Under the pieces are notes generated by a model. That model ran no database searches. It was not told where the DNA came from and saw only the letters and a program-made list of their open reading frames with translations. Shown piece after piece: positions 1-60,715 of a stretch of 60,715 nucleotides of DNA. The stretch lies in IMG/VR virus record IMGVR_UViG_3300045988_118650, one strand, 5' to 3'. The DNA is from a virus. How positions within the stretch are numbered: position 1 is the stretch's first letter; each line of letters starts with the position of its first letter. The translations under genes and the position numbers were made by a program.

Positions 1-141
1 TAAAAAGTCATGGCTTTCCAGCAGCTCGTCGTACACGCGGTTGATGTTGGCAATGGCGTGGACGCACTTGCCGTTGGGGTAGTCATCGTGCGTATGGCAG
101 TATGTTTCGTAGTCCTTGATGGTGCCAAGGATTTCATCAAA
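1..141. repeat. Terminal overlap, identical to 60575..60715
   Basis: Read directly: taaaaagtcatggctttccagc...ggatttcatcaaa occurs verbatim at both window ends. Confidence 0.95.
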
Positions 142-456
142 GTGTTCTTTGGTGTGGCGTCGGTCATGGAGCAGTTCATCGTTAAATCTTAGGATCTGCG
201 TTCTCCAAAGGCTGGCGGTCTGGGCGTCGTCCTTCTTGATATGCTCGTTCAGTTTCTGCCGCGTTTCGTTCTGGCATTCCTGCATGGTGTCCAGACGGGT
301 TGTGACGTCGGCGTTCATGCGGCTGCCCAAAAACTTCATAATGGCCGACCACGGGTTGATCTTGATAGGCGCGATCTCGACAAGGGACAGCAGGATGATG
401 ACAGCAGGCGTGACCATGACAGGCCCCCACGCTTCCCAGATGGCTTTCAGGCTCAT
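1..456 (-). CDS. Membrane-anchored lysis-module protein, 151 aa (N-terminal TM helix); stop codon lies across the junction at 60572..60574
   Basis: Own translation; absent from the ORF track because the stop is cut off by the window edge. ATG at 454-456 follows GGAGGTG. Sequence runs MSLKAIWEAWGPVMVTPAVIILLSLVEIAPI...NRVYDELLESHDFL. It sits directly upstream of the endolysin once the genome is circularised. Confidence 0.65.
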   Translation of the reverse strand, partial: MSLKAIWEAWGPVMVTPAVIILLSLVEIAPIKINPWSAIMKFLGSRMNADVTTRLDTMQECQNETRQKLNEHIKKDDAQTASLWRTQILRFNDELLHDRRHTKEHFDEILGTIKDYETYCHTHDDYPNGKCVHAIANINRVYDELLESHDFL

Positions 457-635
457 TTCAGTTCACCTCCCATCTGTTCGGATTTTGGCCGCAGGTCTGC
501 GCCACAGCCGCGCATACAGCAGTCCACCATCAGCACGCCGAATTCTGCGCGTTCTGTGGTCGTGTCCTCCCCTGCTTCTTCCAGCTTGTCCAGCAGGCTT
601 TCGCAGAGGTCAGGCCAGCTTTTGTGCTCTTGCAT
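453..635 (-). CDS. Hypothetical small protein (60 aa)
   Basis: ORF-track ORF. Its TGA overlaps the ATG of the next gene (ATGA). It overlaps the 3' end of the RT gene by 26 nt. No recognisable motif. Confidence 0.35.
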   Translation of the reverse strand: MQEHKSWPDLCESLLDKLEEAGEDTTTERAEFGVLMVDCCMRGCGADLRPKSEQMGGELK

Positions 636-1776
636 TGTGGTTTTCCTTCCAGATTCCGGCGTCGGGCTGTATGAGCTTTCCGTTCTTCTTCATGGTGTCA
701 AAGTAGATCAGGTTCAGGCGGCCGCGCAGGCTGGCGCTGTCGGTGTGGTCGATCAGGCCGTTTATGCTGGCTGTGCGGCGGTCAAAGTCCTGTTTGCTCA
801 TCTGCCCGGTGGCGTACAGTTCAGTGATCTTTCGGACTTCCCGCTTCAGGCGTCCCGTGGTGGACTTGCGGAGCTTCATGTGGGTGGCCCAGATGCGGAC
901 GCCCACAAACTCAATGCCCTGCCGGACGGGTCGGATGCAGGTCTTGTCGTTCAGATCGAGGTGTAATTCATCGTTCAAGAATGCTTCAATTTGGGCTTTC
1001 CAGCTGTGCAGGGTCTCTTTGTCCTTTGCCAGTATGATTACATCGTCCATGTATCGGATGTAGTAGTGGATGCCAAGGACGTGCTTTGCATACTGGTCAA
1101 GCTCGTTGAGGTATATGTTCGCAAAAAGCTGACTTGTAAGGTTGCCAATTGGCATACCGACGTCATAGAGCCAGTCCCCCGGCGGGGTGTCCTGCGGAGC
1201 CTTGCCGCGTGGCAGGCCAAACGCTTGTGCCCTGCTGTTGATGACCGTTTCCAAAAAGGCCATCAGCTGCGGGTCTTTGATGCGCTTTGACAGGATCTTG
1301 AGCAGCTTCTCATGGTTGACGCGGTAGAAAAATTTCGAGATGTCCAGCTTCAGGTAATACCAGTCGCCCGGCTTGCGGCTGACCTGCCGCACCCAGTATT
1401 GGAGCCTTTCGGCTGCCCGGTGGCTGCCCTTGCCTTTCCTGCAGGCGTAGCTGTCCTCAATGAACAGCTTGTCGTAGATGGGGTTCAGGTACTGGTACAA
1501 GCTCCATTGGACGATCCGGTCAGAATAGCCAAGTGCCATTACAAGCCGCTTTTTGGGAACATATACCCACAGCTTGCGGTACGGGCCAAGGATGTACGTC
1601 CCGCCCAGCATTTGCGCCTGAATTGCAAAAATGTTCCGTTCAAATTGTGCGGTAAAGGCCAGCACTTCGGCCCTGTACCGCTTTCCTTTGCGGGCATTGT
1701 GGTCGGCGTCGCAGAGATATTCAAACTCCGTGATGACCTCCCAAGCATTGTTGATCGTATTTATTTTTCGTGCCAT
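610..1776 (-). CDS. DGR reverse transcriptase
   Basis: RT motifs LDISKFFYRVNH, IGNLTSQLFANIYLNELD (the DGR-typical [I/L]GxxxSQ) and YIRYMDDVII (YMDD). The likely ATG is at 1774-1776; the track ORF extends to a TTG at 1824. Confidence 0.93.
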   Translation of the reverse strand: MARKINTINNAWEVITEFEYLCDADHNARKGKRYRAEVLAFTAQFERNIFAIQAQMLGGTYILGPYRKLWVYVPKKRLVMALGYSDRIVQWSLYQYLNPIYDKLFIEDSYACRKGKGSHRAAERLQYWVRQVSRKPGDWYYLKLDISKFFYRVNHEKLLKILSKRIKDPQLMAFLETVINSRAQAFGLPRGKAPQDTPPGDWLYDVGMPIGNLTSQLFANIYLNELDQYAKHVLGIHYYIRYMDDVIILAKDKETLHSWKAQIEAFLNDELHLDLNDKTCIRPVRQGIEFVGVRIWATHMKLRKSTTGRLKREVRKITELYATGQMSKQDFDRRTASINGLIDHTDSASLRGRLNLIYFDTMKKNGKLIQPDAGIWKENHNARAQKLA

Positions 1777-1950
1777 TGATTCACCGTCGCTGCGCGTGAC
1801 GTTCCCGCCTTCGCAGCAATACAAAATTCTTCCGGGTTGTCTGCCCGGAACGGTAAATAAGCTCCTTTAGACCCACACACCGACCGCAGCCCGTAGACTG
1901 CGGCCCTCATATCCGATGTGGTGTCACCGCACATAAAAGTGATAAGGTGT

Positions 1951-2068
1951 AAAGCGCAACGGCCCCCGATGTTCCAGTTCGTATCCGCGCGGGAATTGTT
2001 GAGGTTCAAGTTGAACACGCCAGCGTTGCTGCCATTGTTCCAGTTGCCGCCCCGATTCGGGCACCGCT
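1951..2068 (-). repeat. DGR template repeat (TR)
   Basis: 118 bp aligning without gaps to 2646..2763 with 10 mismatches. Every mismatch is a T on the plus strand, which is an A on the coding/minus strand of the TR. The TR carries 11 AAY codons. Confidence 0.92.
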
Positions 2069-2104
2069 ATATCTAGCCTATCCCCGTATATGAAAAGCGG
2101 CAGG

Positions 2105-2533
2105 TTATTTCAGCGTCTTTAGATAGCCGCCAAGCAACTTGCCGATTTCATCGTTGTATTTCGCCCAGACTGCGTATTGGTGCATATTGAGCGGTGGCGG
2201 GTATTTGCCCCCGTGTAACTTTTTGTTCGCCGCCAGCCGCACAAAGCCGCGCAATGCGTCGAGCTTGTCGTCCAGATTGTTTGCCGTGGTTTTCCTCATG
2301 TGCCGGTTGTCGATCTGGATAGAGAGTTCATAGAGGTCTGTCATAAGCTCTTTGAGCTTGTCAGCCAAGGCCCGGTCTTTTCGCGGGAATTGCGTTACAG
2401 GCTCCCAAGCATAGAGTATCATTTCCTCGATTCTCTCCCGCAGATGGAACGGCTCATATTCTTTACCATCGCATTCTTCGGGCTGCTCCTGCTGGGGCGG
2501 CACTTCGGTTTTTAGCACAGTCAACACCTCCAA
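2105..2533 (-). CDS. avd: DGR accessory variability determinant (Avd-like four-helix-bundle protein)
   Basis: About 140 aa, basic and helical (..WEPVTQFPRKDRALADKLKELMTDLYELSIQ..LDALRGFVRLAANKK..), located between target and TR. The start is ambiguous: TTG at 2533, or GTG at 2518 which lies 8 nt after GGAGG. Confidence 0.8.
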   Translation of the reverse strand: MEVLTVLKTEVPPQQEQPEECDGKEYEPFHLRERIEEMILYAWEPVTQFPRKDRALADKLKELMTDLYELSIQIDNRHMRKTTANNLDDKLDALRGFVRLAANKKLHGGKYPPPLNMHQYAVWAKYNDEIGKLLGGYLKTLK

Positions 2534-2589
2534 ATAAAAGTCAGCGCGGCGGCCCTCTGGCCCACCGCGCCTTTGGGTTATTTGCTTTT

Positions 2590-2611
2590 GGCCCGCGCTC
2601 CCGCGCAGGCC
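2590..2611 (-). promoter_or_regulatory. GC-rich hairpin downstream of VR (9-bp stem, GGGA loop)
   Basis: Minus strand reads GGCCTGCGC-GGGA-GCGCGGGCC, starting 9 nt after the target stop codon. Confidence 0.55.
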
Positions 2612-2620
2612 GTCAGCTTA

Positions 2621-3727
2621 TCAGGCTTCAGCGGGCAGCTCAACAAAAGCGCAACGGCCCCCGATGCTCCAGTTCGTATCCGCGCGGGAATTGCTGAGGC
2701 TCAAGTAGAACACGCCAGCGTAGCTGCCATTGCCCCAGCTGCCGCCCCGAAACGGGCACCGCTCCTCCGCGCCGTTGTTGAACCAGAAATAATCATTGCC
2801 GTAGGTAGCATCGATGCCGTCGCCGGTCAGAGCGGTGTCCGGCATGAGAGCCAGAGACATCAGCAGCAGCTTTGCGGCGTCGCTCACGCCGGAACCTGCG
2901 GTGATGTCCTTGAACAAGCAGCCGCGACCCTCGTCCTTCTGGTCTGCAATGGTGGTATCCCATACCGCCTTGCCGCTCACGACGTTCAGCTTGATGCTGC
3001 CCTCGGTGGTGCCGTTGCCGTCCGGGGTGATCAGGCTGCCGTCGCTGGCCTTGATCGCTTTCCATGCGCTGCCGGATGCTGCATAGGAGACGGTGTTATC
3101 TGCGGAGTTGTTGTCGAGGATGACCTGCAGCTCGCCCTTATACAGGCGCAGACCCAGCACCCACTCCCAGACGTTGCCGCTCATGTCAAACGCGCCGTTC
3201 ATCTTGCCGTTGTGGCTGTAAGTGACGGGGCCGGTGCCGGTGAGGATGCGGGCGGTCTTGCCGCTATCCTGAACGCCGGGTGCCGGGATGCCGACATAAT
3301 CGGTCTCGCTGGCATCCTTGCCATAGTTATTGTTGCCGCGCGGCTCACAGCCGTGCTTGTGGCACCAGAGGGCGACGGCGGCCCACTCTGCATTGGTCAC
3401 TTCGTGCCAGCCCTTGCCCTTTGCCACGCAGGATGCAGCGAAAGAATCATAAGTGCGGCTGGTTGCAGGATCCTCGGCGGGCAGGCTGTAAGAGCGGCCA
3501 CCATAGACAGTGCTCTGGTACTTGCCCAGCCAGAAACCAGCGATCTGCTTGCCGTTGACGCGGAAAGCGGGGTGAATATCGGTGCTCTTGGTGGAGAGGA
3601 CGTCACAGAGCCGGAAAGCCGGAATCCAGACGTGCAGGGACGGCTGATCGACGTCGTCCATCATCAGCTTGTTATCAGGGAAAGCGCACTTGACCGCGAA
3701 AGCGGCAGCGTCGAAATTGTTTGCCAT
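2621..3727 (-). CDS. DGR variable target protein, FGE-sulfatase/C-type-lectin-fold receptor-binding (tail fibre) protein
   Basis: Motifs GKYQS, NAEWAAVALWCHKHG and GNVWEWV. The C-terminus GGSWGNGSYAGVFYLSLSNSRADTNWSIGGRCAF is encoded by the VR. It is the last gene of the tail-fibre block. Confidence 0.9.
   Translation of the reverse strand: MANNFDAAAFAVKCAFPDNKLMMDDVDQPSLHVWIPAFRLCDVLSTKSTDIHPAFRVNGKQIAGFWLGKYQSTVYGGRSYSLPAEDPATSRTYDSFAASCVAKGKGWHEVTNAEWAAVALWCHKHGCEPRGNNNYGKDASETDYVGIPAPGVQDSGKTARILTGTGPVTYSHNGKMNGAFDMSGNVWEWVLGLRLYKGELQVILDNNSADNTVSYAASGSAWKAIKASDGSLITPDGNGTTEGSIKLNVVSGKAVWDTTIADQKDEGRGCLFKDITAGSGVSDAAKLLLMSLALMPDTALTGDGIDATYGNDYFWFNNGAEERCPFRGGSWGNGSYAGVFYLSLSNSRADTNWSIGGRCAFVELPAEA
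2646..2763 (-). repeat. DGR variable repeat (VR)
   Basis: Counterpart of the TR. TR codons AAT/AAC appear in the VR as TTT, AGC, GGC, TAC, TAC, AGC, AGC, AGC. The VR ends 25 nt before the stop codon. Confidence 0.92.
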
Positions 3728-3741
3728 ATCTCATATCCTCC

Positions 3742-4161
3742 TTACAGGATGCTTTCAAAATCTTCGATGCTCCACAGGCGCAGGATGACCTTTTCGGTGT
3801 CCAGCGGCAGGGTGCGGCGCTCGATGTGGGTGATGGGCGGGGTCTGCTCGCCCTGTGCTGCATCGGTCTGCGGGTCGGTTTCCTCGACGGCGGCGGTCAT
3901 GGCGTCGCTCTGGGCGGGGCCTTCGACCTCGACTTCCTCGTACTCATAGCCGGGGATCTCGACCTGCGCGACGTAGTACAGGCCGTTATCACTGTCAACG
4001 GCAAGGTTGCCCTGTGCGTTGGCGGTGATGGTTGCGGTTACGGTGTCCTCCTTCTGGTACTTTGCAAGGTTCATGACAAGGGTGCTGTCGGCAAAGTCCA
4101 GCTTGGTGCCGCGCAGCTCATACTCGATCTTGCGGCCAGTGTTCAGTTCTTCGATCTTCAT
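3742..4161 (-). CDS. Hypothetical tail-fibre-associated protein
   Basis: 139-aa ORF tightly packed between the fibre gene and the DGR target. Acidic C-terminal half. Confidence 0.6.
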   Translation of the reverse strand: MKIEELNTGRKIEYELRGTKLDFADSTLVMNLAKYQKEDTVTATITANAQGNLAVDSDNGLYYVAQVEIPGYEYEEVEVEGPAQSDAMTAAVEETDPQTDAAQGEQTPPITHIERRTLPLDTEKVILRLWSIEDFESIL

Positions 4162-4751
4162 TACTTGGTACCTCCCGTTACTTTGATGATAACGACAACG
4201 GATTTTGCGCTGCCGTCGTGCCGGAGCTTAAAGCCGTTGGCCAGCTTGTCCTTGACGATGATGTCGCCCAGCGTACCGCCCGTGTAGCTCTTGACGTAGA
4301 CGTCCACGTCGTAGTTGGTGTTCTTGCGGGTGGTGGAGAGCGCCACAGCGGTGTCCTTGATGCAGAACGGCCATGCGTCCGTGCCAGCGGTCAGCGTGAC
4401 CTGCTTGACCTCGGCTGCGGTGTCCTTTTCCAGCGCGGTCAGGCGGGTGTCCTGCTGGGTGTTCAGGGTCTTGATGGCAGAGATATCGGCTTCATGGTTG
4501 TCACCACGATTCTCCATCCTGTCCAGACGGCGGCCATGCCACTGGATGATGGTCTGTGCGATCTTGACCGCGATGTTGGTATCATGCAGGCCAACTTCCA
4601 TGCGGTTGAAGTTGGCGGCGCTCATGTTGGTGCCCTGCTGGACGACCTTGCCTGCGCGGGTCATGGTGTAGGTACCATCGTCGTTTTTGGTCAGGTTGTA
4701 GACGTTGGACGGGGTGACAGCGTGATCTTTCCAGAGTAAAAAGTTAAACAT
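4161..4751 (-). CDS. Putative tail fibre protein
   Basis: N-terminal GTNMSAANFNRMEVGL motif typical of phage fibre N-termini, then a coiled-coil-like segment. Position follows the baseplate genes. Confidence 0.6.
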   Translation of the reverse strand: MFNFLLWKDHAVTPSNVYNLTKNDDGTYTMTRAGKVVQQGTNMSAANFNRMEVGLHDTNIAVKIAQTIIQWHGRRLDRMENRGDNHEADISAIKTLNTQQDTRLTALEKDTAAEVKQVTLTAGTDAWPFCIKDTAVALSTTRKNTNYDVDVYVKSYTGGTLGDIIVKDKLANGFKLRHDGSAKSVVVIIKVTGGTK

Positions 4752-4771
4752 AGATTTTCACCTCCTTTCGG

Positions 4772-5077
4772 TTAGACCAGCTCATACAGAGGAAATTCCC
4801 AGAGGGTAATAACGCCCTGTGTGCTGTTTTTGATAAGGTTCTCGCTGATCTGGCCAGCGATTTCGCCGTCGGAATCGACGATGCGAACAGCGGTGATGGT
4901 GAGGGTCGCGCTATCCTGCGTCTGGCAGACGACTTTCAGGGCGTTGCCCTCGATGGCTTTGGACGTGATCATGGCGTCATACCAGACGCCCCCGGCGTAA
5001 TACTGGATTTTAGCAACACGCCGCAGCCAGTTGTTGCGGATTTTGTTCAGAAAGTTTTCATTCCAGAATAAAGCCAT
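4772..5077 (-). CDS. Hypothetical tail/baseplate-associated protein
   Basis: 101-aa ORF with an RBS, lying in the tail module. Confidence 0.6.
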   Translation of the reverse strand: MALFWNENFLNKIRNNWLRRVAKIQYYAGGVWYDAMITSKAIEGNALKVVCQTQDSATLTITAVRIVDSDGEIAGQISENLIKNSTQGVITLWEFPLYELV

Positions 5078-5091
5078 ATAGAGTTACCTCC

Positions 5092-6039
5092 TTAACTTTG
5101 AGATGCGAAATCCTGCCCACAAAGCGGGTAAGTTTCCGCGCATTCGGTGACGGTGTAGCCGACGCCCGTAACGACGCGGGCGGCATTGCCCAGCATGGCA
5201 GGCTCCGGGGTCTGCCCGGTGGGCATATCGGCTTCTGCTGTGATGGGGTATTCGGTAAGGTGGGGCGTGTGGGCGGTCTGCGTGACCGTCGCCCGGTGGA
5301 TGTAGGCGGCAAGGGATGCGGGTTCCGGGTTCGTGCCTGTGGGGTTGTCCACGTCGGCGGCCTGTTTGTAGTCCGTGATGACGGGCAGACGGTTCGTTTC
5401 CGTGACGGTCTCGGCGATGTAGTATGCGCCTTTGGTCGAGACGTCCGGCTTTGTGCCTGTGAGGTCGTAATCAAAAACGTAGTTGGTTTTTCTGGTCTTG
5501 ACGACGACGGCCCGTTTGTAGGTGACAATGGGCGTATAGGCAATGTGCGCCGGAATCTTGCGGGAGAGCAGCTCCAGAATATCGCTCATGTAGAGGGTGA
5601 CTTCATCGCCGCGCTCGAAATTGATGTACAGCATATTGTTGCCTGCTGCATCGAACGGCTCAAATTTGACCTCAACGCCTGCGTTGGTGTAGGCGTTTAT
5701 CATCTCTTTCAGCAGGGTGGCAGAGACCCGGCCAAAGCCTGCAAAAAAGGATTTGATAAGGCGGCGGCGCTCGTCCAGCGTTCTGGTCTTGTCGAGGTTG
5801 ATACTCAAAAAGATCTCCATCTGCCGGACTGCGGCTTCGTCCATGAAGTCGATAAAGGCGTTATTATAGACCTGCTCAATCGCATCTTGGGTACCGTCCA
5901 GCAGCTTGCCGTTGGCTTTGAGGATGGCGTTCATCTCCCGGACTTCGCGGTAGTAGCGCGGGTAGTAGGAGATCAGCTCTTCATAGCAGTCGGCAAAATC
6001 TCGGCTGTAAAACTGCTTGCGGTCGATGGTGCGTTTCAT
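5092..6039 (-). CDS. XkdU/YmfQ-like (DUF2313) baseplate/tail protein
   Basis: N-terminus FYSRDFADCYEELISYYPRYYREVREMNAILKANGKLLD resembles DUF2313. It follows the baseplate J gene. Confidence 0.75.
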   Translation of the reverse strand: MKRTIDRKQFYSRDFADCYEELISYYPRYYREVREMNAILKANGKLLDGTQDAIEQVYNNAFIDFMDEAAVRQMEIFLSINLDKTRTLDERRRLIKSFFAGFGRVSATLLKEMINAYTNAGVEVKFEPFDAAGNNMLYINFERGDEVTLYMSDILELLSRKIPAHIAYTPIVTYKRAVVVKTRKTNYVFDYDLTGTKPDVSTKGAYYIAETVTETNRLPVITDYKQAADVDNPTGTNPEPASLAAYIHRATVTQTAHTPHLTEYPITAEADMPTGQTPEPAMLGNAARVVTGVGYTVTECAETYPLCGQDFASQS

Positions 6040-7151
6040 GTGGTCAGCTTCACCTCCCCGGTCACGGGGATGTAATCAGCCCCCGGCTTGATGTTCTCGG
6101 TGCCGCCGTTGATGGTCAGGTTCTTGTAGTCCACCACGCTGTCCATTTCGATGATGATAGCGCCGATGCGGGCGGCGCGGATGACCACATCTTCGGCGGC
6201 TGCCGTTGTCAAGACGGTCTCTTTGAGGTAGGCGTCAATGGCAGTCCTCGCCTGCTCCTGCACCTCCTGCGGGGTGAATCCGCTGGCAAGGTCGGCTTGG
6301 AAAGCGACGTCGATTTTTGTTTCGCGGGCAGAAACGGCGGTGAAGTGTGCGCCAAGGTTTGCGACGCCCTCGCCCAGACCGTCGCCGACGGTGTAGGTGT
6401 AGCCGTCCACGTTGGCGGTGTAGCCTTTGGTGGCGGGGTCGATGTACTTCTGGACTTCTGCCACCTTCTCGCTGGAGCAGGCGCGGCCAGATGAATCAAT
6501 CAGCACCGCCTTGACCGTGTTCGGGCCGTTCCACAGCGGATAGATGCGGGCATGACCGATGCCGTCAATGGATTCGCACCACGTTTTGTAATGCTGCTTG
6601 TTTCCGTTCTCGGCAGGGCCAGCTATTTTTTCCTGCACACGGGTACGCAGGCTCTCGTCGCTTTCGCGGTCAGTGCCGTTTTCGTAGATCTCGCCGAATT
6701 TGGAATTCTTCATACCGTCGATCTCGTTCACCGGGATGGCGGCGGTGCCCTCGTAGATGGTGTTGCCAGCTTCGCCGGGGACTTCCGCTTCGAGGTAGTA
6801 CTCCCCTTCCAGCGTGTTGTAGTGCAGGACAAAATACATACCGTTGTTGTAGTATCTCGCCCCGGTTTCCGGCGTTGTGCCCTCGTAGGTAAAGCGGTAC
6901 TTCGCCGGGGTCGCTGCATGGCGGGTCATGCCGTACTCGTTGGCCTTGTCGTCCAGATCGTCCCCGGTAGCGGTGGAGATGGAAACAAGCTTGCGGGCAA
7001 TGTCGATATCCGCGTAGAGCTTGGCGATTTTCAGGCAGGTGCCCGAAACGGCGTCGTAGAATATAGACCCCTGCCGGGTGTCGATTCCGGCAGCGTCCGC
7101 ATCGCTCAAAACCTCCTGCATGAGGTTTTCAAAGGTTCTGTCTTCAAACAA
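6036..7151 (-). CDS. Baseplate J-like protein (XkdT-like)
   Basis: 371 aa. The pattern MFEDRTFENLMQEVL..GIDTRQGSIFYDA is typical of the baseplate J family. Synteny matches PBSX. Confidence 0.85.
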   Translation of the reverse strand: MFEDRTFENLMQEVLSDADAAGIDTRQGSIFYDAVSGTCLKIAKLYADIDIARKLVSISTATGDDLDDKANEYGMTRHAATPAKYRFTYEGTTPETGARYYNNGMYFVLHYNTLEGEYYLEAEVPGEAGNTIYEGTAAIPVNEIDGMKNSKFGEIYENGTDRESDESLRTRVQEKIAGPAENGNKQHYKTWCESIDGIGHARIYPLWNGPNTVKAVLIDSSGRACSSEKVAEVQKYIDPATKGYTANVDGYTYTVGDGLGEGVANLGAHFTAVSARETKIDVAFQADLASGFTPQEVQEQARTAIDAYLKETVLTTAAAEDVVIRAARIGAIIIEMDSVVDYKNLTINGGTENIKPGADYIPVTGEVKLTT

Positions 7152-7556
7152 TTAGATCACCTCCTCCACTTCAATTTCTCCGTAGATGGTGTCAGCGGTA
7201 AATTCGATGTGCGCCTGATCTTTGTCAAACGTAATGGTGAAGTCGTGACATTCGAGGATGCGGCTATCCGGGGCCAGTGCATCTTTGACAAAGCCCTCGA
7301 TGACGGACTCTGCATATTCGCGGCTGGCGTCCTTTGCGATTACGGCGTCCTCGATCTCGCTGCCGTACTGGTTATCATAGATCAGGCACTTGAAACGCGG
7401 GGTAATGATGGCTTTTCGGATGGCCTGCTGTACGGCTTCGAGGTTGTCCACAAAGCCGACGATCCTCCCCGCGTCAAGGTCAAGGCGGTATGTGCGGGAC
7501 GGCTTTTCCTGCGCGTCCTGCACCTCCGCTATGCCAATAGGGATGTATACGGCCAT
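7152..7556 (-). CDS. XkdS-like (DUF2634) baseplate protein
   Basis: PSRTYRLDLDAGRIVGFVDNLEAVQQAIRKAIITPRF pattern; synteny. Confidence 0.75.
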   Translation of the reverse strand: MAVYIPIGIAEVQDAQEKPSRTYRLDLDAGRIVGFVDNLEAVQQAIRKAIITPRFKCLIYDNQYGSEIEDAVIAKDASREYAESVIEGFVKDALAPDSRILECHDFTITFDKDQAHIEFTADTIYGEIEVEEVI

Positions 7557-7557
7557 A

Positions 7558-8010
7558 TCAAATATCCTTTCCTGCTACCTGCCCGGCGACGCGGTCAAGG
7601 ACATAATAGACCTTGCCGTTGTTGAGCGACAGCAGATAGACGATATCATTCTTTTGCAGATGGTTGTAGACCTTCAGGGTCATCTTATAGGCGTTGAGCT
7701 TTTCAACGTAGTGCTTGTGCTTGACGTTGGTCGTCGGACCGCCCCGGCTGTCGTTGTGGATGTGGCCGCCGTCCATTTTGGTATAGGTTTCGTCGCGCAG
7801 CTCGCCCTTGTCGCCCATGGTATAGTCCGCGTGGGTTGTGTAGTCCGTGAGGTGCCACGGCACAACAAGCTGGTTGCCGGAGATAATGAGCTTGCTGTCG
7901 TTGACGGCGGTGATCTCCAGCGGGTCATCCTTGGTTACGGTACCCTGCAGGATGGTGGAGCCGACCGGAATCATCCCCTGAAAGAGCTGCTTCAAGCTGG
8001 TTTCGTTCAT
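7558..8010 (-). CDS. XkdR-like (DUF2577) baseplate protein
   Basis: 150 aa; synteny between the XkdQ-like and XkdS-like genes. Confidence 0.7.
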   Translation of the reverse strand: MNETSLKQLFQGMIPVGSTILQGTVTKDDPLEITAVNDSKLIISGNQLVVPWHLTDYTTHADYTMGDKGELRDETYTKMDGGHIHNDSRGGPTTNVKHKHYVEKLNAYKMTLKVYNHLQKNDIVYLLSLNNGKVYYVLDRVAGQVAGKDI

Positions 8011-8012
8011 GG

Positions 8013-8999
8013 TCAGCCCCCTTTCTTGACGTCTGCCGCCGTTGTGAGGGTGACAGACATTGTGTGTAGATTATCCTCAAAATAGTGGTCGTCGTCGTCC
8101 ACATAGTAGGCGCGGTTGATGTTCAGGTGCGGGATGCGCACCAGAATGGCCTTGCCTGATATGACGTCGGCGTCGCCCAGTGTGTCGAGGTCGATGTTTT
8201 CTTCCGGGTCGTCCAGCGTGTCAAGGACGCTGGAAACAAGGTCTTTGACCTGCGGCGTGGTGAGGGATTCATCCGGCTGCTGGATCTCCTGAAAGATGCC
8301 GATCTTCTTTTCAAGGGCAGCGTTTGACTTTTCGGCCAGAGTGGTGCCCTCTTTTGAGATCATCTTGACGCGGGTCTTGATGTTCTCAATGCTCTTGGTG
8401 TAGGAATATCCGTACAGGTTGGCGTCGCCGTCCACGACGTAGGAAATGACCTGATCTTTGCGTTGCAGCAGGGAGAGCTTGCCGCCGTCGCTGCTGACGT
8501 AGTGCCGGGTGCCCGTTGCCTTGTAGTCAAGGCTCAGGGCGTCCAGTACGGCATCCTGCCCGGTGGTCTTGCTCTTGGTCAGCTCCGGGATTTGGTAGGT
8601 GCATTTTGCGACCGTTCCAGTCGGGATGCCAAATCGGGAGCAGACGTCGGCAAATACCTGATCTGCGGTCTTGTTTTTGTAAACAAACGTGTCCTTGTTG
8701 TTGGCAAGGTAGATGCCGTTATCGTAGGCGGTGAATTTCAGACTTTTCTTGTTGCCCTGATTCTGGTTCAGCAGGATGCCCCGAAAGCGCTCCTTGCCGT
8801 CAACGAGAAAAATACATTGGTTCCCATCTTCCACGTTGATGCCGCTGCGGGCGTGCTTGTAGCCGTCGTCGTCGATCATGGTCACGGTCAGGGTGCGGGC
8901 AGAACTGCCCTTGCGTCCTCTCCAATGGACAGACTTGACAAGGGCGGTCATGTCGGTGGTCTTTTTGTTCTGAACGATCAGAAGCTGGATTTTTGCCAT
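8013..8999 (-). CDS. XkdQ/YqbQ-like tail (late control D-like) protein
   Basis: MAKIQLLIVQNKK..VHWRGRKGSSARTLTVTMIDDD. The ATG at 8997-8999 follows GGGGAGGG. Confidence 0.75.
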   Translation of the reverse strand: MAKIQLLIVQNKKTTDMTALVKSVHWRGRKGSSARTLTVTMIDDDGYKHARSGINVEDGNQCIFLVDGKERFRGILLNQNQGNKKSLKFTAYDNGIYLANNKDTFVYKNKTADQVFADVCSRFGIPTGTVAKCTYQIPELTKSKTTGQDAVLDALSLDYKATGTRHYVSSDGGKLSLLQRKDQVISYVVDGDANLYGYSYTKSIENIKTRVKMISKEGTTLAEKSNAALEKKIGIFQEIQQPDESLTTPQVKDLVSSVLDTLDDPEENIDLDTLGDADVISGKAILVRIPHLNINRAYYVDDDDHYFEDNLHTMSVTLTTAADVKKGG

Positions 9000-9013
9000 G
9001 CGCCGCCCTCCCC

Positions 9014-9670
9014 TCACGGAATCTTCAAAATCTGTCCGGGGTAGATCAGATTCGGGTTGCTGCCGATGATGGATTTGTTCGCGGAATAGATGTCGGTGTA
9101 TTTGGCACCGTTGCCGTATAGGCTCTTTGCAATGTTGTACAGGCAGTCGCCCTTCTTGACCGTGTAGGTCTTTGGGGTGGATGCGCTGTCAACGCGGGTC
9201 GTGACGTCCTGCACCGTTGCGATCAGGGCAGAGCTGACAGAAACGGTTTTCAATGAAACCTCCTGATACTCTTTCAGGGTGATGTCGTAGGAGTAGGTGC
9301 CCACGTCGCCGCCGCTTTCGGAGTAGTTGAAGCTCTCGATGGTGCAGTACAGATTGATGAACATACCCGTGCAAATAAAATGGATGGGTACGCGGCTCTT
9401 TTTCCAGCGCTCGATCATGCGGATGTACAAAATCGGCGGCACGGCAATGAAGGATTTCATGCCGGGGAAAGAGTGCGCCGGGAAGAAGCTGGAAAAGCTA
9501 AATTGCAAAGCCGGGCGGCTCTGCATGATCGTGACCTCTCCAAGCCCGGTCAGGTCAACGCTCTGGTTGTTGGAGCCGTTTTTTACGGAGAATTTTTCAG
9601 GCAGCACGGGGAGCCTGATTTTTTCCTTTTCGGCGTTCCATGTAAACCAGATCTGGTAGTTAATACTCAT
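9014..9670 (-). CDS. XkdP-like tail protein with C-terminal LysM domain
   Basis: C-terminus YTVKKGDCLYNIAKSLYGNGAKYTDIYSANKSIIGSNPNLIYPGQILKIP is a LysM domain. The ATG at 9668-9670 overlaps the end of the tape measure gene. Confidence 0.85.
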   Translation of the reverse strand: MSINYQIWFTWNAEKEKIRLPVLPEKFSVKNGSNNQSVDLTGLGEVTIMQSRPALQFSFSSFFPAHSFPGMKSFIAVPPILYIRMIERWKKSRVPIHFICTGMFINLYCTIESFNYSESGGDVGTYSYDITLKEYQEVSLKTVSVSSALIATVQDVTTRVDSASTPKTYTVKKGDCLYNIAKSLYGNGAKYTDIYSANKSIIGSNPNLIYPGQILKIP

Positions 9671-12600
9671 ACGAAAGCTGGCCCTCCTCAAAAATCTCCT
9701 GCTTGATAATGCCCATCAGAACAGGCTTCATGTTGTCGGTCAGCAGTTCCAGCACGTCGCTTTCGGTCATGCCGCCGCCAGAGCCGCCAGAGACCGTCAC
9801 AGCGCCCTTTCCTACCAGTTCTAGGATAACTCTTTTCACCGTTTCGGCGGGCGTGTTCTGGGTGTTCTGCGGAGCCGTTGCGACGGGCAGGACGTTGAGG
9901 GGCGCAGGCTCGACGGGTTCCGGGGTTTCAGACGCGGGCACGGCGGTGGCCGTCGCCTGCTGCTCGTCGGCTGCGACGGGTGCGGTGGGCTGCTGGGTCA
10001 GAACATCTTCCAGCTCCGTGAGGTCATAGGTCTCGGTGGCCCCCTGCGGGGTGGCAGACAGGCCCATGTAGGCCGCTTCAATTTCCGGCAGGTCAGAGTT
10101 CTTGCCGGAGAGGATGTCAGCGACCTTGCCCAGCGTGGACGCCAAGAGAGATTCTCCCGGCGCAGGTTCCGGGGCATCGATGGAGATACCAGCGAGAGCC
10201 TGCAGGAATTGGCTGAACCTCTTTTCGGTCCCGGCCTGCTCCTGCGTGATGTGGCTTTCGACGCTGTTGTCCGTGGTGTAGCTTTCAGCGACGTCGTGGC
10301 TGTCCACGGTCTGTGCGCTGTTGTCGATGCTGGTTACATCGTGGCTATCATTCAGGACGCTGGCGTCGGTGAGGTCATGGCTATCCGTGACCGCATGGCT
10401 ATCGGTGATTGCGTACTCATTCGCCACATCATGACTGTCCACAACAGAGTGGTCATCTGTGACGGTGTTGTAGGTGGTTTCGGATGCGGGCGCTGCGGCG
10501 GCCGTTGCCGGGGCGTCATCGATGCCGTTCAGGGCATCAATGATCTTCTCGGTCTCTTCGGTGGGGAAAACGGTGCTCCCCTGCTTTCCAACGATCAGCT
10601 CCGGGCCTTCCTCGCCAGCGATGAACACATCTTCGGCGTCGGTCGTGCCGCCAGCATGGCCGGGCACGGTTGGCGTCGGGGTGGTCGGCGTGTAGGTGGC
10701 GCTGTTTTGCAAGGCGGCGGCCACGGATGCGGCCACGTCCTTTGCAGCAGCTACGGCGTCCTTCTTGCCGTTCTTTATGCCCTGAATGTAGCCGTCAAGG
10801 GTCTTTTCGGCTTGCGCCTTTGCGTTAAGGGACATATCCATGCCCTCGACGGTATCAAGCATTTTCCGTTCAAACTCGTCGAGCTGCTTTTCGTAGCCCG
10901 TCACCCAGTCTGCGGTGGCCTGTGCAGCTTCGTCCTGCTTGGCGGTGACGTCGGCCAAGGTGTTTGCCAGCTTGGACACAGCGTCCTTGTTGCCGCTGTT
11001 GATGGCCTTGACCATGCTTGCGGCCAGACCTGCGGCCTGCTCGCTGCCGTCCTGCACATAGGACATCAGGGCCTTGTAGTTGTCCTCGGTGATGCCAAGA
11101 TCCTGATAAGATGTGCCTTTCAGGGTCTCGATGTTTGCGGTATAGGTGTTCCAGTAGTTGAGCTGGGAATCCAGCGCGGCCTGTGCGGCTGCGACGCTGG
11201 CGTTCAGGTAGTCTTCGGACTTGGTGGAAGCTTCATCAAATAGCCCAAACTGGCCCTCAAAGCTGTCCTTTGCGGCCTTGTAGGCTGCATCGTAGGCTTC
11301 GCAGAGCTTTTCCACATCTGCCCGGACGTCGTTATAGGCTTGCGACACCGCTTCCTGCTGGGAAACGATCTCGCTGCCTGCGGCTTTGGCGTCATCGGCC
11401 TGCTGGGTGTAATACTTGTCGATGACTTCCAGACGGTCAGATGTGTCGTCGAGGGCTTTTTGCAGCTCGCCCTGTTTGTCCTGATACTTTTGCAGCTCCT
11501 CGTTGGCTGCGTTGAGGTTTGCGGCCTGTTCAGACCACTGTGCGGAGATGGTGGCCATGCCGGTGGGGTCTTGCGCATACAGGTCGGTGATGTAGTCATC
11601 ATAGACCTTCTGCGCTTCGTTCACGCGCTCCTGCGCGGCGGCTATGGCGTCATTGTTTTCCTTGATGGTTTCCTGCTCGGTGGCCTGCTGTTTCAACAGG
11701 TCAACGTATTCCTGATACTTCTCCTTCTGGAGCTCCTGCTCGGCCTGCTGCTTTGCCATTTCCTTGACGCTGGCAATGGCCTTGCTCTGGTTTTCAGTCA
11801 GATCCTCATAGGTGAGGCTCAGGCCGTCAATGCTGCCGTTCAGCTCGTTGATGATGGTTTCCATCTGGGCTTGCTTTTCAGCGCTGTTCCCGGTGGAGCT
11901 TGCCAGCGCATCGAGCTGGGCGACCAGTGCAAGGTTTTCGACCTCGCTGTTGTGGATGGCCTGCGTGTTGCTGCCAAAGCTGTCGATCAGGTCGTTGTGC
12001 TTGCTGATTACGTTGTCAAGGTTGGATACATACTCGTCCACGGACTGCCCGTTGTTTTCCAGAGAATCGGAAAGCTCATCGATGCGGTACTTCAGGGTGG
12101 ATGCCTGATCGGACGTGCTGCCGTAGGTGCGGCAGGCTTTGTCATACTGTTCTTTGAGGGATTCCAGCTCCTTTGTCTGGGCGGCGGTGGTGGCCGTCAT
12201 GGACATGGCTTCGTCGTAGGTGTCCTCATACTTGTTGCCCAGCATGGTGACAGCAGCGGTAACGGCTGTCACGGCGGCTGCGGCCGCCAGCAGGCCGGGG
12301 GCAAACGGCGTTATCGTGGCAAGGAACGATTTCATGGTCGTGCTTGCAAAAAGGGTGGCGGCAGAGACGCCAGCGACGCCGACGGCAACGGCTCCCAGAC
12401 CTGCGCCGACGGCGGTCAGAGCCTTTACCACGTTGGGGTGTTCGGAGAGGAAATCGCCCACGTTGCCCCAGAGTTCGGCCAGTTCAGCAGATGCGTCATG
12501 GATGGTCGGCTCTAAGGTCTGGGTAAAGGCAACGGTCATCTTGTTGTTGGCCTTTTCCCATTTCTCGGACAGGCTTTCGCCAGCCGCCGCGGTACGTTCC

Positions 12601-14246
12601 AGCGTCCCGGCCGCTTCATCCAGAGATCCAGTCAGGGTGTCGGTGGTGATAGCGCCGTCCCGGATAGCCCGCGCAAAGTCCACACCGACCTTGCTGCCAA
12701 AGACTTCCACGGCCTTTGTGGTGGCTTCGGAGCTGTCCTTCATGTTGGCAATCTCGGTAATGGTATCTTGCAGGGCTTCCTGTGCATCCAGACCGTCGGC
12801 GGCAAAGTTCTTGACGGCGGTTCGCATGGCCGTGATGGTAGAGGTGCCCTCGACGCCGTACAGCTCCATCTTTGCCAACAGGCCGATGGCGTTTTCCAAC
12901 GACAAGCCCATCTCCTGCAAGGACGATGCGCCGGTGATAAGGGTATTGCTCAGGGTCGTGACGGACAGGCCGGAGATCTGTCCCGCATAGGCCAGATCGT
13001 CAAGGACGTCAGGGAGCTTGCTTGCATCCTCGCCCCACTTGTTCATGATCTTGGTGACAAGCTGGACAGAGCCGACGACCTCCTGCCCGGTAATATCGGC
13101 AAAGTCGAGAAACTGGCCGGTGACTTCCGAAAGCGTGTCCCCGGTATAGCCCAGACGGGTGTTGATCTCGCCGACCGCCCCGGCCACGCTGGAAAGCGCG
13201 TCGTCATTCTGGGAGAATGCTTTAAGGGCGCTTGCACCCAGACCGTCGAGGGCGTCCCCGGTGGCACCAGTGGCGTTAACGATGATCTTCTCCGCGTCGC
13301 TGTATGCGTTGGTCATATCGTAGACCGCAGAGGTGATCTCCTTGATCGTGGCCGTGATGCCCGCCGCTGCCAGCGCTTGCGCAATGGTGGTAACGGCTTC
13401 AGTTCCGGTCTTTGAAGCCTTGTCAGCTTCATCGCTTGCTTTCTGGGTGGTCTTTGCCAGTTCGTCGGTGGCGTCACTGGCCTTGCCGTTGGCTGCCGCC
13501 AACGATTCGGATGCGTGGCCGACCTGCTCTGCTGCGGCTTCGAGCTTACCAAGGTCTTCCGTGCCGGACTGCATGACGGCCTGATAGTTCTGCATGGCTG
13601 CATCAGCTTCAAGCTGCGCCTGCGCCAGCTCCTTGAGGGCTTCGGCTGCCGCGTCGCTGGCGGCTTCCAGCTCCTTTTTGGTGTCCGTGGACAGCTTCTC
13701 ATTCTGCATGAGTTCGTCCAGCTGGTCATCTGTTTTCTTGATGGATGCGGTCAGGGCATCATGGATTCCGGCAGATGCTTCAACGGATTTCGAGAGGTTG
13801 TCGGACGACTTTTCGCAGAGGGACATCATGTCGTTGAGGTCGTCCAGCGCGGCGGTGGATTTGACGCCCATATCGACAAGCTCCTGCGTGGAGTAGGTAG
13901 CCTCCATCATGGCTTTGTCGTAGCCGCCGACCGCACTTGTCCAGTAGCTTGTTTTCTGGGCAGCTTCGTCCGCTGCTGCGCCGTACTGGTCGAGGACGTC
14001 GGCCAGATCTCCGGCGGCAGAATCCGCGCTGCTGACGGCCTGCTCGATGCTGTCGATGGATGTAGCCACGCCGTCGGCAGCAGTAGCGGCATACGATGCA
14101 GAGGACGAAATAGCGTCCATAGCTGCACTTGCTGCGTCGCCTGCGGATTCCCATTTGTCCAGCATGGTTTGGCCGCCTGCGGCAAGGTCGGCCATCTTCT
14201 GGCTCATTTCGTCGATCATCTGAAATCGGGCGGTTAAGTTTGCCAT
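9660..14246 (-). CDS. Tail tape measure protein (1528 aa)
   Basis: Very long helical, Ala/Glu-rich protein with a central TM-like AVGAGLGAVAVGVAGV segment. It lies after the chaperone genes. Confidence 0.9.
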   Translation of the reverse strand: MANLTARFQMIDEMSQKMADLAAGGQTMLDKWESAGDAASAAMDAISSSASYAATAADGVATSIDSIEQAVSSADSAAGDLADVLDQYGAAADEAAQKTSYWTSAVGGYDKAMMEATYSTQELVDMGVKSTAALDDLNDMMSLCEKSSDNLSKSVEASAGIHDALTASIKKTDDQLDELMQNEKLSTDTKKELEAASDAAAEALKELAQAQLEADAAMQNYQAVMQSGTEDLGKLEAAAEQVGHASESLAAANGKASDATDELAKTTQKASDEADKASKTGTEAVTTIAQALAAAGITATIKEITSAVYDMTNAYSDAEKIIVNATGATGDALDGLGASALKAFSQNDDALSSVAGAVGEINTRLGYTGDTLSEVTGQFLDFADITGQEVVGSVQLVTKIMNKWGEDASKLPDVLDDLAYAGQISGLSVTTLSNTLITGASSLQEMGLSLENAIGLLAKMELYGVEGTSTITAMRTAVKNFAADGLDAQEALQDTITEIANMKDSSEATTKAVEVFGSKVGVDFARAIRDGAITTDTLTGSLDEAAGTLERTAAAGESLSEKWEKANNKMTVAFTQTLEPTIHDASAELAELWGNVGDFLSEHPNVVKALTAVGAGLGAVAVGVAGVSAATLFASTTMKSFLATITPFAPGLLAAAAAVTAVTAAVTMLGNKYEDTYDEAMSMTATTAAQTKELESLKEQYDKACRTYGSTSDQASTLKYRIDELSDSLENNGQSVDEYVSNLDNVISKHNDLIDSFGSNTQAIHNSEVENLALVAQLDALASSTGNSAEKQAQMETIINELNGSIDGLSLTYEDLTENQSKAIASVKEMAKQQAEQELQKEKYQEYVDLLKQQATEQETIKENNDAIAAAQERVNEAQKVYDDYITDLYAQDPTGMATISAQWSEQAANLNAANEELQKYQDKQGELQKALDDTSDRLEVIDKYYTQQADDAKAAGSEIVSQQEAVSQAYNDVRADVEKLCEAYDAAYKAAKDSFEGQFGLFDEASTKSEDYLNASVAAAQAALDSQLNYWNTYTANIETLKGTSYQDLGITEDNYKALMSYVQDGSEQAAGLAASMVKAINSGNKDAVSKLANTLADVTAKQDEAAQATADWVTGYEKQLDEFERKMLDTVEGMDMSLNAKAQAEKTLDGYIQGIKNGKKDAVAAAKDVAASVAAALQNSATYTPTTPTPTVPGHAGGTTDAEDVFIAGEEGPELIVGKQGSTVFPTEETEKIIDALNGIDDAPATAAAAPASETTYNTVTDDHSVVDSHDVANEYAITDSHAVTDSHDLTDASVLNDSHDVTSIDNSAQTVDSHDVAESYTTDNSVESHITQEQAGTEKRFSQFLQALAGISIDAPEPAPGESLLASTLGKVADILSGKNSDLPEIEAAYMGLSATPQGATETYDLTELEDVLTQQPTAPVAADEQQATATAVPASETPEPVEPAPLNVLPVATAPQNTQNTPAETVKRVILELVGKGAVTVSGGSGGGMTESDVLELLTDNMKPVLMGIIKQEIFEEGQLSYEY

Positions 14247-14253
14247 TTAGTCC

Positions 14254-14442
14254 TCACCTCCTTTGGGCTTCGGCTTGTATCCGGGCTTGCTCCCGCTTTT
14301 CGTCGGTAACAAGCTCAGATGCGATGTAGAACAGCTGTCTTCTGCGCGGCATGGCGTCATACTCTTCCGGGCGCAGGCCGTGCCGCTGCCAGAGCGTGTG
14401 TGCCCAGTAGCCGTCAGAGCCAGCCGCCCGGATCAGTTTTTT
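14254..14442 (-). CDS. -1 frame extension of the tail assembly chaperone (GT-like product)
   Basis: From the slippery site, the -1 frame reads LIRAAGSDGYWAHTLWQRHGL...AEAQRR and stops just before the tape measure RBS. Confidence 0.7.
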   Translation of the reverse strand, partial: KKLIRAAGSDGYWAHTLWQRHGLRPEEYDAMPRRRQLFYIASELVTDEKREQARIQAEAQRR

Positions 14443-14903
14443 GCTTCTTCGAGGGTCTGCGCGTCGTCCGGGGCTTCCATCATGCCAAGGGCCTGCATGA
14501 CGCGCTGGACAACGTAGTCGTACTCGCCGTGATGGCTGAAAACGTGCAGGGGCATATCGGTGACATCGACGCACTTGTAGTAGGACATAAGCTCCTTGTC
14601 GTCCAGCTTGGGGTACTGCAGGGCGGCCACGATGATGTGGCGCAGGGCGCGGGCGTTATCGCGCTCGGTCTTCCAGACCACCTCACCGCCGTTGACCAGC
14701 GGGTTGCCCTTCTTGTCGGTGGCAATGCTACGCTTGCGGTAGATGGCGTTGATCTTGTCAATCTCCTGCTGGGGCAGCACCTTGACTTCAAACTCGATGA
14801 CGTTGCCGTCGTCGTCCTTAAAGGATTCCGGGGCGGCAAAGGTCACAATCTCCTCCTGCTGGGGACGCATGAAAAACTTCAGATTCTTGTTAGCAGTAGC
14901 CAT
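14433..14903 (-). CDS. Tail assembly chaperone (XkdN-like)
   Basis: MATANKNLKFFMRPQQEEIVTFAAPESFKDDDGNVIEFEVKVLPQQEIDKINAIY. Located between the tube and tape measure genes. Confidence 0.8.
   Translation of the reverse strand: MATANKNLKFFMRPQQEEIVTFAAPESFKDDDGNVIEFEVKVLPQQEIDKINAIYRKRSIATDKKGNPLVNGGEVVWKTERDNARALRHIIVAALQYPKLDDKELMSYYKCVDVTDMPLHVFSHHGEYDYVVQRVMQALGMMEAPDDAQTLEEAKN
14436..14442 (-). promoter_or_regulatory. Programmed -1 ribosomal frameshift heptamer A_AAA_AAC
   Basis: Minus strand reads GCA AAA AAC TGA. The heptamer is in the X_XXY_YYZ register, immediately before the zero-frame stop. Confidence 0.7.
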
Positions 14904-14918
14904 AATATAAAACCTCCA

Positions 14919-14968
14919 TAAAAAGAAAAACCCGCCCCTTTCAAACGTGATTCGTCAAAAGGGGCGGG
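14919..14968 (-). terminator. Intrinsic terminator/attenuator between tube and chaperone genes
   Basis: Minus strand has CCCGCCCCTT..AAGGGGCGGG (10-bp stem) followed by TTTTTCTTTTT. Confidence 0.6.
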
Positions 14969-15038
14969 TACATTCAGCTTGTCGTTATAATGTTTTCACA
15001 GCGGTAAAAATCGCCCTTTCTCACCACTGCGGCGGCTC

Positions 15039-15467
15039 TTAGATAAAGTCGCGGGCGTTAAAGGTCAGGCTGTCGGTCACGACATCGCCGTTGCTGTCCA
15101 GTGCGGTCAGCGGCATTGCGCCGGTGGGGACGCAGCCAATATAGGTGCAAACGTCGTTGCCGTGCTTATCAAAGAAATCAGAATCCGGGTCATCCATGAT
15201 GCCCTGAATGGTGATTTCAGGGGTCTTGTGGGTGTTCTGGTACTTCTTGATGACCTCTTTGATATAGGGGTTAGAGCGATGGCGGGTCACGGTGACGGTG
15301 AGGTTGTAGCCCAGCCAGCGGGTGCTGTTGGAGTAATCACCCAGCTGCTTGCCGCTCCAAGTGTCAGGGGTAAAAGTGCCAGTTGCGCTGACGGAATCGG
15401 CGGCTTCGATGCCGTCGATAAAGATCTTACCCTGACGGAGAGAGATCGGGCGGGTATTAAATTCCAT
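15039..15467 (-). CDS. Tail tube protein (XkdM-like)
   Basis: 142 aa, immediately after the sheath gene. N-terminus MEFNTRPISLRQGKIFIDG. Confidence 0.85.
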   Translation of the reverse strand: MEFNTRPISLRQGKIFIDGIEAADSVSATGTFTPDTWSGKQLGDYSNSTRWLGYNLTVTVTRHRSNPYIKEVIKKYQNTHKTPEITIQGIMDDPDSDFFDKHGNDVCTYIGCVPTGAMPLTALDSNGDVVTDSLTFNARDFI

Positions 15468-15487
15468 GGTTCATGCTCCTTTCCGGC

Positions 15488-16831
15488 TTAGTGGGTGTGG
15501 ACAGTAAAGAACAGCTTCTCGGCGCTGTCCACAGGCTGCAAATTGACGTCGAAATAGGTCTTGTCGCCGTAGGATGCGGTGCGGTCAACAAGGAAGTCCG
15601 CGTCATAGTCCACGTTGGTGATTGCGCCGACGTCCTCAAACTGCTTCAGGATGGATTTGCCGACGCCCTCCATGATGTCCCAGCCGGTGGCGCTGTTGGC
15701 GTACTTGTTCGGCGGGAAGTTGAGCTGCACGGATTCCTGGAAAGTGTCCAGAACGCGGATGACGCGGTTCTTGCGGTAGGTTTCATCCTTGGGTTGCTTA
15801 AAGCTGGTCAGGCTGTTGATGTCGTACTCGGCGACGATCTTGTTCTCCTCGGACACAGAGAAAGCGAAATGACCCTCATTGATGGCGGCCACATATTCCT
15901 CATGGGTCAAAGCGGGGTTCAGACCGGTGGCTGCATCGACGGCCTTGTAGGTCAGGCTTTCGGTGTAGGACGCGCCAGCGGTAGCGCCAGCGACCCATGC
16001 GCAGGCTTCGGCAGCGGACAGCGCGTCGTCGCCGATGGTATAGCCATTCTTGACGGAGATGACGCCCTCGTAGTCTGCGGCAAAGTTGGGCATAACGGCC
16101 TGTACGCCGCGGCCCATGTTCTCGCGCAGGTACTTAATCTTCGTCTTCATGGCGGTCTGCAGGCTGCTCTCGGTAGAGGGCAGGACGACGGCGTTAAACT
16201 TAACGCCCTCCAGCGTGTCCATAAAGGCGGTGACGTCGGAGTTCTCGGCGGTTGCATCCGCGCCGCCGGTGAGGTTCAGCGCAGGGATAGCGGCCAGATT
16301 GCCAGAGCCGGTAAAGGTGACGTAATCGCAATTCTTTGCAATGAGCTGCTCAACGGTGGTCAGGCCCTCGTAGAATGCGACGGTTTTCCCTGCCAGACTG
16401 ACGGTGACGTCAAAGCCGCCAACGGGGTTTGCGGTGATGTTGACGGTCAGGGCGTTGCCACGGCTGCCGCCGTACTTTGCGGTAGCAGTCAGGGTGGGCG
16501 TGGCGGCGTTCTTTGCGGTAGCCTTGGTGCCCTCCTTGACGATGTAGGCCAGCACCTTGCTGGCGTTTTTGAATGCTTCGCGGATAAGCAGCATCTGACG
16601 GTTGGCGTCGCTGTCATACACGCTAAAGCCCAGCTTTGCGTATGCTGCATCCGGGCCAGCATTGGTCAGCTCGATGTAGGAGCCAGCCGGGCCATACATG
16701 GGCTTGAGGATGGGGACGACGACAGTACCGCGCTCACTGGTGCCGACGGTATCGGTCCGCTCGCTCTGGAAATTGATGTAGGTGCCGGGACGGGTCTTCC
16801 CGGCCAGCTTGTCAAACTTGCCACCAGCCAT
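15488..16831 (-). CDS. Contractile tail sheath protein (XkdK-like)
   Basis: MAGGKFDKLAGKTRPGTYINFQS... is a typical sheath N-terminus. About 447 aa from the ATG at 16829-16831. Confidence 0.92.
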   Translation of the reverse strand: MAGGKFDKLAGKTRPGTYINFQSERTDTVGTSERGTVVVPILKPMYGPAGSYIELTNAGPDAAYAKLGFSVYDSDANRQMLLIREAFKNASKVLAYIVKEGTKATAKNAATPTLTATAKYGGSRGNALTVNITANPVGGFDVTVSLAGKTVAFYEGLTTVEQLIAKNCDYVTFTGSGNLAAIPALNLTGGADATAENSDVTAFMDTLEGVKFNAVVLPSTESSLQTAMKTKIKYLRENMGRGVQAVMPNFAADYEGVISVKNGYTIGDDALSAAEACAWVAGATAGASYTESLTYKAVDAATGLNPALTHEEYVAAINEGHFAFSVSEENKIVAEYDINSLTSFKQPKDETYRKNRVIRVLDTFQESVQLNFPPNKYANSATGWDIMEGVGKSILKQFEDVGAITNVDYDADFLVDRTASYGDKTYFDVNLQPVDSAEKLFFTVHTH

Positions 16832-17025
16832 TATTTGACCTCCTTTGCGGCCCATGCTTTGATGTGGGCCTGCACTTCCTCTTTGGTGTACTCGCCGTCG
16901 GGCAGATCAGCGGTCGCGCCTGCAAAGGTGCAGGTGGACACGTTAAAGACCGCGCGGCAGTTCTTACGCAGGGATTCCAGCGGGAATTTCGCTGCGCCCT
17001 GCTCAGTGGTTGCTTTGGTTGCCAT
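16831..17025 (-). CDS. Hypothetical small structural-module protein
   Basis: 64-aa ORF whose stop overlaps the sheath start (TAATG). Confidence 0.6.
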   Translation of the reverse strand: MATKATTEQGAAKFPLESLRKNCRAVFNVSTCTFAGATADLPDGEYTKEEVQAHIKAWAAKEVK

Positions 17026-17040
17026 AAAAGACCTCCTGTT

Positions 17041-17592
17041 TTATTTCGGATGCTGGCCTGCAAAATCCGGGTTCGGGTAGTCCACGGTGCAGCTTTTGAC
17101 GGCTGCCCGGAACGCCGTTTCGATGCGCCGGGTAATGTAGATATCCGGCTCATGCCATCCTTTGATTTCGTAGGTCTGCATCATGGTGACGGGTTCAACG
17201 GCAAAGGGCTTTCTGGATGTCCAGTCGATTTGCAGCTGCACCGCGTTTTCATCCACGGCCCGCAGGGTGGGGTCACGGATGCGGATAAAGCGCCCCGTGC
17301 GGCTGCCGGATTCGTCGATCAGCGGGATCCTGTTTCGACGGTCAAGCAGCGCTGTCAGGGCGGTATAGCCAAGCTCGTATGCGTCCTCTTTCGTGCGGTG
17401 AAAGAATTTGACGAACAGGGAAAAGCCCAGCGCGTAGGTGTTCAGCGTGTCGCCGCCGCCGGTGATCTCCGGGCGGGGGAAGTAGACCGCCGGGACACGG
17501 AACGATTCGGGCACGTTGTTGTAGTACGGGGCCGGGCTGCCGCTTTGTTCGGTCAGAAAGCGCATGATGCTGGCCAAGTCCTGTTCCAGCAT
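17041..17592 (-). CDS. Putative tail completion/terminator protein
   Basis: Sits between the gp10-like gene and the sheath gene. ATG at 17590-17592 follows AGGAG. Confidence 0.6.
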   Translation of the reverse strand: MLEQDLASIMRFLTEQSGSPAPYYNNVPESFRVPAVYFPRPEITGGGDTLNTYALGFSLFVKFFHRTKEDAYELGYTALTALLDRRNRIPLIDESGSRTGRFIRIRDPTLRAVDENAVQLQIDWTSRKPFAVEPVTMMQTYEIKGWHEPDIYITRRIETAFRAAVKSCTVDYPNPDFAGQHPK

Positions 17593-17688
17593 GAGTTCTC
17601 CTTTATTGTGGGGTTCGTTTGGTGAAACGGCGTCCAAATCCAGTTGCTTACAAAATGAAATCGACTTCCCGGTATCGAAAAGTCGAAT

Positions 17689-18204
17689 TCATTCAAAGTA
17701 TTCATCAATCCAAGATTGGAGCCGGGCGTCCAGTAGGTCGGGGAGCATCTTGTCGAGAATGCGGAGAGCGCTTTCCCAGTAGTGTTTTCCCTCGACCCAT
17801 TTTTGTTTCAGGACCATGCCGCCCTCTGCGGTCGGGTCGTAGATGAATCGCCCATCGTCCAGCCAGTAGCCGGGGACAAAGCGGAGCTTGACGCCTTTCG
17901 GGTTTGTCCAGTGGCCGTCATTGACGTATGACGCATATTCGACATTGGTTCCCACCTCAAGAGTCAGATCTCCCTCGGTAAGCTCCCAGACGTTGCCCTG
18001 CTGCCCTTTTTCAAAGGACGCCAAAAGCTGGCGGGTGTCCATGACCTTGCGCCGGACTATCTCGTCCTGCAGGATTCGCAGAAACTCGTTGCCCAGACCT
18101 TCCAGAAACAGCTCCATTTCGCGCCGAAAGTCCCCAGATGCGGCTTTGCCCATCTTCTGGAAAAAGGCTCGAAATTCGGAGACGTCCACGTCGATGGTGT
18201 TCAT
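17689..18204 (-). CDS. HK97 gp10-family tail-component protein
   Basis: MNTIDVDVSEFRAFFQKMGKAASGDFRREMELFLEGLGNEFL pattern. Confidence 0.75.
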   Translation of the reverse strand: MNTIDVDVSEFRAFFQKMGKAASGDFRREMELFLEGLGNEFLRILQDEIVRRKVMDTRQLLASFEKGQQGNVWELTEGDLTLEVGTNVEYASYVNDGHWTNPKGVKLRFVPGYWLDDGRFIYDPTAEGGMVLKQKWVEGKHYWESALRILDKMLPDLLDARLQSWIDEYFE

Positions 18205-18569
18205 CAGAGATACCTCTGTGTGCCCTTTGCGGTAGCGTAGACAAAAATGTGGTGGCCGTGAACGTCGTGCGGGATCTCCGCAATATATTCATAGCCGTTT
18301 TTCTTGTCCACGATTTTATCGTTCAGGCGCACGTCCGTCCCTGTGGGCAGGGTCAGCTTGATGCGGGATTCCTTGACGTTGACCGGGGCGGCCTGATTGA
18401 TGCTCGTGCTTTCGCTCTTGACACCAAAGTGGCAGGCCACGCCCGGAACGTCCGGCTGCTCCGGGTAGGAAAAGGACGGCTGCTCTTTCAGGCCGTAGCC
18501 GGGGGAGCTTTCGAACTTCTGTACATGGTAGATGTCGCACAGGTCGTTGAGAAAGTGTTCAAATGCCAT
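18204..18569 (-). CDS. Head closure / head-tail adaptor protein
   Basis: 121 aa; assigned by position in the connector block. Confidence 0.65.
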   Translation of the reverse strand: MAFEHFLNDLCDIYHVQKFESSPGYGLKEQPSFSYPEQPDVPGVACHFGVKSESTSINQAAPVNVKESRIKLTLPTGTDVRLNDKIVDKKNGYEYIAEIPHDVHGHHIFVYATAKGTQRYL

Positions 18570-18580
18570 GTGTTCCCTCC

Positions 18581-18970
18581 TTAGAGCCGCCGCATCCGCA
18601 TGGTCACGGTGTTGTTGGCCGCTGCGACGACGTAATCGTCCAGCAGGGCGGGCAGATCGAGGTTTCCGACGGAAATGTCGGAATGCTCTGCGGAATAGCT
18701 GTAATCGTCAAATGTTTCGGATTTCAGCACCTTAGAGGACGTCAGAGCAGCGTTATGGGCGTAGGCTTCGGCCAGCAGGATGCAGGCGGTCTTGACGCCC
18801 TCCGGCAGCTCTTCCATCTCGATCAGCGCCTTGTTGTGGGTGTAGGTGATGATGTACTGTTCGGCGCGGGAGATGTCCACGGCCAGCTTTGCATCGCTGC
18901 GGCTGGCGACCTCCGGCGTTTCGGAGTATTCACGCACCTGCTCCGGGGTTATCCAAGGACGTGCGGGCAT
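18581..18970 (-). CDS. gp6-like head-tail connector protein
   Basis: ITPEQVREYSE..AKLAVDISRAEQYIITYTHN pattern. Confidence 0.7.
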   Translation of the reverse strand: MPARPWITPEQVREYSETPEVASRSDAKLAVDISRAEQYIITYTHNKALIEMEELPEGVKTACILLAEAYAHNAALTSSKVLKSETFDDYSYSAEHSDISVGNLDLPALLDDYVVAAANNTVTMRMRRL

Positions 18971-18972
18971 GG

Positions 18973-19392
18973 TCAGACCTCCCCGAAATCCGGCTCTGCA
19001 TCGTCAGCGTCAGGCTGGACGGTTACGGTCTCCGCTGCAATGGCAGCGACCAGCTCGGCCTTTTTGGTGGTCTTCGTGACCGGGACGCCCATGTCGCCCG
19101 CCAGCCGCTTCAGCTCAGCGAACGACAGGGATTCCAGATACTCACGGTCAAAGTGGGCTGCGGTGCTGCCGTCGGGCTCCTGCTCCCCTTCTGCGGTCAG
19201 GTGCGCGGTGTCGGCATCAAAGGGGGCGGCCGCGTTCTGATCGGCCAGAACATCGACCAGTTCAAAGTAGCCGCTGCGCAGGGCGGCGGCTTTGACTGCT
19301 TCGTCTGCAGTAAAAACATTAGGTTCCTCCCGCGTGGCCTTTACCACGCCCGTGTAGGACATAGCGTTTTTCAGTCTGAGGTGGTACGTCAT
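18973..19392 (-). CDS. Hypothetical head protein with Rho-N/SAP-like HeH motif
   Basis: LSFAELKRLAGDMGVPVTKTTKKAELVAAIA; lies downstream of the capsid gene. Confidence 0.6.
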   Translation of the reverse strand: MTYHLRLKNAMSYTGVVKATREEPNVFTADEAVKAAALRSGYFELVDVLADQNAAAPFDADTAHLTAEGEQEPDGSTAAHFDREYLESLSFAELKRLAGDMGVPVTKTTKKAELVAAIAAETVTVQPDADDAEPDFGEV

Positions 19393-19427
19393 TCTGTTCT
19401 CCTGCCTTTCATATCAGCGGGGCCAGA

Positions 19428-20489
19428 TCACTTAATGTTGGTGATGATGGCGGCCGCGTCCAGCTCCTCGATGATGGGGTCAAAGTCAAAGTGAACGACA
19501 TAGAAACGCTTGTCCTTCATGATGGCTTCCTTGCCCTCGATGGTCTTGCGAATCTTCATGCCGTAGGTGTTGACGACGATCAGGTTCTTCGGGTCGGTCA
19601 GGATGATCTTATCGTCCGGCAGGGACGGGCACTCGACGACGGGCACCTTTGCGGGGCTGTTGTAGATGGATTCGGGGACAGCGCCGCCCTTGTCGATGAT
19701 CTGGTTCAGCAGGTGCAGCTCCCATTCCTGTGCGCGGTGGGGGCTCATGAGCCAGCGTAACCGACCGTTATTGTACTTGTTCGGCATTGCGTGCAGGGAG
19801 TTGTAGAACATATCCAGCGTCATGGAGTTCTGGGCGGTGGCGTCAACGACGTGTGCGCCCTCCTTGAGCTGCTTAATCCAGCCGTCATTGACCTTCAGGA
19901 AGTCAGCGTCGCCAGTGGTGCCAAGGGCAACGGCGTCAGTGCCAGTCCATGCGCCAGCGGTGTGCTTTGCGGTAAACTCGTAGACCTTGTTGTCCTTGAT
20001 GGCCAGATCGCCGATGTTGTAGGTCTCGGATTCGCTGAAAGCCTTTGCCTTTGCGAACTTCTCGTCGCCGTTCAGATAGAGATCCAGCGCATCAATGCCG
20101 GTCTGGGTGGTCATCAGGTTGGTGATGATGTTCTCCAGATTCTGACCCTCGATGTTCTCGCGCAGGGTCTCCTCGGTGATTTCCCAAGGCAGGCGCACGG
20201 GGGTGCAGGCGTACTTGATGGAGCTGGTGTTGACACCTGCGCGGTAGCCGTCGTCGGTGTCCTCGGTCTTCTCACGCAGCAGACGGGATGCAATGCCGAT
20301 CTTGTCGATCTCGCCGGAGCGGGCGGTGCGCATCTCATGACGTACCAGACCGCCAAGGGTGGTCGCTTCAAAGGTCTGCTGGATAAACTTGCGGGCCTGC
20401 TCGCTGGACAGAATGCCAGCGCCCGCGTTGGGGGTAAAGTTGCCGGTATTGATGGCCTTGCGGATGATATCTTCGATGGAAAGTGCCAT
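19428..20489 (-). CDS. Major capsid protein (XkdG-like)
   Basis: MALSIEDIIRKAINTGNF... ATG at 20487-20489 follows AAGGAGG. Position follows the protease-scaffold gene. Confidence 0.88.
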   Translation of the reverse strand: MALSIEDIIRKAINTGNFTPNAGAGILSSEQARKFIQQTFEATTLGGLVRHEMRTARSGEIDKIGIASRLLREKTEDTDDGYRAGVNTSSIKYACTPVRLPWEITEETLRENIEGQNLENIITNLMTTQTGIDALDLYLNGDEKFAKAKAFSESETYNIGDLAIKDNKVYEFTAKHTAGAWTGTDAVALGTTGDADFLKVNDGWIKQLKEGAHVVDATAQNSMTLDMFYNSLHAMPNKYNNGRLRWLMSPHRAQEWELHLLNQIIDKGGAVPESIYNSPAKVPVVECPSLPDDKIILTDPKNLIVVNTYGMKIRKTIEGKEAIMKDKRFYVVHFDFDPIIEELDAAAIITNIK

Positions 20490-20509
20490 TTCGGTGTCCT
20501 CCTTCTTTA

Positions 20510-22012
20510 TCACAGGATGCCGTGCAGGTAGCAATCCTCCTGCGCGGCAGACTTCTGGACGGTGCCGGATGCGCCGTTCAGGTTGGTGGGGTTGGCGCGG
20601 CTGCTCAGCACTGCGCTTACGGACTTTGCGACAATGCCGTCGATCAGCTCGGACAGGTCAGCTTTGGTGAGCTGCTGCTCCTGCTTCTGTTCCGGCTCCT
20701 GCTGGCCCAGTGCCTTCTTGATGGCTGCATCAACGGCGTTCTGGACGAAATCAGGGGTGATTTCCTCGCCCTCTGCCTTTTCGACAGTGGCGGGGGCCTG
20801 CTCGCTCTGCTGCTGGCCCAGCGCCTTTGCTACGGCGTCCTGCACCAGCTTCTCAGCTTCGCTCTTGGTCATGGTTTTGCCCTCCTTGTTTTTGGTGGTC
20901 TCGGTGGATGTATCGTCGCCCGGCTTTTTGTTGTCGGGGTCGTCGGTTTTGTTAGTGGACGCGGCAGAATCGTTATCGGCAGCGGTCTTTTTGTTATCGT
21001 CCGTCGCCTGATTCTTGCCCTCGTCCTTGCTGCTGCCCTTGTCGTCCTTCTGGCCGTCGGTGGTATCTTCCTCGGTGCCAGTTTCGCCGCCGGGCTTGTC
21101 CTTGTCGGGGTCTGCGTCAACAGATGCAAGGAACGTGCCCAGACTGTCATACAGGCCCTGCAGGGCTTCGCGGTTCTTTGCGCTCAGGCTGCGGCCAGCC
21201 TTTTCGATGCGGCCCAGCTCCGGGGTGGGCTTGCATTCGAACAGGGATTTGGTCAACGGCTTTTCGCTGCTTGCATCGGCCAGCAGGTTTGTGATGATCG
21301 TGCCGAACTCTTCCAGCGCGGCCTTGATGGTGTCCTCGTCGGTCTGGTAGGTGTAAGTCCCGGTATAGCCGTTGTAGGTGTACAGGGCACTGCGCAGAGC
21401 GTCAAAGGCGTTCCAAAAGCTGCTGCTCGTGTTCGACTGCTTGAAGTTGTCAGTGACCGCGCCCTTTTCGACACGGCCCTGTGCTTTGGTTATAGATGCG
21501 CTGCTCAAATCAGTGTCCTCCTGTGCAAAGACGCCCAGACCACCCATCGAAAGCCCGGTGATTTCACCTTTTTCGATGGAGTTCCACAGGTCGTCATCCT
21601 TGATTTCGACGGTCATCAGCCATGTGCCCTCCTTGACGGTTTCGCCGCCGATGTCGCAGTCGGATTTTGCAATCCAGCTCTCAACGACGGCGGTTCCCTC
21701 GGCTGACACAAAGTTGTGCTGCAAATCGACCTTGTTCCCGTTCTTGGCAAACCAATAGGCCGCCTTTGCGATTTCGTCAGCGGTCATATAGTTGCCGTGA
21801 GCGTCCTCGACCAAAGGTTCGTATACGACGCCCGTCACAAAATGGGAATCGCTGTCGGCCTTGATGATTTTGCCGTAGGTGGTAAAGGTCGCCTTGCCGT
21901 CCTCGTTCTTGACAATGAGAAAAGGCCGCCTGTTGGCTGCTTTATCGACAAGAGACACAAAAGAGATCCGTGCATCTGTAATTTCTTTTGCCTTGGTTAC
22001 AGGTTTTGCCAT
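20510..22012 (-). CDS. XkdF-like prohead protease domain fused to a scaffold-like C-terminal region
   Basis: MAKPVTKAKEITDARISFVSLVDKAANRRPFLIVK..VVYEPLVEDAHGNYMTADEI is the XkdF pattern. It is followed by a D/K/T-rich low-complexity linker and a helical tail. ATG at 22010-22012. Confidence 0.8.
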   Translation of the reverse strand: MAKPVTKAKEITDARISFVSLVDKAANRRPFLIVKNEDGKATFTTYGKIIKADSDSHFVTGVVYEPLVEDAHGNYMTADEIAKAAYWFAKNGNKVDLQHNFVSAEGTAVVESWIAKSDCDIGGETVKEGTWLMTVEIKDDDLWNSIEKGEITGLSMGGLGVFAQEDTDLSSASITKAQGRVEKGAVTDNFKQSNTSSSFWNAFDALRSALYTYNGYTGTYTYQTDEDTIKAALEEFGTIITNLLADASSEKPLTKSLFECKPTPELGRIEKAGRSLSAKNREALQGLYDSLGTFLASVDADPDKDKPGGETGTEEDTTDGQKDDKGSSKDEGKNQATDDNKKTAADNDSAASTNKTDDPDNKKPGDDTSTETTKNKEGKTMTKSEAEKLVQDAVAKALGQQQSEQAPATVEKAEGEEITPDFVQNAVDAAIKKALGQQEPEQKQEQQLTKADLSELIDGIVAKSVSAVLSSRANPTNLNGASGTVQKSAAQEDCYLHGIL

Positions 22013-22044
22013 GTGCTCACCTCCTTTTCCTGTTTTCGGGCAAT

Positions 22045-22068
22045 ATAAAAAGCAGCGTTTCCGCTGCT
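22045..22068 (-). terminator. Possible intrinsic attenuator
   Basis: Minus strand AGCAGCG-GAAA-CGCTGCT followed by TTTTTAT. Confidence 0.4.
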
Positions 22069-22073
22069 CTTTA

Positions 22074-22325
22074 TCATGTATTTGGTTCTTCCGGGTCTTC
22101 GGTTGTTTCGTCCAGCTCTGCCGGAACAGAAACGAACACGTTCGGGTTGTCCAGAATGGCCTTAATCTCGGCCAGATCAGTGCCGGGTAAAAGCTCCAGC
22201 TCCAGAGTGGGGACTTCATCAACGGCATGGCGCAGGGTGTAAGACCTGATCATGCCGGAAAGTTCCATGCCGTCCAGCTTGATGCTGGGATAGCTCACGC
22301 GGGCTTCATCAATGGTTACGATCAT
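22074..22325 (-). CDS. Hypothetical head-module protein
   Basis: 83-aa ORF with an acidic C-terminus. Confidence 0.6.
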   Translation of the reverse strand: MIVTIDEARVSYPSIKLDGMELSGMIRSYTLRHAVDEVPTLELELLPGTDLAEIKAILDNPNVFVSVPAELDETTEDPEEPNT

Positions 22326-22327
22326 GT

Positions 22328-23338
22328 TTATTCATCCTCGATTCCGGCTTTCGCCTTGTTTTGTGCATCCAGTTCGGCTTCCCAGTCGTCGTCCATCTCG
22401 TCGATGGCCTGCTGTTGCAGCTTCTGGCGTTCTTCCAGTGGCAGCCCCAGAATGTCCTCCGACACAACGGGCTGCTGGATGCAGTGGCAATTGATGCGCT
22501 CCCCTGCGGGCAGAATGACGTCGCGGGGGTACATGGGATAGTAGACAATGCCGTCAGCCCCGGTCAGCTCAAATGGCTGATCTTTGGGCACGACCTGTCC
22601 GTCCATGTCGATGTGGTTTTGGCGGGGTTCGTTGCGGTAGTCCCCGGTATGCCGCCAGCTTTTGCCCTCGACGGCCGGGGACTGCATAAAGGCTTCCTGC
22701 TGGGCGACGCTGTGCGCTCCCAGTATTTCAGTAACGGCCACCCGGCGGGCGCGGTAGTGGGAAGTCCAGTATTCGCCTTTGCCCTCTTTCTCCATGCCGG
22801 AGCCGATAAGGTCAACGCAAAACTGTGAGATGTTGCCGCCGTTGTTGATCTCCTTTTTGAGCATGGCTTCGAGCTGGTCTTTACTGGTCGTTCTCATGAG
22901 GTCGGCCAGCTCGTCGCTCCAGCTTTCAATCCATGCGGTGGTGCGCTTGGATACCCTGTCCAGCTTCAGGTTTTTGTCCGTCTGCTTGAGGTAGTATGCA
23001 GCGTACTCCGGCAGGAACTTCGACAGCCGGGCGGCAAATGCTTTACTCAACTTTGCGGTGGCAGGGGTGGCAGCGGTTACAGCCGGGAGCTTCTTCTGAA
23101 AATCTTCCAGACTGCCAGATGCTTTAGCTTCTCGAACAAAGTAGTCCGTTTCCTCGGTGAGTATGTCGGCCACGTCGTCCTCGATATCTTGCGCGTATTG
23201 GAGCGTCTTTTTCGGTTTAGCATACCCTTCCTTTCCAAGCTGCTTCGAGAGGTCGTTGTCAGCTTTTCGGATGTAGGCATCAATAGCCTTTGCTATGCGG
23301 TCGCAGTAGCAAGGCTTGATAACAAGGCGCTGTTTCAC
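22328..23338 (-). CDS. Minor head protein (Mu F / SPP1 gp7 family)
   Basis: SWRHTGDYRNEPRQNHIDMDGQVV...ERINCHCI is a typical Mu F C-terminal motif. Confidence 0.85.
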   Translation of the reverse strand: MKQRLVIKPCYCDRIAKAIDAYIRKADNDLSKQLGKEGYAKPKKTLQYAQDIEDDVADILTEETDYFVREAKASGSLEDFQKKLPAVTAATPATAKLSKAFAARLSKFLPEYAAYYLKQTDKNLKLDRVSKRTTAWIESWSDELADLMRTTSKDQLEAMLKKEINNGGNISQFCVDLIGSGMEKEGKGEYWTSHYRARRVAVTEILGAHSVAQQEAFMQSPAVEGKSWRHTGDYRNEPRQNHIDMDGQVVPKDQPFELTGADGIVYYPMYPRDVILPAGERINCHCIQQPVVSEDILGLPLEERQKLQQQAIDEMDDDWEAELDAQNKAKAGIEDE

Positions 23339-24924
23339 TGCTCTCCCTCCTGCTGCTCTTTTAGATCAACCAGCAGGCGGCGCACCTCTTTCATGACGGC
23401 GTAGACCTGCGTGTCCTCCGGGCGGTTGGCTGCTTTCTGGATTTTGCCATCAAGGGCCATCGTGAGAGCGCCAAGGTCAAAGCCGCCGCTGCTGTTGGAC
23501 TGCGTGATGGACAGCGGGACGTTGCCCCAGTCTTCGTCATAGTCGTCCGACGCTTCGCCAAGGTACTTGTAGAGGATCTCTTTTGCCTTGTTGGGGGTGA
23601 CGCCGCCCGCTGCCGTCGCTGCGGTAAGTATTTTGCAGATGTCGTCCGGGTTGGAGATGTTCGGCTCAAGGAAGTAGGCTTCGACATACTTAAAGCCGTA
23701 GGCGTTCAGCAGACGGTTGTTGATGGCCCACGCAAGGCTCTTGCGTTCCGGCTGGAAAACCTGCTTCTCCGTGACCTCCTGCGCGGTCTGCGCGGTTGCG
23801 CGGTTGAAGTCGGTCGTGTACCCGGTGTAGAGGTCGGGCAGCAGGAACGAGCTTTGCACCTTCTTGCGGTTGTTGTCCATGTAGGACTGGAACAGCTCGT
23901 CCTTCTGTAAGATGGATGCCAAATCCTTGACCTCGATTCTCGGCTTTTCGGTCTCGTCAAAGTCGGTCTTGCCGTCGGTGGATTCGGTTTCGAGGACGAT
24001 AAAGGCGTGTTGCCCCGCTTCGCCCTTGATGTCGTCCATGTACTTCGTCAGCTTGTCGTAGCTGTCATCCGTGAGGGTGCCGCCCTGAATCATAATCATA
24101 AGCGGGGTGTGACGGCCGTTGATAAAGTAGTTGTTGTTCAGGCGTTCAGCGCGGCGGCTGCCATCGACGCCAAGAATCTGACCTATCCAGCGGACTTCTC
24201 CGTAGGGCTGGATGCCGATGGAAAAGTCCAGGATCTCGTTTGCTTCATAGGTAATATCGAGAGATTCTCCGTCTTCGAGGTAATGACCGTCGCGCCAGTC
24301 CATGCGGCGCGGGTCGCCAAACTCTTTGAAATAGACGACCTTGCCGCCGATCTGCTGCCGGAATTTGCGGAACTTCTTTTTTCGCTGGACGGGCTCACCG
24401 TGGGAGTAGTAGACGGTATCAATGCGGGGTTCCAGCGGGACGGTCATTCGGATAGACGGCGTATCATGCAGAAATTCGATCTGCTGGACTTGCCCGTCAA
24501 GGCTGCGGATGACTTCCAGATAGGCGATGCCGTATGTTTCGCGGGCTTCAATGAGGTCTTCAAAGACTTCCTTTGTGTCCTGCTCGGTGTTCAGCAGCTC
24601 AATGATGCTGGCCATGCGGTTGTACTCCGCGTTGGCTTCATCGCTTTCCTTGACGTCTTCGGCGTACTTGACGCCGATGCCAAAGCCTGCGATGTTGTCC
24701 TTGTAGGCGCGGATGCACTGCGGCAGGATGGTCGATTCTCGGACAAGATCATGCAGACCGGCCAGCTCATAGGGCGGTTCAATCCAGTCGCCAGCGTTAA
24801 AAGCTTCCTGCTCCGTGACCTGCGTTGTGGTGTCGGACTTCTGGATGGGCTGCAATGGCGGCTTGTATTCGCGGCCTTTGATGATGCGGGCCTGCATGGG
24901 GCGCGGTTTCTTATTCGTTGCCAA
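23335..24924 (-). CDS. Portal protein
   Basis: 529 aa, located directly after TerL. Confidence 0.88.
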   Translation of the reverse strand: MATNKKPRPMQARIIKGREYKPPLQPIQKSDTTTQVTEQEAFNAGDWIEPPYELAGLHDLVRESTILPQCIRAYKDNIAGFGIGVKYAEDVKESDEANAEYNRMASIIELLNTEQDTKEVFEDLIEARETYGIAYLEVIRSLDGQVQQIEFLHDTPSIRMTVPLEPRIDTVYYSHGEPVQRKKKFRKFRQQIGGKVVYFKEFGDPRRMDWRDGHYLEDGESLDITYEANEILDFSIGIQPYGEVRWIGQILGVDGSRRAERLNNNYFINGRHTPLMIMIQGGTLTDDSYDKLTKYMDDIKGEAGQHAFIVLETESTDGKTDFDETEKPRIEVKDLASILQKDELFQSYMDNNRKKVQSSFLLPDLYTGYTTDFNRATAQTAQEVTEKQVFQPERKSLAWAINNRLLNAYGFKYVEAYFLEPNISNPDDICKILTAATAAGGVTPNKAKEILYKYLGEASDDYDEDWGNVPLSITQSNSSGGFDLGALTMALDGKIQKAANRPEDTQVYAVMKEVRRLLVDLKEQQEGEQ

Positions 24925-24930
24925 TGGGGT

Positions 24931-26352
24931 TTACTCCTTTCTTCCTGCTCCCTTTGGCGGGTGAGCTTTCGAGGGCTTGACGGGCAGGCACAGCAGCAAA
25001 ATGCAGTCGGCTTCGTCGGGGGACGGCCGGCCGCGTGCTTTGACGTCCTTTTTGCTCTCGATCTTGACCTTGCTTTTCTCCGTGATGCCGTATTTACGGG
25101 TGGAGAGCTGCGCGGCCAGATCTGCGTCGTCGGGCAGGATAAGTTCAACGGGCTTTTCGTTGCCGTCGTCGTCAATGGTTTGGAGTAGCTTTTTGACAAT
25201 GGCCATCATGTAGGTGGTCGTGTCGTGATAATACTTGTGCCGGATGATCTGGCCAAACTTGACCGGGACGATGGAGAGCCACCAGAAACGGTCGGGGTCG
25301 CTGCGCTTGATCTGGCGCAAGTTGTCGGTTACGCCACCGCCGACGCCGCCGTCGTCGATCTTGACGGGTATCGCGGTTTCGAGGTGGTATTTATCAACAA
25401 GCCTGCATCCCAGCAGGGCTATTTCGTGGGCGGTTCGCACCGTGTCCTGTCCCTGTATCTTCTGGTGAAAATAGACCTTTTCATCGACCTTGTAGCCGAT
25501 GACGGTTTTATCGTCACCAAATCGGGCGACGTCGCAGCCGATATGAACAGACAGCGGCTTTTCCGGCTCTTTCCAGTCGGTGTTGATGGACTTCTCGACC
25601 ATGGACAGCGGGATAAAGACGTCCTTCTCGGATTTCGGGAAGTCCCCGGCTACGCGGACGCGGAACACGTCTGAATCCTCGCCGTACATGGTTCTGATTC
25701 TGTCGATGTACTCCTGCGACACGCGGGGGCTGTTTCGGTCGTCAACGTGGATGGTGTGATATTCTGCCCGGTTCTTGTGGAAAGCGTCGTAAAAGAAGCC
25801 CTGCAACTGTGTGGGGTTCCCGCACATCAGGAGCCGCGCTCCCTCTGTGGATAGGGCACCCAGAACAGGCTCAAAGACCTTGTCGTCCACGCCGGATGCT
25901 TCGTCGATGATAAACAGCAGGTTCTCGGAGTGAAATCCTTGCAGGGCGTCCGGGGTGTTCGATGTTCGGGCGACGGCAAACCATTCCTCTTTGGCTCCTG
26001 TCATATAGACGCGCTCCTGCGTCCATGTGATCTCCCGTTGCAATGCCGGGTTGCTGCGCAGCCACTTGGACACCTCGGCCCAGAGGATGTCATATAGCTG
26101 GTGCTGTGTGGGGGCTGTGCAGGGGATTTTCGGGTAAGGGCGGGTGCAGATAAACCAGATAATAGCCCACGCCTGCACGGCGCTCTTTCCGATGCCGTGC
26201 CCAGAACGAACGGCCGTCATGGGGTTCTCGGCAAGGCTCCGCAGGATGTTGGCCTGCTCCTCGTCCGGCTTGGCTCCTATGATGTCCTCGACGAACTCGA
26301 CCGGATGGTCTGCATAGAAAAGCACGGCGTCACTTGTCATCTGCTTCACCAT
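24931..26352 (-). CDS. terL: Terminase large subunit
   Basis: Walker A GHGIGKS, Walker B LLFIIDEASG, and a C-terminal nuclease-like half. Confidence 0.92.
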   Translation of the reverse strand: MVKQMTSDAVLFYADHPVEFVEDIIGAKPDEEQANILRSLAENPMTAVRSGHGIGKSAVQAWAIIWFICTRPYPKIPCTAPTQHQLYDILWAEVSKWLRSNPALQREITWTQERVYMTGAKEEWFAVARTSNTPDALQGFHSENLLFIIDEASGVDDKVFEPVLGALSTEGARLLMCGNPTQLQGFFYDAFHKNRAEYHTIHVDDRNSPRVSQEYIDRIRTMYGEDSDVFRVRVAGDFPKSEKDVFIPLSMVEKSINTDWKEPEKPLSVHIGCDVARFGDDKTVIGYKVDEKVYFHQKIQGQDTVRTAHEIALLGCRLVDKYHLETAIPVKIDDGGVGGGVTDNLRQIKRSDPDRFWWLSIVPVKFGQIIRHKYYHDTTTYMMAIVKKLLQTIDDDGNEKPVELILPDDADLAAQLSTRKYGITEKSKVKIESKKDVKARGRPSPDEADCILLLCLPVKPSKAHPPKGAGRKE

Positions 26353-26830
26353 CCATTCTGCGCTGATAGGCTTCCTCGATGGTCTGCATCAGGCTGGGGG
26401 TGGCATTCGCGTCCTCCTGCGGGGCTTTTTCCAGTACGAGGTTGTTTTCGACTTCAAGGGCCAGCTTCAGCATCTCCTTGATATCGCGGGGCGTCATATC
26501 CTCCGGGGCCAAAAGGTTCAGGGCATTCAGTGCCTTTAGTTGGAGTTGGGCGGCTATTTGCAGATGGGTTTTGCGGATGTTGGCCGCTTCTTTGGCTGCG
26601 CTTTTGCGGGCTTCTTCGTCGATGCTGTTATCGTAAGCCCGGCAGCGGGCGGCCCAGTTGTGGCCTTTGTGCCAGCGGTCGATTAGACTTCGATTCTTGC
26701 CGCATTCCTTTACCACCGCCGACACGGTGCGGTTTTTGCCCATATCCCGGTATAAAGAGAATGCAGCATAGGCCGGGTCGCTCTCTTTGGGCTGCTGCTC
26801 CCAGACCTTTGTTTTGACCTGTTTTTCCAT
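26330..26830 (-). CDS. terS: Terminase small subunit (HTH)
   Basis: 166 aa upstream of and overlapping terL. Segment AAFSLYRDMGKNRTVSAVVKECGKNRSLIDRW is HTH-like. Confidence 0.7.
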   Translation of the reverse strand: MEKQVKTKVWEQQPKESDPAYAAFSLYRDMGKNRTVSAVVKECGKNRSLIDRWHKGHNWAARCRAYDNSIDEEARKSAAKEAANIRKTHLQIAAQLQLKALNALNLLAPEDMTPRDIKEMLKLALEVENNLVLEKAPQEDANATPSLMQTIEEAYQRRMDGEADDK

Positions 26831-26871
26831 GGCATTCTCCTTACAGGGTCATGCAGGGAGAAAAGGCCCGG

Positions 26872-27447
26872 TCATGCCGATGCGGTGACGGTATCGACGA
26901 TGATCTTGACGATGGCATCCTCGCCGTGTTCCTTGATGTAGGCTTTCAAGGGTTTCTCGTCGGCTGCATCAAAGTCAAGGCTCAGCAGGAAGTTATCTTC
27001 CAGATCCTCTTCAGGTTCTTCGTCGGTTTCGGTCACGTCGTCAAAGTAGGATTTGAGTTCATCCCTCAAAACGTCGATTTCCGGGAGCGTGAATCCTGTG
27101 TCGGCTGCTTCTTCGCCCAGCTCGGTGAGGATGTCGGTCAACTTCTTGTCGTCCCATTCACCCGTTATCTTGTTCAAGGCGATGTTGAGCTCCTTTTCCT
27201 TGATGTCGTCCAGATCGACGACGGAAACAGTGACTTCGGTTTCGCCCTGTGCTTCAAGGACGGTCAAACGCTGGTGGCCGGAAACAACGGTATTTGTGCG
27301 ACGGTTCCAAACGATAGGCTGCACCAGACCGTGGCGCTTCAAGCTGCGCTCGATGGCCTGATATTCTTCGTCCTCCGGCTTGAGATCGACGCGGGGGTTA
27401 TAGGCAGCGCGGTTGATGTCCGCGATGCGCTTCACTTCAAATTCCAT
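26872..27447 (-). CDS. ParB N-terminal (ParB/Srx-fold nuclease-like) domain protein 1
   Basis: RIADINRAAYNPRVDL..ERSLKRHGLVQPIVWN..VVSGHQRLTVLEAQG. Confidence 0.8.
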   Translation of the reverse strand: MEFEVKRIADINRAAYNPRVDLKPEDEEYQAIERSLKRHGLVQPIVWNRRTNTVVSGHQRLTVLEAQGETEVTVSVVDLDDIKEKELNIALNKITGEWDDKKLTDILTELGEEAADTGFTLPEIDVLRDELKSYFDDVTETDEEPEEDLEDNFLLSLDFDAADEKPLKAYIKEHGEDAIVKIIVDTVTASA

Positions 27448-27450
27448 GCG

Positions 27451-28068
27451 TTAGTCCTCCCCTTTGATGCTTTCCATGATGGCAGCGGAGAGGGCGGCGC
27501 GGGCGTTGTCCTGTTCGAGGTATGCGTCCACTGCGCCCTTGTACTGCTCCGGGATGGAAAAAATCATCGAGAATGTGGCGTCGGCAGGGGGTTCTTCTTC
27601 CTGCTCGTTGTCCGGCTGCGGTTCAGGCGGTGTGTAGTCGAGAATATCGGCCAGACGGTTCTGGTACTGGTCGATAAGGCCTTGCAGCTCATAGTCTTCA
27701 AAGCCTGTGAGGGATACGTCGCCGCGTTCGGAAAGCTCTTTCATGAGGGGTGCCAGCTTTTCATTATCCCAGCGGCCTTTTGCACGGTTGAGGATGATGT
27801 TCAGCTTCTTTTCCTCTCTGAGGGTTTCGTTTATGACGACAACGTCGGTTTCGGTCTCCCCGATATCGCACAAAGCCTTGATTCTCTGGTGGCCGCCCAC
27901 GACGTGCCCGGTCTTTTCGTTCCAGATGACGGGTTCGACCATGCCAAAGGTTTCAAGGCTCTGCTTTATCTTGATGTATGCGGGGTCGTCCGGCTGTAAG
28001 TCCTTGCGCGGGTTATAGCTGGCAGGTTTAAGATCTGCAAGCCGCATTCTCCTGATATTCATTGCCAT
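27451..28068 (-). CDS. ParB N-terminal domain protein 2 (paralogue of 26872..27447)
   Basis: RLADLKPASYNPRKDL..KQSLETFGMVEPVIWN..VVGGHQRIKALCDIG. Confidence 0.8.
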   Translation of the reverse strand: MAMNIRRMRLADLKPASYNPRKDLQPDDPAYIKIKQSLETFGMVEPVIWNEKTGHVVGGHQRIKALCDIGETETDVVVINETLREEKKLNIILNRAKGRWDNEKLAPLMKELSERGDVSLTGFEDYELQGLIDQYQNRLADILDYTPPEPQPDNEQEEEPPADATFSMIFSIPEQYKGAVDAYLEQDNARAALSAAIMESIKGED

Positions 28069-28738
28069 GTTTCGTTACCTCCCGGCGGGTGAAGAAATAG
28101 AAGAACGGCGTATCTGCCAGAGCAAGGCAGGCTTTCAGCAGGTACTGACCGATCATCATGCCGATAAGGTTCATGCGGCCCTCCGGGGTGAATGCCCAGC
28201 CAAGGCCCAGACCGAAACTGATAAAGGCGTAAATAAACGTGTCGATGATCTGGCTTGTGCAGGTGGAGCCATTATTCCAGATCCAGCGGCCGCCTTTGAC
28301 GTCGCCATGCTTGCGGATGTAAGCATCACGGATTTTGTGGAATACAAAGACGTCCCAGCTCTGGGATGCGTAATAGGCGCACAGGCTGCCGATGACAAAT
28401 ACCCAGTTCTGGCCTAAAAGCGTCTGATATGCGCCATCAATAACAGGGTCTACAGCCTTGCACCAGCCTGTGAGGATAATTGCGATGGTTGCGAAAATCT
28501 GGCCCACAAAGCCAAAGAAAACCATGTTCTGCGCTTTCTTGCGTCCCCAGATTTCGCCGACGATGTCGGTGCACAGGAACGTGACGGCGTAGGTGATCGC
28601 GCCGCCGGATGTGGACAGGGTGATGGGGCCAAGGTGGATGCCGGTGGTGATGGTGCGGCTGCCGACGACGTTTGCGATGACGATGGAGATCACAAACAAG
28701 GTCAGCAGGATAGAGTAGTTCTTGTCGGTCTTTTTCAT
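28028..28738 (-). CDS. yhhQ: YhhQ/DUF165-family queuosine-precursor (preQ0/preQ1) transporter
   Basis: Multi-TM protein with GGAITYAVTFLCTDIVGEIWG, SQSWDVFVFHKIR and STCTSQIIDTFIYAFISFG. ATG at 28736-28738. Confidence 0.8.
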   Translation of the reverse strand: MKKTDKNYSILLTLFVISIVIANVVGSRTITTGIHLGPITLSTSGGAITYAVTFLCTDIVGEIWGRKKAQNMVFFGFVGQIFATIAIILTGWCKAVDPVIDGAYQTLLGQNWVFVIGSLCAYYASQSWDVFVFHKIRDAYIRKHGDVKGGRWIWNNGSTCTSQIIDTFIYAFISFGLGLGWAFTPEGRMNLIGMMIGQYLLKACLALADTPFFYFFTRREVTKHGNEYQENAACRS

Positions 28739-28764
28739 TTTGTCCTCCTGTTGGTAGGTTTTAT

Positions 28765-29658
28765 TTAGTCCTGCGGGCCGCAGGTGCGGGCGTACAGGTC
28801 TTTGCAGATGGTCGCGCAAAGGCTGGCGTTTGTGGTGTATACCAGCTTTTTGCCTGTCGGTTCGATGCCACGGGCCAGCATCATGGCTTTTATCTGTGCT
28901 TCGCGCTCGTTGTACAGGCTGCGCTTGAAATTGCGGATGTGTTCTTTTCGGTAGCCGTCGTCAATATAGCCGTACTTGACGCCGGAAAGCCAGCTCGTGC
29001 TATCTGCGGATGTGCAGAAGTTGTTTTCCCGGATGATTTTGAAGTCGGTACAGCCCAGCAGGTGGATATCGATTTCAGGCTTCTTGTTCTTGATGTAGTG
29101 CGTGATGTAGCGTATATCCCGCTTGTGGGTCGCAGGCTTTACAATGCGCCACTCCGGGACGCTGACGGCGATGTAGTCGGAAAATTCAATCAGGCGGTCA
29201 AGGCCCTTTTGTCCGTCCTCAAAGTGAAAGACGTTGATCTGCTTGCTCTCCGGCATCATGTCCTTCATGCGCTGCCTGAAATACCATGCTTCATCAACGC
29301 CAAGGACTTTCTGACAGTCGATCTCGACAATGGATGCGGTGATGTGGTTCTGTTTGACAAAGGCCATGAGCTTGTCCTGCCATTCGGTCAGGGTGGAAAT
29401 GGTCTGCTTCTGTCCCTTGCCAGCGCCGAACATCAGAGTGAAAAGGCCTGAATCCTGAATGACGTGTTTCTGTTGCCGCTGCTGCTCCAGAATAATATCA
29501 TCTTCCGGCAGCCTGAAATCGTCGTCAGGCTTTTTGCCGACGATATAGTTGTAGCAGCTGTACAGGCGATAGTGGGTATCTGCGGCAACGAGTGCGCAAA
29601 AGTTTTCTTTACTGCCGTCACTTCCGGCAAAATGAATCTTGACGTTACGCCCTAACAT
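28765..29658 (-). CDS. dpdA: DpdA-like tRNA-guanine-transglycosylase-family DNA transglycosylase
   Basis: TGT-like motifs QDSGLFTLMFG (compare DSGGFQ) and IHLLGCTD. ATG at 29656-29658 follows GGAGGTGG. Neighbours are queD and yhhQ. Confidence 0.7.
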   Translation of the reverse strand: MLGRNVKIHFAGSDGSKENFCALVAADTHYRLYSCYNYIVGKKPDDDFRLPEDDIILEQQRQQKHVIQDSGLFTLMFGAGKGQKQTISTLTEWQDKLMAFVKQNHITASIVEIDCQKVLGVDEAWYFRQRMKDMMPESKQINVFHFEDGQKGLDRLIEFSDYIAVSVPEWRIVKPATHKRDIRYITHYIKNKKPEIDIHLLGCTDFKIIRENNFCTSADSTSWLSGVKYGYIDDGYRKEHIRNFKRSLYNEREAQIKAMMLARGIEPTGKKLVYTTNASLCATICKDLYARTCGPQD

Positions 29659-29980
29659 AGACGCCACCTCCCTGCCCGTCTTCCTGTACGGTGACTTCCG
29701 CACAGCCGAAAGTATCGGCAATCAGTTTTGCGATCATCTCGCAGGACATAGAGCCAAAGGCCATGTGCCCGTTTTCGTCGCCGAAACGGTCGGACAGAAA
29801 ATGGTGGATGCGGTTCTGCGTCTGGATGATCTCCAAATCGCGGTTGTCATGTGTGACAGGGATTTTTGCGGTAATGCCGAACACATGGCGGTGGACGCTG
29901 CGCAGATATGCCAGCTCCGCCGGGGCGTCCGGCCAGTTATGGAAACCAGGAACGTCCACTTTGCAAATGATGTAGTACAC
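29645..29980 (-). CDS. queD: QueD-like 6-carboxytetrahydropterin synthase (PTPS fold)
   Basis: 111 aa. VHRHVF (compare HGHSF), SCEMIAKLI and VTVQEDGQGGGVY resemble the E. coli QueD layout. GTG start follows GAAAGGAGG. Confidence 0.55.
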   Translation of the reverse strand: MYYIICKVDVPGFHNWPDAPAELAYLRSVHRHVFGITAKIPVTHDNRDLEIIQTQNRIHHFLSDRFGDENGHMAFGSMSCEMIAKLIADTFGCAEVTVQEDGQGGGVYVRA

Positions 29981-30041
29981 AGTTCTTTCCTCCTTTCAGA
30001 TGTATTTTGCCCTTTCGCGGCGCTCATCCCGATTTCTGCGC

Positions 30042-30078
30042 AAAAAAGAACCACCCGGCCGCTATTGCGGTCAGGTGG
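30042..30078 (-). terminator. Intrinsic terminator between the late regulator and the queD operon
   Basis: Minus strand CCACCTGACCGC-AATA-GCGGCCGGGTGG followed by TTCTTTTTT. Confidence 0.65.
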
Positions 30079-30161
30079 CAGGGCAGAGAAAAGAATGAGT
30101 GCGCTATTCTCTTTGCGTCCAGCGGTTGGGAGTGTCGGAAGCTCCCTGTCGCTTTTCGCAT

Positions 30162-30176
30162 TGTGATAGTATCACA
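30162..30176. promoter_or_regulatory. Perfect 15-bp palindrome TGTGATA-G-TATCACA
   Basis: Read directly in the intergenic leader. Confidence 0.5.
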
Positions 30177-30196
30177 GATTGGTATGCGTATTCTAC

Positions 30197-30226
30197 CTCA
30201 TTTATACTCATTTATACTCATTTGTG
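30197..30226. repeat. Tandem 10-bp repeat (ctcatttata x2 + ctcatttgtg)
   Basis: Read directly. It overlaps the last codons and the stop of the regulator gene. Confidence 0.6.
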
Positions 30227-30692
30227 GTACATTTTCTGTGCTTTCTAGGGTCAAAATGGCTTTTTTATGGATTCTAAGGACGGCTTCAATGTATTTTCGG
30301 TCATCGTTTCCGTACAGTGTGAGGGCTACGGCGTTCCATTTCTTGGGTCTGCAGGTGTCTTCGCACTCTGCGTCCATATATCGCAAGCGCAGGACTTCCC
30401 TTTGCAGGCCGTCCGGGATGGCATCGACCATGCGTTCCAGCTCTTCCATTTTGTCGGAGTTGGCTTTCAAAAGGGGCAGGATCTTTTTTTCATACTCGAT
30501 GTACCGCTCCACGGCAGCTTCCATCTTGTGGCTGTTGCCCGCTGTGTGTGCGCTGCCGTCACTTTCCGGGATACCCGTCAGTCCCCCGGCGGCGTCCCGC
30601 ATATCGTTCAAGCGGGAAAGCCGATTTTTATTCTCCATAGCCATTGGCAGGTATTCGGAAAGACGGTCTTTCGCTGACTGCTGCACTTGCAA
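30198..30692 (-). CDS. Late-gene transcriptional regulator, sigma-70 region-4-like HTH (RinA/ArpU/DUF1492-like)
   Basis: DGLQREVLRLRYMDAE...WNAVALTLYGNDDRKYIEAVLRIHKKAI. It is the last gene before the packaging block. A start at GTG 30686 is more likely than TTG 30692. Confidence 0.6.
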   Translation of the reverse strand: MQVQQSAKDRLSEYLPMAMENKNRLSRLNDMRDAAGGLTGIPESDGSAHTAGNSHKMEAAVERYIEYEKKILPLLKANSDKMEELERMVDAIPDGLQREVLRLRYMDAECEDTCRPKKWNAVALTLYGNDDRKYIEAVLRIHKKAILTLESTENVPQMSINEYK

Positions 30693-30803
30693 TTCCTCCG
30701 CTCAAATGGTATAATAACGGTTGTCCGGCGCCGTTCATCTTTAGACCGTTTGAGGTTTGAGGGTGGGCGGCTCTTTTTATGCCCAAAAGCTGCCCGGTGG
30801 TGG

Positions 30804-31289
30804 TTATTCGTCGTCGGTATCATCCGACCTGAATGTGCTGATGTCGATCAGAGCGCCCGTGCCCTGCCCGATCTGGTGAGCGGCGTCCATGGTGGTCTGC
30901 TTGGGGCCGCCTGCGGGCGGGTTGTCGTACATAGAGGTCTGGTTCGTGGCCATGTAGACCAGCACATAGCGGCCAAGGTCTTTGTCCCAGACAAGTGCCA
31001 TGCCGGTGTCGGTCTTTCCGTCGTCGGTGTCCTTGATGGGGACGGTGGTCGTGATCTTGTACTTGAGGACAGGTTTCTTTTCCGGGCCGCCCGTGTCGCC
31101 CAGCTCTGCATCGCCGTCGGTAAAGACATCCTCGTTGGTGACGGTGACGTTGAGGGCGATCTGGCCCTCGTCCATCTTGGACTTTTCCATCTTCTTCAAA
31201 AGCCGCTGCAATGCAATGTCAAAGGCTTCGCGGACGGTGTTAAAGGCCGGGGATGTGATGGACATTTCTTCGTAGTTCTGGATGGCCAT
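30804..31289 (-). CDS. Hypothetical protein
   Basis: ATG at 31287-31289 follows AAAGGAG. Acidic C-terminus. Confidence 0.65.
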   Translation of the reverse strand: MAIQNYEEMSITSPAFNTVREAFDIALQRLLKKMEKSKMDEGQIALNVTVTNEDVFTDGDAELGDTGGPEKKPVLKYKITTTVPIKDTDDGKTDTGMALVWDKDLGRYVLVYMATNQTSMYDNPPAGGPKQTTMDAAHQIGQGTGALIDISTFRSDDTDDE

Positions 31290-31303
31290 TGATGATGCTC
31301 CTT

Positions 31304-31453
31304 TCAAAGATCGCCGAAAGTCTCGGCTTCTTGTTCGCGCCTGATAAGTTCATCCTCGTGGGTGTTGGGCCGGTCGTGCTTTTTGTGGGACTTCCCGCTC
31401 ATGCGGAAAAAGTAGCCCATGGCAAATGCTAAGATGTAGTATAAAATCTTCAT
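31304..31453 (-). CDS. Small membrane peptide (49 aa)
   Basis: Own translation MKILYYILAFAMGYFFRMSGKSHKK.... ATGA overlap with the rusA stop. Confidence 0.4.
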   Translation of the reverse strand: MKILYYILAFAMGYFFRMSGKSHKKHDRPNTHEDELIRREQEAETFGDL

Positions 31454-31869
31454 GGTTCCAGCTCGCTCAATCTGACAAGCACTTGAGGGGTCTCCCCGTA
31501 TCGCTTTTCGACCAGCAGGCGGCAGACCTGCGCGTCGTCGTCGTAGGCGATTTTATTCAGAGAGTCCAAAACGATTTTCGCCAGATTATCAACGTCTGGC
31601 TTCTTCTGGCAAAGGGTCTTGATGTCAAGCATCAAGGCTCTTTTCTTTTTTGAGGTGGATTTCGGGACAGATGAATAGCTGACGATTTCGGCCTGTATGG
31701 GGCCGGAAAGCCGCAATCCTCTGGCGGCCTGCTGATAATAGAGCCGCACCAGATTCTCATACATGACCGTTTCCTTTGGGGTGTAGGTGCTGGCGTGGCC
31801 TGCGATCTGCACGGTGCGCGGTCTGGCCTTGCCTTTAGGCTCGCCGGGGACGGCAAAGGAAATAATCAT
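31450..31869 (-). CDS. rusA: RusA-family Holliday junction resolvase
   Basis: PGEPKGKARPR..YTPKET..KPDVDNLAKIVLDSLNKIAYDDDAQV. Confidence 0.88.
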   Translation of the reverse strand: MIISFAVPGEPKGKARPRTVQIAGHASTYTPKETVMYENLVRLYYQQAARGLRLSGPIQAEIVSYSSVPKSTSKKKRALMLDIKTLCQKKPDVDNLAKIVLDSLNKIAYDDDAQVCRLLVEKRYGETPQVLVRLSELEP

Positions 31870-32168
31870 GCGGTCTGCTCCCCGGATGCCGTGTAGAGCT
31901 GCTCAAAGTTGCGCTTGGTGTATGCAAGGACGTTGCCGTCAGGCAGCCGAACAAGGTAGTCACCGGGGCGGGCGGTCATGCGTTCCCGCAGCTTGTGGTT
32001 CTGGATAATGAGGGTCAGACCGTCAAAACGGAGTGAGCCGTCCCGGATGGTGCTATTCTCAAACAGGCGGGTGCCGATGCGATCGCGCACCCACTTCGGG
32101 GCGTCGGTGGCGTAGTCTTTGGTGAGCTGGTAGGCTTCAACGGTGGTGTCCGTGTGCTTATACTTCAT
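31866..32168 (-). CDS. Hypothetical protein
   Basis: MKYKHTDTTVEAYQL...; ATG at 32166-32168 follows AAGGAGG. Confidence 0.6.
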   Translation of the reverse strand: MKYKHTDTTVEAYQLTKDYATDAPKWVRDRIGTRLFENSTIRDGSLRFDGLTLIIQNHKLRERMTARPGDYLVRLPDGNVLAYTKRNFEQLYTASGEQTA

Positions 32169-32343
32169 TCGGGGTTTCCTCCTTCTTGGTATCCGTGGCA
32201 TGGATACAGTAGACGGTAGACCGGCCCGTCTTCCCGGCTTTTTTGGTGTGCTGGCCGACGTCGTAGCCATTATCTGACAAAATAGCCGCGACGGTTCGGC
32301 GGTCTTCCTTGCTGAATATGCGGAGTTCGATTTCGTACTTCAT
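32158..32343 (-). CDS. Hypothetical small protein (61 aa)
   Basis: MKYEIELRIFSKEDRR...; ATG at 32341-32343 follows AAAGGAG. Confidence 0.5.
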   Translation of the reverse strand: MKYEIELRIFSKEDRRTVAAILSDNGYDVGQHTKKAGKTGRSTVYCIHATDTKKEETPNEV

Positions 32344-32354
32344 ACGGTTCTCCT

Positions 32355-33203
32355 TTATGTGTTGAGGTAAGCGAGGTCGTCGCGGCAGCTTTTCATCATG
32401 TTTTCGCGGCGGCGGTCTTTGCCGTTGATCTCGACCGGGATGCAAACTTCCTGCAAGCGGCTGAAAACACGGCGGCGCTCGATGGTGTTCGGGTTCGCAA
32501 ATTCGGACGGGGTGATATTGGATGTAACGATCAGGGGCTTCTGGGCGGCGCAGCGGTTGTCCACGACGGTGAAAACGATCTCCTGCATGAATGAGGTGTC
32601 GCGCTCTGCATCGAGGTCGTCCAGTATGAGCAGGTCAACGGCGTTCAGTTCGTCGTAGATGGATTCTTTGTCAAACGTTCCCTGCAGGCGGTTTGCGATG
32701 TCGGCAAAGGTTGAGACCTTGACGGTGTAGCCTTTATCCAGCAGGGCGTTTGCGATGCAGCAGGCCAAAAAGGTTTTGCCCGTGCCGCACGGCCCGATAA
32801 AAAACAGCCCCCGGCCACGTTCTCGCATTTCGGTGAAGTGCCGCACATAACCCTGTGCCGCATTTGTGGCCGCTGTGTTTGCGTTGTCGTCGGTATCAAA
32901 GGTGTATGCCGCCTTTCGGTCGTTGACACCAAAGCAGGCCGCTTTGCGCCGCGCTGTGAGCATTTCGCGTTCCGCATCCCGGCGCTTCTGCTGTTCCGCT
33001 TCGCGGGCTGCCCTCTGGCAGTCGCACAAAACAGGGACAAGGCCAAGGTCAAATGCAGCGTTGTGAAAATGGTACTGCTTGGGGGTGTGGCACTTGCCGC
33101 ACATCAAAAGCCCGGTCTTCGGGTCTTTGTAGTCGTCCGGGGCGACGCTCTGGACGGCCTGCGCCTGCTGCACGACCCGGTTCAATGCGGATTCGATGCT
33201 CAT
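32355..33203 (-). CDS. DnaC/IstB-like AAA+ helicase loader
   Basis: Walker A GPCGTGKTFLA and Walker B LLILDDLDAE. Confidence 0.85.
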   Translation of the reverse strand: MSIESALNRVVQQAQAVQSVAPDDYKDPKTGLLMCGKCHTPKQYHFHNAAFDLGLVPVLCDCQRAAREAEQQKRRDAEREMLTARRKAACFGVNDRKAAYTFDTDDNANTAATNAAQGYVRHFTEMRERGRGLFFIGPCGTGKTFLACCIANALLDKGYTVKVSTFADIANRLQGTFDKESIYDELNAVDLLILDDLDAERDTSFMQEIVFTVVDNRCAAQKPLIVTSNITPSEFANPNTIERRRVFSRLQEVCIPVEINGKDRRRENMMKSCRDDLAYLNT

Positions 33204-33204
33204 A

Positions 33205-34035
33205 TCAGTTCATGCCAAACGCCGCGTACAGGCTGGGTTCTTCCTGCTCTGATTGCGCGGCGGTGGGCGTACCTCCTTTTCGTTTGTTCTGGAAATGCTG
33301 GCGGTCTGCCCGGAATCCGGCCAGCGTGGTGATACCAGCGGACAGGCAGCGGCGCAAAATGCCATCGACGTATGTCCAGTTCGGGATATTTTGCAGGGCA
33401 GCTTCATCCATGGCGGCGCAGATCATTTCAGGTTCAATGCCTTTGGACTTCCACCACATCTGCATGGCGTCAAAGACGGCGCGTTTGATGGGGCCTATAT
33501 TCTGCTCATAGGATGCCACCATCCGGCTCATGATCTCTTCCTCGTCCGATTTCTGGCGGGTGGCAATGGCCGCGGGCTGCTGGACAGGGGCTGCCGGGGA
33601 AAGAGTTCCCGCCGCCGCAGGATGCGGGGCGGGTTCTTTCTCACCGATGGCAATGCGTTCAAGGGTCGTCATGATGTAGGTGCGGTATTCGTCCGTCTTG
33701 ATGTATTGGGCGACGCTGCGGACGGCCGACACCAGCTTGGGGCTTTTTGTCCAGTTGTACTTGTGCCAGTTCAAGATCAGGATCTCTTTTTTCTGCCAGT
33801 TGTACCGGATGACATCATGTATCTGCTCCATGCGGCGCAGCAGCTTCTTGACCGATTCTTCGTTATAGCCCAGCTCCTGCGCCATCTGGTTTGTGCTGAT
33901 CTCGTAGCATCCGCAGATGTTGGTGTGTGGGTTCGTCAGCAGGTAGATGTAGAAATACTTATCTTCCGGGGTGAAATCGTCACAGACCTTTGTGTCACTC
34001 CAAAAAGATATGTATATCTGTCTGTACGTTGCCAT
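33205..34035 (-). CDS. DnaD-domain replication initiation / replisome organiser protein
   Basis: The N-terminus YISFWSDTKV..YLLTNPHTNICGCYEIS resembles a phage replisome organiser. The C-terminus is a DnaD-like repeat (YEQNIGPI..WTYVDGILRRC). Confidence 0.8.
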   Translation of the reverse strand: MATYRQIYISFWSDTKVCDDFTPEDKYFYIYLLTNPHTNICGCYEISTNQMAQELGYNEESVKKLLRRMEQIHDVIRYNWQKKEILILNWHKYNWTKSPKLVSAVRSVAQYIKTDEYRTYIMTTLERIAIGEKEPAPHPAAAGTLSPAAPVQQPAAIATRQKSDEEEIMSRMVASYEQNIGPIKRAVFDAMQMWWKSKGIEPEMICAAMDEAALQNIPNWTYVDGILRRCLSAGITTLAGFRADRQHFQNKRKGGTPTAAQSEQEEPSLYAAFGMN

Positions 34036-34047
34036 CGTGTGCCCTCC

Positions 34048-34602
34048 TTAGAACGGCAGGTCATCGACGTCATCTTCGATGATCCGCATCTCGTCCTCTG
34101 TGTACTGGCGGGCAGGTGCGGCAGGCTGCGGCTGCGGCTGGGGCTGCTGGTAAGTTTGGGCGGGTTCTGCGCTGGGCGGGGGCGGCGCTGCCTGCTGTTC
34201 CTGCTGGGGTTCCGGGGCTGTCTGGGGCTGTTCCGCAGGTGCTGCGCTCCATACGGCATTGATGACCTGTTGCAGCCAACGGAGCTGCGTCTTTCCCGAC
34301 GGGGTGACGTCCTCGGCGTCAAGCTGGTAATAGGTTTTGCCGTTGTATTCGTGCGGCTCGACCTTTTTGCCGCTGGCAATGACATTATCGCCCTTGTGGA
34401 GCATATCATCCCAGAGGTCAACGTCCACGCGCCAGATATTGACGTCGATGAATTTTCCAAGCCACTTCCCTGCTTCGTTCTTCTGACTATCATATCGGAT
34501 GTTCAGTTTCATCAGGTAGCTGCCATTCTGGAGCCGCTTAAATTCCGGCTCTTTGGCAAGCTCACCATAAACAAGGACGCCTGTTTTACTGGTGGAAATC
34601 AT
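34048..34602 (-). CDS. ssb: Single-stranded DNA-binding protein
   Basis: OB-fold-like N-terminal half, Q/P-rich linker and an acidic tip ending DDVDDLPF. Confidence 0.75.
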   Translation of the reverse strand: MISTSKTGVLVYGELAKEPEFKRLQNGSYLMKLNIRYDSQKNEAGKWLGKFIDVNIWRVDVDLWDDMLHKGDNVIASGKKVEPHEYNGKTYYQLDAEDVTPSGKTQLRWLQQVINAVWSAAPAEQPQTAPEPQQEQQAAPPPPSAEPAQTYQQPQPQPQPAAPARQYTEDEMRIIEDDVDDLPF

Positions 34603-35501
34603 TTTTCGACCTCCCGCGTATCGCTTTCAGGGGCAGCGTTTTCGAGAGCTGCCAGCGGGTCTGCTTCGTCGTTCGGGGTGGCGTCGATGATCTCGACGTC
34701 GGGTCGTGTGGGGGCTTTGGGCTTGCGCTGGCGGCGGCTAAAGGTCGGTTCAGTCTGCTGTACGTTTGCCATCATGCCGTCCGGCTCCTGTACGCCCTGC
34801 TCCTCTGCGGAATACATTGCGCCAAGGTCGTTCGGGAAAGCTTCGCGCATGGCCTGCATGGCGGCTACCTTGCGAATCATGGTCGCAGGCTTCACGCTCC
34901 ACTGCTGGTTGACGTCGCCGTTGCTCTTGCGGCCGATGTACTCGGCCAAGGCGCACTCCGAATAGTTCGGAAACTGGCGGTCGTCGCGGTAGACTTTAGC
35001 CCAGCCACCAATCAGCTTTTCGCCAAACTCTTCATAGACCGCGCTGCCCTCGCGGTATTCGATCTGCCCGGTGCTGGTGTTGTGAACTACGATACCGCAT
35101 TCGATGCCGGTAAAGTGGGGGTTGCGCTCTGCGCGCTTCATAAAGGCTTCTTTGCCGGGCACCATCGTTGCGGGCTTATCGCCGTACTTGATAAGATAGA
35201 CCTCTTTCAGCCACGGGTTCAGGTGGTTGTAGCGGCAGAGGTTCAGGAACATCATAACTTCCTGATCGTTGACTTTATCGGCGTCGCCGCTGACCAGATA
35301 GGATTTGATAAGCTCCGGCGAAAGCTCGATCTCCTGCCCGCCTGCTTCGTACTTGATAGGCTCGGACGGCATTGCAGGTGCAAGAGCTGCATCCTGCTGG
35401 CGGGGCATGGTGGGTGCGTAGCTGCCAGCGCGGGAAGTTGCCACAGGTGCGCTACGCGGGGCGGTGTTCTGGGTGTTCTGGCCCGGTACGGAAAATCCCA
35501 T
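34599..35501 (-). CDS. recT: RecT/Bet-family single-strand annealing recombinase
   Basis: FLNLCRYNHLNPWLKEVYLIKYGDKPATMVPGKEAFMKRAE..MIRKVAAMQAMREAFP. Confidence 0.88.
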   Translation of the reverse strand: MGFSVPGQNTQNTAPRSAPVATSRAGSYAPTMPRQQDAALAPAMPSEPIKYEAGGQEIELSPELIKSYLVSGDADKVNDQEVMMFLNLCRYNHLNPWLKEVYLIKYGDKPATMVPGKEAFMKRAERNPHFTGIECGIVVHNTSTGQIEYREGSAVYEEFGEKLIGGWAKVYRDDRQFPNYSECALAEYIGRKSNGDVNQQWSVKPATMIRKVAAMQAMREAFPNDLGAMYSAEEQGVQEPDGMMANVQQTEPTFSRRQRKPKAPTRPDVEIIDATPNDEADPLAALENAAPESDTREVEK

Positions 35502-35516
35502 AATATTGACCTCCTG

Positions 35517-36455
35517 TTAGATCAGTTTATATTCAAGGCCGATTTTATCCAGAGCTGCGATCAGCTCCCGGCCCTGCTCGGCGGTATAGCGGACGTGCAA
35601 TGTGCGCTCAAATACTTTGGGCTGCTGCACGGGTTCCGGCTGCGGCTCAGGTTGTGCAGCGCGGAGAGAGGAAAAGTCCAGACGGCCGTTGTCGTCGATG
35701 ATCTTTGACATCTCGACGTTCTGGGCGGCCTGCGCTTTGATTTCAAGGTCTTCGGCGGTTGGACGCTGGATAACAGGCGCGGCGCGGCGGGCGGCTTCCT
35801 CGGCGGCCTTTGCTGCCGCTGCCTGCTCCTGCTGGGCTTTGTAGTCCCGGTAGGCCTTGCGCTCGGCGCGGGCTTCCTTCATGGACAGGTTTTTGAGATA
35901 AGCGCGGCGCACGGCTTCGTATTCCTCGCCGGGTTCGCAGTCGTCGGCCAGATCGTCCAGCTCCAGCCGCTTTTCCTCGATGATGGTTTTCAGCTCCTTT
36001 TCGGCGGTGCTGAACGGGGTCGTTTTGTTCAACCAACGAGAATCGAATATCTTGTCGATGGGGACAAGGACAGCCAGCGGCCCTGCAGCCTGCGTATAGA
36101 CCGCTTCGAGCTTTGCCCGCTTGTCGGCCTTTTCCGCGTCCTCGTAGGCCTTGACCTGCACGTCGATTTCGGTAGACGTTGCCTTGATTTTCTGACGCAG
36201 GTCTTTGGTGGTGGTTTCCAGCTCGGCCAGCGGGTCGAGGTAGACGTTTTTGGTTGCCGTGAAAGCCTTTGCAAGCTGCTTTTCCAGCGCGTTGAGCTTT
36301 GCGCGGTCTTTCTTTGCGCCGTCGATCATGTCGGCGGTGTAGACGCGGCCTGTGTACTTGCTGATAGCGTCGTTCACAAACTGTTCGACGGCTTCTTTGT
36401 TCCAGACCAGCGGCGGGATAATGGGTTTCTGAATCTGGACGGTGAGTTCTTCCAT
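35517..36455 (-). CDS. DUF1351-like protein (RecT-associated)
   Basis: MEELTVQIQKPIIPPLVWNKEAVEQFVNDAISKYTGRVYT..; ATG at 36453-36455 lies 7 nt after AGGAGG. Confidence 0.7.
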   Translation of the reverse strand: MEELTVQIQKPIIPPLVWNKEAVEQFVNDAISKYTGRVYTADMIDGAKKDRAKLNALEKQLAKAFTATKNVYLDPLAELETTTKDLRQKIKATSTEIDVQVKAYEDAEKADKRAKLEAVYTQAAGPLAVLVPIDKIFDSRWLNKTTPFSTAEKELKTIIEEKRLELDDLADDCEPGEEYEAVRRAYLKNLSMKEARAERKAYRDYKAQQEQAAAAKAAEEAARRAAPVIQRPTAEDLEIKAQAAQNVEMSKIIDDNGRLDFSSLRAAQPEPQPEPVQQPKVFERTLHVRYTAEQGRELIAALDKIGLEYKLI

Positions 36456-36477
36456 GTTCATACCTCCTGTTGATGGT

Positions 36478-36630
36478 TCAGCAGGCTTTTGCCTGTTGGC
36501 TTGCAGGCTTCGAAACGAAAATCCCGATGTCCAGCGGCTTTTGCTCACGAATAGCCTGCATGAGCTGGGCGTCCGTTTCGATGCCATAATCGCGCTTGAG
36601 GATTTCGCGCAGGCGGTCTTTAAGCTCCAT
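36478..36630 (-). CDS. Hypothetical small protein (50 aa)
   Basis: Own translation MELKDRLREILKRDYGIETDAQLMQAIREQKPLDIGIF...; RBS AAAGGAAG. Confidence 0.45.
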   Translation of the reverse strand: MELKDRLREILKRDYGIETDAQLMQAIREQKPLDIGIFVSKPASQQAKAC

Positions 36631-37120
36631 CCCTGCACTTCCTTTCAAGCAGGATTTTCATATCGCTGACGTCCCGTGCAATGTTCTCGATGAACCCGAC
36701 CACGTTTCGGAGCTGTTCACGCTCCTGCTGGCTGATCTTGCCGTCGATGGCGATTTTAAGAACAGTGTTCTGCATATCCTGCATATCTTCGCGGTTCGTG
36801 TGGGTCAGGAAGTTTACAGCGACGCTTTCGATGGTTTTCACCTCACAGGTGAGAGAGCTGCCAACGTGCTTTCCGATGGGGCAGCACATTTTACAGTAGT
36901 GGCTTTCCATCTCCGGCATACCGTAAAGGTCGGCCATCGCGCACACGATGTCCTGCGGGACGGCTGCGGTATCGACCTCGTAGTTGCGCAGGGTCGATTC
37001 CGCGATATTGAGACGGGCCGCCGCATTTGCGCGGCTGCTCAGGGCGTCGTTAAACTGCGACGCTGCTTTCCGACAGAGAAAATAATAATTTTTGCTCGAT
37101 TTTACACACTCATTCTGCAT
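36620..37120 (-). CDS. HTH (XRE-like) regulatory protein
   Basis: SSRANAAARLNIAESTLRNYE is HTH-like. It is the second gene of the rightward early operon. Confidence 0.6.
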   Translation of the reverse strand: MQNECVKSSKNYYFLCRKAASQFNDALSSRANAAARLNIAESTLRNYEVDTAAVPQDIVCAMADLYGMPEMESHYCKMCCPIGKHVGSSLTCEVKTIESVAVNFLTHTNREDMQDMQNTVLKIAIDGKISQQEREQLRNVVGFIENIARDVSDMKILLERKCRDGA

Positions 37121-37159
37121 ATCTTCTCGGCTCCAATGCTGTAAAATAAATGTAACGGG

Positions 37160-37381
37160 TTAGTCAATCTCAATGACGACGTGGTGAACCTCGGCATTCG
37201 TAATGCCAAGCTGTTCGCTGATCTTGTTCATCACGGCGCCCTTGACCGACTTGCTGATCGTCTGACGCAGGGTAGCATCGGTAGTTCCGGTCGCCTGTGC
37301 CAGATCGCTGTTGGACAGCCCTTTCATGGTCATAAGGGTCTTGACCGTGCGTTTCCAGTCCAGATGCAGTTCGAGCTTCAT
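37160..37381 (-). CDS. Cro-like HTH protein
   Basis: 73 aa, LMTMKGLSNSDLAQATGTTDATLRQ. Divergent from the repressor gene. Confidence 0.7.
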   Translation of the reverse strand: MKLELHLDWKRTVKTLMTMKGLSNSDLAQATGTTDATLRQTISKSVKGAVMNKISEQLGITNAEVHHVVIEID

Positions 37382-37440
37382 ATTTTGGTTCTTGACCTCC
37401 TTTGCATTTTTTGGTGAGCTATGCTATATTTAGGGTATAC

Positions 37441-37452
37441 TTACATTTGTAA
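37441..37452. promoter_or_regulatory. Operator-like inverted repeat TTACA-TT-TGTAA
   Basis: Read directly, in the cro-like gene leader. Confidence 0.45.
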
Positions 37453-37476
37453 ATAGCTTTGTGAGCTTTAGCTGAT

Positions 37477-37488
37477 TTACATTTGTTA
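37477..37488. promoter_or_regulatory. Operator-like inverted repeat TTACA-TT-TGTTA
   Basis: Read directly, next to the -10 element of the early promoter. Confidence 0.4.
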
Positions 37489-37516
37489 TTATAACTCACT
37501 ATTGTGAGTACGTCAA
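37488..37516 (-). promoter_or_regulatory. Early promoter (minus strand): -35 TTGACG, 17-nt spacer that is itself the operator ACTCAC-TATT-GTGAGT, -10 TATAAT
   Basis: Reverse complement of 37488-37516. The hexamers are consensus-like with exact 17-nt spacing. The 16-mer at 37494-37509 is a perfect inverted repeat. Confidence 0.75.
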
Positions 37517-37524
37517 CAGCTTTT

Positions 37525-37540
37525 ACTCATTATTGTGAGC
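37525..37540. promoter_or_regulatory. Operator copy ACTCAT-TATT-GTGAGC
   Basis: Read directly, just upstream of the repressor start codon. Confidence 0.55.
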
Positions 37541-37561
37541 AGTTTTGTGAGGTGTGCCACT

Positions 37562-37963
37562 ATGTCTTTGTATGAAAATCTGTGTGCTGCTTGTGAAAAG
37601 CGCGGAATCTCCCTGACCCGGCTTATCGTTGAGAGCGGGTTTGCCAGCTCCAACATTGCCCGCCTGAAAACCGGGTCGATGCCCAGCTATGAAATGGTCG
37701 AGGCTATGGCAAGACGGTTAAATATGAGCATCGACGAGCTTGTTTACGGTGAGAAGAATCTCGTTGTGCTGAATGAGCAGGAACGCGAACGGATATCCGC
37801 TTACGGCAGAGGGAACGTTTTTATTTTGGACGATGAGGAAAAAGAGCTGCTGTCGATTTATAGATCCATCCCCGCCGGAAAACGTTCCATGTGCAAAGAT
37901 TTTTTGAAAACCCATCTCGTGCCAGACGTGCAGGCCGATGCACAGGAAGAAAGCAAAGAATAA
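37562..37963 (+). CDS. cI-like repressor (XRE-family HTH)
   Basis: MSLYENLCAACEKRGISLTRLIVESGFASSNIARLKTG. On the plus strand, upstream of the integrase. Confidence 0.8.
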   Translation: MSLYENLCAACEKRGISLTRLIVESGFASSNIARLKTGSMPSYEMVEAMARRLNMSIDELVYGEKNLVVLNEQERERISAYGRGNVFILDDEEKELLSIYRSIPAGKRSMCKDFLKTHLVPDVQADAQEESKE

Positions 37964-37981
37964 ATATATAAGAGGTGCGCT

Positions 37982-38116
37982 ATGGTTTCGCATGATGAAT
38001 TTATAAAAGAGTTGCAAGACCTGCTTGCCGCATATCAGGCGGCCAGCGCAGATGACCGTGAAAAAGTTATGCAGATTTTGAAAAAATATATTCCGAAAGA
38101 TAAGGGTCAGCAATGA
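37982..38116 (+). CDS. Hypothetical small protein (44 aa)
   Basis: Own translation MVSHDEFIKELQDLLAAYQAASADDREKVMQILKKYIPKDKGQQ. RBS AAGAGGTG. ATGA overlap with the integrase start. Confidence 0.45.
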   Translation: MVSHDEFIKELQDLLAAYQAASADDREKVMQILKKYIPKDKGQQ

Positions 38117-39837
38117 GGAAAGCAAAAGAGAATCCGCAAAAAGAAAAGCCGCAGCGGGCGGCCATATATTTGCGTGTTTCGACCTCATATCAGGCAGATC
38201 GTGACAGCTTGCCCATGCAGCGCAAAGATCTGGTCGGGTATTGTGAATATGCTTTGAACATCAGCGACTATACCGTATTTGAAGATGCCGGGTATTCTGG
38301 TAAAAATACAGATCGCCCTGCATTTCAAAAAATGATGATGCAGATTCGGAACGGAATGTATTCCCATCTGCTGGTTTGGAAAATAGACCGCATCAGCAGA
38401 AATCTGCTAGATTTTGCCCAGATGTATGAGGAGCTGAAAACGCTGGGCGTTACGTTCATCTCTCGAAATGAACAGTTTGATACTTCAACCGCTATGGGTG
38501 AAGCGATGCTCAAAATGGTTCTGATTTTTGCGGAGCTTGAGCGCAAAACAACCGCAGAGCGCGTGACGGCCACCATGATAAGCCGGGCAAATGATGGCAC
38601 ATGGAACGGCGGTCGGGTTCCGTTTGGGTACGATTACAATAAAGAAACCCAGACCTTTTCTATCAACGGTGACGAAAGCTATATTGTTCTGCAGATGTAT
38701 GATCTGTATGAAAAGACCGATTCGTTAGTTCGTACAGCGCGTGAGCTGAACAAGCTCGGCTATGTATCACGCCAGCACAATCCGTTTTCCCCGGTGTCGA
38801 TCTGGATTATTCTTCGGAATCCATGGTATGTTGGCACTTATCGGTACAATTACTACAAAATCCCCGGTCGTAGAGCGGTAAAGGAAGAATCCGAATGGGT
38901 AGTGATCGAGAATCATCACAGCCCGCTGGTTAGTAAAGAACGGTTCGATCACGTTCAAAAGATGCTGGATTCAAATGCCAGATATCGAAATACTCCCGGC
39001 AGGAGTTCAAAGCAGAAAAATGTCAATATTTTTTCTGGGCTTATATGGTGTTCCTGTTGTGGCGCTGCTTTTACAGCTTCTCCGGGAAAGCTCCATGCGT
39101 CCGGGTATCGACCGACAAAATATGGTTGCCCGAATGTGCGCAAGACAAAAACCTGTAATGCAAAATATACCTCGGACCCTGTGATAGGTGAATTTTTGCT
39201 AAATTTCATCTTGAACGTGATAAACGCGCAAAAGGGTTTTGAAAAAATAAACTCCCCTGCCGATCTTGAATCGCGGCTCCTGCGCGGTGATGCGTTCCGG
39301 GATGTGGCAAAGATTGATTCGGCCAGCGTGGCCGCCTTGTATGAGATGCTGTCCTCGTTCTCCCCTGCTGATTCTGTGCTGCTCAAAAAGCCGACCATCA
39401 AAAAGAATCTTGATCCTGAATTGCGAAAGCTGCGAGCGGATAAGCGAAAAACTGAACGCGCTCTCACCCGGCTGGATCATATTTATTTATATTCCAACAA
39501 GCAGATGTCGGACAAAGAATATCTTGTCAAGAAAAATGATTTGATGACCGACTTAAAGGAATTGGATAAATCTATCGGTTTGCTGACCTCGGAATCGTGG
39601 GCGCAGTCGCTTTCAGATGATGATTTCTTAGAGCAAGCCAGCAGCTTTATCATTTCCCAGCGCTTGCAGGAACGTGAGTATATTTATTTTCAGGGTCTTG
39701 CGGAATCGACAGACCCCGCTGTGTTGCGCGCGTTCTTCGTTTCCATAATCGATTCTGTACGCATGAGAAACGGCCTTGTAGAGACTTTGACGTTCAAGAA
39801 CGGAATTTCTCACACGTTTACCTATAAGGCAATATAA
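38113..39837 (+). CDS. Large serine recombinase (integrase)
   Basis: AAIYLRVSTSYQ (catalytic Ser), resolvase-domain motif VWKIDRISRN, a recombinase domain and a Cys-rich zinc-ribbon (CSCCG..CPNVRKTKTC). 574 aa. Confidence 0.93.
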   Translation: MRKAKENPQKEKPQRAAIYLRVSTSYQADRDSLPMQRKDLVGYCEYALNISDYTVFEDAGYSGKNTDRPAFQKMMMQIRNGMYSHLLVWKIDRISRNLLDFAQMYEELKTLGVTFISRNEQFDTSTAMGEAMLKMVLIFAELERKTTAERVTATMISRANDGTWNGGRVPFGYDYNKETQTFSINGDESYIVLQMYDLYEKTDSLVRTARELNKLGYVSRQHNPFSPVSIWIILRNPWYVGTYRYNYYKIPGRRAVKEESEWVVIENHHSPLVSKERFDHVQKMLDSNARYRNTPGRSSKQKNVNIFSGLIWCSCCGAAFTASPGKLHASGYRPTKYGCPNVRKTKTCNAKYTSDPVIGEFLLNFILNVINAQKGFEKINSPADLESRLLRGDAFRDVAKIDSASVAALYEMLSSFSPADSVLLKKPTIKKNLDPELRKLRADKRKTERALTRLDHIYLYSNKQMSDKEYLVKKNDLMTDLKELDKSIGLLTSESWAQSLSDDDFLEQASSFIISQRLQEREYIYFQGLAESTDPAVLRAFFVSIIDSVRMRNGLVETLTFKNGISHTFTYKAI

Positions 39838-39840
39838 TAA

Positions 39841-39872
39841 GCCCCAGAGCCGTGCTCTTGCGGTTCTGGGGC
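39841..39872. terminator. Bidirectional intrinsic terminator
   Basis: GCCCCAGAGCCG-loop-CGGTTCTGGGGC followed by TTTCTTTTT. It is U-rich on the other strand as well and sits between convergent genes. Confidence 0.7.
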
Positions 39873-39879
39873 TTTCTTT

Positions 39880-40077
39880 TTATTCGTCCGTGTAGTCGCT
39901 GGCGTTAAAAAGCCCTGCGGAATAGACGTGCCCTATTCTGCGGCCGTTACTGTCGATTGCGGTGCGCCGCACCGTTTCCTGACCGTACATATTCGGCCCC
40001 AGCTCATAGAGGTACTTCTTCGTGCGGTACTGCCCGGTGGTGAGTAGCGCTTCTGCCATTTTCTTTGATACTTTCAT
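39880..40077 (-). CDS. Hypothetical protein
   Basis: 65-aa ORF. Confidence 0.55.
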   Translation of the reverse strand: MKVSKKMAEALLTTGQYRTKKYLYELGPNMYGQETVRRTAIDSNGRRIGHVYSAGLFNASDYTDE

Positions 40078-40092
40078 GTATAGTCCTCCTAT

Positions 40093-40317
40093 TCAAGAAA
40101 TAAAAATGTCAACGTAGCTGTTGCGGAAAGTGCTTTCAGCCCCGTCTCTGTCCTTGACAATGACATATTGGTCGTGCGGGTCGGTTTCATCAAAGCCCAT
40201 TGCCATGATCTCGGCGGCCGGGATGGTCTTGCAGGTGACGCTTTTCGCGTGCTCGGTATAAAAGCAGGTGGCAGCGTTCTTGCTGAATCTCTTCTTCAGG
40301 GTGATCTTGACAGTCAT
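40093..40317 (-). CDS. Hypothetical protein
   Basis: 74-aa ORF. Confidence 0.55.
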   Translation of the reverse strand: MTVKITLKKRFSKNAATCFYTEHAKSVTCKTIPAAEIMAMGFDETDPHDQYVIVKDRDGAESTFRNSYVDIFIS

Positions 40318-40320
40318 TTT

Positions 40321-40485
40321 TCAGTCCTCCTCGATTTCGACCATTCCGGCCAGCTTGTAAAGCAGTTCGTGGTCTGCTGCGGAGATCTTCTCCTGCTCAA
40401 ACTCACGGTCGATCTGCCAGAACGTAGCGTCCCTGTCGTTCTCGGTCTTGATTTCCGAAATCATCTCAGCCAACTTCTTAAACAT
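40321..40485 (-). CDS. Hypothetical small protein (54 aa)
   Basis: Own translation MFKKLAEMISEIKTENDRDATFWQIDREFEQEKISAADHELLYKLAGMVEIEED. Confidence 0.45.
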   Translation of the reverse strand: MFKKLAEMISEIKTENDRDATFWQIDREFEQEKISAADHELLYKLAGMVEIEED

Positions 40486-40499
40486 TTCGTATACCCCTT

Positions 40500-40682
40500 T
40501 CAGTTGATCTTGATGGTAAGATATCCGGTTCCATCCTGCCAGAACTTGAAAACGTTCTTCCCGGTCTTTTTATATTCGTGCTTTGCGGATGCTGTGGAGC
40601 TTGCAACGAAAGATTTTCCAAAGTACCACTCAACGGACGCCTTGGTATCGATGGCATTGTTGGTTTTGTAGGTAATCATCAT
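40500..40682 (-). CDS. Hypothetical protein
   Basis: 60-aa ORF with RBS GGAGGG. First gene after the promoter at 40733-40761. Confidence 0.55.
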   Translation of the reverse strand: MMITYKTNNAIDTKASVEWYFGKSFVASSTASAKHEYKKTGKNVFKFWQDGTGYLTIKIN

Positions 40683-40695
40683 TTTTCAGCCCTCC

Positions 40696-40711
40696 ACTCA
40701 CATTTGTGCGT
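40696..40711. promoter_or_regulatory. Operator copy ACTCAC-ATTT-GTGCGT
   Basis: Read directly. Confidence 0.5.
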
Positions 40712-40732
40712 TCACGTTTGGTTTATGTCTAT

Positions 40733-40761
40733 ATTATCACTTTCATTTGTGAGTTCGTCAA
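40733..40761 (-). promoter_or_regulatory. Early promoter: -35 TTGACG, 17-nt operator spacer, -10 GATAAT
   Basis: Same architecture as 37488-37516. Operator 40739-40754. Confidence 0.7.
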
Positions 40762-40826
40762 CAGGCAAGATAATATTTTTGCAAAAAGAAAAGCAGCAAG
40801 GTGGTCATTCCTTGCTGCTTGTTTCG

Positions 40827-40842
40827 ATTCACATTTGTAAGT
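40827..40842. promoter_or_regulatory. Operator copy ATTCAC-ATTT-GTAAGT
   Basis: Read directly. Confidence 0.4.
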
Positions 40843-40897
40843 GGTGGGGGTTATTCTATAAGCATAGCATCCCGTATGATAACGGGAGCAACCCATA

Positions 40898-40913
40898 CAC
40901 TCACAAATGTGAG
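40898..40913. promoter_or_regulatory. Operator copy ACTCAC-AAAT-GTGAGC (contains the perfect palindrome CTCACAAATGTGAG)
   Basis: Read directly. Confidence 0.55.
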
Positions 40914-41138
40914 CGGTTTTGTCCAAAAAAGAATCTGTCGGAGTATTTGTTGTTAGTTGATGCGAGCTTTTATATTATATCACAGCTCTTTCGATTTTTC
41001 CAGCCGCAGGCAACGTCCATCCTTGTAGGCCATGCAGTTTTCGCCGTCGCACTCCCCCAGCTTGTCCTTGTAGACTTCCTGCATGGCGTCCTGCGTTGCT
41101 CTCCTGTGCTGCTGGACTGCCCTCGGAGAATTCTTCCA

Positions 41139-41807
41139 TCAAACATTGGTTTTCTTCTCACGGCCATTGCCGTACAACAAATCCACTATATCTTTCTCTT
41201 CTATATAGGACCAGCTTTGGGGTGCGCGATAAATAGAGCACCCTTCAATTTTGCAAGTCGGTGGAATCATGTAGTGATAAGACGGTTCATAGTTTTCACA
41301 ACGTGAATTTCCGCAAACGCAATTTGATCTGCCCATTCCCAAAAAACCAAATCTTGAAAATTCACAAAGGTCTTTGGGCGTATCGTAAACCCTCAGGTCA
41401 GAGATGTGCCACGCAAACAGCTCTGGCGCAGATTTTGCATAGGAGTTCAGTTCGTACTTTGGAATGCAGGATTTTTTGATATCCCGTATCTCTATTGCTA
41501 TATCATCATTTCCGAATTCGTTTAGAGATAGATAGCAATAATCAAAATTATCGTCGATTCCCATCCGCCGAATAGTGTCTATCTTGTAGCAGGTGAATTC
41601 GCCGATAACAAATCCATCCAGCCGCTGCAAGCCTTGAACAGGAACAGTCCGCAACCATCCTTCAGCGGTTTTTGTGCAGTAGATGTACACCTTGAACGGA
41701 GTTTCCAGCTTCGGTCGGGTCTTACGCACCTCAACGGTCTTTTCGCGGCTGAGAATCTTCTTGCACCACTCTGGCTTGGCGCTCATTAGGACGGCTTTGG
41801 TGCTCAT
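41139..41807 (-). CDS. ASCH-domain (PUA-like) protein
   Basis: KAVLMSAKPEWCKKILSREKTVEVRKTRPKLETPFKVYIYCTK is a typical ASCH N-terminus. The gene is visibly more AT-rich than its neighbours. Confidence 0.8.
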   Translation of the reverse strand: MSTKAVLMSAKPEWCKKILSREKTVEVRKTRPKLETPFKVYIYCTKTAEGWLRTVPVQGLQRLDGFVIGEFTCYKIDTIRRMGIDDNFDYCYLSLNEFGNDDIAIEIRDIKKSCIPKYELNSYAKSAPELFAWHISDLRVYDTPKDLCEFSRFGFLGMGRSNCVCGNSRCENYEPSYHYMIPPTCKIEGCSIYRAPQSWSYIEEKDIVDLLYGNGREKKTNV

Positions 41808-41809
41808 GG

Positions 41810-44314
41810 TCAGGCTCCTTCCATGCTTTCCAGTAGATCAAAGAGGGTCGGTGCGTTCTGCTGGGCGTCTGCTGCTTCGAGGTAGCCCACACCGTCGCGG
41901 AAATAGTCCGGGTTCAGTTCGACGCCCTTTCCCCGGCGGCCCATCTTGACGGCTTCATACGGGACGGTGAAAAGACCGGCAAAGGGGTCGGCTACCAGCT
42001 CGCCGGGGTTTGAGTAGCGGTTGATAAGCCGCTCCACGATGTCGATCTGCAAGGGACAGACGTGCATCTGCTTGCGGCGCTGGCTCTGGCTTGTGTTCAG
42101 GGTCTTCATGCGGTTGATATCGTCCCAGACGGTCATATCCCAGCTTCCCGGGGCGACGACCATAAACGTGGACGGCAGGCGGCCGTCCTTGTCCAGACTT
42201 TCGGCCAGCCTAACGTGCTCTGCGTAAGAATAGACTGTCTCGCGGCTGAATTTGCGGTACAGGCTTTGCAGTTTCGAGGTCGGCACCTTTTCGAGATCCT
42301 CACGGCTAAAAGGGCGGTCGCCGCTGCTGCGCCAGAATGCGTGTGCATCGAGCTGCCATTGTGCGCGGGTGTATTCGTCCTTGCTCTTGGCGACACGGAC
42401 GTCCGCATATCCCTTGCTGTGGTCTGTGGGGAGCTTGCGGAACAGCAAGATGTATTCCGGGCAGCCGACGCCCATCTTGGTGCCGTCCTTGCACTGCTCC
42501 GTCCATCCCAATCTGTAAGTTTGATTATTTTCTCGCACGACGTCGGTCACGACGGTGATCATGCCGAAATAGGCAAAGCCATGCTTGATAAAGTGGGAGA
42601 TGCAGTCGGCGTGAAACGGTTCGATAGTCGGCATTCCCATGCCGGTGACGTTGCCAAACTGGACGCGGTCTTTTACGTGAATCGCAGCCACGCGGCCGGG
42701 CTTCAGAGTCCGCAGCAGCTCCGGCGTCAGATAGTCCATCTGCTCAAAGAATGCGTTGTCGTCTGGGTTGTGCCCGAAATCGTTGTACGACGGAGAATAT
42801 TCGTAGTGATTGCCAAAGGGGATGCTGGTCACATACAGGTCGATGCTGTCGGTCTTCCAGTTCTTGATTTCCTCGACGCAATCGTTGTTGATTGCGGTAT
42901 AGCTCTTTCCGGTGATTTCCACGCGCTCACATCCTATCGTTCTTTTGAGGGATTCCAAGGCAAGGCTGCCAAGGCCGTATTCTTTGATGATCTGCTCCAT
43001 CTTCTCGCTGAGTTCGTCATACTGACGCCACTTGCGCTGCAAGGCCAGCAGGATCTCCGTTTCAGTGTCCATGTATAGGATATCGATAATTACGGGCTTG
43101 TCCTGCAAAAAGCGGTAGATTCTGTGCACCGCCTGAATAAAATCGTTGAATTCGTAGTCAATGCCCATAAAGATTGCCCGGTGACAGAATCGTTGAAAAT
43201 TGCATCCAGAGCCGGACAGGCTCTTTTTTGTGCCGAACAGCCGGGTGCGGCCCTGCGCAAAGTCCATGACGCGCTTCTCGCGGGTTTCCAGCTCCATGCT
43301 GCCGTAGATGTCCACCATATCGGGGATGGCCTTTTTCAGAGCTTTGCGCTCATCTTCGAGGTCGTGCCAGATGACAAAGTGTTCATCCGGGCTGTCGTCG
43401 ATGATGGCCTTGCATTCTGCAGCCCTGATCTCGATGCTGTCCCGTTTTTCCTTTGCAGCGTCGGTCAGCCCCATCGCTGCATCATGGCCCAGCTTCATCT
43501 GACCGTCAGCTTCAAACTCCGCAGGACGGTCAAGGCTTCTAAGCTTGTGGTATCGGATGTTCATCGGCGGCAGGCTATACCCGGCGTCGGAAAAGCCCAG
43601 ATCAGAGGGCTTTTGCAGGAACAGCCCCCACGACGCGCACCAGATCCAGAATTCCTTTTCCCGGCCCGGATATAGTGTCAGGTTGTTCGCCTTTGTGCTG
43701 TCGCGCTTAAAGAATCGGGTCAGCGCCTGCCCGGTATCCATGACCTCCAGAAAGCCCGCATAGTGTATCAGCTCCTTGTAGCGGTTGGGGCTGGGCGTCG
43801 CGGTGTTGGTGAGCTTATAGCGGACGCCCTTAAATTTGAGCATAAATTCCTGATAGGTCTTGCTGCCAAAGCTGCGCAGGGTGGCCGCTTCGTCCAAGCT
43901 GACGGCCGTGAAGTAGTGCGGGTCGATATCGCCGTCGCGCACTCTCTCGTAATTGGTGAGGATGATCGGCGCGTCGCTGGCCTTGACCTCGGCCATGGTG
44001 CGGCAATAGGGCGGCTCCTGCATCCCCAGCAAGTTTACTGCGTCTGCCCGAAATTCCGGCATGACGTTCAGGGGCATAACGATCAGGGTTTGGCCGCCCT
44101 CATGCTTCTGGAGCTGGTTACACCATTCAAGCTGCATTGCGGTCTTTCCAAGGCCAAAACGAGCAAAGATGCCCCGGCGGCCGCCGCGTAATGCCCACAA
44201 GACGCTGGTGCGCTGGTGGGGCTTCAAGACAGGGTTGATCTCCGACGGGTCAACGTCGATGCCCGCAAGCGGGGCGATGTCGATCTTGTTTTCCAAAAAT
44301 TCTTTGTAGGTCAT
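41810..44314 (-). CDS. SNF2/DEAD-like helicase fused to an N6/N4 DNA methyltransferase
   Basis: Helicase motifs GLGKTAMQ, SLDEAATL and NTATPSP plus a helicase-C region. Methyltransferase motif IV is TSIPFG and motif I is VADPFAGLFTV (beta-class order). Confidence 0.85.
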   Translation of the reverse strand: MTYKEFLENKIDIAPLAGIDVDPSEINPVLKPHQRTSVLWALRGGRRGIFARFGLGKTAMQLEWCNQLQKHEGGQTLIVMPLNVMPEFRADAVNLLGMQEPPYCRTMAEVKASDAPIILTNYERVRDGDIDPHYFTAVSLDEAATLRSFGSKTYQEFMLKFKGVRYKLTNTATPSPNRYKELIHYAGFLEVMDTGQALTRFFKRDSTKANNLTLYPGREKEFWIWCASWGLFLQKPSDLGFSDAGYSLPPMNIRYHKLRSLDRPAEFEADGQMKLGHDAAMGLTDAAKEKRDSIEIRAAECKAIIDDSPDEHFVIWHDLEDERKALKKAIPDMVDIYGSMELETREKRVMDFAQGRTRLFGTKKSLSGSGCNFQRFCHRAIFMGIDYEFNDFIQAVHRIYRFLQDKPVIIDILYMDTETEILLALQRKWRQYDELSEKMEQIIKEYGLGSLALESLKRTIGCERVEITGKSYTAINNDCVEEIKNWKTDSIDLYVTSIPFGNHYEYSPSYNDFGHNPDDNAFFEQMDYLTPELLRTLKPGRVAAIHVKDRVQFGNVTGMGMPTIEPFHADCISHFIKHGFAYFGMITVVTDVVRENNQTYRLGWTEQCKDGTKMGVGCPEYILLFRKLPTDHSKGYADVRVAKSKDEYTRAQWQLDAHAFWRSSGDRPFSREDLEKVPTSKLQSLYRKFSRETVYSYAEHVRLAESLDKDGRLPSTFMVVAPGSWDMTVWDDINRMKTLNTSQSQRRKQMHVCPLQIDIVERLINRYSNPGELVADPFAGLFTVPYEAVKMGRRGKGVELNPDYFRDGVGYLEAADAQQNAPTLFDLLESMEGA

Positions 44315-44607
44315 CTCAAATCCTCCGGGGCGTTGTTGCAGCCCGTGACGGCTCCCAGCATATAGGCCATGCGGTCATACTCGCCCATCAAGACGCCCTC
44401 CACGCATGACTGCGGGACGTACTTGTTCATGTATTCGCCTGACAGGTTGGTCTTGATGCCGATGTAGCCCCGGCGCAGCTCCAGCTCAAAAACGTCTTCG
44501 GCGATGTGCCGGGTGTAGTAAAATTCAAAGCCGTCCTGCTTGGCGCGTTCGGCCATCGCGGCCAAAGGTTTGGATAGGTCATACGATGTGCTTCTAAATT
44601 CAATCAC
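44311..44607 (-). CDS. Hypothetical protein
   Basis: 98-aa ORF overlapping both neighbours by a few nt. Confidence 0.6.
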   Translation of the reverse strand: MIEFRSTSYDLSKPLAAMAERAKQDGFEFYYTRHIAEDVFELELRRGYIGIKTNLSGEYMNKYVPQSCVEGVLMGEYDRMAYMLGAVTGCNNAPEDLR

Positions 44608-45263
44608 TTAAATCCCCCCATTGATCAGACATTGCGTCAGCGACACCCGTGAATGTTTTTGCTCGATTTTTAGCGCGGTCTGTGGTAAACATACCCTTGT
44701 TGCGCTCATCATGCTTATGTGCGTAAGAACCAGACGGACACCATGTAGCAACAGGCTCCACAATATCTGTCGGGAATAGTGGCGGCAGATTTTTGAGCCA
44801 AAGACAGGTTTTCTTGCTGTATGGATGGCCGTATTCATACGGCTGGATGGCTTGTGTATATGGCGGCAGGCAGAAAACTCTGCTGGGAATTGGGTTTTCC
44901 ACACAAATTCTCGGTATGTCCGCCCACCAGAATCGCATGAAAAGATCGCGGCCCTCAATTCCTTTCATAACACGGTCGGGTTGAAGCACATGGCCTTTCC
45001 ATAGGTGTCTTGCGCCCGCATTGCTCAAATATGTGCAGGGCGGGTGTGCAATGAGCAAATCCCATGCGTCGATGTAATGGCATTTATCGTCCATGGTTAC
45101 AAGTTGCCCCCCCCCTCAAAGGCGGAACCGCGTCCCCAAGGATATGCCATTCAGGATGGCCACCGGACGGTTCTTGAATGTCGCAGGAATATGCTTCATG
45201 CCCGCGCCGCCTGAAAGCAGCACATACCGTCTGGCTTTCTTCGCAAGCTATTAAGACCTTCAT
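44600..45263 (-). pseudogene. C5-cytosine DNA methyltransferase-like gene split by a frameshift in a G9 tract
   Basis: The N-terminal piece (45084-45263; MKVLIACEESQTVCAAFRRRGHEAYSCDIQEPSGGHPEWHILGDAVPPLRGG) and the C-terminal piece (44600-45094; ..DLLIAHPPCTYLSNAG..VENP..) lie in different frames. Removing one G from the tract joins them. Confidence 0.75.
45107..45115 (-). repeat. Homopolymer C9 (G9 on the coding strand)
   Basis: Counted directly: aagttg-ccccccccc-tcaaa. Confidence 0.9.
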
Positions 45264-45823
45264 TCATCTGCTCCTTTCAAGATCCAGACCTTGTGCGTTC
45301 CGTATCCTGCCCAGTGCAGGGCGTCATCATGGCTGCCGGGCACGGCCACGTCAAGGTGCTTTCCCTGTACGCCGGAGCCTTTGTCCTGCACGACGCGGAC
45401 GCCTACGTTCTCGATGTAGATCACGGTGCCGAATGGCAGCAGGCTTTGGTCTGCTGCGACGGTCAGGTCTGCCGTGATAGGTGCGCCGCTGGCCGTGATT
45501 CCTGTACCAGTGCCGCAGATGTGGGGTCGCTTCTCTGTACAGTAGGCGGTGCAGGTGTATTCGCCGACGTATTCGGCGGCCATTCCTGCGGGCAGATCGC
45601 TTTCCGGCGCAGGCTGCTGGGTCGCGCTGTTGACCCGCTGCAAGTCCTCGATGATCTGTTCATCCTTCAAAGCCCGGTCTGACCAGTTTTCAAAGCGGGC
45701 GGCATAAATTGTGTAATAGGTTTCCAGCTCATTGATGCGGCGGTTCAGGATGTTGCCCTGTACGGCCATCGGGATGGCTCCGGCCAGCAGCGCAGTCACG
45801 ATGGCGGTCTGGATGCGGTTCAT
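45260..45823 (-). CDS. Secreted/membrane-anchored 3D-domain (RlpA/MltA-like double-psi barrel) protein
   Basis: N-terminal hydrophobic helix AIVTALLAGAIPMAV. C-terminal segment YTCTAYC..GTGTGITASG..VAAD..LPFGTVIYIENVG..VQDKG matches the 3D-domain pattern. Confidence 0.7.
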   Translation of the reverse strand: MNRIQTAIVTALLAGAIPMAVQGNILNRRINELETYYTIYAARFENWSDRALKDEQIIEDLQRVNSATQQPAPESDLPAGMAAEYVGEYTCTAYCTEKRPHICGTGTGITASGAPITADLTVAADQSLLPFGTVIYIENVGVRVVQDKGSGVQGKHLDVAVPGSHDDALHWAGYGTHKVWILKGADE

Positions 45824-46032
45824 CAGCGGTACTCCTTTCCTGTGGCCTTGTCATTGAAGATGACGCGGCCCACAACTTCCAGCCCTGCCAGATCTGCGGC
45901 CTGTTTGAGCGTTGCCATCATGGCGCTGATCTTGCGCAGGCGGTCGGCTTCCTCTTTGGCGTAGATGTTTTTCAAGGCCGCTGCGGGTGTGGGGTCTGCG
46001 TAGTGTTCAGCATTGCGGTTCAGTTGCTCCAT
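45823..46032 (-). CDS. Hypothetical protein
   Basis: 69-aa ORF. Confidence 0.55.
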   Translation of the reverse strand: MEQLNRNAEHYADPTPAAALKNIYAKEEADRLRKISAMMATLKQAADLAGLEVVGRVIFNDKATGKEYR

Positions 46033-46429
46033 CTGTGGCGTCCTCCTGTTTTTGTGGCGGCTGCGGCAGGTATGCCCAGCGGATGATACCGCCGTCGCGG
46101 TAGATTAAATCCCACGGCCATTTCCAGCGGTAGACGGTTTTATTGCGGACGACGGCCCGCTCATAAATCATCGTGTGTACCCGCTGCTCAGTTTTGAACA
46201 TAACGGCGACGGTGATTTCGCCGTGGCCGTTGACGTCGCCCGGAATGATAGGCATACCATCTTCGACGTTCGTCCAAGGGTCGGGCTGCTGTGAGATGGT
46301 CGGGGCCTGCAAGATCATTGCCATGATCTTTGACACGATGATGCCCGGCGGCTGTTTGAGCATGGAGCCGACCTCGGTTGAAAGCTGCTCATATAAGGCA
46401 ATGGCATCAATCGCCCGCTGTTTCTTCAT
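46007..46429 (-). CDS. DUF551-like protein
   Basis: DPWTNVEDGMPIIPGD...IRWAYLPQPP; ATG at 46427-46429 follows AGGAGG. Confidence 0.55.
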   Translation of the reverse strand: MKKQRAIDAIALYEQLSTEVGSMLKQPPGIIVSKIMAMILQAPTISQQPDPWTNVEDGMPIIPGDVNGHGEITVAVMFKTEQRVHTMIYERAVVRNKTVYRWKWPWDLIYRDGGIIRWAYLPQPPQKQEDATDGATEPQC

Positions 46430-46784
46430 GGCCGTCCTCCTGTTCAGGCTTTTCGATGCTGACTTCCATTGTGACCGTTTCGCCAGTGCGCTTCGTCCAC
46501 TGGTATTTGACGCTGGCTGCGTCGTATTTTTTGAGGTCGTCCAGCATATAGTCCCGAACGGCTTCAATGACCTGTTCGTTGATTTCTGTCGGCTGCTTGT
46601 TATCGTCCGTGTAGGTCTTTGCGTTAGCTTTCACAAAGTCAATGATTCTGGACAGGTCTTTGATGGACTGCTCGACTTTTGCGGCCCAAATGACGTTCGG
46701 GACGATGATCCGGTCGTTTTTAAGCCTTGTGCGCCAGCCTTCAAGGAAGTCCAGCAGGATATAAGCGTCAATTCTCTTCCTCAT
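46407..46784 (-). CDS. Hypothetical protein
   Basis: MRKRIDAYILLDFLEGW...; ATG at 46782-46784 follows AAAGGAG. Confidence 0.6.
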   Translation of the reverse strand: MRKRIDAYILLDFLEGWRTRLKNDRIIVPNVIWAAKVEQSIKDLSRIIDFVKANAKTYTDDNKQPTEINEQVIEAVRDYMLDDLKKYDAASVKYQWTKRTGETVTMEVSIEKPEQEDGHEETAGD

Positions 46785-47013
46785 GCTTCGGCTCCTTTCT
46801 GGTGTTCCACTTCCTGACCTCGACGGGAGATGCGTCAAGCACAAATCCATACCCAAGCGGGCACTTGTCCGTTTCGGTGTGCTTGTAGTAGTTCATGCGA
46901 AATTCAGAGATGACCTTCCCGGATGTCGTTTCAATTGGCGAAAGCTCCGTGACGAGTTGCAGTTGTTCGCCGCAAAATGGACACGGATTCGGTTTTACTA
47001 AAGTGCATTTCAT
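46768..47013 (-). CDS. Lar-family restriction-alleviation-like zinc-ribbon protein
   Basis: CPFCGEQL...CPLG...VRKWNTR matches the Lar-family pattern CPFCG...WN(R/T)R. Confidence 0.6.
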   Translation of the reverse strand: MKCTLVKPNPCPFCGEQLQLVTELSPIETTSGKVISEFRMNYYKHTETDKCPLGYGFVLDASPVEVRKWNTRKEPKHEEEN

Positions 47014-47354
47014 TCAGGATCTCCCTCTTCCGTTTTTTCCGGGTCTTCCGGCTTTTCCATCCAGTGCGTGACGTCGTCCAGAAATGCACAGGTGTTGGCG
47101 TCCAGCCACCTTTTGTGGATTTCGTGGTCAAAGAATCCCATAACAGAGCCGATGCCATCGCGGCACACGATGACGTCCCGGCTGTCCTCCGGCGGGTCGG
47201 TTTTGGCGTCATGCCAGCGCATACGGTTGGCAGTTTCCAGCCGCTTCATAGCCCGCTGCTGCTCCTGCTCGTCCTTGCAAAAGATCGTGATGTTGTAGTC
47301 ATCATCGTAAAGTTCGGCTTTGCCGTTATCGTCAATGTAGAGAATAGAGTTCAT
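47010..47354 (-). CDS. DUF551 protein
   Basis: RWHDAKTDPPEDSRDVIV...VTHWMEKPEDP. Confidence 0.65.
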   Translation of the reverse strand: MNSILYIDDNGKAELYDDDYNITIFCKDEQEQQRAMKRLETANRMRWHDAKTDPPEDSRDVIVCRDGIGSVMGFFDHEIHKRWLDANTCAFLDDVTHWMEKPEDPEKTEEGDPE

Positions 47355-47357
47355 TTT

Positions 47358-47705
47358 TTACTCCTTTGATTTGCTCGGTTCATGTGCAGGCATCCAGAAT
47401 GGAAGATCTTGGGGGTAGAGTACGACGTTCTGCCAGAACGTAACATCAAGGTGCCTGCTTGCTGCTGCCCAAACGATTATGCCGCCCGTCCTATCTGCAT
47501 CCGCTTCTGTCGGCGGGTGCAGCCTGGAATTCTGCCACTGCTGCGGCGTATTGTTGACCGCAGGCGCATTTTCTATCATCTCGATTTCGCTTGCTGCATC
47601 GCACCAACTGTGGCACTGCTGGTGGCTGTATCCACCGGGGCAGTCTTGGCAGCACTTTTCTTTGAACGCTTTCAGAAGCGGCTCCCGCTCGATACAATCA
47701 TCCAT
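47358..47705 (-). CDS. DUF551-like protein with Cys-rich N-terminus
   Basis: QWQNSRLHPPTEADA..IIVWAA...PFWMPAHEP. Confidence 0.55.
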   Translation of the reverse strand: MDDCIEREPLLKAFKEKCCQDCPGGYSHQQCHSWCDAASEIEMIENAPAVNNTPQQWQNSRLHPPTEADADRTGGIIVWAAASRHLDVTFWQNVVLYPQDLPFWMPAHEPSKSKE

Positions 47706-48126
47706 TTACATCCTCCTTGAACGTCCACATAACGGGCGTGTTCGCACCGCTCCATTTGGAGCAAAGCGGCTCATAGCCGCAGCCGATGCAGGCAGAGTGC
47801 AGCTTCAGCCGTGCCGCCTGCTGCGTCCGTCCCTTGCAGAACTGGGACAGGAGCTTGACCGCTTTTTCAGCTTCCAGATGGTTTGCAGCACAGTTATAGC
47901 GGCAGCTTTTGGTCATGGCGTCATAATCGCAGTCGTCGGAATATACGCCGTTTGGATGCTGGCATTCATCGCAGAGCATCAGGCGGCCGCCGCAGTAGGG
48001 GCAGGTGGCCTTGTAGCCGTTCTGCTCGACGTCCCAGACCATCGAGACCTCGTTGTCGCAGTTGGGGCAGACTTCCGTCACAAGGCGGCGGTCATCGTCC
48101 GGGCGGTCATTCAGATAGTTGCTCAT
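47698..48126 (-). CDS. Cys-rich zinc-finger protein
   Basis: CPNCD..CPYCGG..CDEC..CIGCG. Confidence 0.6.
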   Translation of the reverse strand: MSNYLNDRPDDDRRLVTEVCPNCDNEVSMVWDVEQNGYKATCPYCGGRLMLCDECQHPNGVYSDDCDYDAMTKSCRYNCAANHLEAEKAVKLLSQFCKGRTQQAARLKLHSACIGCGYEPLCSKWSGANTPVMWTFKEDVNG

Positions 48127-48325
48127 CGCTGGTCCTCCTGTTGAAGTAGTCCACCGGGGATGCCCCGAAACAGTCGCACGGGGTATTGTTAAAGCTGACG
48201 ATCGCGCCGCACTCCCGCTTGTTGGTGCAGGCGATGAAGTCAGGGCCTTTTCTCATAAGGCGCACCGTGACAGGTGCGCCGCAAAACGGGCAGGGCTTGC
48301 AGCCGTTTGAAACGTGTGCTTTCAT
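48107..48325 (-). CDS. Lar-family-like zinc-ribbon protein (second copy)
   Basis: CKPCPFCGAPV...CTNKRECG...DYFNRR. Confidence 0.55.
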   Translation of the reverse strand: MKAHVSNGCKPCPFCGAPVTVRLMRKGPDFIACTNKRECGAIVSFNNTPCDCFGASPVDYFNRRTSDEQLSE

Positions 48326-48696
48326 TCAATCTTTTCTCCTTTCGTGACGCCGATGTCATATCCTGCATCAAAATCTTCGGCAGTGACGCCGCAGTTTGCA
48401 AAGCCGCGGATAAAGGTTTCCTTGCCATGCTCGAAAGCCTGATCTTTGCTTGTTGCTGTGATCTTATAGAACGCTGCGCAATAGCTGGACGTGTTTTCCG
48501 GCTTCGGCAGTATGCAGACCTCATACCGCATCAGGCCAGCGTCCTGCATGGCTTTGACGACGGCGGCGCGTTCGTCCCGCAGCTCGTCGATGTCATCTTC
48601 CAGCACCGGGGAGATGTGCATACCACTGTGAATAAAGTTCTTCATATCGGCGTAGGCGATTTCCAGATCGCGGTCGATTTCTTCAAGGCTTCTCAA
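48322..48696 (-). CDS. Hypothetical protein
   Basis: 124-aa ORF. Confidence 0.6.
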   Translation of the reverse strand: MRSLEEIDRDLEIAYADMKNFIHSGMHISPVLEDDIDELRDERAAVVKAMQDAGLMRYEVCILPKPENTSSYCAAFYKITATSKDQAFEHGKETFIRGFANCGVTAEDFDAGYDIGVTKGEKIE

Positions 48697-48980
48697 TGCC
48701 GCATCCTCCCGACAAACGTCCCCGCGTACAGGCGCGGGCCGATGGTGTAGTGGTAGTATTCGTGCCCGCTCTGGATGCTGTCAGGCGTTCCGGGGACGGG
48801 CTTCAAGACCAGCGGATGCCCGGCAACGTATACGGTGTATTCCGCGCCCTGAACGAGATCTCGCATCCAGCTTTCGGCCGGTGTGGCGTCCTTGCTCTGG
48901 CCATCCATGCAGCAGATGGTCGTCCGGCCAGCCTGCAGCGGCATGGAAAAGAAAGAAAGCTGCTCACAGCTTTGCATCAT
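48693..48980 (-). CDS. Hypothetical protein
   Basis: 95-aa ORF. Confidence 0.55.
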   Translation of the reverse strand: MMQSCEQLSFFSMPLQAGRTTICCMDGQSKDATPAESWMRDLVQGAEYTVYVAGHPLVLKPVPGTPDSIQSGHEYYHYTIGPRLYAGTFVGRMRH

Positions 48981-49212
48981 TGTCAGCCCTCCATCCTATA
49001 AAGTCGCAAATGCAGAGGTTCTCCGGGTCGCAGCGGTGAAACATTTCTACGGACTGCGAAAGCTGCGAGCCTTGAACGACTGGCACATAATCATCGATAT
49101 TTTTGAAAATATCGGCAAGCATCCATTCTGTGCTGTACGTCAATCGTGCGTCGTTGATAATGAGTTGTCCGCAGTTGCGGCATTTGAAGATGCGTTTGAA
49201 AGTTCTTGCCAT
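48964..49212 (-). CDS. Small CxxC protein (paralogue of 49140..49457)
   Basis: FKCRNCGQL...MFHRCDPENLCICDF. Confidence 0.55.
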   Translation of the reverse strand: MARTFKRIFKCRNCGQLIINDARLTYSTEWMLADIFKNIDDYVPVVQGSQLSQSVEMFHRCDPENLCICDFIGWRADNDAKL

Positions 49213-49457
49213 GTTGACCTCGCCTTTCGTGTTCCCTGAAATTCCGCTACGCCGTAGTTGCCATCTTTGCAGCAGTGCATTTCAAACATGGTCGGTGTGA
49301 CTTCCGGCGTCGAGCAGGGCGTATCCAAACCGCTTGCCCGCATGATTTCATGGAGAGTGCCTTTCCATGCTGCGATCTCGCTATTCGTTCCGCTGGGAGT
49401 GTATATTTCCCCACAAAGGCGGCATTTGTAGACGTTTACATATTTCGTCAGTGCCAT
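49140..49457 (-). CDS. Small CxxC protein
   Basis: YKCRLCGEIY...MFEMHCCKDGNYGVAEF. The 3' tail overlaps the next gene by 73 nt. Confidence 0.5.
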   Translation of the reverse strand: MALTKYVNVYKCRLCGEIYTPSGTNSEIAAWKGTLHEIMRASGLDTPCSTPEVTPTMFEMHCCKDGNYGVAEFQGTRKARSTWQELSNASSNAATADNSLSTTHD

Positions 49458-49458
49458 A

Positions 49459-49797
49459 TCAGCCCCACCTTTCTTTCAGACGGGCCGTGCATTCTTTGGA
49501 CTTTGCCACGATGTAGTCGGCAAAGTCCTCCGGCGACATATCTTCCTGCAAAAAGCCCATCATCATCTGTTCGTATGGTTCGGCAATTTGGGAAAGCTTG
49601 GCAGTCTGTTCTTCGCTCAATTCCAGCTCTGCAGAAAAGTTGTAGATCAAGGCGCCCCATGTGTCATTGACGCCGCCCAGCGCCATCTTAAAGCCGTACA
49701 CCTGATTCAGCCGGGCTATCTTGCGCAGATTCATTCGCTTGATGGTGCCGCCACAGATTGGGCAGCAGCCGATCTTGATTTTTTCGGACTTATCCAT
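49459..49797 (-). CDS. Hypothetical CxxC protein
   Basis: MDKSEKIKIGCCPICGGTIKR...; ATG at 49795-49797 follows AGGAGGG. Confidence 0.55.
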   Translation of the reverse strand: MDKSEKIKIGCCPICGGTIKRMNLRKIARLNQVYGFKMALGGVNDTWGALIYNFSAELELSEEQTAKLSQIAEPYEQMMMGFLQEDMSPEDFADYIVAKSKECTARLKERWG

Positions 49798-50533
49798 TCT
49801 TCCGGCCCTCCTGCTGGTTCTTTTTAGCGATGGCATCGGGCCATAATTCAGGCCGAACACAATCGGCCAAGATGCAGCCCTCGCCGGTCGTTGCAAAGAT
49901 ACAGCCGCCGGGTTCACATTCGGTCTGCTGCTTGCAGTAGTCGCTCAAATCCTGCGCCTGTGCAGCAGCTTTGTCGTCAACGGTCTTTTTGCAGATGGAG
50001 CCGGTTTCAAGTTCAATGCGGTCGCGGGTGCGCTGCACTTTGTACGCCTTGATGGACAAAAACACGTCGTTCGCGATGCTGTACTTCTTGATCAGCCACT
50101 TGATAGTGGAAACAAGGCCGCCCATGCAAAGCTCCAGATCGTCCTTTGCATTGCGGCTGTTGAAATGTGCTTCCTCTTTGGATGAATAGATATTTCCGCT
50201 CATGTTCATCTGCGCCCTGCGGTACTTATTGATGCTCTTGATCGGGGCGGCCAGATTCCAGATGCAGGACAAAAAGCTGTCCAAGTTGACGTTATCATTG
50301 GTGTACGACCATGCAACGCCCGCGATGTTGTCGGCGTCCAGCGGCAGCAGATGCTCAAGCTGCTCGATCAAGAGCTCAACGTCCGCGATTTCCTCGGCGA
50401 TGTGCTGCGGATCCCCTTCAACAACGGCCTGAATGAGTTCGGCCAGTTCTTCGGTGAATTGGTTCATCTGCGGGTTCTGGCCGTAGTATTTGGCGTTGTT
50501 CAGGTTCATGGTGGTGATTTCTTTCTCGATCAT
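49790..50533 (-). CDS. Hypothetical protein with possible MazG-like NTP-pyrophosphohydrolase N-terminal domain
   Basis: FTEELAELIQAV..EEIADVELLIEQLEHLL resembles the MazG EExxE/ExxD helices. The functional call is weak. Confidence 0.5.
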   Translation of the reverse strand: MIEKEITTMNLNNAKYYGQNPQMNQFTEELAELIQAVVEGDPQHIAEEIADVELLIEQLEHLLPLDADNIAGVAWSYTNDNVNLDSFLSCIWNLAAPIKSINKYRRAQMNMSGNIYSSKEEAHFNSRNAKDDLELCMGGLVSTIKWLIKKYSIANDVFLSIKAYKVQRTRDRIELETGSICKKTVDDKAAAQAQDLSDYCKQQTECEPGGCIFATTGEGCILADCVRPELWPDAIAKKNQQEGRKNG

Positions 50534-50536
50534 GGT

Positions 50537-50857
50537 TTACCTCCAATCGAATTCAAGGAAAAAGCCAAGGGCTTTCAAGACGGTCTCTGCGTCGTTCCAC
50601 GACATGGTGGTATCTGCCGCAGCCTTTACAAACTTCTCCACGTCGGCGGCCGGGTGGCTGTTTCCGTCCGCGTCCTCAATGCGGAGTTCCAGCCCGATGC
50701 CGTCCGCGATCTTCAAGACAGACGACAGGTTCAGGCTGTGCCTGTTGGTGAGAGCACGGCTCAGGTTCGCTTCTGTCCAGCCCATCTTCCGGGCCACCTG
50801 CGCCTGCCGCTGGCCGGATTCTTCCAGCAGGTTTTTGAGCTTCGTTCCGATGTACAT
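50537..50857 (-). CDS. XRE-family HTH protein
   Basis: LKNLLEESGQRQAQVARKMGWTEANLSRALTNRHSLNLSSVLKIADGIG. Confidence 0.7.
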   Translation of the reverse strand: MYIGTKLKNLLEESGQRQAQVARKMGWTEANLSRALTNRHSLNLSSVLKIADGIGLELRIEDADGNSHPAADVEKFVKAAADTTMSWNDAETVLKALGFFLEFDWR

Positions 50858-50906
50858 TCAAAACCTCCTTGTTTTTGAGTGCATTTGCATCTCGATTGTG
50901 TCATTT

Positions 50907-50922
50907 ACTCATTATTGTGAGT
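50907..50922. promoter_or_regulatory. Operator copy ACTCAT-TATT-GTGAGT
   Basis: Read directly, upstream of the HTH gene. The flanking -10/-35 elements are weak here. Confidence 0.5.
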
Positions 50923-50947
50923 TACAAAGGCATGAAAAAACAGGCCC

Positions 50948-51202
50948 TCATGCGATTTCGCGCATCAGGAAGTCCATGACCTCACGACGGTGAGCTTGCT
51001 TGCGGGCTTCCGCTGCTGCGGCTTCTGCCCTTTCCGCTTCGCGCTGCTGGACTTCGTTCCAGCGGCGGCGGTAGATGTACTGATCGACGACGGGGGCAAC
51101 GGCCTGCGCCAAGATTCCGGCGGCGATCACATAGCCAAACGGGGCGATGCACTGCGCCTGATACTGGGAGTATCCGGCCAGCATGAAAAGATTGGTCATC
51201 AT
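50948..51202 (-). CDS. Small membrane protein
   Basis: Hydrophobic N-terminus followed by a basic helical tail. Confidence 0.55.
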   Translation of the reverse strand: MMTNLFMLAGYSQYQAQCIAPFGYVIAAGILAQAVAPVVDQYIYRRRWNEVQQREAERAEAAAAEARKQAHRREVMDFLMREIA

Positions 51203-51264
51203 GGTTCTTCCTCCTGTAAAACGTGGGCGCGGGAGCCTTTCGGCTCCCCTGCCCGGTATGCGAT

Positions 51265-51495
51265 TTAGTCCTCGGTGTCGCCCTCTTCGACGGCGTTCTG
51301 GATGTCGTTTACTTCGTCGGGGGTGATGTAGCCCATAATGCAGAGACCCGTGAGGACGCCGTAGATCTGGCCCTCGTAATAGTCGACATCGGTGCAGGTT
51401 CTGGCTTCTTCCAGATCTCCGATCATGCGCTCCAGCTCGGTGACGTCGCGGCCCTCGGCGGCCAGACGGTTCATAAGGTTTTTCAGTGATTTCAT
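51265..51495 (-). CDS. Hypothetical protein
   Basis: 76-aa acidic ORF. First gene after the promoter at 51542-51570. Confidence 0.6.
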   Translation of the reverse strand: MKSLKNLMNRLAAEGRDVTELERMIGDLEEARTCTDVDYYEGQIYGVLTGLCIMGYITPDEVNDIQNAVEEGDTED

Positions 51496-51504
51496 GGTGT
51501 TCTC

Positions 51505-51520
51505 CTTTCAGCTTGTGAGT
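51505..51520. promoter_or_regulatory. Degenerate operator copy CTTTCA-GCTT-GTGAGT
   Basis: Read directly; it overlaps the RBS. Confidence 0.35.
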
Positions 51521-51541
51521 TGTGAATCACTTTGTAAGTAT

Positions 51542-51570
51542 ATTATCACTCATTATTGTGAGTTAGTCAA
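51542..51570 (-). promoter_or_regulatory. Early promoter: -35 TTGACT, 17-nt operator spacer (ACTCAT-TATT-GTGAGT), -10 GATAAT
   Basis: Reverse complement read directly. Same architecture as the other four promoter copies. Confidence 0.7.
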
Positions 51571-51640
51571 CAGGTATGGAAAGATTTATCGATAGTTTTA
51601 CGAGCTGGTTTATAGTTCTTTTATAGAGAGATATATTATC

Positions 51641-51775
51641 GTAACCTATACGTTTTTCTTCTAAGGTTAAGTATAATATTATCTTTACCACCACTACCAC
51701 CAGATTCTGACAGATGTATCTATACGGTAGTGATACCGTATCACTCGCCGTAGTGGTGGTTGGGTGTCGATGTTT
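51641..51775 (-). repeat. Conserved intergenic element, copy A
   Basis: Aligns by eye with 54737-54850. The 32-nt core at 51698-51729 matches 54800-54831 at 30 of 32 positions. It is flanked by ACCACCA/TGGTGGT arms. Confidence 0.75.
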
Positions 51776-52100
51776 AGTCGTCCATGTTCTCAAAATAAAA
51801 GCGGATTTCGTCTGGTTTGTGGTAGTAGGTCTCCCGGACAGGCTCCTCCGGCATGACAAAGGAATCCCAGTATTTCATTGCAAGGCGGTACTGTACGGAA
51901 ATTTTCGGCAGGCCCTGCAGGCGGGAGCGGAATGTTTCCAGATCGTCGGAGCCTTTGAAGCGGGCGCAGTCCGGGCAGGCGGCGACCCGCTGGCCCGGCT
52001 TTGCCTGATTCAGAAAGAAGTTCAGAGGGTCGATGACACAGCCGCAATATGCGCAGCGGCCGTGCGTGGCATTGTATGCTTCTTCGCGTTTGTTGGGCAT
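51774..52100 (-). CDS. HNH-type endonuclease (small)
   Basis: HGRCAYCGCVID...ACPDCARFKG. Confidence 0.55.
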   Translation of the reverse strand: MPNKREEAYNATHGRCAYCGCVIDPLNFFLNQAKPGQRVAACPDCARFKGSDDLETFRSRLQGLPKISVQYRLAMKYWDSFVMPEEPVRETYYHKPDEIRFYFENMDD

Positions 52101-52172
52101 GATGTTATATCCTCTCTTAAACTAAAGGGCAAGCCCCGCGCTTGCAGAGCCTGTCCCGGTGTGGCGGCTGGA

Positions 52173-52424
52173 TTATTCAGCCTTGTTCTTGACCTCCTCG
52201 CAGAGCTTCATCGCGGCCACAAAGCCAGCGCGGAACCCTGCGCGGGCCTGTGCCACGGCTTCGGCACTGACGATCTCGTCGATGCGGATCTGGTAATCGG
52301 TGGGCAGCGAGGACTTGTCAAAGATGTCGTTCAGCGCGTCCCGCGTGGCCTTGTCGTGCTTGATGTCCCAAGCGGTGTCACTGTCAACGAGTTGGTCAAA
52401 GAGGATGTCGATCATGCTTTCCAT
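52173..52424 (-). CDS. Hypothetical protein
   Basis: MESMIDILFDQLVDSD...; ATG at 52422-52424. Confidence 0.55.
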   Translation of the reverse strand: MESMIDILFDQLVDSDTAWDIKHDKATRDALNDIFDKSSLPTDYQIRIDEIVSAEAVAQARAGFRAGFVAAMKLCEEVKNKAE

Positions 52425-52527
52425 AGGAAAAACCTTTCTCCCGGCTATATCCCGCCGGGCGGGCGTCTGGCGGCCTGTGTGCCGCGCTTTTATTGGCTCG
52501 CGGTGTTGCGGGCCAGTGATAAGCATA

Positions 52528-53010
52528 TCACTGATTCAGGGGCGTTCCATGGGCGTCGTGGCAAGGCTGGCCAGCGAACCAAAGGAAAAGCTGCTGCCGA
52601 TCTGCAAATTCTTCCGTCCATGCGTTACCGTCGGAGTTATCGACGCCGATGTATAGCCCTCCCTCTTGGGTGAAAAATTTTCCTTTGGCGGCCGGGGCGC
52701 TGGGCTTCTGGATGACGCAGTGCAGGTGAAACGGCGAAACCTGGGTGGCGTGGACGATGGCTCCCATCTTCGGGCGGGTGTTTTCGTCGCCCACAGTGTG
52801 CATGACGCCCGCGATGATTGCAGATGCGTGTTCCATGGCGGTGTTCATCGCGGTGTTCGTGTCGGTGTAGTTGGCGCCGATGATGGCGCATTCGGCCAGA
52901 TCGAGGTATTTCAAGAGGTTCAGGCCGCTGATGGCGTCCGGGGCCGCTGCGATGGTCAACTGGCCGTTGGCAAGTTTGAGGGTGATTTCAGCGTTTGTCA
53001 TTTTCTCCAT
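52528..53010 (-). CDS. Hypothetical protein
   Basis: 160-aa ORF. Confidence 0.6.
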   Translation of the reverse strand: MEKMTNAEITLKLANGQLTIAAAPDAISGLNLLKYLDLAECAIIGANYTDTNTAMNTAMEHASAIIAGVMHTVGDENTRPKMGAIVHATQVSPFHLHCVIQKPSAPAAKGKFFTQEGGLYIGVDNSDGNAWTEEFADRQQLFLWFAGQPCHDAHGTPLNQ

Positions 53011-53809
53011 TTTTGATCTCCTTTTCTTTTTGGCTGGCGGTGGTGCGGAGCCGGGCCAGCAGGATGCCCGTTTCTGTTGCCTGCGGGTCGCTGCTGAATA
53101 GGTCGTGACGGTTCATGTCCAGCCTTTCCTGCTTGGTGACGGCTGCAAGGTTATCCGGGTCAAGGTTCTGGCGGTTGCCGTCCTTGAAGATGATGACATA
53201 TCCCGGCGGCAGCGGGCCGTGTTCCCTCTCCCAGATGATGCGGTGCTTCGGGGCAAAGTTGTCATTGCTGCCGGGGCGGGACTTCCGCATCCTGATCTTG
53301 ACCTCGATGTAGCCATCCCGTGTTGTGCGTTCATAGCCAATGGGCTTGATGTTGTGCGGGGTCTGGCCGGGCTTGAACCATGTTTTCTCGCAGCCCTGCG
53401 CGTGTACTCCGGGCTTTGGCCTGTATGGGCAGTGTCCTTTTTTGAAATATCCGGTCAGGCCGCTGTTCAGGCCGTTGCGGGCGTAATATTGCTTGATCTG
53501 CTCCGGGGTGTACTGGATGCCGAATCGCTCAAAGAGCTGCTCACACATCTGGCGGTGCCCGGTGCCCTTGTAGTTGGAAAAGATGTACTCCCGGACGTTG
53601 GCCGGGAAAGCTTTTGTCGGTTTGCCCTTGATCTGCCCGGTGCCCCGGTTGTTTTTCAGCTTGTGGTTGGCCTTGTATGACTTCATGGACGCCGCGGTGA
53701 AGTTGGTGCCAAAGGCTGCGTTTGTCATTTCGGCCAGCTCAGACGTTGGCGTCCCGGCGACGTGGGCGGCGATAAAAGCGTGAACTTCCGGCTTAAACCT
53801 TTGTGCCAT
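52988..53809 (-). CDS. HNH homing-endonuclease-like protein (HNH_3 type)
   Basis: GYIEVKI....PKHRIIWEREHGPLPPGYVIIFKDGNRQNLDPDNL. ATG at 53807-53809 follows GGAGGTGG. Confidence 0.7.
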   Translation of the reverse strand: MAQRFKPEVHAFIAAHVAGTPTSELAEMTNAAFGTNFTAASMKSYKANHKLKNNRGTGQIKGKPTKAFPANVREYIFSNYKGTGHRQMCEQLFERFGIQYTPEQIKQYYARNGLNSGLTGYFKKGHCPYRPKPGVHAQGCEKTWFKPGQTPHNIKPIGYERTTRDGYIEVKIRMRKSRPGSNDNFAPKHRIIWEREHGPLPPGYVIIFKDGNRQNLDPDNLAAVTKQERLDMNRHDLFSSDPQATETGILLARLRTTASQKEKEIKNGENDKR

Positions 53810-54044
53810 TGGTATCCACCTCCAGCATGGCGGGCATCTTGGCGTCCGGCGGCAGCTTCTCGTCTGCAAAGCGCATGGCCTGCAGGGTTAGCTTGCCGTT
53901 GTTCACGATCTGCTCCGAAACCCGCGTGACGGCCTTTGTGCGGTCGATTTCCTGCTTTAGCTGCTCCGGGGTCAGGCTGTCGTCGGTCAGGCGCTCCAGC
54001 TGTTCAAAAAGGTAATTGTTCAGGGATGACAGGGTATTGTTCAT
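53793..54044 (-). CDS. Hypothetical protein
   Basis: 83-aa ORF. Confidence 0.55.
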   Translation of the reverse strand: MNNTLSSLNNYLFEQLERLTDDSLTPEQLKQEIDRTKAVTRVSEQIVNNGKLTLQAMRFADEKLPPDAKMPAMLEVDTNGTKV

Positions 54045-54718
54045 AAAAATGCTTCCTCCACAGTTTTGGGGATGTTGTTGCGCTGGATGCCGTATTCTGC
54101 GATCTTGCAGAACAGGTTAAAGGCTTCTTCATCCATGACGACTGCCTGCATGGTGGACATTGCATAGTCGTGGGTGGCAACCTGCATCCGTAGGGTCAGT
54201 GCATCGACGTTGTAGCCGTTGCGCTTCATGAGCTTGTACATCCCGGACAGGAAATAGCGGCGGCTCCAGCCAAAATAGCTGCAAAAGCGGTCAACGTAGC
54301 CGTTGAGCTTTTGTTTCCGTTCCAGCTCTGCCCAGAGCCGTTCAAACATGGCGTCTTCCGCAGGTGCGTCCCGGCCAGCTCCCGGCATGGAGTATGCTCC
54401 GGTCTTGCGGATGCTGGGCAACACCTCCGATGTGACCCAGCGCTTAAACTTCTTGGCGCCGGGCAGCTTGCTTTTCAGCATCAGGCTGTACAGGCCGCTT
54501 TCGTTGATGATGGTCATTTCCTGTTCTCCGCCAAGGGTGCCCTGAATCGGGGACACCTTTTTGTCCTCCGGGTCAACGTGCGTAGCAAGAGCGTTCGCGG
54601 GCTTTTTGTAGCCCAAAGCTTCGGCAATGTCTTTCCCGACAAACCACGGCTCGCCCTCGATTTTCAGGCCGCGAATGTGCCCAAATTCGGGGTTTTCAAA
54701 AATTGCAAGATCGTTCAT
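54041..54718 (-). CDS. Bro-N domain antirepressor-like protein
   Basis: FENPEFGHIRGLKIEGEPWFVGKDIAEALGYKKPANALATHVDPEDKK. Confidence 0.8.
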   Translation of the reverse strand: MNDLAIFENPEFGHIRGLKIEGEPWFVGKDIAEALGYKKPANALATHVDPEDKKVSPIQGTLGGEQEMTIINESGLYSLMLKSKLPGAKKFKRWVTSEVLPSIRKTGAYSMPGAGRDAPAEDAMFERLWAELERKQKLNGYVDRFCSYFGWSRRYFLSGMYKLMKRNGYNVDALTLRMQVATHDYAMSTMQAVVMDEEAFNLFCKIAEYGIQRNNIPKTVEEAFL

Positions 54719-54736
54719 TGTGATCTCCCTTTATTC

Positions 54737-54850
54737 GTAACCTTTACGTTCTCCTTCTAAGATTAAATTGATATAAACTTTAAGTACCACCAGTACCAGC
54801 ACCAGATTCTGACAGATGTATAGATACGGTATCGGGTGGTGGTTGTTTGG
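54737..54850 (-). repeat. Conserved intergenic element, copy B
   Basis: See copy A. It begins right after the stop of the upstream ORF and ends 18 nt before the antirepressor start codon. Confidence 0.75.
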
Positions 54851-54852
54851 CG

Positions 54853-55062
54853 TTATATCATGTTTTTTGCTTCTTCCTCGATCTGCTGCACAAGCTCGTC
54901 GTTTGAGAGGTCTTCGAGGGTCAGCCAGCGGCCATCATGCAGCCGCATGATAGCCCGGGGCGGGGCGTTTTCTTCCCGGGCAAGTGAAACGATTCCGCGC
55001 ACGATGTCCGCGCTTGTCGTTCCTTTGAGGATTTCCCACGCCCAGATGTATTTATAGTTCAA
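54853..55062 (-). CDS. Hypothetical protein
   Basis: 69-aa ORF. Confidence 0.55.
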   Translation of the reverse strand: MNYKYIWAWEILKGTTSADIVRGIVSLAREENAPPRAIMRLHDGRWLTLEDLSNDELVQQIEEEAKNMI

Positions 55063-55115
55063 TCTTTCACCGCCTTTTTATGATATTTCGGACCTGCTGG
55101 CAAGTTACCGGCAAG

Positions 55116-55367
55116 TTAAAGGGTACGGGCTGCGCTCTTAAAGCCGAACACCGGGACATAGGCATCCTTGCGGGTGGTGTCGTAGGCGCTGACGATGCGG
55201 TATTTGACGTTCGGGTTCTTGTTGCGGTTCATCTCGCTGCGGTAGGCCGCCACGGCGTTGTCGTATGCACCGCGGCCAGTGTGGAAAGAATAGGTGCGCC
55301 AGCCTGTCACGTCGGTCTGACCGATGGGCAGGAACCCGGCCTGCAGAATGTAGGTTTTCGTTTTCAT
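55116..55367 (-). CDS. Hypothetical protein
   Basis: MKTKTYILQAGFLPIG...; ATG at 55365-55367 follows AAAGGAG. Confidence 0.55.
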   Translation of the reverse strand: MKTKTYILQAGFLPIGQTDVTGWRTYSFHTGRGAYDNAVAAYRSEMNRNKNPNVKYRIVSAYDTTRKDAYVPVFGFKSAARTL

Positions 55368-55443
55368 GTGGATGCTCCTTTCTTGCGGTTGGCTCCCGCG
55401 ACGCTCCGGGTGGAGCGTTTCGGCTCCTGCCACGCAGCCATCA

Positions 55444-55656
55444 TCAGGCGGGGTTAAGCGGCTCCCAAGTGCCGCCGGGGAGAAAGAACTCTACTGTATG
55501 GTCTTCAAGCGCAGCTGTGAAATCCTTCGCTCTCGGCCAGCGGACTTCATAGCCGTTGACGATCATGTGCGTGTACCCTTCTGCGCGGTATTTTTCCTCC
55601 AGCTCGCTTTCCTTCAGATAGGACAAGAGAAAGTATTCATTCCAAACGTTATCCAT
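55444..55656 (-). CDS. Hypothetical protein
   Basis: 70-aa ORF. Confidence 0.55.
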   Translation of the reverse strand: MDNVWNEYFLLSYLKESELEEKYRAEGYTHMIVNGYEVRWPRAKDFTAALEDHTVEFFLPGGTWEPLNPA

Positions 55657-55659
55657 GGT

Positions 55660-56112
55660 TCAGACCTCCAATCTTGCCACGACGGAATTATAAAAGCCCT
55701 TGTACTGCTCCTGCTCCTTGACGGAGTTGCTATCTGCGCCAAAATCCCAAGTGTACCGCTCAATCCACTTGTCACACTGCTGCGCCCTGTCCCGGAAATA
55801 CTCAGCGATGTGGGTCTTGTCGATGCCCTCGACGATCTCGATCTGCGCGTGTTCCTTGTTCCACAGCTTTGCGGTGGTGTACTTCTCATAGCCATTGACC
55901 GTGACCATGATCGGCCAGAAACAGACCGCATTTTTGGCCTTGCTCGGCTCGCCGTTGCGCTTGATCTTCAGCAGGCAGTGGTCTTTCCCGCACCAGTCGG
56001 GGTCTCCGTCGCTGTGCTCCACAAAGTAGAGCGCGTTGTCGGTCTTGAAGTACGCCCCGGTGATTCTTACGACGTCCCCGGTCTTGATCTCGATTCCGTT
56101 CTTGTCCAGCAT
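55660..56112 (-). CDS. Hypothetical protein
   Basis: 150-aa ORF. Confidence 0.6.
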   Translation of the reverse strand: MLDKNGIEIKTGDVVRITGAYFKTDNALYFVEHSDGDPDWCGKDHCLLKIKRNGEPSKAKNAVCFWPIMVTVNGYEKYTTAKLWNKEHAQIEIVEGIDKTHIAEYFRDRAQQCDKWIERYTWDFGADSNSVKEQEQYKGFYNSVVARLEV

Positions 56113-56132
56113 GATTTTGTCCTCCTTTTTGA

Positions 56133-56534
56133 TTAAACGTCAAAGCTGACCGAATGATATGCGAACCAGTGCCCGCAGCGGCGGTGCAGCTTGTACCAGT
56201 TTGTGAAGCGCTGCCCAGAGCAGTCATAGGCCGTCGGGTAAAACTCATAGTAGCGATTTGCCCGGAACCACTCGGCGGCATCGTCCTCGTTGACCTTGTC
56301 CAGCTCGTCCGGGAGCTGCACCAGTTCAATGTAGCCATCAATGCCGCGCTCCTCGACAATGCGGCTGTCAGGTGCCGGGCGGTTGTTGTAGGCCCGGATC
56401 TCCTTCTTGATGCTGACCATAAAGGCGGCCAAGCCGGACTTCTGCTCGGCGGTGGTGGTGGGAACGTCGTCCCGGATGAATGCCAGCAGGGTGTAAGCGT
56501 CTCTCAGCTTCTCGGCGTCGGTGATCTCAAACAT
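56133..56534 (-). CDS. Hypothetical protein
   Basis: MFEITDAEKLRDAYTL...; ATG at 56532-56534 follows AAGGGAGG. Confidence 0.6.
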   Translation of the reverse strand: MFEITDAEKLRDAYTLLAFIRDDVPTTTAEQKSGLAAFMVSIKKEIRAYNNRPAPDSRIVEERGIDGYIELVQLPDELDKVNEDDAAEWFRANRYYEFYPTAYDCSGQRFTNWYKLHRRCGHWFAYHSVSFDV

Positions 56535-56548
56535 GGTCTTGTCCTCCC

Positions 56549-56725
56549 TTACTCTTTGACTTCGCACACATCGGTCAGCTCGTTGATGTCCAGACCGTGC
56601 CCGGTCTCGTCCGCCAGCCGCTGCACGGCTACGTTCCGGGCGTCCACCGGGTCGATTGCGTTGACCTCGTAGCAGTCCCAGAACTTGTCCTGCGTGTTGT
56701 AAAAATACACCTTGTAGCGCTTCAT
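56549..56725 (-). CDS. Hypothetical small protein (58 aa)
   Basis: Own translation MKRYKVYFYNTQDKFWDCYEVNAIDPVDARNVAVQRLADETGHGLDINELTDVCEVKE; RBS GGAGGA. Confidence 0.45.
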   Translation of the reverse strand: MKRYKVYFYNTQDKFWDCYEVNAIDPVDARNVAVQRLADETGHGLDINELTDVCEVKE

Positions 56726-56728
56726 GGT

Positions 56729-56962
56729 TCAGTCCTCCTTACTTTCGGCTTCCTGCTCAATTTCGAGCAGCTCATTGTAAATTCTTTCGGCCTCGTCGCC
56801 GGTTAAGTTGAACTGCTCGATCAGGTCGGGAAGATCGCGGGCCCGCCAGCCGCCCTCGTACAGGGAAGCCGCAGAATACTGGGTATCGTACTCCTCCTGT
56901 CCGCCGCAGCGGAGGTCATCGCGCCAGTTCTCGTAATCGGTCTCTGTCATGTTCAACATCAT
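56729..56962 (-). CDS. Hypothetical protein
   Basis: 77-aa acidic ORF. Confidence 0.55.
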   Translation of the reverse strand: MMLNMTETDYENWRDDLRCGGQEEYDTQYSAASLYEGGWRARDLPDLIEQFNLTGDEAERIYNELLEIEQEAESKED

Positions 56963-56978
56963 AATTTAGCCCTCCCTC

Positions 56979-57152
56979 TTAGTAGCAAACCGTGGATTCA
57001 TTGATGCGGATGAACTTTCCGTACTTCTTGCCGAGCCGCTCTGCGCAGATGTAATTGTACACATCCAGCCGGTTTCTGAACTTCGGATCTCTGTCGGTGA
57101 ACACCAGCGTCTCGTTTCTGAAGATTGCCTCGAACTTCGTATACTTGGTCAT
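56979..57152 (-). CDS. Hypothetical small protein (57 aa)
   Basis: Own translation MTKYTKFEAIFRNETLVFTDRDPKFRNRLDVYNYICAERLGKKYGKFIRINESTVCY; RBS GGAGGT. Confidence 0.45.
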   Translation of the reverse strand: MTKYTKFEAIFRNETLVFTDRDPKFRNRLDVYNYICAERLGKKYGKFIRINESTVCY

Positions 57153-57190
57153 TTGGTTTTACCTCCGTCCATCAACTGCCATTGTCGCTC

Positions 57191-57206
57191 TCTCATATTA
57201 GTGAGC
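57191..57206. promoter_or_regulatory. Operator copy (T)CTCAT-ATTA-GTGAG(C)
   Basis: Read directly, downstream of the promoter at 57228-57256. Confidence 0.45.
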
Positions 57207-57227
57207 TGTGAATCATTCTGTGATTAT

Positions 57228-57256
57228 ATTATCACTCATTATTGTGAGTAAGTCAA
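57228..57256 (-). promoter_or_regulatory. Early promoter: -35 TTGACT, 17-nt operator spacer (ACTCAT-TATT-GTGAGT), -10 GATAAT
   Basis: Reverse complement read directly. Confidence 0.7.
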
Positions 57257-57510
57257 CAAGTGTGAAAAGATTTGTTTCAAAAAAATTTGGAAATTTTCGG
57301 GCGGCCGTGTTGGCCTGCCGTGGATTTCCAAATATGCGCGGGAAGTGGGTTACTGTCTTAGCTGGCGTGATGCTCTTGCGCTCCCGGTACGTCCTTCACC
57401 CCTTGCCTTCCGGTCGTACTCCCCTCGCTACAATATAACAATACCCTTAATTGGGTTACAAGTCAACCGTTTTGAGTAATTTTGTTTGGGTTTTATGTAA
57501 AATGTTTTGG

Positions 57511-57539
57511 TTGTTAAATGGCTCGTTTTGGTGTATAAT
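57511..57539 (+). promoter_or_regulatory. Plus-strand sigma70-like promoter: TTGTTA - 17 nt - TATAAT
   Basis: Read directly, 26 nt upstream of the HTH gene start. Confidence 0.55.
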
Positions 57540-57564
57540 GTCAAGAAAGAAAAGAGGTGTCCGC

Positions 57565-57789
57565 ATGGGGTTTGACTATGAGAGTAACGAACAAGTAGCA
57601 CAAGAGCTGCGGGCTCTGTTGGTGCGCAACAAGATCTCCCAGCGCGAACTTTGCGAAAAAATGGAGATAAGGCCGCAGGGATTTACAAAAATCCTAAACA
57701 AAGAGAATTTCGGCTTCAAAGATGCAGATCGGATTTTGTCTGCTGCTGGCTATAAGATGCGTATTTCATTTGAGAAGCTGGAAAAATAA
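57565..57789 (+). CDS. XRE-family HTH protein (74 aa)
   Basis: ELRALLVRNKISQRELCEKMEIRPQGFTKILNKE; ATG at 57565 follows AAGAGGTG. Confidence 0.7.
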   Translation: MGFDYESNEQVAQELRALLVRNKISQRELCEKMEIRPQGFTKILNKENFGFKDADRILSAAGYKMRISFEKLEK

Positions 57790-57806
57790 TAATTTGAGGT
57801 GGAATC

Positions 57807-58106
57807 ATGCTCATTACAACAACAGATACTTTGCAGGGCGTAGAAATTGCTGAATACATCGGCATGGTAACGGCAACAACTTTTTCAAAGGCTCCCGGTC
57901 TTGTGGCAAAGGGGTTCAGTTTTAAGGATTCGGCAAAAAATGATTTTTGGCGAACAGCAGACTCCTTGAATGACGCCGTAAAGTCCGATCTGGAAAAGTC
58001 TGGTGAACGAGTAGGAGCCGATGCTGTAATCGGTGTTCGCGTGAATTATAGCGGGAAAGAAGATTTCATTTATTCGTTCGGCACAGCCGTCAAACTGAAA
58101 AAGTAA
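57807..58106 (+). CDS. YbjQ/UPF0145 (DUF74)-like protein
   Basis: MLITTTDTLQGVEIAEYIGMVTA...GADAVIGVRVNYS...GTAVKL follows the YbjQ family layout. Confidence 0.7.
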   Translation: MLITTTDTLQGVEIAEYIGMVTATTFSKAPGLVAKGFSFKDSAKNDFWRTADSLNDAVKSDLEKSGERVGADAVIGVRVNYSGKEDFIYSFGTAVKLKK

Positions 58107-58114
58107 AAAGAAAA

Positions 58115-58147
58115 GCCCCGGTGCCGCAGATTGCGGTTCACCGGGGC
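58115..58147. terminator. Bidirectional intrinsic terminator
   Basis: GCCCCGGTGCCGCA..TGCGGTTCACCGGGGC with an A-run before and a T-run after. It lies between convergent genes. Confidence 0.7.
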
Positions 58148-58152
58148 TTTGT

Positions 58153-58548
58153 TCAGTTGGTGGCGCTGGTGGCCCGATCTGCAAGGGCGATCAGGAAGTC
58201 CAGCTCCTTCTTTCGGAAGTTACTGCCGCCAAAGAGCTGCTCTATGATCTTCTCCCCTGCTGTGAGGACAAGCAGGTTTTCCGACACGGCGTATTCGGTG
58301 ATGACCTCCTGCTCCGGCTCCTCGTCCAGCAGCTCCCGCTCTGCGCGGTAGACACAGGCCATGGAGTAGTGGTCGGGGATGATGTACTCGCCGTTGCAGT
58401 CCTCGTAGAGCTTTGCACGGCGGGTCTTGCCGTGGCGCTCAAAGGTGACGGTCTTTGCGGTGCGCTTTACGATCTTGATGGTGGACAGGGTCTCATGGTC
58501 GCAAGCGTACTGGTCAAAGTAAGTGTGACCGACTTCAAACTTCTTCAT
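58153..58548 (-). CDS. Hypothetical protein
   Basis: 131-aa ORF and the only gene of its transcription unit. Confidence 0.6.
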   Translation of the reverse strand: MKKFEVGHTYFDQYACDHETLSTIKIVKRTAKTVTFERHGKTRRAKLYEDCNGEYIIPDHYSMACVYRAERELLDEEPEQEVITEYAVSENLLVLTAGEKIIEQLFGGSNFRKKELDFLIALADRATSATN

Positions 58549-58606
58549 GGTGAATACCTCCGAAACATAATCGAAATTGTGTTGCGTACTTCGTTCTTAC
58601 AAGCCT

Positions 58607-58635
58607 ATTATCACTTACTTTTGTGAGTAAGTCAA
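58607..58635 (-). promoter_or_regulatory. Early promoter: -35 TTGACT, 17-nt operator spacer (ACTTAC-TTTT-GTGAGT), -10 GATAAT
   Basis: Reverse complement read directly. Confidence 0.65.
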
Positions 58636-58655
58636 CAGGCAAGATAATGATTTGT

Positions 58656-58671
58656 ACTCATTATTGTGTTG
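58656..58671. promoter_or_regulatory. Operator copy ACTCAT-TATT-GTGTTG
   Basis: Read directly, upstream of the promoter at 58607-58635. Confidence 0.4.
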
Positions 58672-58692
58672 AAAAGCCCGTGCAAAATGTGG

Positions 58693-58742
58693 AAAAGAAA
58701 AAAGGCCCATCCAAGAGCGGAAATGCTCAAAGACGGGCCTTT
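58693..58742 (-). terminator. Intrinsic terminator (second of two after the lysis genes)
   Basis: Minus strand AAAGGCCCGTC...GATGGGCCTTT followed by TTTCTTTT. Confidence 0.6.
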
Positions 58743-58800
58743 GTTAAGTTTGAAACTTGGATATTTAAGCAAGTTCCAATCAAGTTCTAATCAAGCTGCA

Positions 58801-58873
58801 AATAAAAAAATCCCCCGATCTGCATACCTGTGTACCCGGCGCGGTGCGTTGGGTTTCGGTCAGATCAGGGGAT
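58801..58873 (-). terminator. Long-loop hairpin + U7: terminator of the late operon
   Basis: Minus strand AUCCCCUGAUCUG - 38 nt - CAGAUCGGGGGAU followed by UUUUUUU. Confidence 0.55.
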
Positions 58874-59183
58874 TTTGTGCTGCCGTGGCGGCCAAATGAA
58901 GAAAATCAAGAACGGGGCCGCCCAGACCGGGCGCACCGCTCTCTACAAAGGCCAGAGCCTTTCAAGTAGGTTCATTTTAGCGCAGCTCCGGCGGCTTGTC
59001 AAGCGGGGCAGGAATCGCGCGGCGCGCATTTAACACGCGCAAATCGCGCGTTTTACGCTGATTTTGCGCTGACTTTTTGCAAAAAGCGCGTTTAAGGCCC
59101 GATGCTCCCGGCATTTATGTCGGGAGCATACCATTTTCGTGAGGTGCCGAAAATGGTCATGTTTGCGTGAGGGCACGAAAACG

Positions 59184-59564
59184 TCACATATAGGTCTTCT
59201 GGGCGCGTACCTGCGATTCAATCATCGGCTTGAGGTAGGCATCCACGTCGCCAAAGGTCTCTTTGATGAACAGGATCGTTTCATTGGTGAGGGACCTTTT
59301 AGCGGTTGCCAGAGCGTCGGCAAAGGCGCGTTTCTGTGCTTCCTCGTCAAACTTGTCCTGCTCCTTCAGGCTGTCAACGTAAGTCTGGTTGATGTCAGAC
59401 ACCGCGTTAGAAACGGCGTTTGCGGCGTTCTGGATGCAATGCTGCACAAACTGGTTATGCACATAGCTGTTGGCGATGCTGGCGGCCTTGTTGATGCCCC
59501 AGCCGAAAATAACGGTCAGAGCGGGGATGCAGGCGGTAATGGCGACTTTCATAAATTCATCCAT
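59184..59564 (-). CDS. Holin-like protein (LL-H-type layout: one N-terminal TM helix + long helical tail)
   Basis: MDEFMKVAITACIPALTVIFGWGINKAA...; ATG at 59562-59564. The upstream extension in the ORF track is Arg/Gly-rich and non-protein-like. Confidence 0.65.
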   Translation of the reverse strand: MDEFMKVAITACIPALTVIFGWGINKAASIANSYVHNQFVQHCIQNAANAVSNAVSDINQTYVDSLKEQDKFDEEAQKRAFADALATAKRSLTNETILFIKETFGDVDAYLKPMIESQVRAQKTYM

Positions 59565-59566
59565 GA

Positions 59567-59872
59567 TTATTCTCCTTTTGCTTCGTCGTCCGGCTGGCTG
59601 TTGTCTGCCGGGGTTTTGATCTTGTGTTTCTTGATGGTGGCCATCGCTCCAAACTCGACCATCCAAGGGGATGCCATGGCGGCAATGGCCAGACTGTCCG
59701 GGGCGGTCATGCTGTGCCAGTAGATGGCCAGAATCGCGGCGTCCAGCACGGTGCACATGAAAAGACAATAGATTACTGCCTTGTCCATAAAACGCCGCTG
59801 CTGGCGCTTTCTCTTGCGCTGGTGGCTGGTTGCGGGTGTGACGTTGATGTTCAGCTCCTGCACTGGTATCAC
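59567..59872 (-). CDS. Two-TM small membrane protein (holin/antiholin candidate)
   Basis: AVIYCLFMCTVLDAAILAIYW and LAIAAMASPWMVEFGAMATI. Confidence 0.6.
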   Translation of the reverse strand: MIPVQELNINVTPATSHQRKRKRQQRRFMDKAVIYCLFMCTVLDAAILAIYWHSMTAPDSLAIAAMASPWMVEFGAMATIKKHKIKTPADNSQPDDEAKGE

Positions 59873-59873
59873 C

Positions 59874-60545
59874 TCACAGCTTTTTCAGGTACTTGTCAGC
59901 ACCAGAGAGGGCTTTCCAACTTGCCGGGCCGCAGATGCCGTCCGCAACAAGCCCGTGCTGCTTCTGGGCACACATAAGGGCCTGCGTGGTTGCAGGCCCG
60001 AAAGTGCCGTCCTCTTTGATTTTGAGCAGCTTTTGCAGCATGATGATGGCGCTGCGGTTGGCTGCCCCGGTGCTGCCCTGCCGGATGGTGGGCAAAATAA
60101 AGGCATTGTATGTGGTCGAGGGATAGACGCCCGGCGACGTGCAAAGCCAGGTCGCTTTCCCGGCGCGGGTGTCCGCGTGGCACATAGCCGCCTTGGGGTG
60201 CCAGTAGATCCCGATACCGCCGAACCCGACGGCCTGCGCGATGATGCCCAGCGCTACCGGGTTCACGGTGCGGTTCATGGTGCGCCAGTCTGCGGCAAAC
60301 CCGTACAGGTGCTTGCTGTTGCGGCTGCCGCCGACGGCCTTGCTTGCGTTGTGGACAATGCAGCGATACCCGGACGTGATCTTCAGAGGGACGCCCAGCA
60401 CGTCCCGGATGCGTTGCAGCTTTTCCACAAGCTCCGTGTCGATCATCTGGGCTTCGCACTTTTTGCACTGGCATTGGAATTCGTCACGGGTGAAATTTTT
60501 GGTCAGTGCGGTGGTGTCGCCGCGCTTAAAGGTTACGATGCTCAT
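59874..60545 (-). CDS. Endolysin: peptidase M15A-type domain + C-terminal peptidoglycan-binding domain
   Basis: TSGYRCIVHNASKAVGGSRNSKHLYGFAADW (M15 His/Asp ligand pattern) and LQKLLKIKEDGTFGPATTQALMCAQKQHGLVADGICGPASWKAL (PG_binding_1-like). Confidence 0.88.
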   Translation of the reverse strand: MSIVTFKRGDTTALTKNFTRDEFQCQCKKCEAQMIDTELVEKLQRIRDVLGVPLKITSGYRCIVHNASKAVGGSRNSKHLYGFAADWRTMNRTVNPVALGIIAQAVGFGGIGIYWHPKAAMCHADTRAGKATWLCTSPGVYPSTTYNAFILPTIRQGSTGAANRSAIIMLQKLLKIKEDGTFGPATTQALMCAQKQHGLVADGICGPASWKALSGADKYLKKL

Positions 60546-60571
60546 ACAAAATCACTCCTCTCTGTTATGGG

Positions 60572-60715
60572 TCATAAAAAGTCATGGCTTTCCAGCAGCT
60601 CGTCGTACACGCGGTTGATGTTGGCAATGGCGTGGACGCACTTGCCGTTGGGGTAGTCATCGTGCGTATGGCAGTATGTTTCGTAGTCCTTGATGGTGCC
60701 AAGGATTTCATCAAA
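60572..60715 (-). CDS. 3' end of the junction-spanning gene (same gene as 1..456)
   Basis: The reverse complement ends ...VYDELLESHDFL-TGA, with the stop at 60572-60574, followed by GAGAGGAG and the endolysin ATG. Confidence 0.65.
   Translation of the reverse strand, partial: FDEILGTIKDYETYCHTHDDYPNGKCVHAIANINRVYDELLESHDFL
60575..60715. repeat. Terminal overlap, identical to 1..141
   Basis: Exact 141-bp copy of the window start. Confidence 0.95.

Follow-up and report, generated by a model that had tools for sequence, protein, structure and literature searches.

The window, a stretch of 60,715 nucleotides (IMG/VR record IMGVR_UViG_3300045988_118650), very probably carries an intact BPP-1-type diversity-generating retroelement (DGR), a reverse-transcriptase (RT) cassette with the order target-avd-TR-RT, in a temperate gut myovirus, operating by the mechanism that we propose below. 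The carrier is a complete, circularly assembled temperate myovirus genome of 60.6 kb from the gut, and its host is most likely Faecalibacterium or a related member of the Oscillospiraceae. The original prediction, made by a model from the letters alone, was of a complete DGR in this order; all the parts were found, and each checkable element of that reading holds. All features given with coordinates below lie on the minus strand, and positions are those of the window. It had also called the class a known one, and indeed this cassette family has already been published from Faecalibacterium phages (FP_Lagaffe; "Faecalibacterium prophages rich in DGRs"). The cassette is a good textbook example of a DGR, not a discovery.

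The template repeat (TR, 1951 to 2068; 118 nt with 27 adenines) and the variable repeat (VR, 2646 to 2763; codons 323 to 360 of the 368 codons of the target gene) had been said to align over 118 bp without gaps, with exactly 10 differences, all at adenines. Pairwise alignment gives precisely this: the similarity breaks off abruptly at both repeat ends, and at 10 of the 10 mismatches the plus-strand base of the TR is T, hence A on the coding (minus) strand. Ten random mismatches would all hit the 27 adenines among the 118 positions with P = 8.7e-8. Counted in the reading frame of the target gene (2621 to 3727), 8 of the 11 AAY codons of the TR are altered in the VR, as predicted (AAT to TTT, and AAC to AGC, GGC, TAC, TAC, AGC, AGC, and AGC). 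Ser (AGC, four cases) and Tyr (TAC, two cases) predominate among the AAC changes, a spectrum that fits the bias of bRT at AAC codons reported in PMC12875486. All 27 TR adenines stand at codon position 1 or 2, and a stop codon cannot be reached by mutating any of them. At their 3' ends, both repeats are GC-rich and free of adenine (1951 to 1969 in the TR; 2646 to 2664 in the VR, where the segment is IMH-like), and no second VR was found within the window. In 129 related TR/VR pairs, 1,654 of 1,710 mismatches fall at TR adenines, while the non-adenine TR substitutions of the relatives are mirrored in their own VRs in 61 of 61 cases. Read from these alignments, the flow of information is adenine-only and directional, from TR to VR.

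Two near-identical relatives provide a view of this flow over a short time span. The IMG/VR contig IMGVR_UViG_3300045988_091609 (L002, of L001/L002) and the ENA contig ERZ1027066 NODE-1742 (L157) are 99.1% and 98.6% identical to the window over the cassette and have the same TR, and the three genomes hold three different VR alleles. The VR of L002 differs from that of the window at 12 positions and the VR of L157 at 10, all at TR adenines, and pairwise differences among the three number 10 to 12, again confined to TR-adenine sites. In total, one or more alleles carry a change at 21 of 26 adenine sites, versus 0 of 88 non-adenine sites, and the divergence between the window and L002 is 11% in the VR versus approximately 0.6% in the flanks. 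Identical TRs with three VR alleles in genomes that are about 99% identical bear out the suggestion that the element was recently active, and recent TR-to-VR mutagenic homing is supported by these sequence comparisons, which take the place of the read mapping suggested as a check.

The RT gene (610 to 1776) codes for 388 amino acids from the ATG at 1776; the ORF is open further upstream, to a TTG at 1824, and alignments of the relatives with the ATG form begin at its residue 1. The protein matches Pfam RVT_1 (80 bits) and phrog_1423 (E 1.6e-128), and its tblastn matches are the DGR RTs of BPP-1, VHML, BalMu-1, and crAss-like phages. Both motifs named in the prediction, YMDD (1042 to 1053) and IGNLTSQ (1129 to 1149), are found, and the first catalytic Asp lies within LKLDISKFF (1327 to 1353). 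IGNLTSQ aligns with I181 to Q187 of bRT and YMDD with residues 213 to 216, and the catalytic and template-contact residues D138, YMDD 213 to 216, and I181/G182/Q187 (bRT numbering) are kept. The best relative in the PDB is bRT itself, the DGR enzyme of a Bordetella phage (8ub7; E 3.4e-47), versus 9.1e-22 for the best group II intron RT in the PDB and 5e-18 for "retron-type" entries, and by this comparison the enzyme groups with DGR RTs, away from those of retrons and group II introns.

The Avd-like protein noticed between the target and the TR proved to be a member of Pfam PF22296 bAvd (61.1 bits; cut-off, 40). Its ORF, avd (accessory variability determinant; 2105 to 2533), likely starts at the GTG at 2518, after GGAGGTG at 2525 to 2531. 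It also matches phrog_3206, "Avd protein of DGR," and reaches 64 bits, under the cut-off of 80, with the NCBIfam equivalog DivGenRetAVD. With a pI of 6.4 to 6.9 it is near-neutral, which is atypical; Avd proteins usually have a basic pI (9.5 +/- 0.7). The arrangement avd-TR-RT is that of DGR architecture B1. The gap between target and avd folds, as DNA, into a GC hairpin (2544 to 2570) followed by a T-run (2532 to 2543), which looks terminator-like, and this sequence (2532 to 2570) is kept in close relatives.

Between TR and RT, the spacer (Sp) of the DGR RNA (1777 to 1950) is predicted to be structured. RNAalifold on 36 relatives proposes 36 pairs, 24 of them with compensatory double changes, arranged in four stems: P1 (1916 to 1925 paired with 1870 to 1878), P2 (1896 to 1904 with 1883 to 1891, around a UACG loop at 1892 to 1895), P3 (1844 to 1850 with 1830 to 1836, followed by an A/U-rich run at 1818 to 1829), and P4 (1812 to 1817 with 1789 to 1794, enclosing a GGAA-loop hairpin at 1798 to 1809). 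No Rfam family matches the Sp. A further Sp strand (1850 to 1863) pairs over a long range with the segment ACGGGGATAGGCT just upstream of the TR (2075 to 2087), bracketing the TR. This duplex covaries (median of 12 bp for a cassette's own pair versus 7 bp for cross-paired controls) and has at least 10 bp in 59 of 83 family members. BPP-1 has an avd:Sp "cPRT stop" duplex, an element reported from this phage and 207 further DGRs (bioRxiv 10.1101/2023.10.23.563531), and ACGGGGATAGGCT:Sp is its counterpart. By sequence alone, neither the priming adenosine nor the template:primer duplex was located.

On the recipient side, a hairpin or cruciform of the form GGCCTGCGC-GGGA-GCGCGGGCC (2590 to 2611) lies 34 nt after the VR, with a 9-bp stem and a 4-nt loop that fits GRNA. 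It matches the target-recognition element of Guo et al. 2011 (PMC3240598), which has a GC stem of 7 to 10 bp and a GRNA loop and is located 4 to 34 bp from the VR. Among unique VR flanks, 61 of 94 have a stem of at least 8 bp with a 4-nt loop, versus 53 of 1,880 shuffles; the family hairpins show the loops GATA, GGTA, GGGA, GGCA, GACA, and GAAA, and their stems covary. The GRNA hairpin is present after the VR, the TR being without one, and the distinction between IMH and IMH* sits in the flank, outside the repeat. The known cis elements (GRNA hairpin, structured Sp RNA, and TR-bracketing duplex) are all present and covary across about 130 related cassettes.

The space between VR and hairpin holds a periodic array, CTG-N4-CTG-N4-CTG-N5-CTG (2614 to 2638), which overlaps the target stop codon at 2621 to 2623. 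Among unique VR flanks, 53 of 87 contain this array, while none of 17,400 shuffles and none of 86 TR flanks do; in 2.75 Mb, 83 of its 86 occurrences are within 40 nt after a detected VR. It is found as well in Dulem virus 37, BalMu-1, and Lagaffe, and in a reduced form in VHML. The array is a VR-flank-specific detail, possibly undescribed before, and we tentatively consider, at rather less than even confidence, that it is a new cis element by which DGRs of this Firmicutes-phage lineage recognise the target site. For instance, it may be bound by the RT-Avd ribonucleoprotein or by a host factor that singles out the VR, and not the TR, as the recipient. If this were true, a conserved, VR-specific, and easily mutated motif would offer a direct handle on cDNA integration, as this step is still not understood.

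The target gene (2621 to 3727) codes for a TaqVP-like variable protein of 368 amino acids. The FGE/C-type-lectin signatures attributed to it are confirmed by full-length homology to TaqVP (PDB 5VF4; E 6e-55, covering residues 26 to 362 of the target), while the Pfam FGE-sulfatase match stays below threshold (20.8 bits; cut-off, 23.3). The VR aligns with VR residues 341 to 374 of TaqVP, and both proteins share the scaffold residues R-GG-W-G..G..L..W..G.R; the target also matches phrog_2889 (E 1.5e-111). By this homology, we can assign the target to the FGE-type C-type-lectin fold. The homology to TaqVP fixes the fold and not the function, because the biological ligand of TaqVP is itself unknown. 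No match to Mtd was found by phmmer (E up to 0.1), and no fibre or trimerisation domain is recognisable in the target, which looks like the single-domain monomeric TaqVP type, unlike an Mtd-like fibre with a trimerising shaft.

The cassette was expected to be attached to the tail module, and this is the case. Directly upstream of the target lie the distal tail and baseplate genes (3742 to 7556; PHROGs annotation), namely, three small genes without known function (3742 to 4161, 4161 to 4751, and 4772 to 5077), a P2 I-like tail protein gene (5092 to 6039), a baseplate J-like gene (6036 to 7151), and a gpW-like gene (7152 to 7556). The lysis genes lie on the other side. FP_Lagaffe likewise has its cassette flanked by the baseplate and the lysis module, and the order of the distal tail and baseplate genes is common to FP_Lagaffe, BalMu-1, and Dulem virus 37. 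Judging only from gene position, we take the target to be a tail-tip adhesin of the virion, and its variation would alter receptor use or host range.

In the mechanism that we propose, the avd-TR-Sp(-RT) transcript would fold into a structured RNA in which the TR is bracketed by the duplex between the segment just upstream of it and the spacer, and several of the spacer stem-loops would bind the RT-Avd complex. The RT would then cis-prime from a spacer nucleotide and make a cDNA copy of the TR, with misincorporation opposite template adenines. This cDNA would replace the VR at the 3' end of the target gene, guided by the GC-rich, adenine-free end of the VR and by the flank with its CTG array and GRNA-loop hairpin, the latter missing at the TR. 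Up to 15 codons (11 of them AAY) would be re-randomised in the ligand-binding face of a protein with a C-type-lectin fold, which would allow approximately 2e15 possible proteins with zero possible stop codons. Cis-priming and Avd dependence, as well as the route of cDNA integration, are carried over by analogy from work on BPP-1.

It could be argued that TR and VR are an ordinary duplication kept alike by recombination or gene conversion and that the RT has nothing to do with them, being the enzyme of a retron or group II intron, and the best NCBIfam match of the RT is in fact a group II intron RT/maturase model. That match reaches 135 bits, far under its cut-off of 300, whereas bRT leads the solved relatives by 25 orders of magnitude in E-value, and no intron RNA or retron msr/msd matches in Rfam. 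The adenine-only mismatches, in the window and in the 129 related pairs, together with the three VR alleles and the closeness of the RT to bRT, refute this explanation, to which we assign a negligible probability. A recently inactivated relic, in which the VR differences reflect past activity of a copy that no longer homes, is improbable too, if less extremely so. One assembly alone gives no measurement of activity, and the related prophages Lagaffe_CP, CP11, Mushu, and Lelie showed no read-level VR variation under laboratory conditions (PMC11792537). Against this, all ORFs are whole, with the catalytic motifs in place, every known cis element is present, and the VRs have turned over beside an unchanged TR at a flanking divergence of just 1 to 1.4%.

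The alternative that deserves more weight, although we still consider it unlikely, concerns the target of an otherwise real DGR, which might be an adhesin, virion-decorating or secreted, for something else such as mucus glycans or other surfaces, or might be non-structural; in that case, host range would not depend on VR variation. The full-length homology to a single-domain, monomeric TaqVP, unlike the trimeric Mtd, points in this direction, as does the lack of any tail-fibre domain or match in the target and in the three small proteins encoded upstream of it. In other DGRs of Faecalibacterium phages, the targets are Hoc-like Ig proteins that are thought to bind mucus (PMC11792537). However, the gene shares its strand with the baseplate J, I-like, and small genes and stands right behind them, only 14 nt away, and the order is kept in Lagaffe, BalMu-1, Dulem virus 37, and VHML, where the upstream gene carries a tail-fibre annotation. 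A homologue of the target in Pseudoalteromonas phages is annotated "antireceptor." We keep the tail-tip adhesin as the preferred reading.

The prototype for comparison is the DGR of Bordetella phage BPP-1 (mtd-avd-TR-brt), which has the same gene order, an Avd, and a Brt that is 35% identical to the RT described here. Both systems place the VR at the 3' end of a target with a CLec fold, mutagenise adenines only, have a GRNA hairpin after the VR, and pair a TR-upstream segment with the spacer, followed by a stem-loop and an A-rich run. They differ in the target, which here has neither a detectable sequence match to Mtd nor its trimerising N-terminal domains, and in the hairpin, which is 34 nt from the VR here and a few nucleotides from it in BPP-1; the gap contains the CTG array, which BPP-1 does not have. 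Moreover, TR/VR identity reaches the very end of the repeat here, without IMH/IMH* mismatches, the Avd is not basic, and the probable host is a Gram-positive gut anaerobe. TaqVP, from a Thermus aquaticus prophage (PDB 5VF4, PMC6328139), combines full-length homology to the target with the same cassette order in a different phage of another host phylum.

FP_Lagaffe (Cornuault 2018, PMC5883640; also PMC11792537) has a local synteny identical to that of the window (baseplate J, I-like, three small ORFs, SUMF1/FGE-like target, Avd, TR, RT, two small ORFs, and lysis genes) and probably the same host genus. Its target homologues have been reported as similar to Mtd 1YU0 by HHpred (PMC11792537), and ATCTG repeats follow its VR. 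It differs from the window in having a second VR and target (PMC11792537), the window having a single one, and a post-VR hairpin loop of 7 nt instead of the 4-nt GRNA loop. A megablast search of window positions 1 to 12000 against 50,697 phage records gave no match at all, to FP_Lagaffe or any other, and the target is just 48% identical at the protein level, which places the phage outside the genus Lagaffevirus. The closest whole phage in GenBank is Dulem virus 37 (PP511443, from lemur faeces), with the same cassette order and with four ACTG repeats and a GATA hairpin after the VR. Its identity to the window is 53% for the terminase, 53% for the RT, and 50% for the target; as the similarity is at the protein level only, the two are different species and probably belong to different genera.

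The template repeat (TR; 2068-1951) and the variable repeat (VR; 2763-2646) of this diversity-generating retroelement (DGR), both on the minus (coding) strand, form a 118-nt ungapped repeat whose likeness breaks off sharply at both borders. As the original prediction had it, they differ at 10 positions, and at all 10 the TR base on the coding strand is adenine; for 10 randomly placed mismatches, the probability of this outcome is 8.7e-8. In the frame of the 368-codon target ORF (3727-2621, minus strand), the TR contains 11 AAY codons, 8 of which are altered in the VR (N326F, N330S, N332G, N336Y, N341Y, N343S, N345S, and N354S), and these are exactly the codon changes that had been listed beforehand. 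All 27 TR adenines fall on codon position 1 or 2, with 15 mutable codons that allow about 2e15 protein variants and at none of which a stop can be reached. The outcomes at AAC codons in the VR (Ser four times, Tyr twice, and Gly once) fit the bias toward Ser and Tyr described for bRT, the reverse transcriptase (RT) of Bordetella phage BPP-1 (PMC12875486). A search of the 60.7-kb window that tolerated any base at TR adenines, plus as many as 25 mismatches elsewhere, gave no second VR, and no target paralogue was found in the window.

The RT gene (610-1776, minus strand) opens with an ATG, and its product matches Pfam RVT_1 and phrog_1423 (E 1.6e-128). The top NCBIfam model is the group II intron RT/maturase, a label that we rejected because its 135 bits lie below the cut-off of 300 and bRT is far closer: the best solved relative is 8ub7 (E 3.4e-47), whereas the top-scoring group II intron RT reaches an E of 9.1e-22. 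We identify 8ub7 as bRT because the residue numbering (D138, I181, G182, Q187, D215, and D216) agrees with that published for the BPP-1 enzyme (bioRxiv 10.1101/2023.10.23.563531). The IGNLTSQ and YMDD motifs, from which a DGR-type RT had been predicted, do align with those residues, and a tblastn search against phage genomes retrieved the DGR RTs of Dulem virus 37, BalMu-1, VHML, BPP-1 (brt), and crAss-like phages.

The expected Avd-like protein between target and TR is encoded at 2105-2533 (minus strand) and matches Pfam bAvd with 61 bits (cut-off, 40) as well as phrog_3206; its NCBIfam score is 64 bits, under the cut-off of 80. GTG 2518 is the likelier start, as the mechanical TTG start overlaps a GGAGGTG ribosome-binding site. 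The protein has a near-neutral pI (6.4 to 6.9), with a value of about 9.5 reported for DGR Avd proteins in a survey, and its N terminus carries an acidic stretch of about 25 residues ahead of the bAvd domain. The target, of 39 kDa, is a full-length homologue of PDB 5VF4 (E 6e-55). That entry is TaqVP, from the DGR of a Thermus aquaticus prophage (PMC6328139), a variable protein of the FGE-type C-type-lectin kind that is monomeric and has a single domain. The VR of TaqVP (residues 341 to 374) aligns with that of the window, and the target resembles this monomeric protein rather than the trimeric Mtd of BPP-1. This homology already fixes the predicted fold, in agreement with the FGE/C-type-lectin assignment made from the sequence. 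Both the observation and the interpretation in the original prediction are right; as for its remaining part, we infer from gene position alone that the target would be the receptor-binding tail tip and so would set host range. A 458-aa ORF lies antisense to the target (2573-3949, plus strand), and comparable long antisense ORFs lie opposite other genes; we regard them all as a side effect of GC-rich codon usage and not as genes.

We identified 261 relatives of the RT in IMG/VR, and loci from IMG/VR and GTDB provided 129 TR/VR pairs of equal design, in which 1,654 of 1,710 mismatches are located at TR adenines. One locus, L002 (IMG/VR contig IMGVR_UViG_3300045988_091609), is 99.1% identical to the window across 6.8 kb and has an identical TR, but its VR differs by 11% versus 0.6 to 0.7% in the flanks. 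A third VR allele on the same TR is found in L157 (ENA metagenome contig ERZ1027066 NODE-1742; 98.6% identity). The three VRs show 10 to 12 pairwise differences, every one at a TR adenine, and 21 of 26 adenine sites are altered in at least one allele, compared with 0 of 88 other sites. This comparison, the comparative counterpart of read mapping, supports recent activity of the element, as had been claimed. Among distant relatives with a drifted TR, all 61 non-adenine TR substitutions are mirrored in the cognate VR, a signature of one-way transfer from TR to VR. The window has one VR; in L083, from an uncultured Faecalibacterium MAG, one TR serves two (1656-1764 and 3967-4083), with CTG repeats and a GATA-loop hairpin downstream of each.

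The window VR is followed, 34 nt downstream, by a hairpin (GGCCTGCGC-GGGA-GCGCGGGCC; 2611-2590, minus strand). A stem of at least 8 bp with a 4-nt loop occurs at that place in 61 of 94 unique VR flanks and in 53 of 1,880 shuffles; throughout the family the loops are nearly all GRNA, and the stems covary. Guo et al. 2011 described this target-recognition element, a hairpin/cruciform with a GC stem of 7 to 10 bp and a GRNA loop, 4 to 34 bp from the VR (PMC3240598). Taken as a whole, the intergenic stretch from VR to avd folds no more stably than shuffles do (z = -1.55), and only individual hairpins within it carry meaning. Between target and avd, a GC hairpin longer than the post-VR one precedes a T-run (2532-2570, minus strand), an intrinsic-terminator-like arrangement kept in close relatives. 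Such a putative terminator would keep transcription of the target distinct from the avd-TR-RT transcript, or else attenuate it.

The VR and the GRNA hairpin are separated by a CTG-N4-CTG-N4-CTG-N5-CTG array (2638-2614, minus strand), which recurs in 53 of 87 unique VR flanks and is absent from all 17,400 shuffles and all 86 TR flanks. In 2.75 Mb of sequence, 83 of its 86 occurrences lie within 40 nt past a detected VR, and the remaining three sit where a locus is truncated at its start. The array is mostly non-coding, since the position of the stop codon varies; it is also found in a two-target relative, past its second VR, and in the loci L083, L151, L152, L155, and L156. Dulem virus 37, BalMu-1, and the Faecalibacterium phage FP_Lagaffe contain it, VHML has it in reduced form, as two copies, and BPP-1 and Pseudomonas phage Bise are without it; it is common to several Firmicutes-phage DGRs. 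Pairing of the array or VR flank with the spacer RNA was considered and rejected, as own-locus complementarity averages 6.6 nt versus 6.2 nt across loci, at positions that are inconsistent between loci. No mention of the array was found in the DGR literature searched, which is not proof of its being unreported, and it is the only lead here with some novelty.

The 174-nt spacer from TR to RT (1777-1950, minus strand) has a conserved fold, with compensatory changes in 24 of 36 predicted pairs. Within it, a UACG tetraloop caps a 9-bp stem, an A-rich run comes after a stem-loop, and a 3' helix encloses a GNRA hairpin; Rfam (positions 1 to 5000, E up to 1) returned no family for this RNA or anything else. 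A long-range duplex brackets the TR, pairing 2087-2075, 6 nt upstream of it, with spacer positions 1863-1850 (minus strand), and covaries strongly (median of 12 bp for own pairs versus 7 bp when cross-paired). Its counterpart in BPP-1 is the "cPRT stop" duplex with stem-loop and adenosines, also predicted in 207 other DGRs (bioRxiv 10.1101/2023.10.23.563531). Complementarity of the TR 3' end to the spacer, sought as a template:primer duplex with its priming adenosine, gave only weak, wobble-rich candidates that do not covary.

Window bases 1-141 and 60575-60715 are identical, which indicates that the genome is 60,574 bp long and closed into a circle (or terminally redundant); a 152-aa ORF spans the junction (from 456 to 1 and on from 60574 to 60572). 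The tail sheath, tape measure, portal, terminase, XkdF-type protease, and serine recombinase encoded here identify it as a temperate myovirus. The large serine recombinase (38113-39837, plus strand), with Resolvase, Recombinase, and zinc-ribbon domains, itself implies a temperate lifestyle. The C-terminal part of an 834-aa protein (41810-44314, minus strand) is an N6/N4 DNA methylase domain. The putative major capsid protein (19428-20534, minus strand) has weak sub-threshold matches to a P2-family capsid model and a weak mid-protein CBM_5_12 carbohydrate-binding match that may be a decoration-like insertion. The DGR is located between distal baseplate genes (gpW-like, J-like, I-like, and three small genes) and the lysis module (holin, 59184-59768; endolysin, 59874-60545; minus strand), which lies past it across the junction, with two small conserved ORFs (phrog_37604 and phrog_37638) in between. 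This stretch covers 1-635 and 59184-60545 and has, going away from the DGR, the two small ORFs, then endolysin, then holin. PHROGs gave no recognisable function for the three small genes upstream of the target; the small proteins at 3742-4161 and 4161-4751 had no significant PDB match, and the latter did not match the VHML tail-fibre protein. Related RTs in the nearest cellular genomes, Faecalibacterium intestinale (75%), uncultured Faecalibacterium (73%), and Gemmiger (73%), point to Faecalibacterium or a related Oscillospiraceae as the probable host.

The window cassette is a DGR, in which each testable defining feature was found, and its anatomy and the comparative data support the standard model, in which the RT-Avd complex would bind the structured avd-TR-spacer RNA; the RT would cis-prime, copy the TR, and err opposite adenines; and the cDNA would take the place of the VR, marked by its flank and hairpin. 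For these biochemical steps we reason from BPP-1. As a DGR, the cassette brings no conceptual change, and its value is practical: a clean, complete circular genome with all known cis and trans components intact, and three natural VR alleles on one identical TR. By covariation, about 130 cassettes together define the structure of the spacer RNA and the VR-flank elements, and they could guide both the reconstitution of a Gram-positive gut-phage DGR and work on the VR-specific CTG array in retrohoming.

Since BPP-1, phages have been known to use DGRs to diversify C-type-lectin tail-module proteins. The cassette fits the avd-TR-RT architecture class with a CLec-type target of Wu et al. 2018, its family has already been described in Faecalibacterium phages (PMC5883640; PMC11792537), where DGR abundance is also published, and IMG/VR already contains a near-identical genome. 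Megablast of the first 12 kb gave no match among GenBank phages, so relatives were found by protein or pattern. FP_Lagaffe has the same gene order as the window and a target 48% identical, the cassette region is arranged alike in BalMu-1 and Dulem virus 37, and in both FP_Lagaffe and BalMu-1 the lysis module is placed as in the window.

Follow-up and report, generated by a model that had tools for sequence, protein, structure and literature searches.

In Salmonella Montevideo, DpdB, an ATPase with the ParB/Srx fold, is encoded beside dpdA, and the bacterial DpdA inserts preQ0 into double-stranded DNA only when DpdB and ATP are present (PMC10164549). DpdB forms homodimers, carries a nucleotide motif of the GxxR type, and was not seen in a stable complex with DpdA (PMC10164549). 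Among genomes with dpdA, 92% encode DpdB. In phages, ParB proteins associated with 5mYOX enzymes activate thymine dioxygenases, and one subclass of these dioxygenases requires its ParB, on dsDNA only (O'Toole et al., PNAS 2026; PMC13229309). In the 5mYOX-associated ParBs, a nucleotide-binding domain and a helix-helix segment are joined by an unstructured linker to a C-terminal domain for dimerisation; they have no DNA-binding domain, and mutants of the nucleotide site are still functional (PMC13229309). A third group, the ParB-methyltransferase fusions of phages, has been surveyed in PMC12704722. Because DpdA1, the enzyme of phage 9g, and DpdA2 are active by themselves in E. coli, phage DpdAs have been regarded as stand-alone enzymes. 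In the literature we searched, we found no reported ParB partner of a phage DpdA.

We analyzed a 60,715-nucleotide stretch of viral DNA (IMG/VR record IMGVR_UViG_3300045988_118650; here called the window), which is a prophage of a gut bacterium. In the window, two small ParB-like genes belong to one tightly packed string on the minus strand that runs from a DpdL-like gene through DpdA, YhhQ, ParB-A, and ParB-B, and then to terS:

29645..29980, minus strand, DpdL-like T-fold protein (phrog_17812; signature L-RSV-HRH-V-F)
28765..29721, minus strand, DpdA-like DNA guanine transglycosylase of a divergent subfamily (phrog_887, 3e-21)
28028..28819, minus strand, queuosine-precursor transporter of the YhhQ/Vut_1 family (Vut_1 7e-42; TIGR00697 1.2e-32)
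27451..28068, minus strand, ParB-A, 205 aa, standalone ParB N-terminal-domain protein (ORF, profiles, AF2 model)
26872..27447, minus strand, ParB-B, 191 aa, paralogue of ParB-A (ORF, profiles)
26330..26830, minus strand, terminase small subunit (terS), the first gene past the ParB pair and the downstream boundary, outside the proposed unit (phrog_6299, 4e-26)
24931..26352, minus strand, terminase large subunit (terL), given for context only (Pfam, PHROG)

The original prediction, made from the sequence alone, placed the pair after yhhQ with overlapping coding ends and before terS, and this is the arrangement that we see. The end of yhhQ (28028) overlaps the start of ParB-A (28068) by 41 nt, a 3-nt gap separates ParB-A from ParB-B, terS begins 41 nt past ParB-B, and a GGAGG-type Shine-Dalgarno sequence precedes each of ParB-A, ParB-B, and terS. 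A promoter and terminator scan from DpdL to terS found no convincing minus-strand terminator inside, which fits co-transcription without proving it. The ORF at 29645-29980, which had been taken for queD, carries the DpdL signature LxxxHRHxF and not the QueD signature CxxxHGH; its product is 37% identical to phiST CGPG_00067 (8e-20) and 31% identical to ACP17 gp125. DpdL is a proposed 7-carboxy-7-deazaguanine decarboxylase. The DpdA-like protein has no Pfam TGT match, and its sole strong match among 50,697 phage records is Faecalibacterium phage Roos (60% identity); a megablast of the 5.1-kb region against the same records gave no match. The true start of dpdA is likely M22, near 29658, and that of yhhQ is likely the ATG near 28741.

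The two adjacent ORFs bear the ParB N-terminal signature that had been predicted for them, with the motifs YNPR, EPVIWN or QPIVWN, and GGHQR or SGHQR. They are also paralogous, as had been proposed, with 41% identity over 153 residues (BLASTP, E = 5e-37). ParB-B retains the N-P-R, G-H-Q-R, L-N, and W-D/T-G-F motifs, and its orthologues in other phages form a recognisable, separate "B" type. Matches to Pfam ParB_N are weak, 26.1 bits for ParB-A and 19.7 bits for ParB-B, both under the gathering score of 26.3, while in PHROG, with E-values of 1e-38 to 1e-39, both proteins match family 620 ("ParB-like partition protein") and the N-terminal part of family 498 ("DNA methyltransferase"), and phmmer finds the B. 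subtilis ParB 6SDK at 6e-5. Neither protein matches a methylase domain in Pfam or profile searches, in agreement with the original prediction, and Pfam finds no nuclease domain in either. Of the two nucleotide-binding boxes that had been named for checking, GxxR is retained and so is the Asn of ENxxR: R21, R62, and N94 do not vary in either paralogue and match phosphate-binding residues of CTPase ParBs. The invariant GHQR stands where GERR is canonical, so that the catalytic Glu is a His and nucleotide hydrolysis may be absent.

In the AF2 model of ParB-A, a nucleotide-binding domain (residues 1-95, block-mean pLDDT ~78-89) is followed by helices (102-143), an acidic disordered linker (~138-159, pLDDT <50), and a small C-terminal domain (~165-203, pLDDT ~85). 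The nearest solved structures in Foldseek are Noc, ParB, KorB, and PadC, at E = 1e-6 to 1e-3, and the list names Noc 7NFU, pNOB8 ParB, ParB-CDP 6SDK, PadC, Srx 6KY4, and Atu1540 2HWJ. Profiles, phmmer, the model with its Foldseek matches, and the GHQR motif all place the proteins in the ParB/Srx (ParB-CTPase) fold.

The best structural matches are the ParB/Noc/KorB CTPase clamps, whose Arg/Arg/Asn phosphate-binding residues have equivalents in the window proteins, and relatives carry the database label of a partition protein. Taken at face value, the label would make the pair genuine partition ParBs that maintain a plasmid-prophage, which we consider extremely improbable. In contrast to the clamps, the window ParBs have no ParA partner, lack the ParA-activating LG(R/K)GL motif in both sequences, have no HTH/parS module, and carry His in place of Glu. 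No parA is present, and the neighbours are yhhQ and terS. TIGR00180 gives ParB-B 16.3 bits against a cut-off of 58.45 and does not match ParB-A, no HTH DNA-binding domain is modelled (only ~40 helical residues follow the nucleotide-binding domain), and there are no parS-like repeats in 24.5-31.5 kb. In addition, the cassette occurs in chromosomal contexts of bacterial genomes. Based on these results, we rejected a canonical partition ParB of the ParABS type.

The original prediction also proposed that the pair could be a phage counterpart of DpdB that works with DpdA. On the structural side, the nearest structures reported for the DpdB model largely coincide with those of ParB-A; Noc 7NFU, pNOB8 ParB, 6SDK, PadC, Srx 6KY4, and Atu1540 2HWJ are in both lists. 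The profile comparison, however, failed: the PADLOC DpdB profile reaches only E = 0.034 with ParB-A (10.9 bits, 47 residues), and matches neither ParB-B nor 10 other DpdA-linked ParBs. DpdB is a DndB/SspE-like protein of ~390 aa whose motif is DGQQR and whose C-domain, large and helical, forms a DNA tunnel, whereas the window has two paralogues of 205 and 191 aa with GHQR and a tiny C-terminal domain. We therefore rejected orthology with DpdB, given the failed profile and the lack of both the DGQQR motif and an SspE-like C-domain. The window ParBs are analogues of DpdB and not DpdB homologues in the narrow sense.

Like DpdB, the window ParB family has a conserved genomic association with dpdA. 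We collected relatives of the window DpdA at 162 loci, which form 55 clusters at 90% identity, 50 of them evaluable. At least one same-strand small ParB-N ORF lies within 2.5 kb of DpdA in all of the evaluable clusters (50/50), although this count overstates the number of independent events because the loci are phylogenetically related. There are one or two such ORFs per locus, mostly abutting or overlapping the start of DpdL or DpdA, and in the first 83 loci their density was 97 per 356 kb near DpdA versus 6 per 795 kb elsewhere. The clade with this linkage spans Bacillota, Bacteroidota, and Spirochaetota, and its DpdA genes adjoin QueD/QueE/FolE/QueC/YhhQ. The flank upstream of the ParB varies among loci, but the link between ParB and DpdA persists. 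Tandem ParB pairs have arisen at least three times independently, in lineages with GHQR, GNQR, and GNMR. One contig (IMGVR_UViG_3300045988_088646) carries a natural A/B chimera, a single fused ParB. Mycobacteriophage Rosebush shares the gene layout of these cassettes: gp1 is ParB-like (phrog_723, 3.9e-65) and is followed by gp2 DpdA, preQ0 genes, and the terminase; its DNA has been shown experimentally to contain dPreQ0 at 28% of G (PMC6884629). Co-occurrence of ParB-N genes with phage dpdA had been put forward as a check of the original prediction, and the 50 clusters and Rosebush bear it out. Given that a member of the family lies beside every evaluable DpdA relative, the pair are probably helper subunits of DpdA. 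Against this, we found no ParB-N gene in the 50 kb of phage 9g that we examined, and no ParB near DpdL/DpdA in phiST, MA9V-3, and ACP17, the isolates of the DpdL paper. In phiST and MA9V-3, a P-loop protein occupies the spot beside DpdL/DpdA.

The region upstream of terminase genes is a known hotspot for accessory genes. All of the cassettes lie in this hotspot, so part of the ParB adjacency could be positional. In a rival reading, the pair belongs to the late or packaging module and recognises the pac site, assists the terminase, acts as a nuclease, or regulates late genes, and the deazaguanine cassette merely shares the hotspot between a late regulator and terS. In the window the pair comes immediately before terS and terL, sister phages that lack dpdA keep it with the same terS-terL-portal-MuF module, and at another locus (L012) its neighbour is a large terminase of a different kind, without a separately called small-subunit gene. 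Phage 5mYOX clusters often have both ParBs and terminases nearby (PMC13229309), and some ParB/Srx proteins are reported in the literature to nick DNA. Most DpdA loci, however, have the ParB on the far side of the cassette, 2-7 genes from terS and often overlapping the start of DpdA or DpdL. In two loci (L103 and L146), whose cassette and packaging module are otherwise homologous to the window type, there is a single ParB and it lies upstream of the cassette; in the window type, the pair lies downstream. Terminase families vary across the loci (Terminase_3, Terminase_6, and the window type) while the link between ParB and DpdA is constant, and L188, whose terL is closely related, lacks a ParB. 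The pair has neither a nuclease domain nor a repeated parS- or pac-like site nearby, and the fusion partners of its closest homologues are methylases, with no terminase or nuclease domain among them. We consider a packaging role unlikely, though credible. The original prediction raised coupling to packaging and rated pac recognition or a nuclease function as equally possible; we found nothing that puts any of these on an equal footing.

The A/B pair is likewise conserved among abundant phages with no dpdA within ±6-10 kb of it, and none of their contigs is among the best 80 of 218 DpdA matches in viral contigs. There, the pair adjoins radical-SAM and PLP-enzyme genes or PAPS-reductase-like genes, and by PHROG annotation its other neighbours are only a MazG-like pyrophosphohydrolase and unknowns. 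Within the same terL family, the phages that have the ParB pair carry some candidate modification cargo, and L188, the sole ParB-less relative, shows none. The radical-SAM and PLP genes encode putative enzymes of DNA modification. We rejected the idea that the pair is always tied to dpdA, as many phages have the radical-SAM and PLP pair instead. The A/B pair is therefore not specific to DpdA, and its function cannot depend on DpdA alone. To this extent the proposed phage counterpart of DpdB needs amending: the linkage in 50 clusters, Rosebush, and the fold speak for a protein that works with DpdA, but the pair is neither orthologous to DpdB nor exclusive to DpdA.

Conservation without dpdA is also what one would expect if the pair acted independently of DpdA in host conflict or regulation, for example by counteracting host defences, by depleting nucleotides as an NTPase, or as a negative regulator of the DndB kind, which would restrain modification or set its timing and not enable it. 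According to the literature, DndB is a ParB-fold regulator and not a catalytic partner, and the orphan ParB-fold proteins of mobile elements form a diverse set whose ligands are CTP, ATP, or GTP. Such a role would leave unexplained the adjacency to one enzyme clade in every evaluable cluster, the frequent overlap of starts and stops, and the methylase fusions, and both experimentally studied precedents (DpdB and the 5mYOX-associated ParB) are activators. We regard this explanation as rather unlikely.

The closest sequence relatives of the ParB-N and helical region are fusions to N6/N4 DNA methyltransferases (PHROG 498; PADLOC MTase_II PDLC03229). In tblastn searches, ParB-methylase genes are among the best-listed phage hits, with 44-56% identity over ~130 residues. 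The MTase_II profile, with 436 positions, matches at E = 2e-30 and 1.5e-34 over positions ~7-157, and profile E-values for matches to the fusions span 1e-30 to 1e-39. Like the window pair, the fusions lie upstream of the terminase, often in two tandem copies. Unlike them, the window ParBs have an acidic linker and a C-terminal domain of ~45 aa in place of the methylase, and the enzyme is a separate gene; the profile match ends at about position 157, and the C-terminal N6_N4 methyltransferase domain is absent. That the same ParB domain is fused to N6/N4 DNA methylases supports a role as an accessory of modification by the domain-fusion argument. In architecture, the window ParBs match the 5mYOX-associated ParBs in having a nucleotide-binding domain, a helical segment, a linker, a C-terminal domain, and no DNA-binding domain, and they too are encoded beside an enzyme that modifies DNA bases after replication, near a terminase. 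This likeness is one of architecture and gene context. The client of the 5mYOX-associated ParB is an Fe/2OG dioxygenase and not a transglycosylase, and the paper describes a single ParB and mentions neither tandem pairs nor heterodimers (PMC13229309).

Taken together, we find it reasonably probable that ParB-A and ParB-B together form a small nucleotide-binding accessory with the ParB fold, probably as a heterodimer, which serves enzymes that modify DNA bases after replication, with DpdA as the client in this prophage. YhhQ would import a 7-deazaguanine precursor, which DpdL may turn into 7-deazaguanine, and DpdA would exchange guanine in the phage DNA for the 7-deazaguanine base. Both the nucleotide-binding domains and the small C-terminal domains would mediate dimerisation of the ParB pair, which would encircle dsDNA or sit on it and thereby give DpdA productive access to the duplex. 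The requirement of bacterial DpdA for DpdB and the requirement for the 5mYOX-associated ParB on dsDNA are precedents for a DpdA assisted in this way. More tentatively, and with rather more doubt than confidence, we suggest that small ParB-N proteins, either homodimers or repeatedly evolved A/B heterodimers, are obligate nucleotide-gated DNA-access subunits for the phage DpdA clade and, more broadly, a generic and exchangeable cofactor of post-replicative modifiers. Such a cofactor may serve methylases when fused, and DpdA, thymine dioxygenases, and radical-SAM/PLP or PAPS-reductase-like (IbrA/DndC-like) modules when separate.

An invariable ParB-N neighbour is a concrete candidate cofactor for a large, mostly uncultured clade of DpdA in gut, rumen, and environmental phages. 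It also joins three separate observations, bacterial DpdB, the phage 5mYOX-ParB activators, and the ParB-methylase fusions, as one testable principle. If the generic-cofactor reading is true, a ParB-N gene next to an uncharacterised enzyme in front of the terminase would be a usable sign of undiscovered DNA modifications; if the ParBs are dispensable, the finding shrinks to a regularity in where phage genomes place their genes.

The small C-terminal domain had no structural matches in Foldseek, and a profile search of the PDB returned CopG at E = 0.053, which is not significant. That it is a ribbon-helix-helix domain is no more than a guess. Modelled alone with AF2, its ~45 residues form an unpaired strand-like N-terminal stretch and two helices.

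Every gene in this region of the window is encoded on the minus strand. In order of transcription they are:

31450-31869, minus, RusA-like gene (57% match by BLAST to a gene of comparison locus L012 that is annotated as RusA by Pfam)
30198-30692, minus, regulator (phrog_36)
29645-29980, minus, DpdL-like T-fold protein (phrog_17812)
28765-29721, minus, DpdA-like transglycosylase (phrog_887, 3e-21)
28028-28819, minus, YhhQ/Vut_1 transporter (Pfam 7e-42; TIGR00697 1e-32)
27451-28068, minus, ParB-A, 205 aa (ParB_N and PHROG ParB families)
26872-27447, minus, ParB-B, 191 aa (ParB_N and PHROG ParB families)
26330-26830, minus, terS (phrog_6299)
24931-26352, minus, terL
downstream of terL, minus, portal, then MuF (matches to Pfam Phage_portal / Phage_Mu_F genes of related loci)

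The yhhQ ORF and ParB-A share 41 nt, and the gaps that follow are 3 nt between ParB-A and ParB-B and 41 nt between ParB-B and terS. A GGAGG-type ribosome-binding site precedes each of ParB-A, ParB-B and terS, and a minus-strand terminator scan within the block from DpdL to terS found none that was convincing. Faecalibacterium is the probable host, since a MAG of that genus holds an almost identical cassette (91-97% at the protein level). Just upstream of the regulator gene is an intergenic hairpin (30730-30771, 18-bp stem, 8 GC pairs) that may serve as a terminator or regulatory element where the early and late regions meet.

The tandem paralogous ParB-N genes claimed in the original prediction are real: ParB-A and ParB-B are 41% identical (E = 5e-37), share ParB_N and PHROG matches, and both contain the quoted motifs YNPR, (E/Q)P(V/I)(I/V)WN and GHQR. 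Across 22 aligned family members of both paralogue types, the invariant residues are N19, P20, R21, G59, H60, Q61, R62, N94, G98, W100 and T121-G122-F123. When aligned to B. subtilis and H. pylori ParB, N19-P-R21 falls on the QPR motif, H60-Q61-R62 on the E-R-R of GERR, and N94 on the Asn of ENxQR. Because R21, R62 and N94 are invariant and align to these motifs, the predicted equivalents of the phosphate-binding Arg/Arg/Asn are retained in both paralogues. The GxxR/ENxxR nucleotide box was found, ENxxR in the form LNxx(K/R). The Gln and Glu of ParB implicated in hydrolysis are replaced by Asn and His in the pair; this role assignment is taken from the study of small ParBs that act with 5mYOX thymine dioxygenases (PMC13229309).

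We located DpdA loci using the window DpdA and a DpdA alignment as queries, which gave 46 + 80 loci in viral contigs (the 80 being the best of 218 relatives) and 26 in bacterial genomes, and searched every ORF of these loci with a ParB-N HMM made from the family. Including the window and earlier loci, there were 162 DpdA loci; at 90% identity these form 55 clusters, five of which were excluded because they are cut by a contig end. All 50 evaluable clusters have one or two same-strand small ParB-N ORFs (~160-300 aa) within 2.5 kb of DpdA, so the expected co-occurrence was borne out. Representative DpdA-linked ParBs exceed the Pfam ParB_N gathering score or match PHROG ParB families. For the first 83 loci, sequence lying no more than 2.5 kb from DpdA (356 kb) contains 97 ParB ORFs and more distant sequence (795 kb) contains 6; a single 517-524-aa fusion of one lineage accounts for all six of the latter. 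Among the hosts are Faecalibacterium, Oscillospiraceae, Veillonella and Anaerovoracaceae, and also Prevotella, Phocaeicola, Porphyromonadaceae, Flavobacteriales, Cruoricaptor and Treponema.

A typical full cassette is ParB, DpdL, DpdA, QueD, QueE, FolE, then terS and terL, with QueC or a YhhQ-like transporter in some. ParB usually lies immediately before DpdL or DpdA, and in loci lacking DpdL its 3' end frequently runs past the DpdA start (-3 to -42 nt). The genes 5' of ParB vary across loci and the terminase families differ. The position of ParB shifts while its presence is constant. Loci L103, L146 and L147 have DpdL-DpdA-YhhQ-terS-terL-portal-MuF in common with the window (~57-71% identity for DpdA, YhhQ, terL and portal, ~40% for DpdL and terS) and have their only ParB, a divergent one (GETR), upstream rather than downstream; the single ParB of Roos-type phages is a close one (GHQR), also upstream, and the window type has the A/B pair downstream of the cassette.

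The same adjacency is seen in mycobacteriophage Rosebush, whose DNA contains dPreQ0 at ~28% of G (PMC6884629). Its genome begins with gp1, gp2 (DpdA), QueC, gp4, gp5, FolE and terminase. The ParB-like gp1 matches phrog_723 (3.9e-65) as well as phrog_620 and phrog_498, two families it has in common with the window pair, and our ParB-N HMM matches it at 1.6e-13. BLASTP detected no similarity between the Rosebush and window DpdAs, so ParB adjoins DpdA in two very divergent DpdA clades. No ParB-N ORF was found in the 50 kb examined of phage 9g, whose DpdA1 is active alone in E. coli, or around the DpdL/DpdA genes of phiST, MA9V-3 and ACP17. In DpdA3-type cassettes, which have no ParB, a ~157-aa Walker-A protein (GEICSGK) lies between DpdL and DpdA3:

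L138 6290-6769, Walker-A protein (phiST CGPG_00066)
L139 6333-6803, Walker-A protein (MA9V-3)

This protein may be an alternative NTPase partner of the DpdA3 subfamily. In the DpdL paper, expression of dpdL and dpdA in E. coli gave no dDG and missing factors were suggested; the Walker-A protein could be relevant to this failure.

The role of these ParBs may nevertheless not be DpdA-specific, as the A/B pair is common, with the same packaging module (terL 66-73% identical), in phages that lack dpdA. There, a radical-SAM protein (339-352 aa, phrog_13321, with weak DUF1848 similarity) is encoded between ParB-B and terS, in most cases with a PLP-dependent enzyme (281-295 aa, PALP, phrog_3650) after it; together these could be an uncharacterised DNA-modification cassette. 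Examples in abundant gut phages, and an arrangement from the same terL family, are:

L004 7160-8179, radical-SAM protein
L016 11129-13029, radical-SAM / PLP cassette
L183 4636-6497, radical-SAM / PLP cassette
L186 3046-6116, PAPS-reductase-like 262 aa, ParB 208 aa, PAPS-reductase-like 390 aa, ParB 187 aa, terS, terL

The alternation of ParB genes with two PAPS-reductase-like genes in L186 presumably resembles the IbrA/IbrB-type and DndC-type ParB pairings. Within this terL family, L182 has two small ParBs plus a 519-aa ParB fusion, L190 has a ParB-methylase fusion, and L188 has neither ParB nor a recognisable modification gene. From these candidate cargos, we read the pair as a putative exchangeable accessory for varied DNA-modifying cargos, but all of the ParB and cargo genes occupy one hotspot upstream of terminase.

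By sequence, the pair is closest to the ParB domains at the N-termini of phage ParB-N6/N4 methyltransferase fusions (PADLOC MTase_II profile, 1e-30 and 1e-34 for the two proteins; best tblastn identities 44-56% over ~130 residues). Standalone homologues of 190-210 aa number in the hundreds, and one 90% cluster occurs in 945 blocks of the assembly collection. Among the loci of the 80 best viral-contig relatives, 53 have fusions of at least ~350 aa, often two in tandem, 15 have a small tandem pair without dpdA, and dpdA is present in nine. In L034-L037, L039 and L042 the fusions often occur as two tandem paralogues (ORFs of 432 and 417 aa, ParB matches ~1.3 kb apart), which parallels the tandem small ParBs.

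Tandem ParB pairs have at least three separate origins: a GHQR pair in the window, L012, L148 and L004, a GNQR pair in L154, and a GNMR pair in Bacteroidota (L161, L164, L165). In all three lineages the pair members are closer to each other than to any other lineage's member. We infer that recurrent duplication of a dimeric protein fits a shift from homodimer to heterodimer. In one close relative, whose cassette otherwise matches that of the window phage at 91-97% identity, the two genes are replaced by one encoding a 194-aa chimera, which fuses an A-type nucleotide-binding domain near the LN motif to the C-terminal half of a B-type protein:

L015 10001-10582 and L100 11640-12224, A/B chimera, protein P0026 (contig IMGVR_UViG_3300045988_088646)

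Apparently the pair can collapse into one gene via recombination between the paralogues.

The AlphaFold2 model of ParB-A (mean pLDDT 72) shows no full HTH domain. Residues 1-95 form the ParB nucleotide-binding domain, modelled with confidence, and are followed by two or three helices (102-143), an acidic linker predicted as disordered (~138-159, pLDDT < 50) and a C-terminal unit of ~40 residues that is again confident. In the model the C-terminal unit resembles a strand-helix-helix; its identity as a ribbon-helix-helix, sought by structure and profile comparison, could not be established. The C-terminal module differs among DpdA-linked ParBs: those of L120, L126 and L154 have a zinc-ribbon-like CPHCG motif (CPHCGKEFEI / CPHCGKKF), and in others the last element is a strand-helix-helix resembling a ribbon-helix-helix, e.g. 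FKIILEYTEDDYNSVLEAFKKHSGSREEIVARLL. In Foldseek searches of the PDB, the CTPase-type ParB family ranks first (Noc 7NFU, 1e-6), with pNOB8 ParB, ParB-CDP 6SDK, Caulobacter and Myxococcus ParB, KorB and PadC among the leading matches and sulfiredoxin, SerK, SbnI and Atu1540 lower. In BFVD, many viral proteins of ~200-240 aa share the fold, as do methylase fusions.

Bacterial DpdA requires DpdB. This ParB-fold ATPase forms homodimers and has a DGQQR motif, and DNA and DpdA stimulate its activity without a stable complex (PMC10164549). The structures matching ParB-A overlap those nearest to the DpdB model in the literature. The bacterial DpdB profile scarcely matches ParB-A (E = 0.034, 47 residues around GxxR) and gives no match to ParB-B, so the pair are not DpdB orthologues. 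The proposal that they are DpdB analogues was right in spirit, since they appear to be functional analogues tied to DpdA, but wrong in detail: they are not DpdB homologues, they are not exclusive to DpdA, and nothing pointed to the packaging or nuclease role also suggested. A 2026 study found that one subclass of phage thymine dioxygenases requires a small ParB, specifically on dsDNA and with cognate specificity; this ParB has a nucleotide-binding domain, helix-helix, ~50-aa unstructured linker and C-terminal domain, lacks a DNA-binding domain, and remains active when its nucleotide site is mutated (PMC13229309). That study is silent on DpdA, tandem pairs and heterodimers. A survey of the ParB-CTPase fold published in 2025 covers phage methylase fusions and CTP, ATP and GTP binding, with no mention of DpdB, transglycosylases or terminases, and our full-text literature searches found no ParB partner reported for phage DpdA. 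As the likeliest mechanism we favour, with modest confidence, that a nucleotide-binding ParB-A/ParB-B dimer would help DpdA act on duplex phage DNA.

The gene at 29645-29980, earlier read as queD, has the DpdL signature L-xxx-HRH-x-F (AYLRSVHRHVF) in place of the QueD CxxxHGH. Its product matches phiST DpdL CGPG_00067 (37% identity, 8e-20) and ACP17 gp125. DpdL is the proposed 7-carboxy-7-deazaguanine decarboxylase, so the base that the prophage installs may be 7-deazaguanine (dDG) and not preQ0. Within the annotated block surrounding the cassette we saw no folE, queD or queE, only a YhhQ-type transporter. An Oscillospiraceae prophage (L148 2163-5752) has DpdA, QueC, YhhQ, ParB-A and ParB-B and no DpdL. 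The same transporter family thus accompanies QueC in this lineage and DpdL in a different one, a hint that CDG may be imported instead of preQ0.

By sequence comparison, the window DpdA belongs to a divergent subfamily. It has no Pfam TGT match, only motif-level similarity to 9g DpdA1 (E = 0.004 over 41 residues) and no significant BLASTP similarity to phiST DpdA3. Among 50,697 phage records, the only strong match is Faecalibacterium phage Roos (60% identity), and three more match weakly (22-29%); viral metagenome contigs hold the 218 relatives.

What the first reader, a model, noticed from the sequence alone, without database searches (positions are those of the whole stretch)
28028..29980. 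Salvage-type 7-deazaguanine DNA-modification module: queD-like, dpdA-like transglycosylase and a yhhQ-type precursor transporter
Three overlapping minus-strand genes sit immediately upstream of the packaging genes. They encode a PTPS-fold QueD-like protein, a TGT-family protein with DSG..F and HLLG motifs (DpdA-like), and a DUF165/YhhQ transporter. No folE, queE or queC is present anywhere in the 60.6-kb genome, so the phage cannot make preQ0 alone. The transporter suggests it imports preQ0/preQ1 or relies on host pools, and exchanges guanine in its own DNA to evade restriction. A phage-borne precursor importer coupled to DpdA is an uncommon arrangement.
Basis: partly seen in the sequence, partly recalled or inferred. 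Interest (0 to 1): 0.75.

Follow-up and report, generated by a model that had tools for sequence, protein, structure and literature searches.

The report
Phage deazaguanine DNA-modification salvage module
A gut (Faecalibacterium-type) temperate phage carries a tight three-gene cassette: a precursor importer, a QueD-like enzyme of the DpdL type and a DNA guanine-swapping enzyme. It most likely lets the phage replace guanine in its DNA with a scavenged 7-deazaguanine base to escape host restriction, and in related phages the importer sits where three precursor-synthesis genes sit instead.

Summary
The three minus-strand genes are real. Homologue- and RBS-supported coordinates are dpdL-like 29645-29980, dpdA-like 28765-29658 and yhhQ 28028-28738. 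YhhQ passes the Pfam and TIGRFAM cut-offs. The TGT-like protein models as a TGT-fold TIM barrel and is homologous to phage 9g DpdA (hhalign 97%) and BCD7 DpdA (99.5%).

The "QueD-like" protein has the QueD fold but is not QueD. It is a DpdL homologue (99.8% to phiST CGPG_00067) carrying the DpdL signature LxxxHRHxF. DpdL is the predicted 7-carboxy-7-deazaguanine (CDG) decarboxylase of the 2'-deoxy-7-deazaguanine (dDG) pathway.

No folE, queD, queE or queC occurs in any frame of the window.

In 28 dereplicated related loci, DpdA always lies beside a precursor source: YhhQ, QueD-QueE-FolE, or both. DpdL and QueC never co-occur, and one relative has only DpdA-QueC-YhhQ.

I infer that a precursor base, probably CDG, is imported, DpdL converts it, and DpdA inserts the product, so dDG is expected rather than dPreQ0 or dG+. 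The chemistry is untested.

This is a new variant of a known kind. It is common in gut prophages and present in the inducible phage Roos. Interest 0.55.

The parts
29645..29980 (-). dpdL-like gene (111 aa). QueD/PTPS-fold paralogue with LxxxHRHxF (L26, H30, R31, H32, F34) in place of QueD's CxxxHGH. Predicted 7-carboxy-7-deazaguanine decarboxylase.
   Evidence: tblastn to phiST CGPG_00067 2e-12 and to ACP17 2e-6. hhalign to phiST DpdL prob 99.8, E 8.5e-28, but to phiST QueD prob 4.9. AF2 model pLDDT 94; Foldseek best matches are E. coli QueD, TM 0.66-0.73. The motif is present in 63 of 64 unique homologues, while 35 of 35 true QueDs in relatives have CxxxHGH. Start and RBS.
28765..29658 (-). 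dpdA-like gene (297 aa). TGT-fold DNA guanine transglycosylase, nearer to the DpdA1 type than to DpdA3. Conserved D69-S70-G71, E112/D114, H145/D148/G149, P168-E169, H199-LLGCT and D219-S220.
   Evidence: phrog_887 3e-21. AF2 model pLDDT 94, pTM 0.91. Foldseek against PDB: Cap10 and Z. mobilis TGT, E 1e-6 to 1e-5, TM 0.55-0.60. Foldseek against BFVD: phage 'queuine tRNA-ribosyltransferases', nt-1 DpdA2 and phiST DpdA3. hhalign to BCD7 DpdA prob 99.5, E 1.8e-22 and to 9g DpdA prob 97.1, E 4.7e-11. Invariant residues.
28028..28738 (-). yhhQ-type (Vut_1/COG1738) queuosine-precursor transporter gene (236 aa).
   Evidence: PF02592 7e-42 (143.8 bits, cut-off 27.2). TIGR00697 'queuosine precursor transporter' 1.2e-32 (113 bits, cut-off 51). 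AGGAGG RBS before the ATG at 28738. Related loci carry QueD-QueE-FolE in the same slot.
27451..28068 (-). ParB-like N-terminal-domain gene 1 (205 aa). Conserved neighbour of the cassette and a possible accessory; its role is not established.
   Evidence: phrog_620/498 about 1e-39. PADLOC match to the N-terminal ParB part of a ParB-methyltransferase, 1.5e-34; DpdB only E 0.03-0.06. A ParB-like gene flanks DpdA in 58 of 80 viral loci.
26872..27447 (-). ParB-like N-terminal-domain gene 2 (191 aa), a paralogue of the preceding gene.
   Evidence: PF02195 8.7e-6; phrog_620 1.6e-38; PADLOC 2.1e-30.

Best explanation
This is a salvage version of the DpdL/DpdA 7-deazaguanine DNA-modification pathway. 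It sits at the head of the late (packaging) operon of a temperate Faecalibacterium/Oscillospiraceae phage.

Proposed steps:
1. The phage YhhQ-family permease imports a free 7-deazaguanine base from the gut environment. The most likely cargo is 7-carboxy-7-deazaguanine (CDG). The host genus is predicted to be unable to make it.
2. DpdL, a zinc-type T-fold paralogue of QueD, decarboxylates CDG to 7-deazaguanine.
3. DpdA, a TGT-fold transglycosylase, exchanges guanine in phage DNA for that base after replication. This gives 2'-deoxy-7-deazaguanosine, which blunts restriction enzymes.

Shown here: the identity, fold and homology of the three proteins; the absence of de novo genes; and the interchangeability of YhhQ with QueD-QueE-FolE in relatives.

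Inferred: the cargo (CDG), the DpdL reaction, DNA as the target, and dDG as the product.
For: Protein identities.

No FolE, QueD, QueE or QueC in any frame of the window.

Comparative genomics on 108 related loci from viral contigs and bacterial genomes. After dereplication to 28 DpdA clusters the layouts are:
- DpdL-DpdA-YhhQ: 10
- DpdL-DpdA-QueD-QueE-FolE: 7
- both sources: 4
- DpdA-YhhQ: 4
- DpdA-QueC-YhhQ: 1
- DpdA-QueC-YhhQ-QueD-QueE-FolE: 2

No cluster lacks a precursor source. DpdL and QueC, the two enzymes that consume CDG, never co-occur.

L088 has only DpdA-QueC-YhhQ. Its QueC needs CDG that the phage cannot make, the same logic as for DpdL here.

The DpdL-containing de novo relatives stop at QueE, that is at CDG, and have no QueC. 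This matches the phiST gene set, whose DNA is fully dDG (PMC10516641).

F. prausnitzii strains are scored as queuosine auxotrophs, and CDG is a predicted salvageable vitamer in gut bacteria that carry YhhQ/QueT/QrtT (PMC6593275).

Tight operon: overlaps or gaps of 41 nt or less, strong RBSs, and a terminator-like hairpin upstream.
Against: - No chemistry was measured.
- DpdL activity has never been reconstituted. Co-expression with DpdA in E. coli gave no dDG (PMC10516641).
- The only characterised YhhQ (E. coli) transports preQ0 and preQ1. CDG transport is untested.
- Four clusters have DpdA-YhhQ with neither DpdL nor QueC, some with a YhhQ very close to this one (L043, L066/67). The transporter therefore cannot be strictly CDG-specific unless those phages insert CDG itself.
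- This DpdA is nearer to DpdA1 (preQ0-inserting in 9g) than to the DpdA3 that accompanies DpdL in phiST.
- I found no discriminating pocket residue between DpdL-linked DpdAs and the others.
- The host's own Q genes could not be inspected. The host is inferred from relatives.
Confidence: 0.55

Rival explanations
1. YhhQ imports preQ0 (or preQ1) and DpdA inserts it directly, giving dPreQ0 or dPreQ1. The QueD-like protein is accessory, for example processing a minor precursor or acting as a chaperone, or it has a different and still unknown reaction on preQ0.
For: preQ0 and preQ1 are the only demonstrated YhhQ substrates (PMC6884629; TIGR00697 name). DpdA-YhhQ modules without DpdL or QueC exist in 4 clusters. 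This DpdA is homologous to the preQ0-inserting 9g DpdA. DpdL activity is unproven.
Against: DpdL is retained in 21 of 28 clusters with an invariant metal and catalytic motif set. It is mutually exclusive with QueC. In the de novo relatives the pathway stops at CDG, so no preQ0 is made there, yet the same DpdL-DpdA pair is used.
Confidence: 0.22
2. DpdA inserts imported CDG into DNA. DpdL then acts downstream, on dCDG in DNA or on another intermediate, or the final mark is dCDG itself.
For: Cui et al. raise CDG as a possible DpdA3 substrate and detected dCDG in a virus. DpdA-YhhQ-only modules with a near-identical YhhQ (L043, L066/67) would then insert CDG directly.
Against: T-fold enzymes bind free pterin or purine bases at subunit interfaces, and the published DpdL model favours action on the free base (PMC10516641). 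The protein is 111 aa with no DNA-binding extension.
Confidence: 0.12
3. The cassette serves the host or translation rather than DNA. The prophage gives a queuosine-auxotrophic host a precursor importer (lysogenic conversion), and the TGT-like enzyme modifies tRNA.
For: The phage is temperate: serine recombinase and prophage copies in bacterial chromosomes. The host genus is scored as a Q auxotroph. The protein has the TGT fold.
Against: The enzyme aligns with phage DpdAs (prob 97-99.5) and not with E. coli TGT (prob 0.8). It is 297 aa, and no TGT-like CxCxxC...H zinc motif is conserved in it. The genes sit in the late operon next to terS/terL, not in a moron position. DpdL has no role in tRNA queuosine synthesis.
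Confidence: 0.06

Closest known systems
Cellulophaga phage phiST-type dDG pathway (FolE, QueD, QueE, DpdL, DpdA3; Cui, Hutinet et al., NAR 2023, PMC10516641)
   Same: Has a DpdL homologue with the same LxxxHRHxF signature (hhalign 99.8%). DpdL sits next to a DpdA-family transglycosylase. There is no QueC. Related gut-phage loci even keep QueD-QueE-FolE, so they have the same gene logic.
   Different: The window has no FolE, QueD or QueE; a YhhQ importer occupies their slot. The transglycosylase is not DpdA3 (hhalign prob 1.6 to phiST CGPG_00065) but is DpdA1-like. The phage is a temperate gut Firmicutes phage rather than a lytic marine Bacteroidetes phage. No adjacent MazG or CGPG_00066-like gene.
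Enterobacteria phage 9g / CAjan / Bacillus phage BCD7 DpdA (DpdA1) with a preQ0 pathway (Hutinet et al. 2019, PMC6884629)
   Same: Homologous transglycosylase (prob 97.1 to 9g, 99.5 to the BCD7 N-terminal domain) with aligned DSG, H-x-x-G-x-T and D-S-(S/T)-S-W motifs. The purpose is the same: post-replicative G exchange for anti-restriction.
   Different: Those phages encode FolE, QueD, QueE and QueC or Gat-QueC and make preQ0 or G+. This one encodes none of them and has DpdL plus a transporter. Sequence identity is only about 16-19%.
'DpdA-only' phages and phage-borne YhhQ homologues (group 3 in Hutinet et al. 2019)
   Same: Depends on host or environmental 7-deazapurines. That paper already states that some phages encode YhhQ.
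   Different: [quoted passage not shown] Here it is fixed in an operon with DpdA, usually with DpdL too, and is positionally interchangeable with the de novo genes.
Bacterial Dpd system (DpdA-DpdB-DpdC)
   Same: A TGT-like DpdA next to a ParB-fold protein. DpdB is ParB-like.
   Different: The ParB-like neighbours match DpdB only at E 0.03-0.06 and resemble the ParB N-domain of phage ParB-methyltransferases. There is no DpdC. The bacterial system makes dPreQ0 and dADG as a self-mark for restriction.
E. coli YhhQ and the predicted gut 'Ac' CDG-salvage variant (Zallot 2017; Rodionov et al. 2019, PMC6593275)
   Same: Same transporter family (TIGR00697 above cut-off). Same logic of a CDG-consuming enzyme plus a transporter without FolE/QueD/QueE.
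   Different: The module is phage-encoded and feeds DNA rather than tRNA. The protein falls below the cut-off of the E. coli-type equivalog NF008406 (35.5 against 252 bits). The cargo is unknown.

Membership tests
DpdA (phage 7-deazaguanine DNA transglycosylase, TGT superfamily) | TGT-like (beta/alpha)8 barrel fold | tested here: met
   AF2 model pLDDT 94.2, pTM 0.91. Foldseek against PDB puts Cap10 and TGTs first, E 1.5e-6 to 1e-4, TM 0.55-0.60, against about 0.40-0.45 for other TIM barrels. Foldseek against BFVD hits phage 'queuine tRNA-ribosyltransferases', nt-1 DpdA2 and phiST DpdA3.
DpdA (phage 7-deazaguanine DNA transglycosylase, TGT superfamily) | Sequence homology to an experimentally validated or literature-listed DpdA | tested here: met
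   hhalign of A3 against 9g DpdA: prob 97.1, E 4.7e-11. Against BCD7 gp021, listed as DpdA in Hutinet 2019 Supplementary data 1: prob 99.5, E 1.8e-22. There is no Pfam, NCBIfam or PADLOC hit, but the same is true of BCD7 DpdA and phiST DpdA3 used as controls.
DpdA (phage 7-deazaguanine DNA transglycosylase, TGT superfamily) | Conserved catalytic aspartates (the TGT D102-type in DSG and the D280-type nucleophile after the h-h-G strand) | tested here: met
   D69 (QDSGLF) and D219 (ADSTSW) are invariant in 77 unique family members. They align with LDSGAF and CDSSSW of 9g DpdA and IDSGAY and GDSTTW of BCD7. Both lie at the C-terminal ends of beta-strands in the model. Equivalence to Z. mobilis D102/D280 rests on motif and spacing resemblance from my own knowledge; direct hhalign to E. 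coli TGT failed.
DpdA (phage 7-deazaguanine DNA transglycosylase, TGT superfamily) | Genomic linkage to 7-deazaguanine precursor genes | tested here: met
   All 28 of 28 dereplicated clusters have YhhQ and/or QueD-QueE-FolE adjacent, and 3 have QueC.
DpdA (phage 7-deazaguanine DNA transglycosylase, TGT superfamily) | Exchanges guanine in DNA for a 7-deazaguanine base | not testable with these tools
   Needs an enzyme assay or virion DNA mass spectrometry.
DpdA3 subfamily (phiST / CP220 type) | Sequence similarity to phiST CGPG_00065 | tested here: not met
   hhalign prob 1.6-2.6. Only a weak structural match: BFVD M4SLA5, E 2.5e-4. It should not be filed as DpdA3.
DpdL (predicted CDG decarboxylase, QueD paralogue) | Homology to phiST CGPG_00067 / ACP17 DpdL | tested here: met
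   tblastn 2e-12 and 2e-6; hhalign prob 99.8, E 8.5e-28.
DpdL (predicted CDG decarboxylase, QueD paralogue) | Signature LxxxHRHxF replacing QueD's CxxxHGH, with retained His and Glu ligands | tested here: met
   L26, H30, R31, H32 and F34 are invariant, along with H14, H44, E50, E81 and E100. The motif is in 63 of 64 unique homologues. Motif definition from PMC10516641.
DpdL (predicted CDG decarboxylase, QueD paralogue) | T-fold (PTPS/QueD-like) structure | tested here: met
   Model pLDDT 94.2. Foldseek best matches are E. coli QueD 4ntk/4ntn/3qn0, TM 0.66-0.73, rmsd about 3 Å.
DpdL (predicted CDG decarboxylase, QueD paralogue) | Occurs with DpdA, FolE, QueD and QueE and without QueC | tested here: inconclusive
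   DpdA is present and QueC is absent, which is met. FolE, QueD and QueE are absent from this genome, although 11 of 21 DpdL-containing clusters among the relatives have them. This is the point of novelty.
DpdL (predicted CDG decarboxylase, QueD paralogue) | Decarboxylates CDG to 7-deazaguanine | not testable with these tools
   Not demonstrated in the literature either.
QueD (6-carboxy-tetrahydropterin synthase, PF01242) | CxxxHGH catalytic motif and a Pfam PTPS match | tested here: not met
   No Pfam or NCBIfam hit. The QueD HMM built from relatives scores E 0.55. hhalign to phiST QueD prob 4.9. Leu replaces the essential Cys. The true QueDs of relatives score 4e-30 to PF01242.
YhhQ / Vut_1 (COG1738) queuosine-precursor transporter | Match to the family models above the curated cut-offs | tested here: met
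   PF02592 143.8 bits (cut-off 27.2). TIGR00697 113.3 bits (cut-off 50.95). The E. coli-type equivalog NF008406 scores only 35.5 against 252 bits.
YhhQ / Vut_1 (COG1738) queuosine-precursor transporter | Polytopic membrane protein | tested here: inconclusive
   A crude Kyte-Doolittle scan finds several strongly hydrophobic segments. No proper topology predictor was available.
YhhQ / Vut_1 (COG1738) queuosine-precursor transporter | Transports preQ0, preQ1 or another 7-deazaguanine | not testable with these tools
   The cargo is inferred only from gene context.
DpdB (ParB-like partner of bacterial DpdA) | Match to DpdB models (NF041060, PDLC02811) | tested here: not met
   E 0.03-0.06, 11-12 bits against a cut-off of 300. 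These are generic ParB N-domain proteins (phrog_620/498).

The most novel reading that the evidence does not exclude
The phage's anti-restriction DNA chemistry runs on a cross-fed gut metabolite. Its YhhQ-family permease imports 7-carboxy-7-deazaguanine, a cargo never demonstrated for this family, into a queuosine-auxotrophic Faecalibacterium host. DpdL decarboxylates it and a DpdA1-like enzyme writes 7-deazaguanine into the phage genome. This would be the first natural setting in which DpdL works without FolE/QueD/QueE. It would also be the first dDG-modified phage of the human gut, and an inducible phage (Roos) is available to test it.
Probability: 0.35. Interest if true: 0.75.

Novelty: new variant of a known kind. 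Interest (0 to 1): 0.55.

Why it matters
1. It corrects an easy mis-annotation. A 'QueD-like' gene next to dpdA may be DpdL, which changes the predicted DNA base from preQ0-type to 7-deazaguanine.

2. The interchange of YhhQ with QueD-QueE-FolE, and the mutual exclusion of DpdL and QueC, are independent comparative evidence for the still-unproven placement of DpdL at the CDG branch point. They also give a concrete, testable prediction that YhhQ-family permeases carry CDG.

3. The cassette is widespread in prophages of Faecalibacterium, Oscillospiraceae, Veillonella and Bacteroidales. Hypermodified G may therefore be common in human-gut phage DNA. That would matter for restriction barriers, CRISPR and nuclease sensitivity, nanopore base-calling and virome library preparation.

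4. It ties a phage defence trait to community cross-feeding of queuosine precursors.

5. Phage Roos, inducible from Faecalibacterium sp. FM8, carries the same three genes annotated as hypothetical, so experiments are feasible now.

Tried and rejected
**Negative sequence searches.** Direct Pfam, NCBIfam, PADLOC and PDB sequence searches of the TGT-like and QueD-like proteins, singly and as profiles A1 and A3, gave nothing useful. The only trace was a faint PF23859 DpdA signal in 4 of 41 members. I do not count these negatives against the assignment. The literature-defined BCD7 DpdA, phiST DpdA3, phiST DpdL and 9g DpdA are equally invisible to the same searches.

**Bridging to Pfam.** Scanning distant family representatives from the 1.8-billion-protein search did not bridge to a Pfam family.

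**Rejected family assignments.**
- hhalign to E. coli TGT and to phiST DpdA3 failed, so DpdA3 membership is rejected.
- The small protein as true QueD is rejected.
- The ParB-like neighbours as DpdB are rejected as members, although the conserved adjacency is noted.

**Riboswitch.** No preQ1 riboswitch lies upstream of the cassette, either at gathering threshold on the whole window or at E up to 10 on 29900-30300.

**Specificity residues.** I looked for DpdA residues that distinguish DpdL-linked, QueC-linked and unlinked enzymes. Only S166G in 2 of 3 QueC-linked sequences appeared, too few to interpret.

**Literature.** Searches found no description of a DpdL-plus-transporter module or of deazaguanine in Faecalibacterium phages. 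The phage Roos paper does not mention these genes.

**Gene finding.** A first greedy ORF pick was misled by long antisense ORFs in this 55% GC genome. It was replaced by a minus-strand-first set and six-frame HMM searches.


Full report
**1. What is in the sequence**

Coordinates 28028-29980 hold three co-directional minus-strand ORFs. Homologue lengths (297 aa for the middle protein) and Shine-Dalgarno sites give these genes:
- a 111-aa gene at 29645-29980 (GTG start, AAGGAGG upstream);
- a 297-aa gene at 28765-29658 (ATG start, GGGAGGTG upstream);
- a 236-aa gene at 28028-28738 (ATG start, AGGAGG upstream).

The first two overlap by 14 nt. The second and third are 26 nt apart. Downstream follow two ParB-like genes (27451-28068 and 26872-27447), then terS (26330-26830), terL (24931-26352) and portal (23335-24924). 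Upstream lie a phrog_36 transcriptional regulator (30198-30692) and a terminator-like hairpin with a U-run (about 30042-30078). The cassette therefore heads the late/packaging operon. The window is a 60,574-bp genome with an exact 141-nt terminal duplication.

**2. The transporter**

The 236-aa protein matches Pfam Vut_1 (PF02592, 7e-42) and TIGR00697 'queuosine precursor transporter' (1.2e-32). Both scores are well above the curated cut-offs. It is below the cut-off of the E. coli-type equivalog NF008406. Family membership is solid. The cargo is not defined by these matches.

**3. The transglycosylase**

The 297-aa protein has no Pfam, NCBIfam, PADLOC or PDB sequence hit. It does match phrog_887 'queuine tRNA-ribosyltransferase' at 3e-21. 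It belongs to a large family: 1590 relatives at 90% clustering and 862 representatives at 50% clustering.

A confident AlphaFold model (pLDDT 94, pTM 0.91) matches the TGT-like CBASS protein Cap10 and bacterial or archaeal TGTs best (E 1e-6 to 1e-4, TM 0.55-0.60). Unrelated TIM barrels score TM about 0.4. Among viral models it matches many phage 'queuine tRNA-ribosyltransferases', Vibrio phage nt-1 R9TGF0 (the DpdA2 prototype phage) and phiST M4SLA5 (DpdA3).

A family profile (A3) gave these hhalign results:

| Target | Probability | E-value |
|---|---|---|
| BCD7 gp021, N-terminal domain (listed as DpdA in Hutinet 2019 Supplementary data 1) | 99.5% | 1.8e-22 |
| Phage 9g DpdA (validated) | 97.1% | 4.7e-11 |
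| phiST DpdA3 | 1.6% | - |
| E. coli TGT | 0.8% | - |

BCD7 gp021 lies inside a FolE-QueD-QueE-QueC cluster.

D69 in QDSGLF and D219 in ADSTSW are invariant across 77 unique relatives, together with E112/D114, H145/D148/G149, P168-E169 and H199-LLGCT. In the alignments they pair with LDSGAF and CDSSSW of 9g DpdA. They sit at the C-terminal ends of strands in the model. Their equivalence with TGT D102 and D280 is my inference from motif and spacing.

As controls, BCD7 DpdA, phiST DpdA3 and 9g DpdA are equally invisible to Pfam, NCBIfam, PADLOC or PDB sequence searches. The negative library results therefore carry no weight. I file the protein as a divergent DpdA, nearer to DpdA1 than to DpdA3.

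**4. The 'QueD-like' protein is DpdL**

The 111-aa protein models confidently (pLDDT 94) as a QueD/PTPS T-fold. Its best PDB matches are E. coli QueD, TM 0.66-0.73.

It is not QueD, for these reasons:
- It has no Pfam PTPS hit.
- A QueD HMM built from related phages scores E 0.55.
- hhalign to phiST QueD gives 4.9%.
- The essential Cys of CxxxHGH is replaced, giving L26-x3-H30-R31-H32-x-F34.

That is the exact signature LxxxHRHxF that Cui, Hutinet et al. give for DpdL (PMC10516641). DpdL is the QueD paralogue they propose as the CDG decarboxylase producing 7-deazaguanine in phiST, whose DNA has all G replaced by dDG.

The window protein hits phiST CGPG_00067 (2e-12) and ACP17 DpdL (2e-6) by tblastn and reaches 99.8% by hhalign. 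Among relatives, 63 of 64 unique DpdL-like sequences carry the motif. All 35 true QueDs in the same loci carry CxxxHGH.

**5. No de novo pathway**

I built profile HMMs of FolE, QueE and QueD, and took a QueC sequence, from the relatives' own gene clusters. Searched against all six frames of the window with filters off, they found nothing (best E 0.24). Pfam scans of 0.6-3.7 kb and 24.9-60.7 kb also found none of FolE, QueC, QueD, QueE or QueF. The 3.7-24.9 kb structural block was covered only by the six-frame HMMs.

**6. The decisive comparative evidence**

I fetched 80 related loci from viral contigs and 28 from bacterial genomes. I annotated their flanks with phmmer or HMMs and spot-checked with Pfam: QueD 4e-30, FolE 1e-58, radical-SAM QueE, QueC 1e-59.

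Restricting to loci with enough flank and dereplicating DpdA at 90% identity leaves 28 clusters:

| Layout | Clusters |
|---|---|
| DpdL-DpdA-YhhQ (this window, phage Roos) | 10 |
| DpdL-DpdA-QueD-QueE-FolE | 7 |
| DpdL-DpdA-YhhQ-QueD-QueE-FolE | 4 |
| DpdA-YhhQ | 4 |
| DpdA-QueC-YhhQ | 1 |
| DpdA-QueC-YhhQ-QueD-QueE-FolE | 2 |

Three regularities stand out:
- (a) DpdA is never without an adjacent precursor source.
- (b) YhhQ and QueD-QueE-FolE occupy the same slot between dpdA and the packaging genes, and they substitute for or add to each other.
- (c) DpdL and QueC, the two enzymes that use CDG, never co-occur (21 clusters against 3, with 0 having both).

The de novo relatives with DpdL end at QueE, that is at CDG, as in phiST. 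L088, a prophage in an Oscillospiraceae MAG, has DpdA-QueC-YhhQ-ParB-ParB-TerS-TerL with no FolE, QueD or QueE. Its YhhQ is 52% identical to the window's. A lone QueC needs CDG from outside the phage genome, which is the same situation as the lone DpdL here.

**7. Host and ecology**

- The closest isolate is Faecalibacterium phage Roos (68% nt identity; DpdA 62%, DpdL 50%). Its orf77-79 are the same three genes, all annotated 'hypothetical'. The paper describing Roos does not mention them.
- Prophage copies occur in a Faecalibacterium MAG (92%), F. prausnitzii UT1 (62%), Oscillospiraceae, Acutalibacteraceae, Veillonella and several Bacteroidales.
- Rodionov et al. (PMC6593275) score all listed F. 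prausnitzii strains as queuosine auxotrophs.
- The same paper predicts from incomplete-pathway signatures that CDG and preQ0 are salvaged in the gut by bacteria carrying YhhQ, QueT or QrtT.

**8. Mechanism**

Most likely (0.55): YhhQ imports a 7-deazaguanine base, probably CDG. DpdL converts it to 7-deazaguanine. DpdA exchanges G in phage DNA for that base, giving dDG and restriction resistance.

That the cassette is a precursor-dependent 7-deazaguanine DNA-modification system I hold at about 0.85. The specific cargo and product are the uncertain part, for these reasons:
- DpdL has never been reconstituted.
- E. coli YhhQ is known only for preQ0 and preQ1.
- DpdA-YhhQ modules without DpdL or QueC exist.
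- This DpdA is DpdA1-like.

The rivals are direct preQ0 or preQ1 insertion (0.22), CDG insertion with DpdL acting later (0.12), and a tRNA or host-benefit role (0.06).

The two ParB-like genes are conserved neighbours (58 of 80 loci), and bacterial DpdA needs the ParB-like DpdB. However, they match DpdB only at E 0.03-0.06 and look like the ParB N-domain of phage ParB-methyltransferases. Their involvement is an open possibility, not a finding.

**9. Novelty and verdict**

All three protein families are known, and phage YhhQ homologues were noted in 2019. What I could not find described is a DpdL-DpdA module fed by a transporter instead of FolE/QueD/QueE, its prevalence in gut prophages, and the combinatorial pattern that ties YhhQ to CDG-consuming enzymes.

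This is a new variant of a known kind, of moderate interest (0.55).

Noticed in passing
window 610-3727 (RT 610-1824 -, TR 1951-2068, VR 2646-2763, target gene 2621-3727 -): A complete diversity-generating retroelement. It has a reverse transcriptase (PF00078 2e-22). A 118-nt template repeat is 92% identical to the variable repeat at the 3' end of a tail-fibre-like gene with an FGE-sulfatase/C-type-lectin domain. All 10 mismatches fall on template adenines. This matches the published DGR richness of Faecalibacterium phages (PMC11792537).
   Followed up: yes
window 1-141 and 60575-60715: An exact 141-nt terminal duplication. The window is a circularly closed or terminally redundant 60,574-bp phage genome.
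   Followed up: yes
L088 2163-7714 (rabbit-gut Oscillospiraceae MAG, CANPXW010000018.1): A relative with DpdA-QueC-YhhQ-ParB-ParB-TerS-TerL, no DpdL and no FolE/QueD/QueE. A lone CDG-consuming QueC next to the transporter is the strongest contextual hint that these YhhQs supply CDG.
   Followed up: partly
window 26872-28068: Two tandem paralogous stand-alone ParB N-domain genes lie between yhhQ and terS. A ParB-like gene flanks DpdA in most related loci, recalling the DpdA-DpdB pairing of bacterial Dpd systems. Matches to the DpdB models are only marginal (E 0.03-0.06).
   Followed up: partly
window 41810-45263: Other DNA-modification genes in the same genome: an 834-aa helicase fused to an N6/N4 DNA methyltransferase (PF01555 2e-15; phrog_16 1.6e-121), and a second DNA methyltransferase (phrog_757 3e-39) that appears split or short. 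The phage seems to stack several anti-restriction strategies.
   Followed up: partly
window 38113-39837 (+), within the low-GC stretch about 38-42 kb: A large serine recombinase (Resolvase, Recombinase and Zn_ribbon_recom domains) lies on the opposite strand in a 47% GC island, against 55-59% elsewhere. This is the integration module of a temperate phage. Several spurious-looking antisense ORFs surround it.
   Followed up: partly
window 49790-50533 (-): A 247-aa protein whose N-terminus resembles MazG-type nucleoside-triphosphate pyrophosphohydrolases (phrog_2245 6e-11; Pfam MazG 0.004). phiST has a MazG-like gene inside its dDG cluster, so a link to nucleotide-pool control is conceivable. It was not examined.
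   Followed up: no
window 58809-58874 (-): The only Rfam hit at gathering threshold in the genome: DUF3800-VIII RNA (RF03075, 50.3 bits, E 2e-6). It lies in an intergenic, low-coding stretch near the lysis genes.
   Followed up: no
window about 30042-30078 (-): A GC-rich hairpin (CCACCUGACCGC...GCGGCCGGGUGG) followed by UUCUUUUUU lies between the regulator gene (30198-30692) and dpdL. It is a likely intrinsic terminator, so late-operon read-through or a late promoter must drive the cassette. No preQ1 riboswitch is present.
   Followed up: partly
L001 (Faecalibacterium phage Roos, PP479939.1, record 52434-54302): orf77, orf78 and orf79 of this isolated, inducible phage are DpdL, DpdA and YhhQ homologues but are deposited as 'hypothetical protein'. 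In Roos the ParB-like gene (orf76) precedes dpdL rather than following yhhQ.
   Followed up: yes
DpdA family alignment, residue 166 (window numbering): Ser166, in the conserved A-x-S-x-P-E segment, is invariant in all DpdL-linked (66) and unlinked (8) DpdAs but is Gly in 2 of the 3 QueC-linked ones. It may be a substrate-pocket determinant, but there are too few sequences to judge.
   Followed up: no
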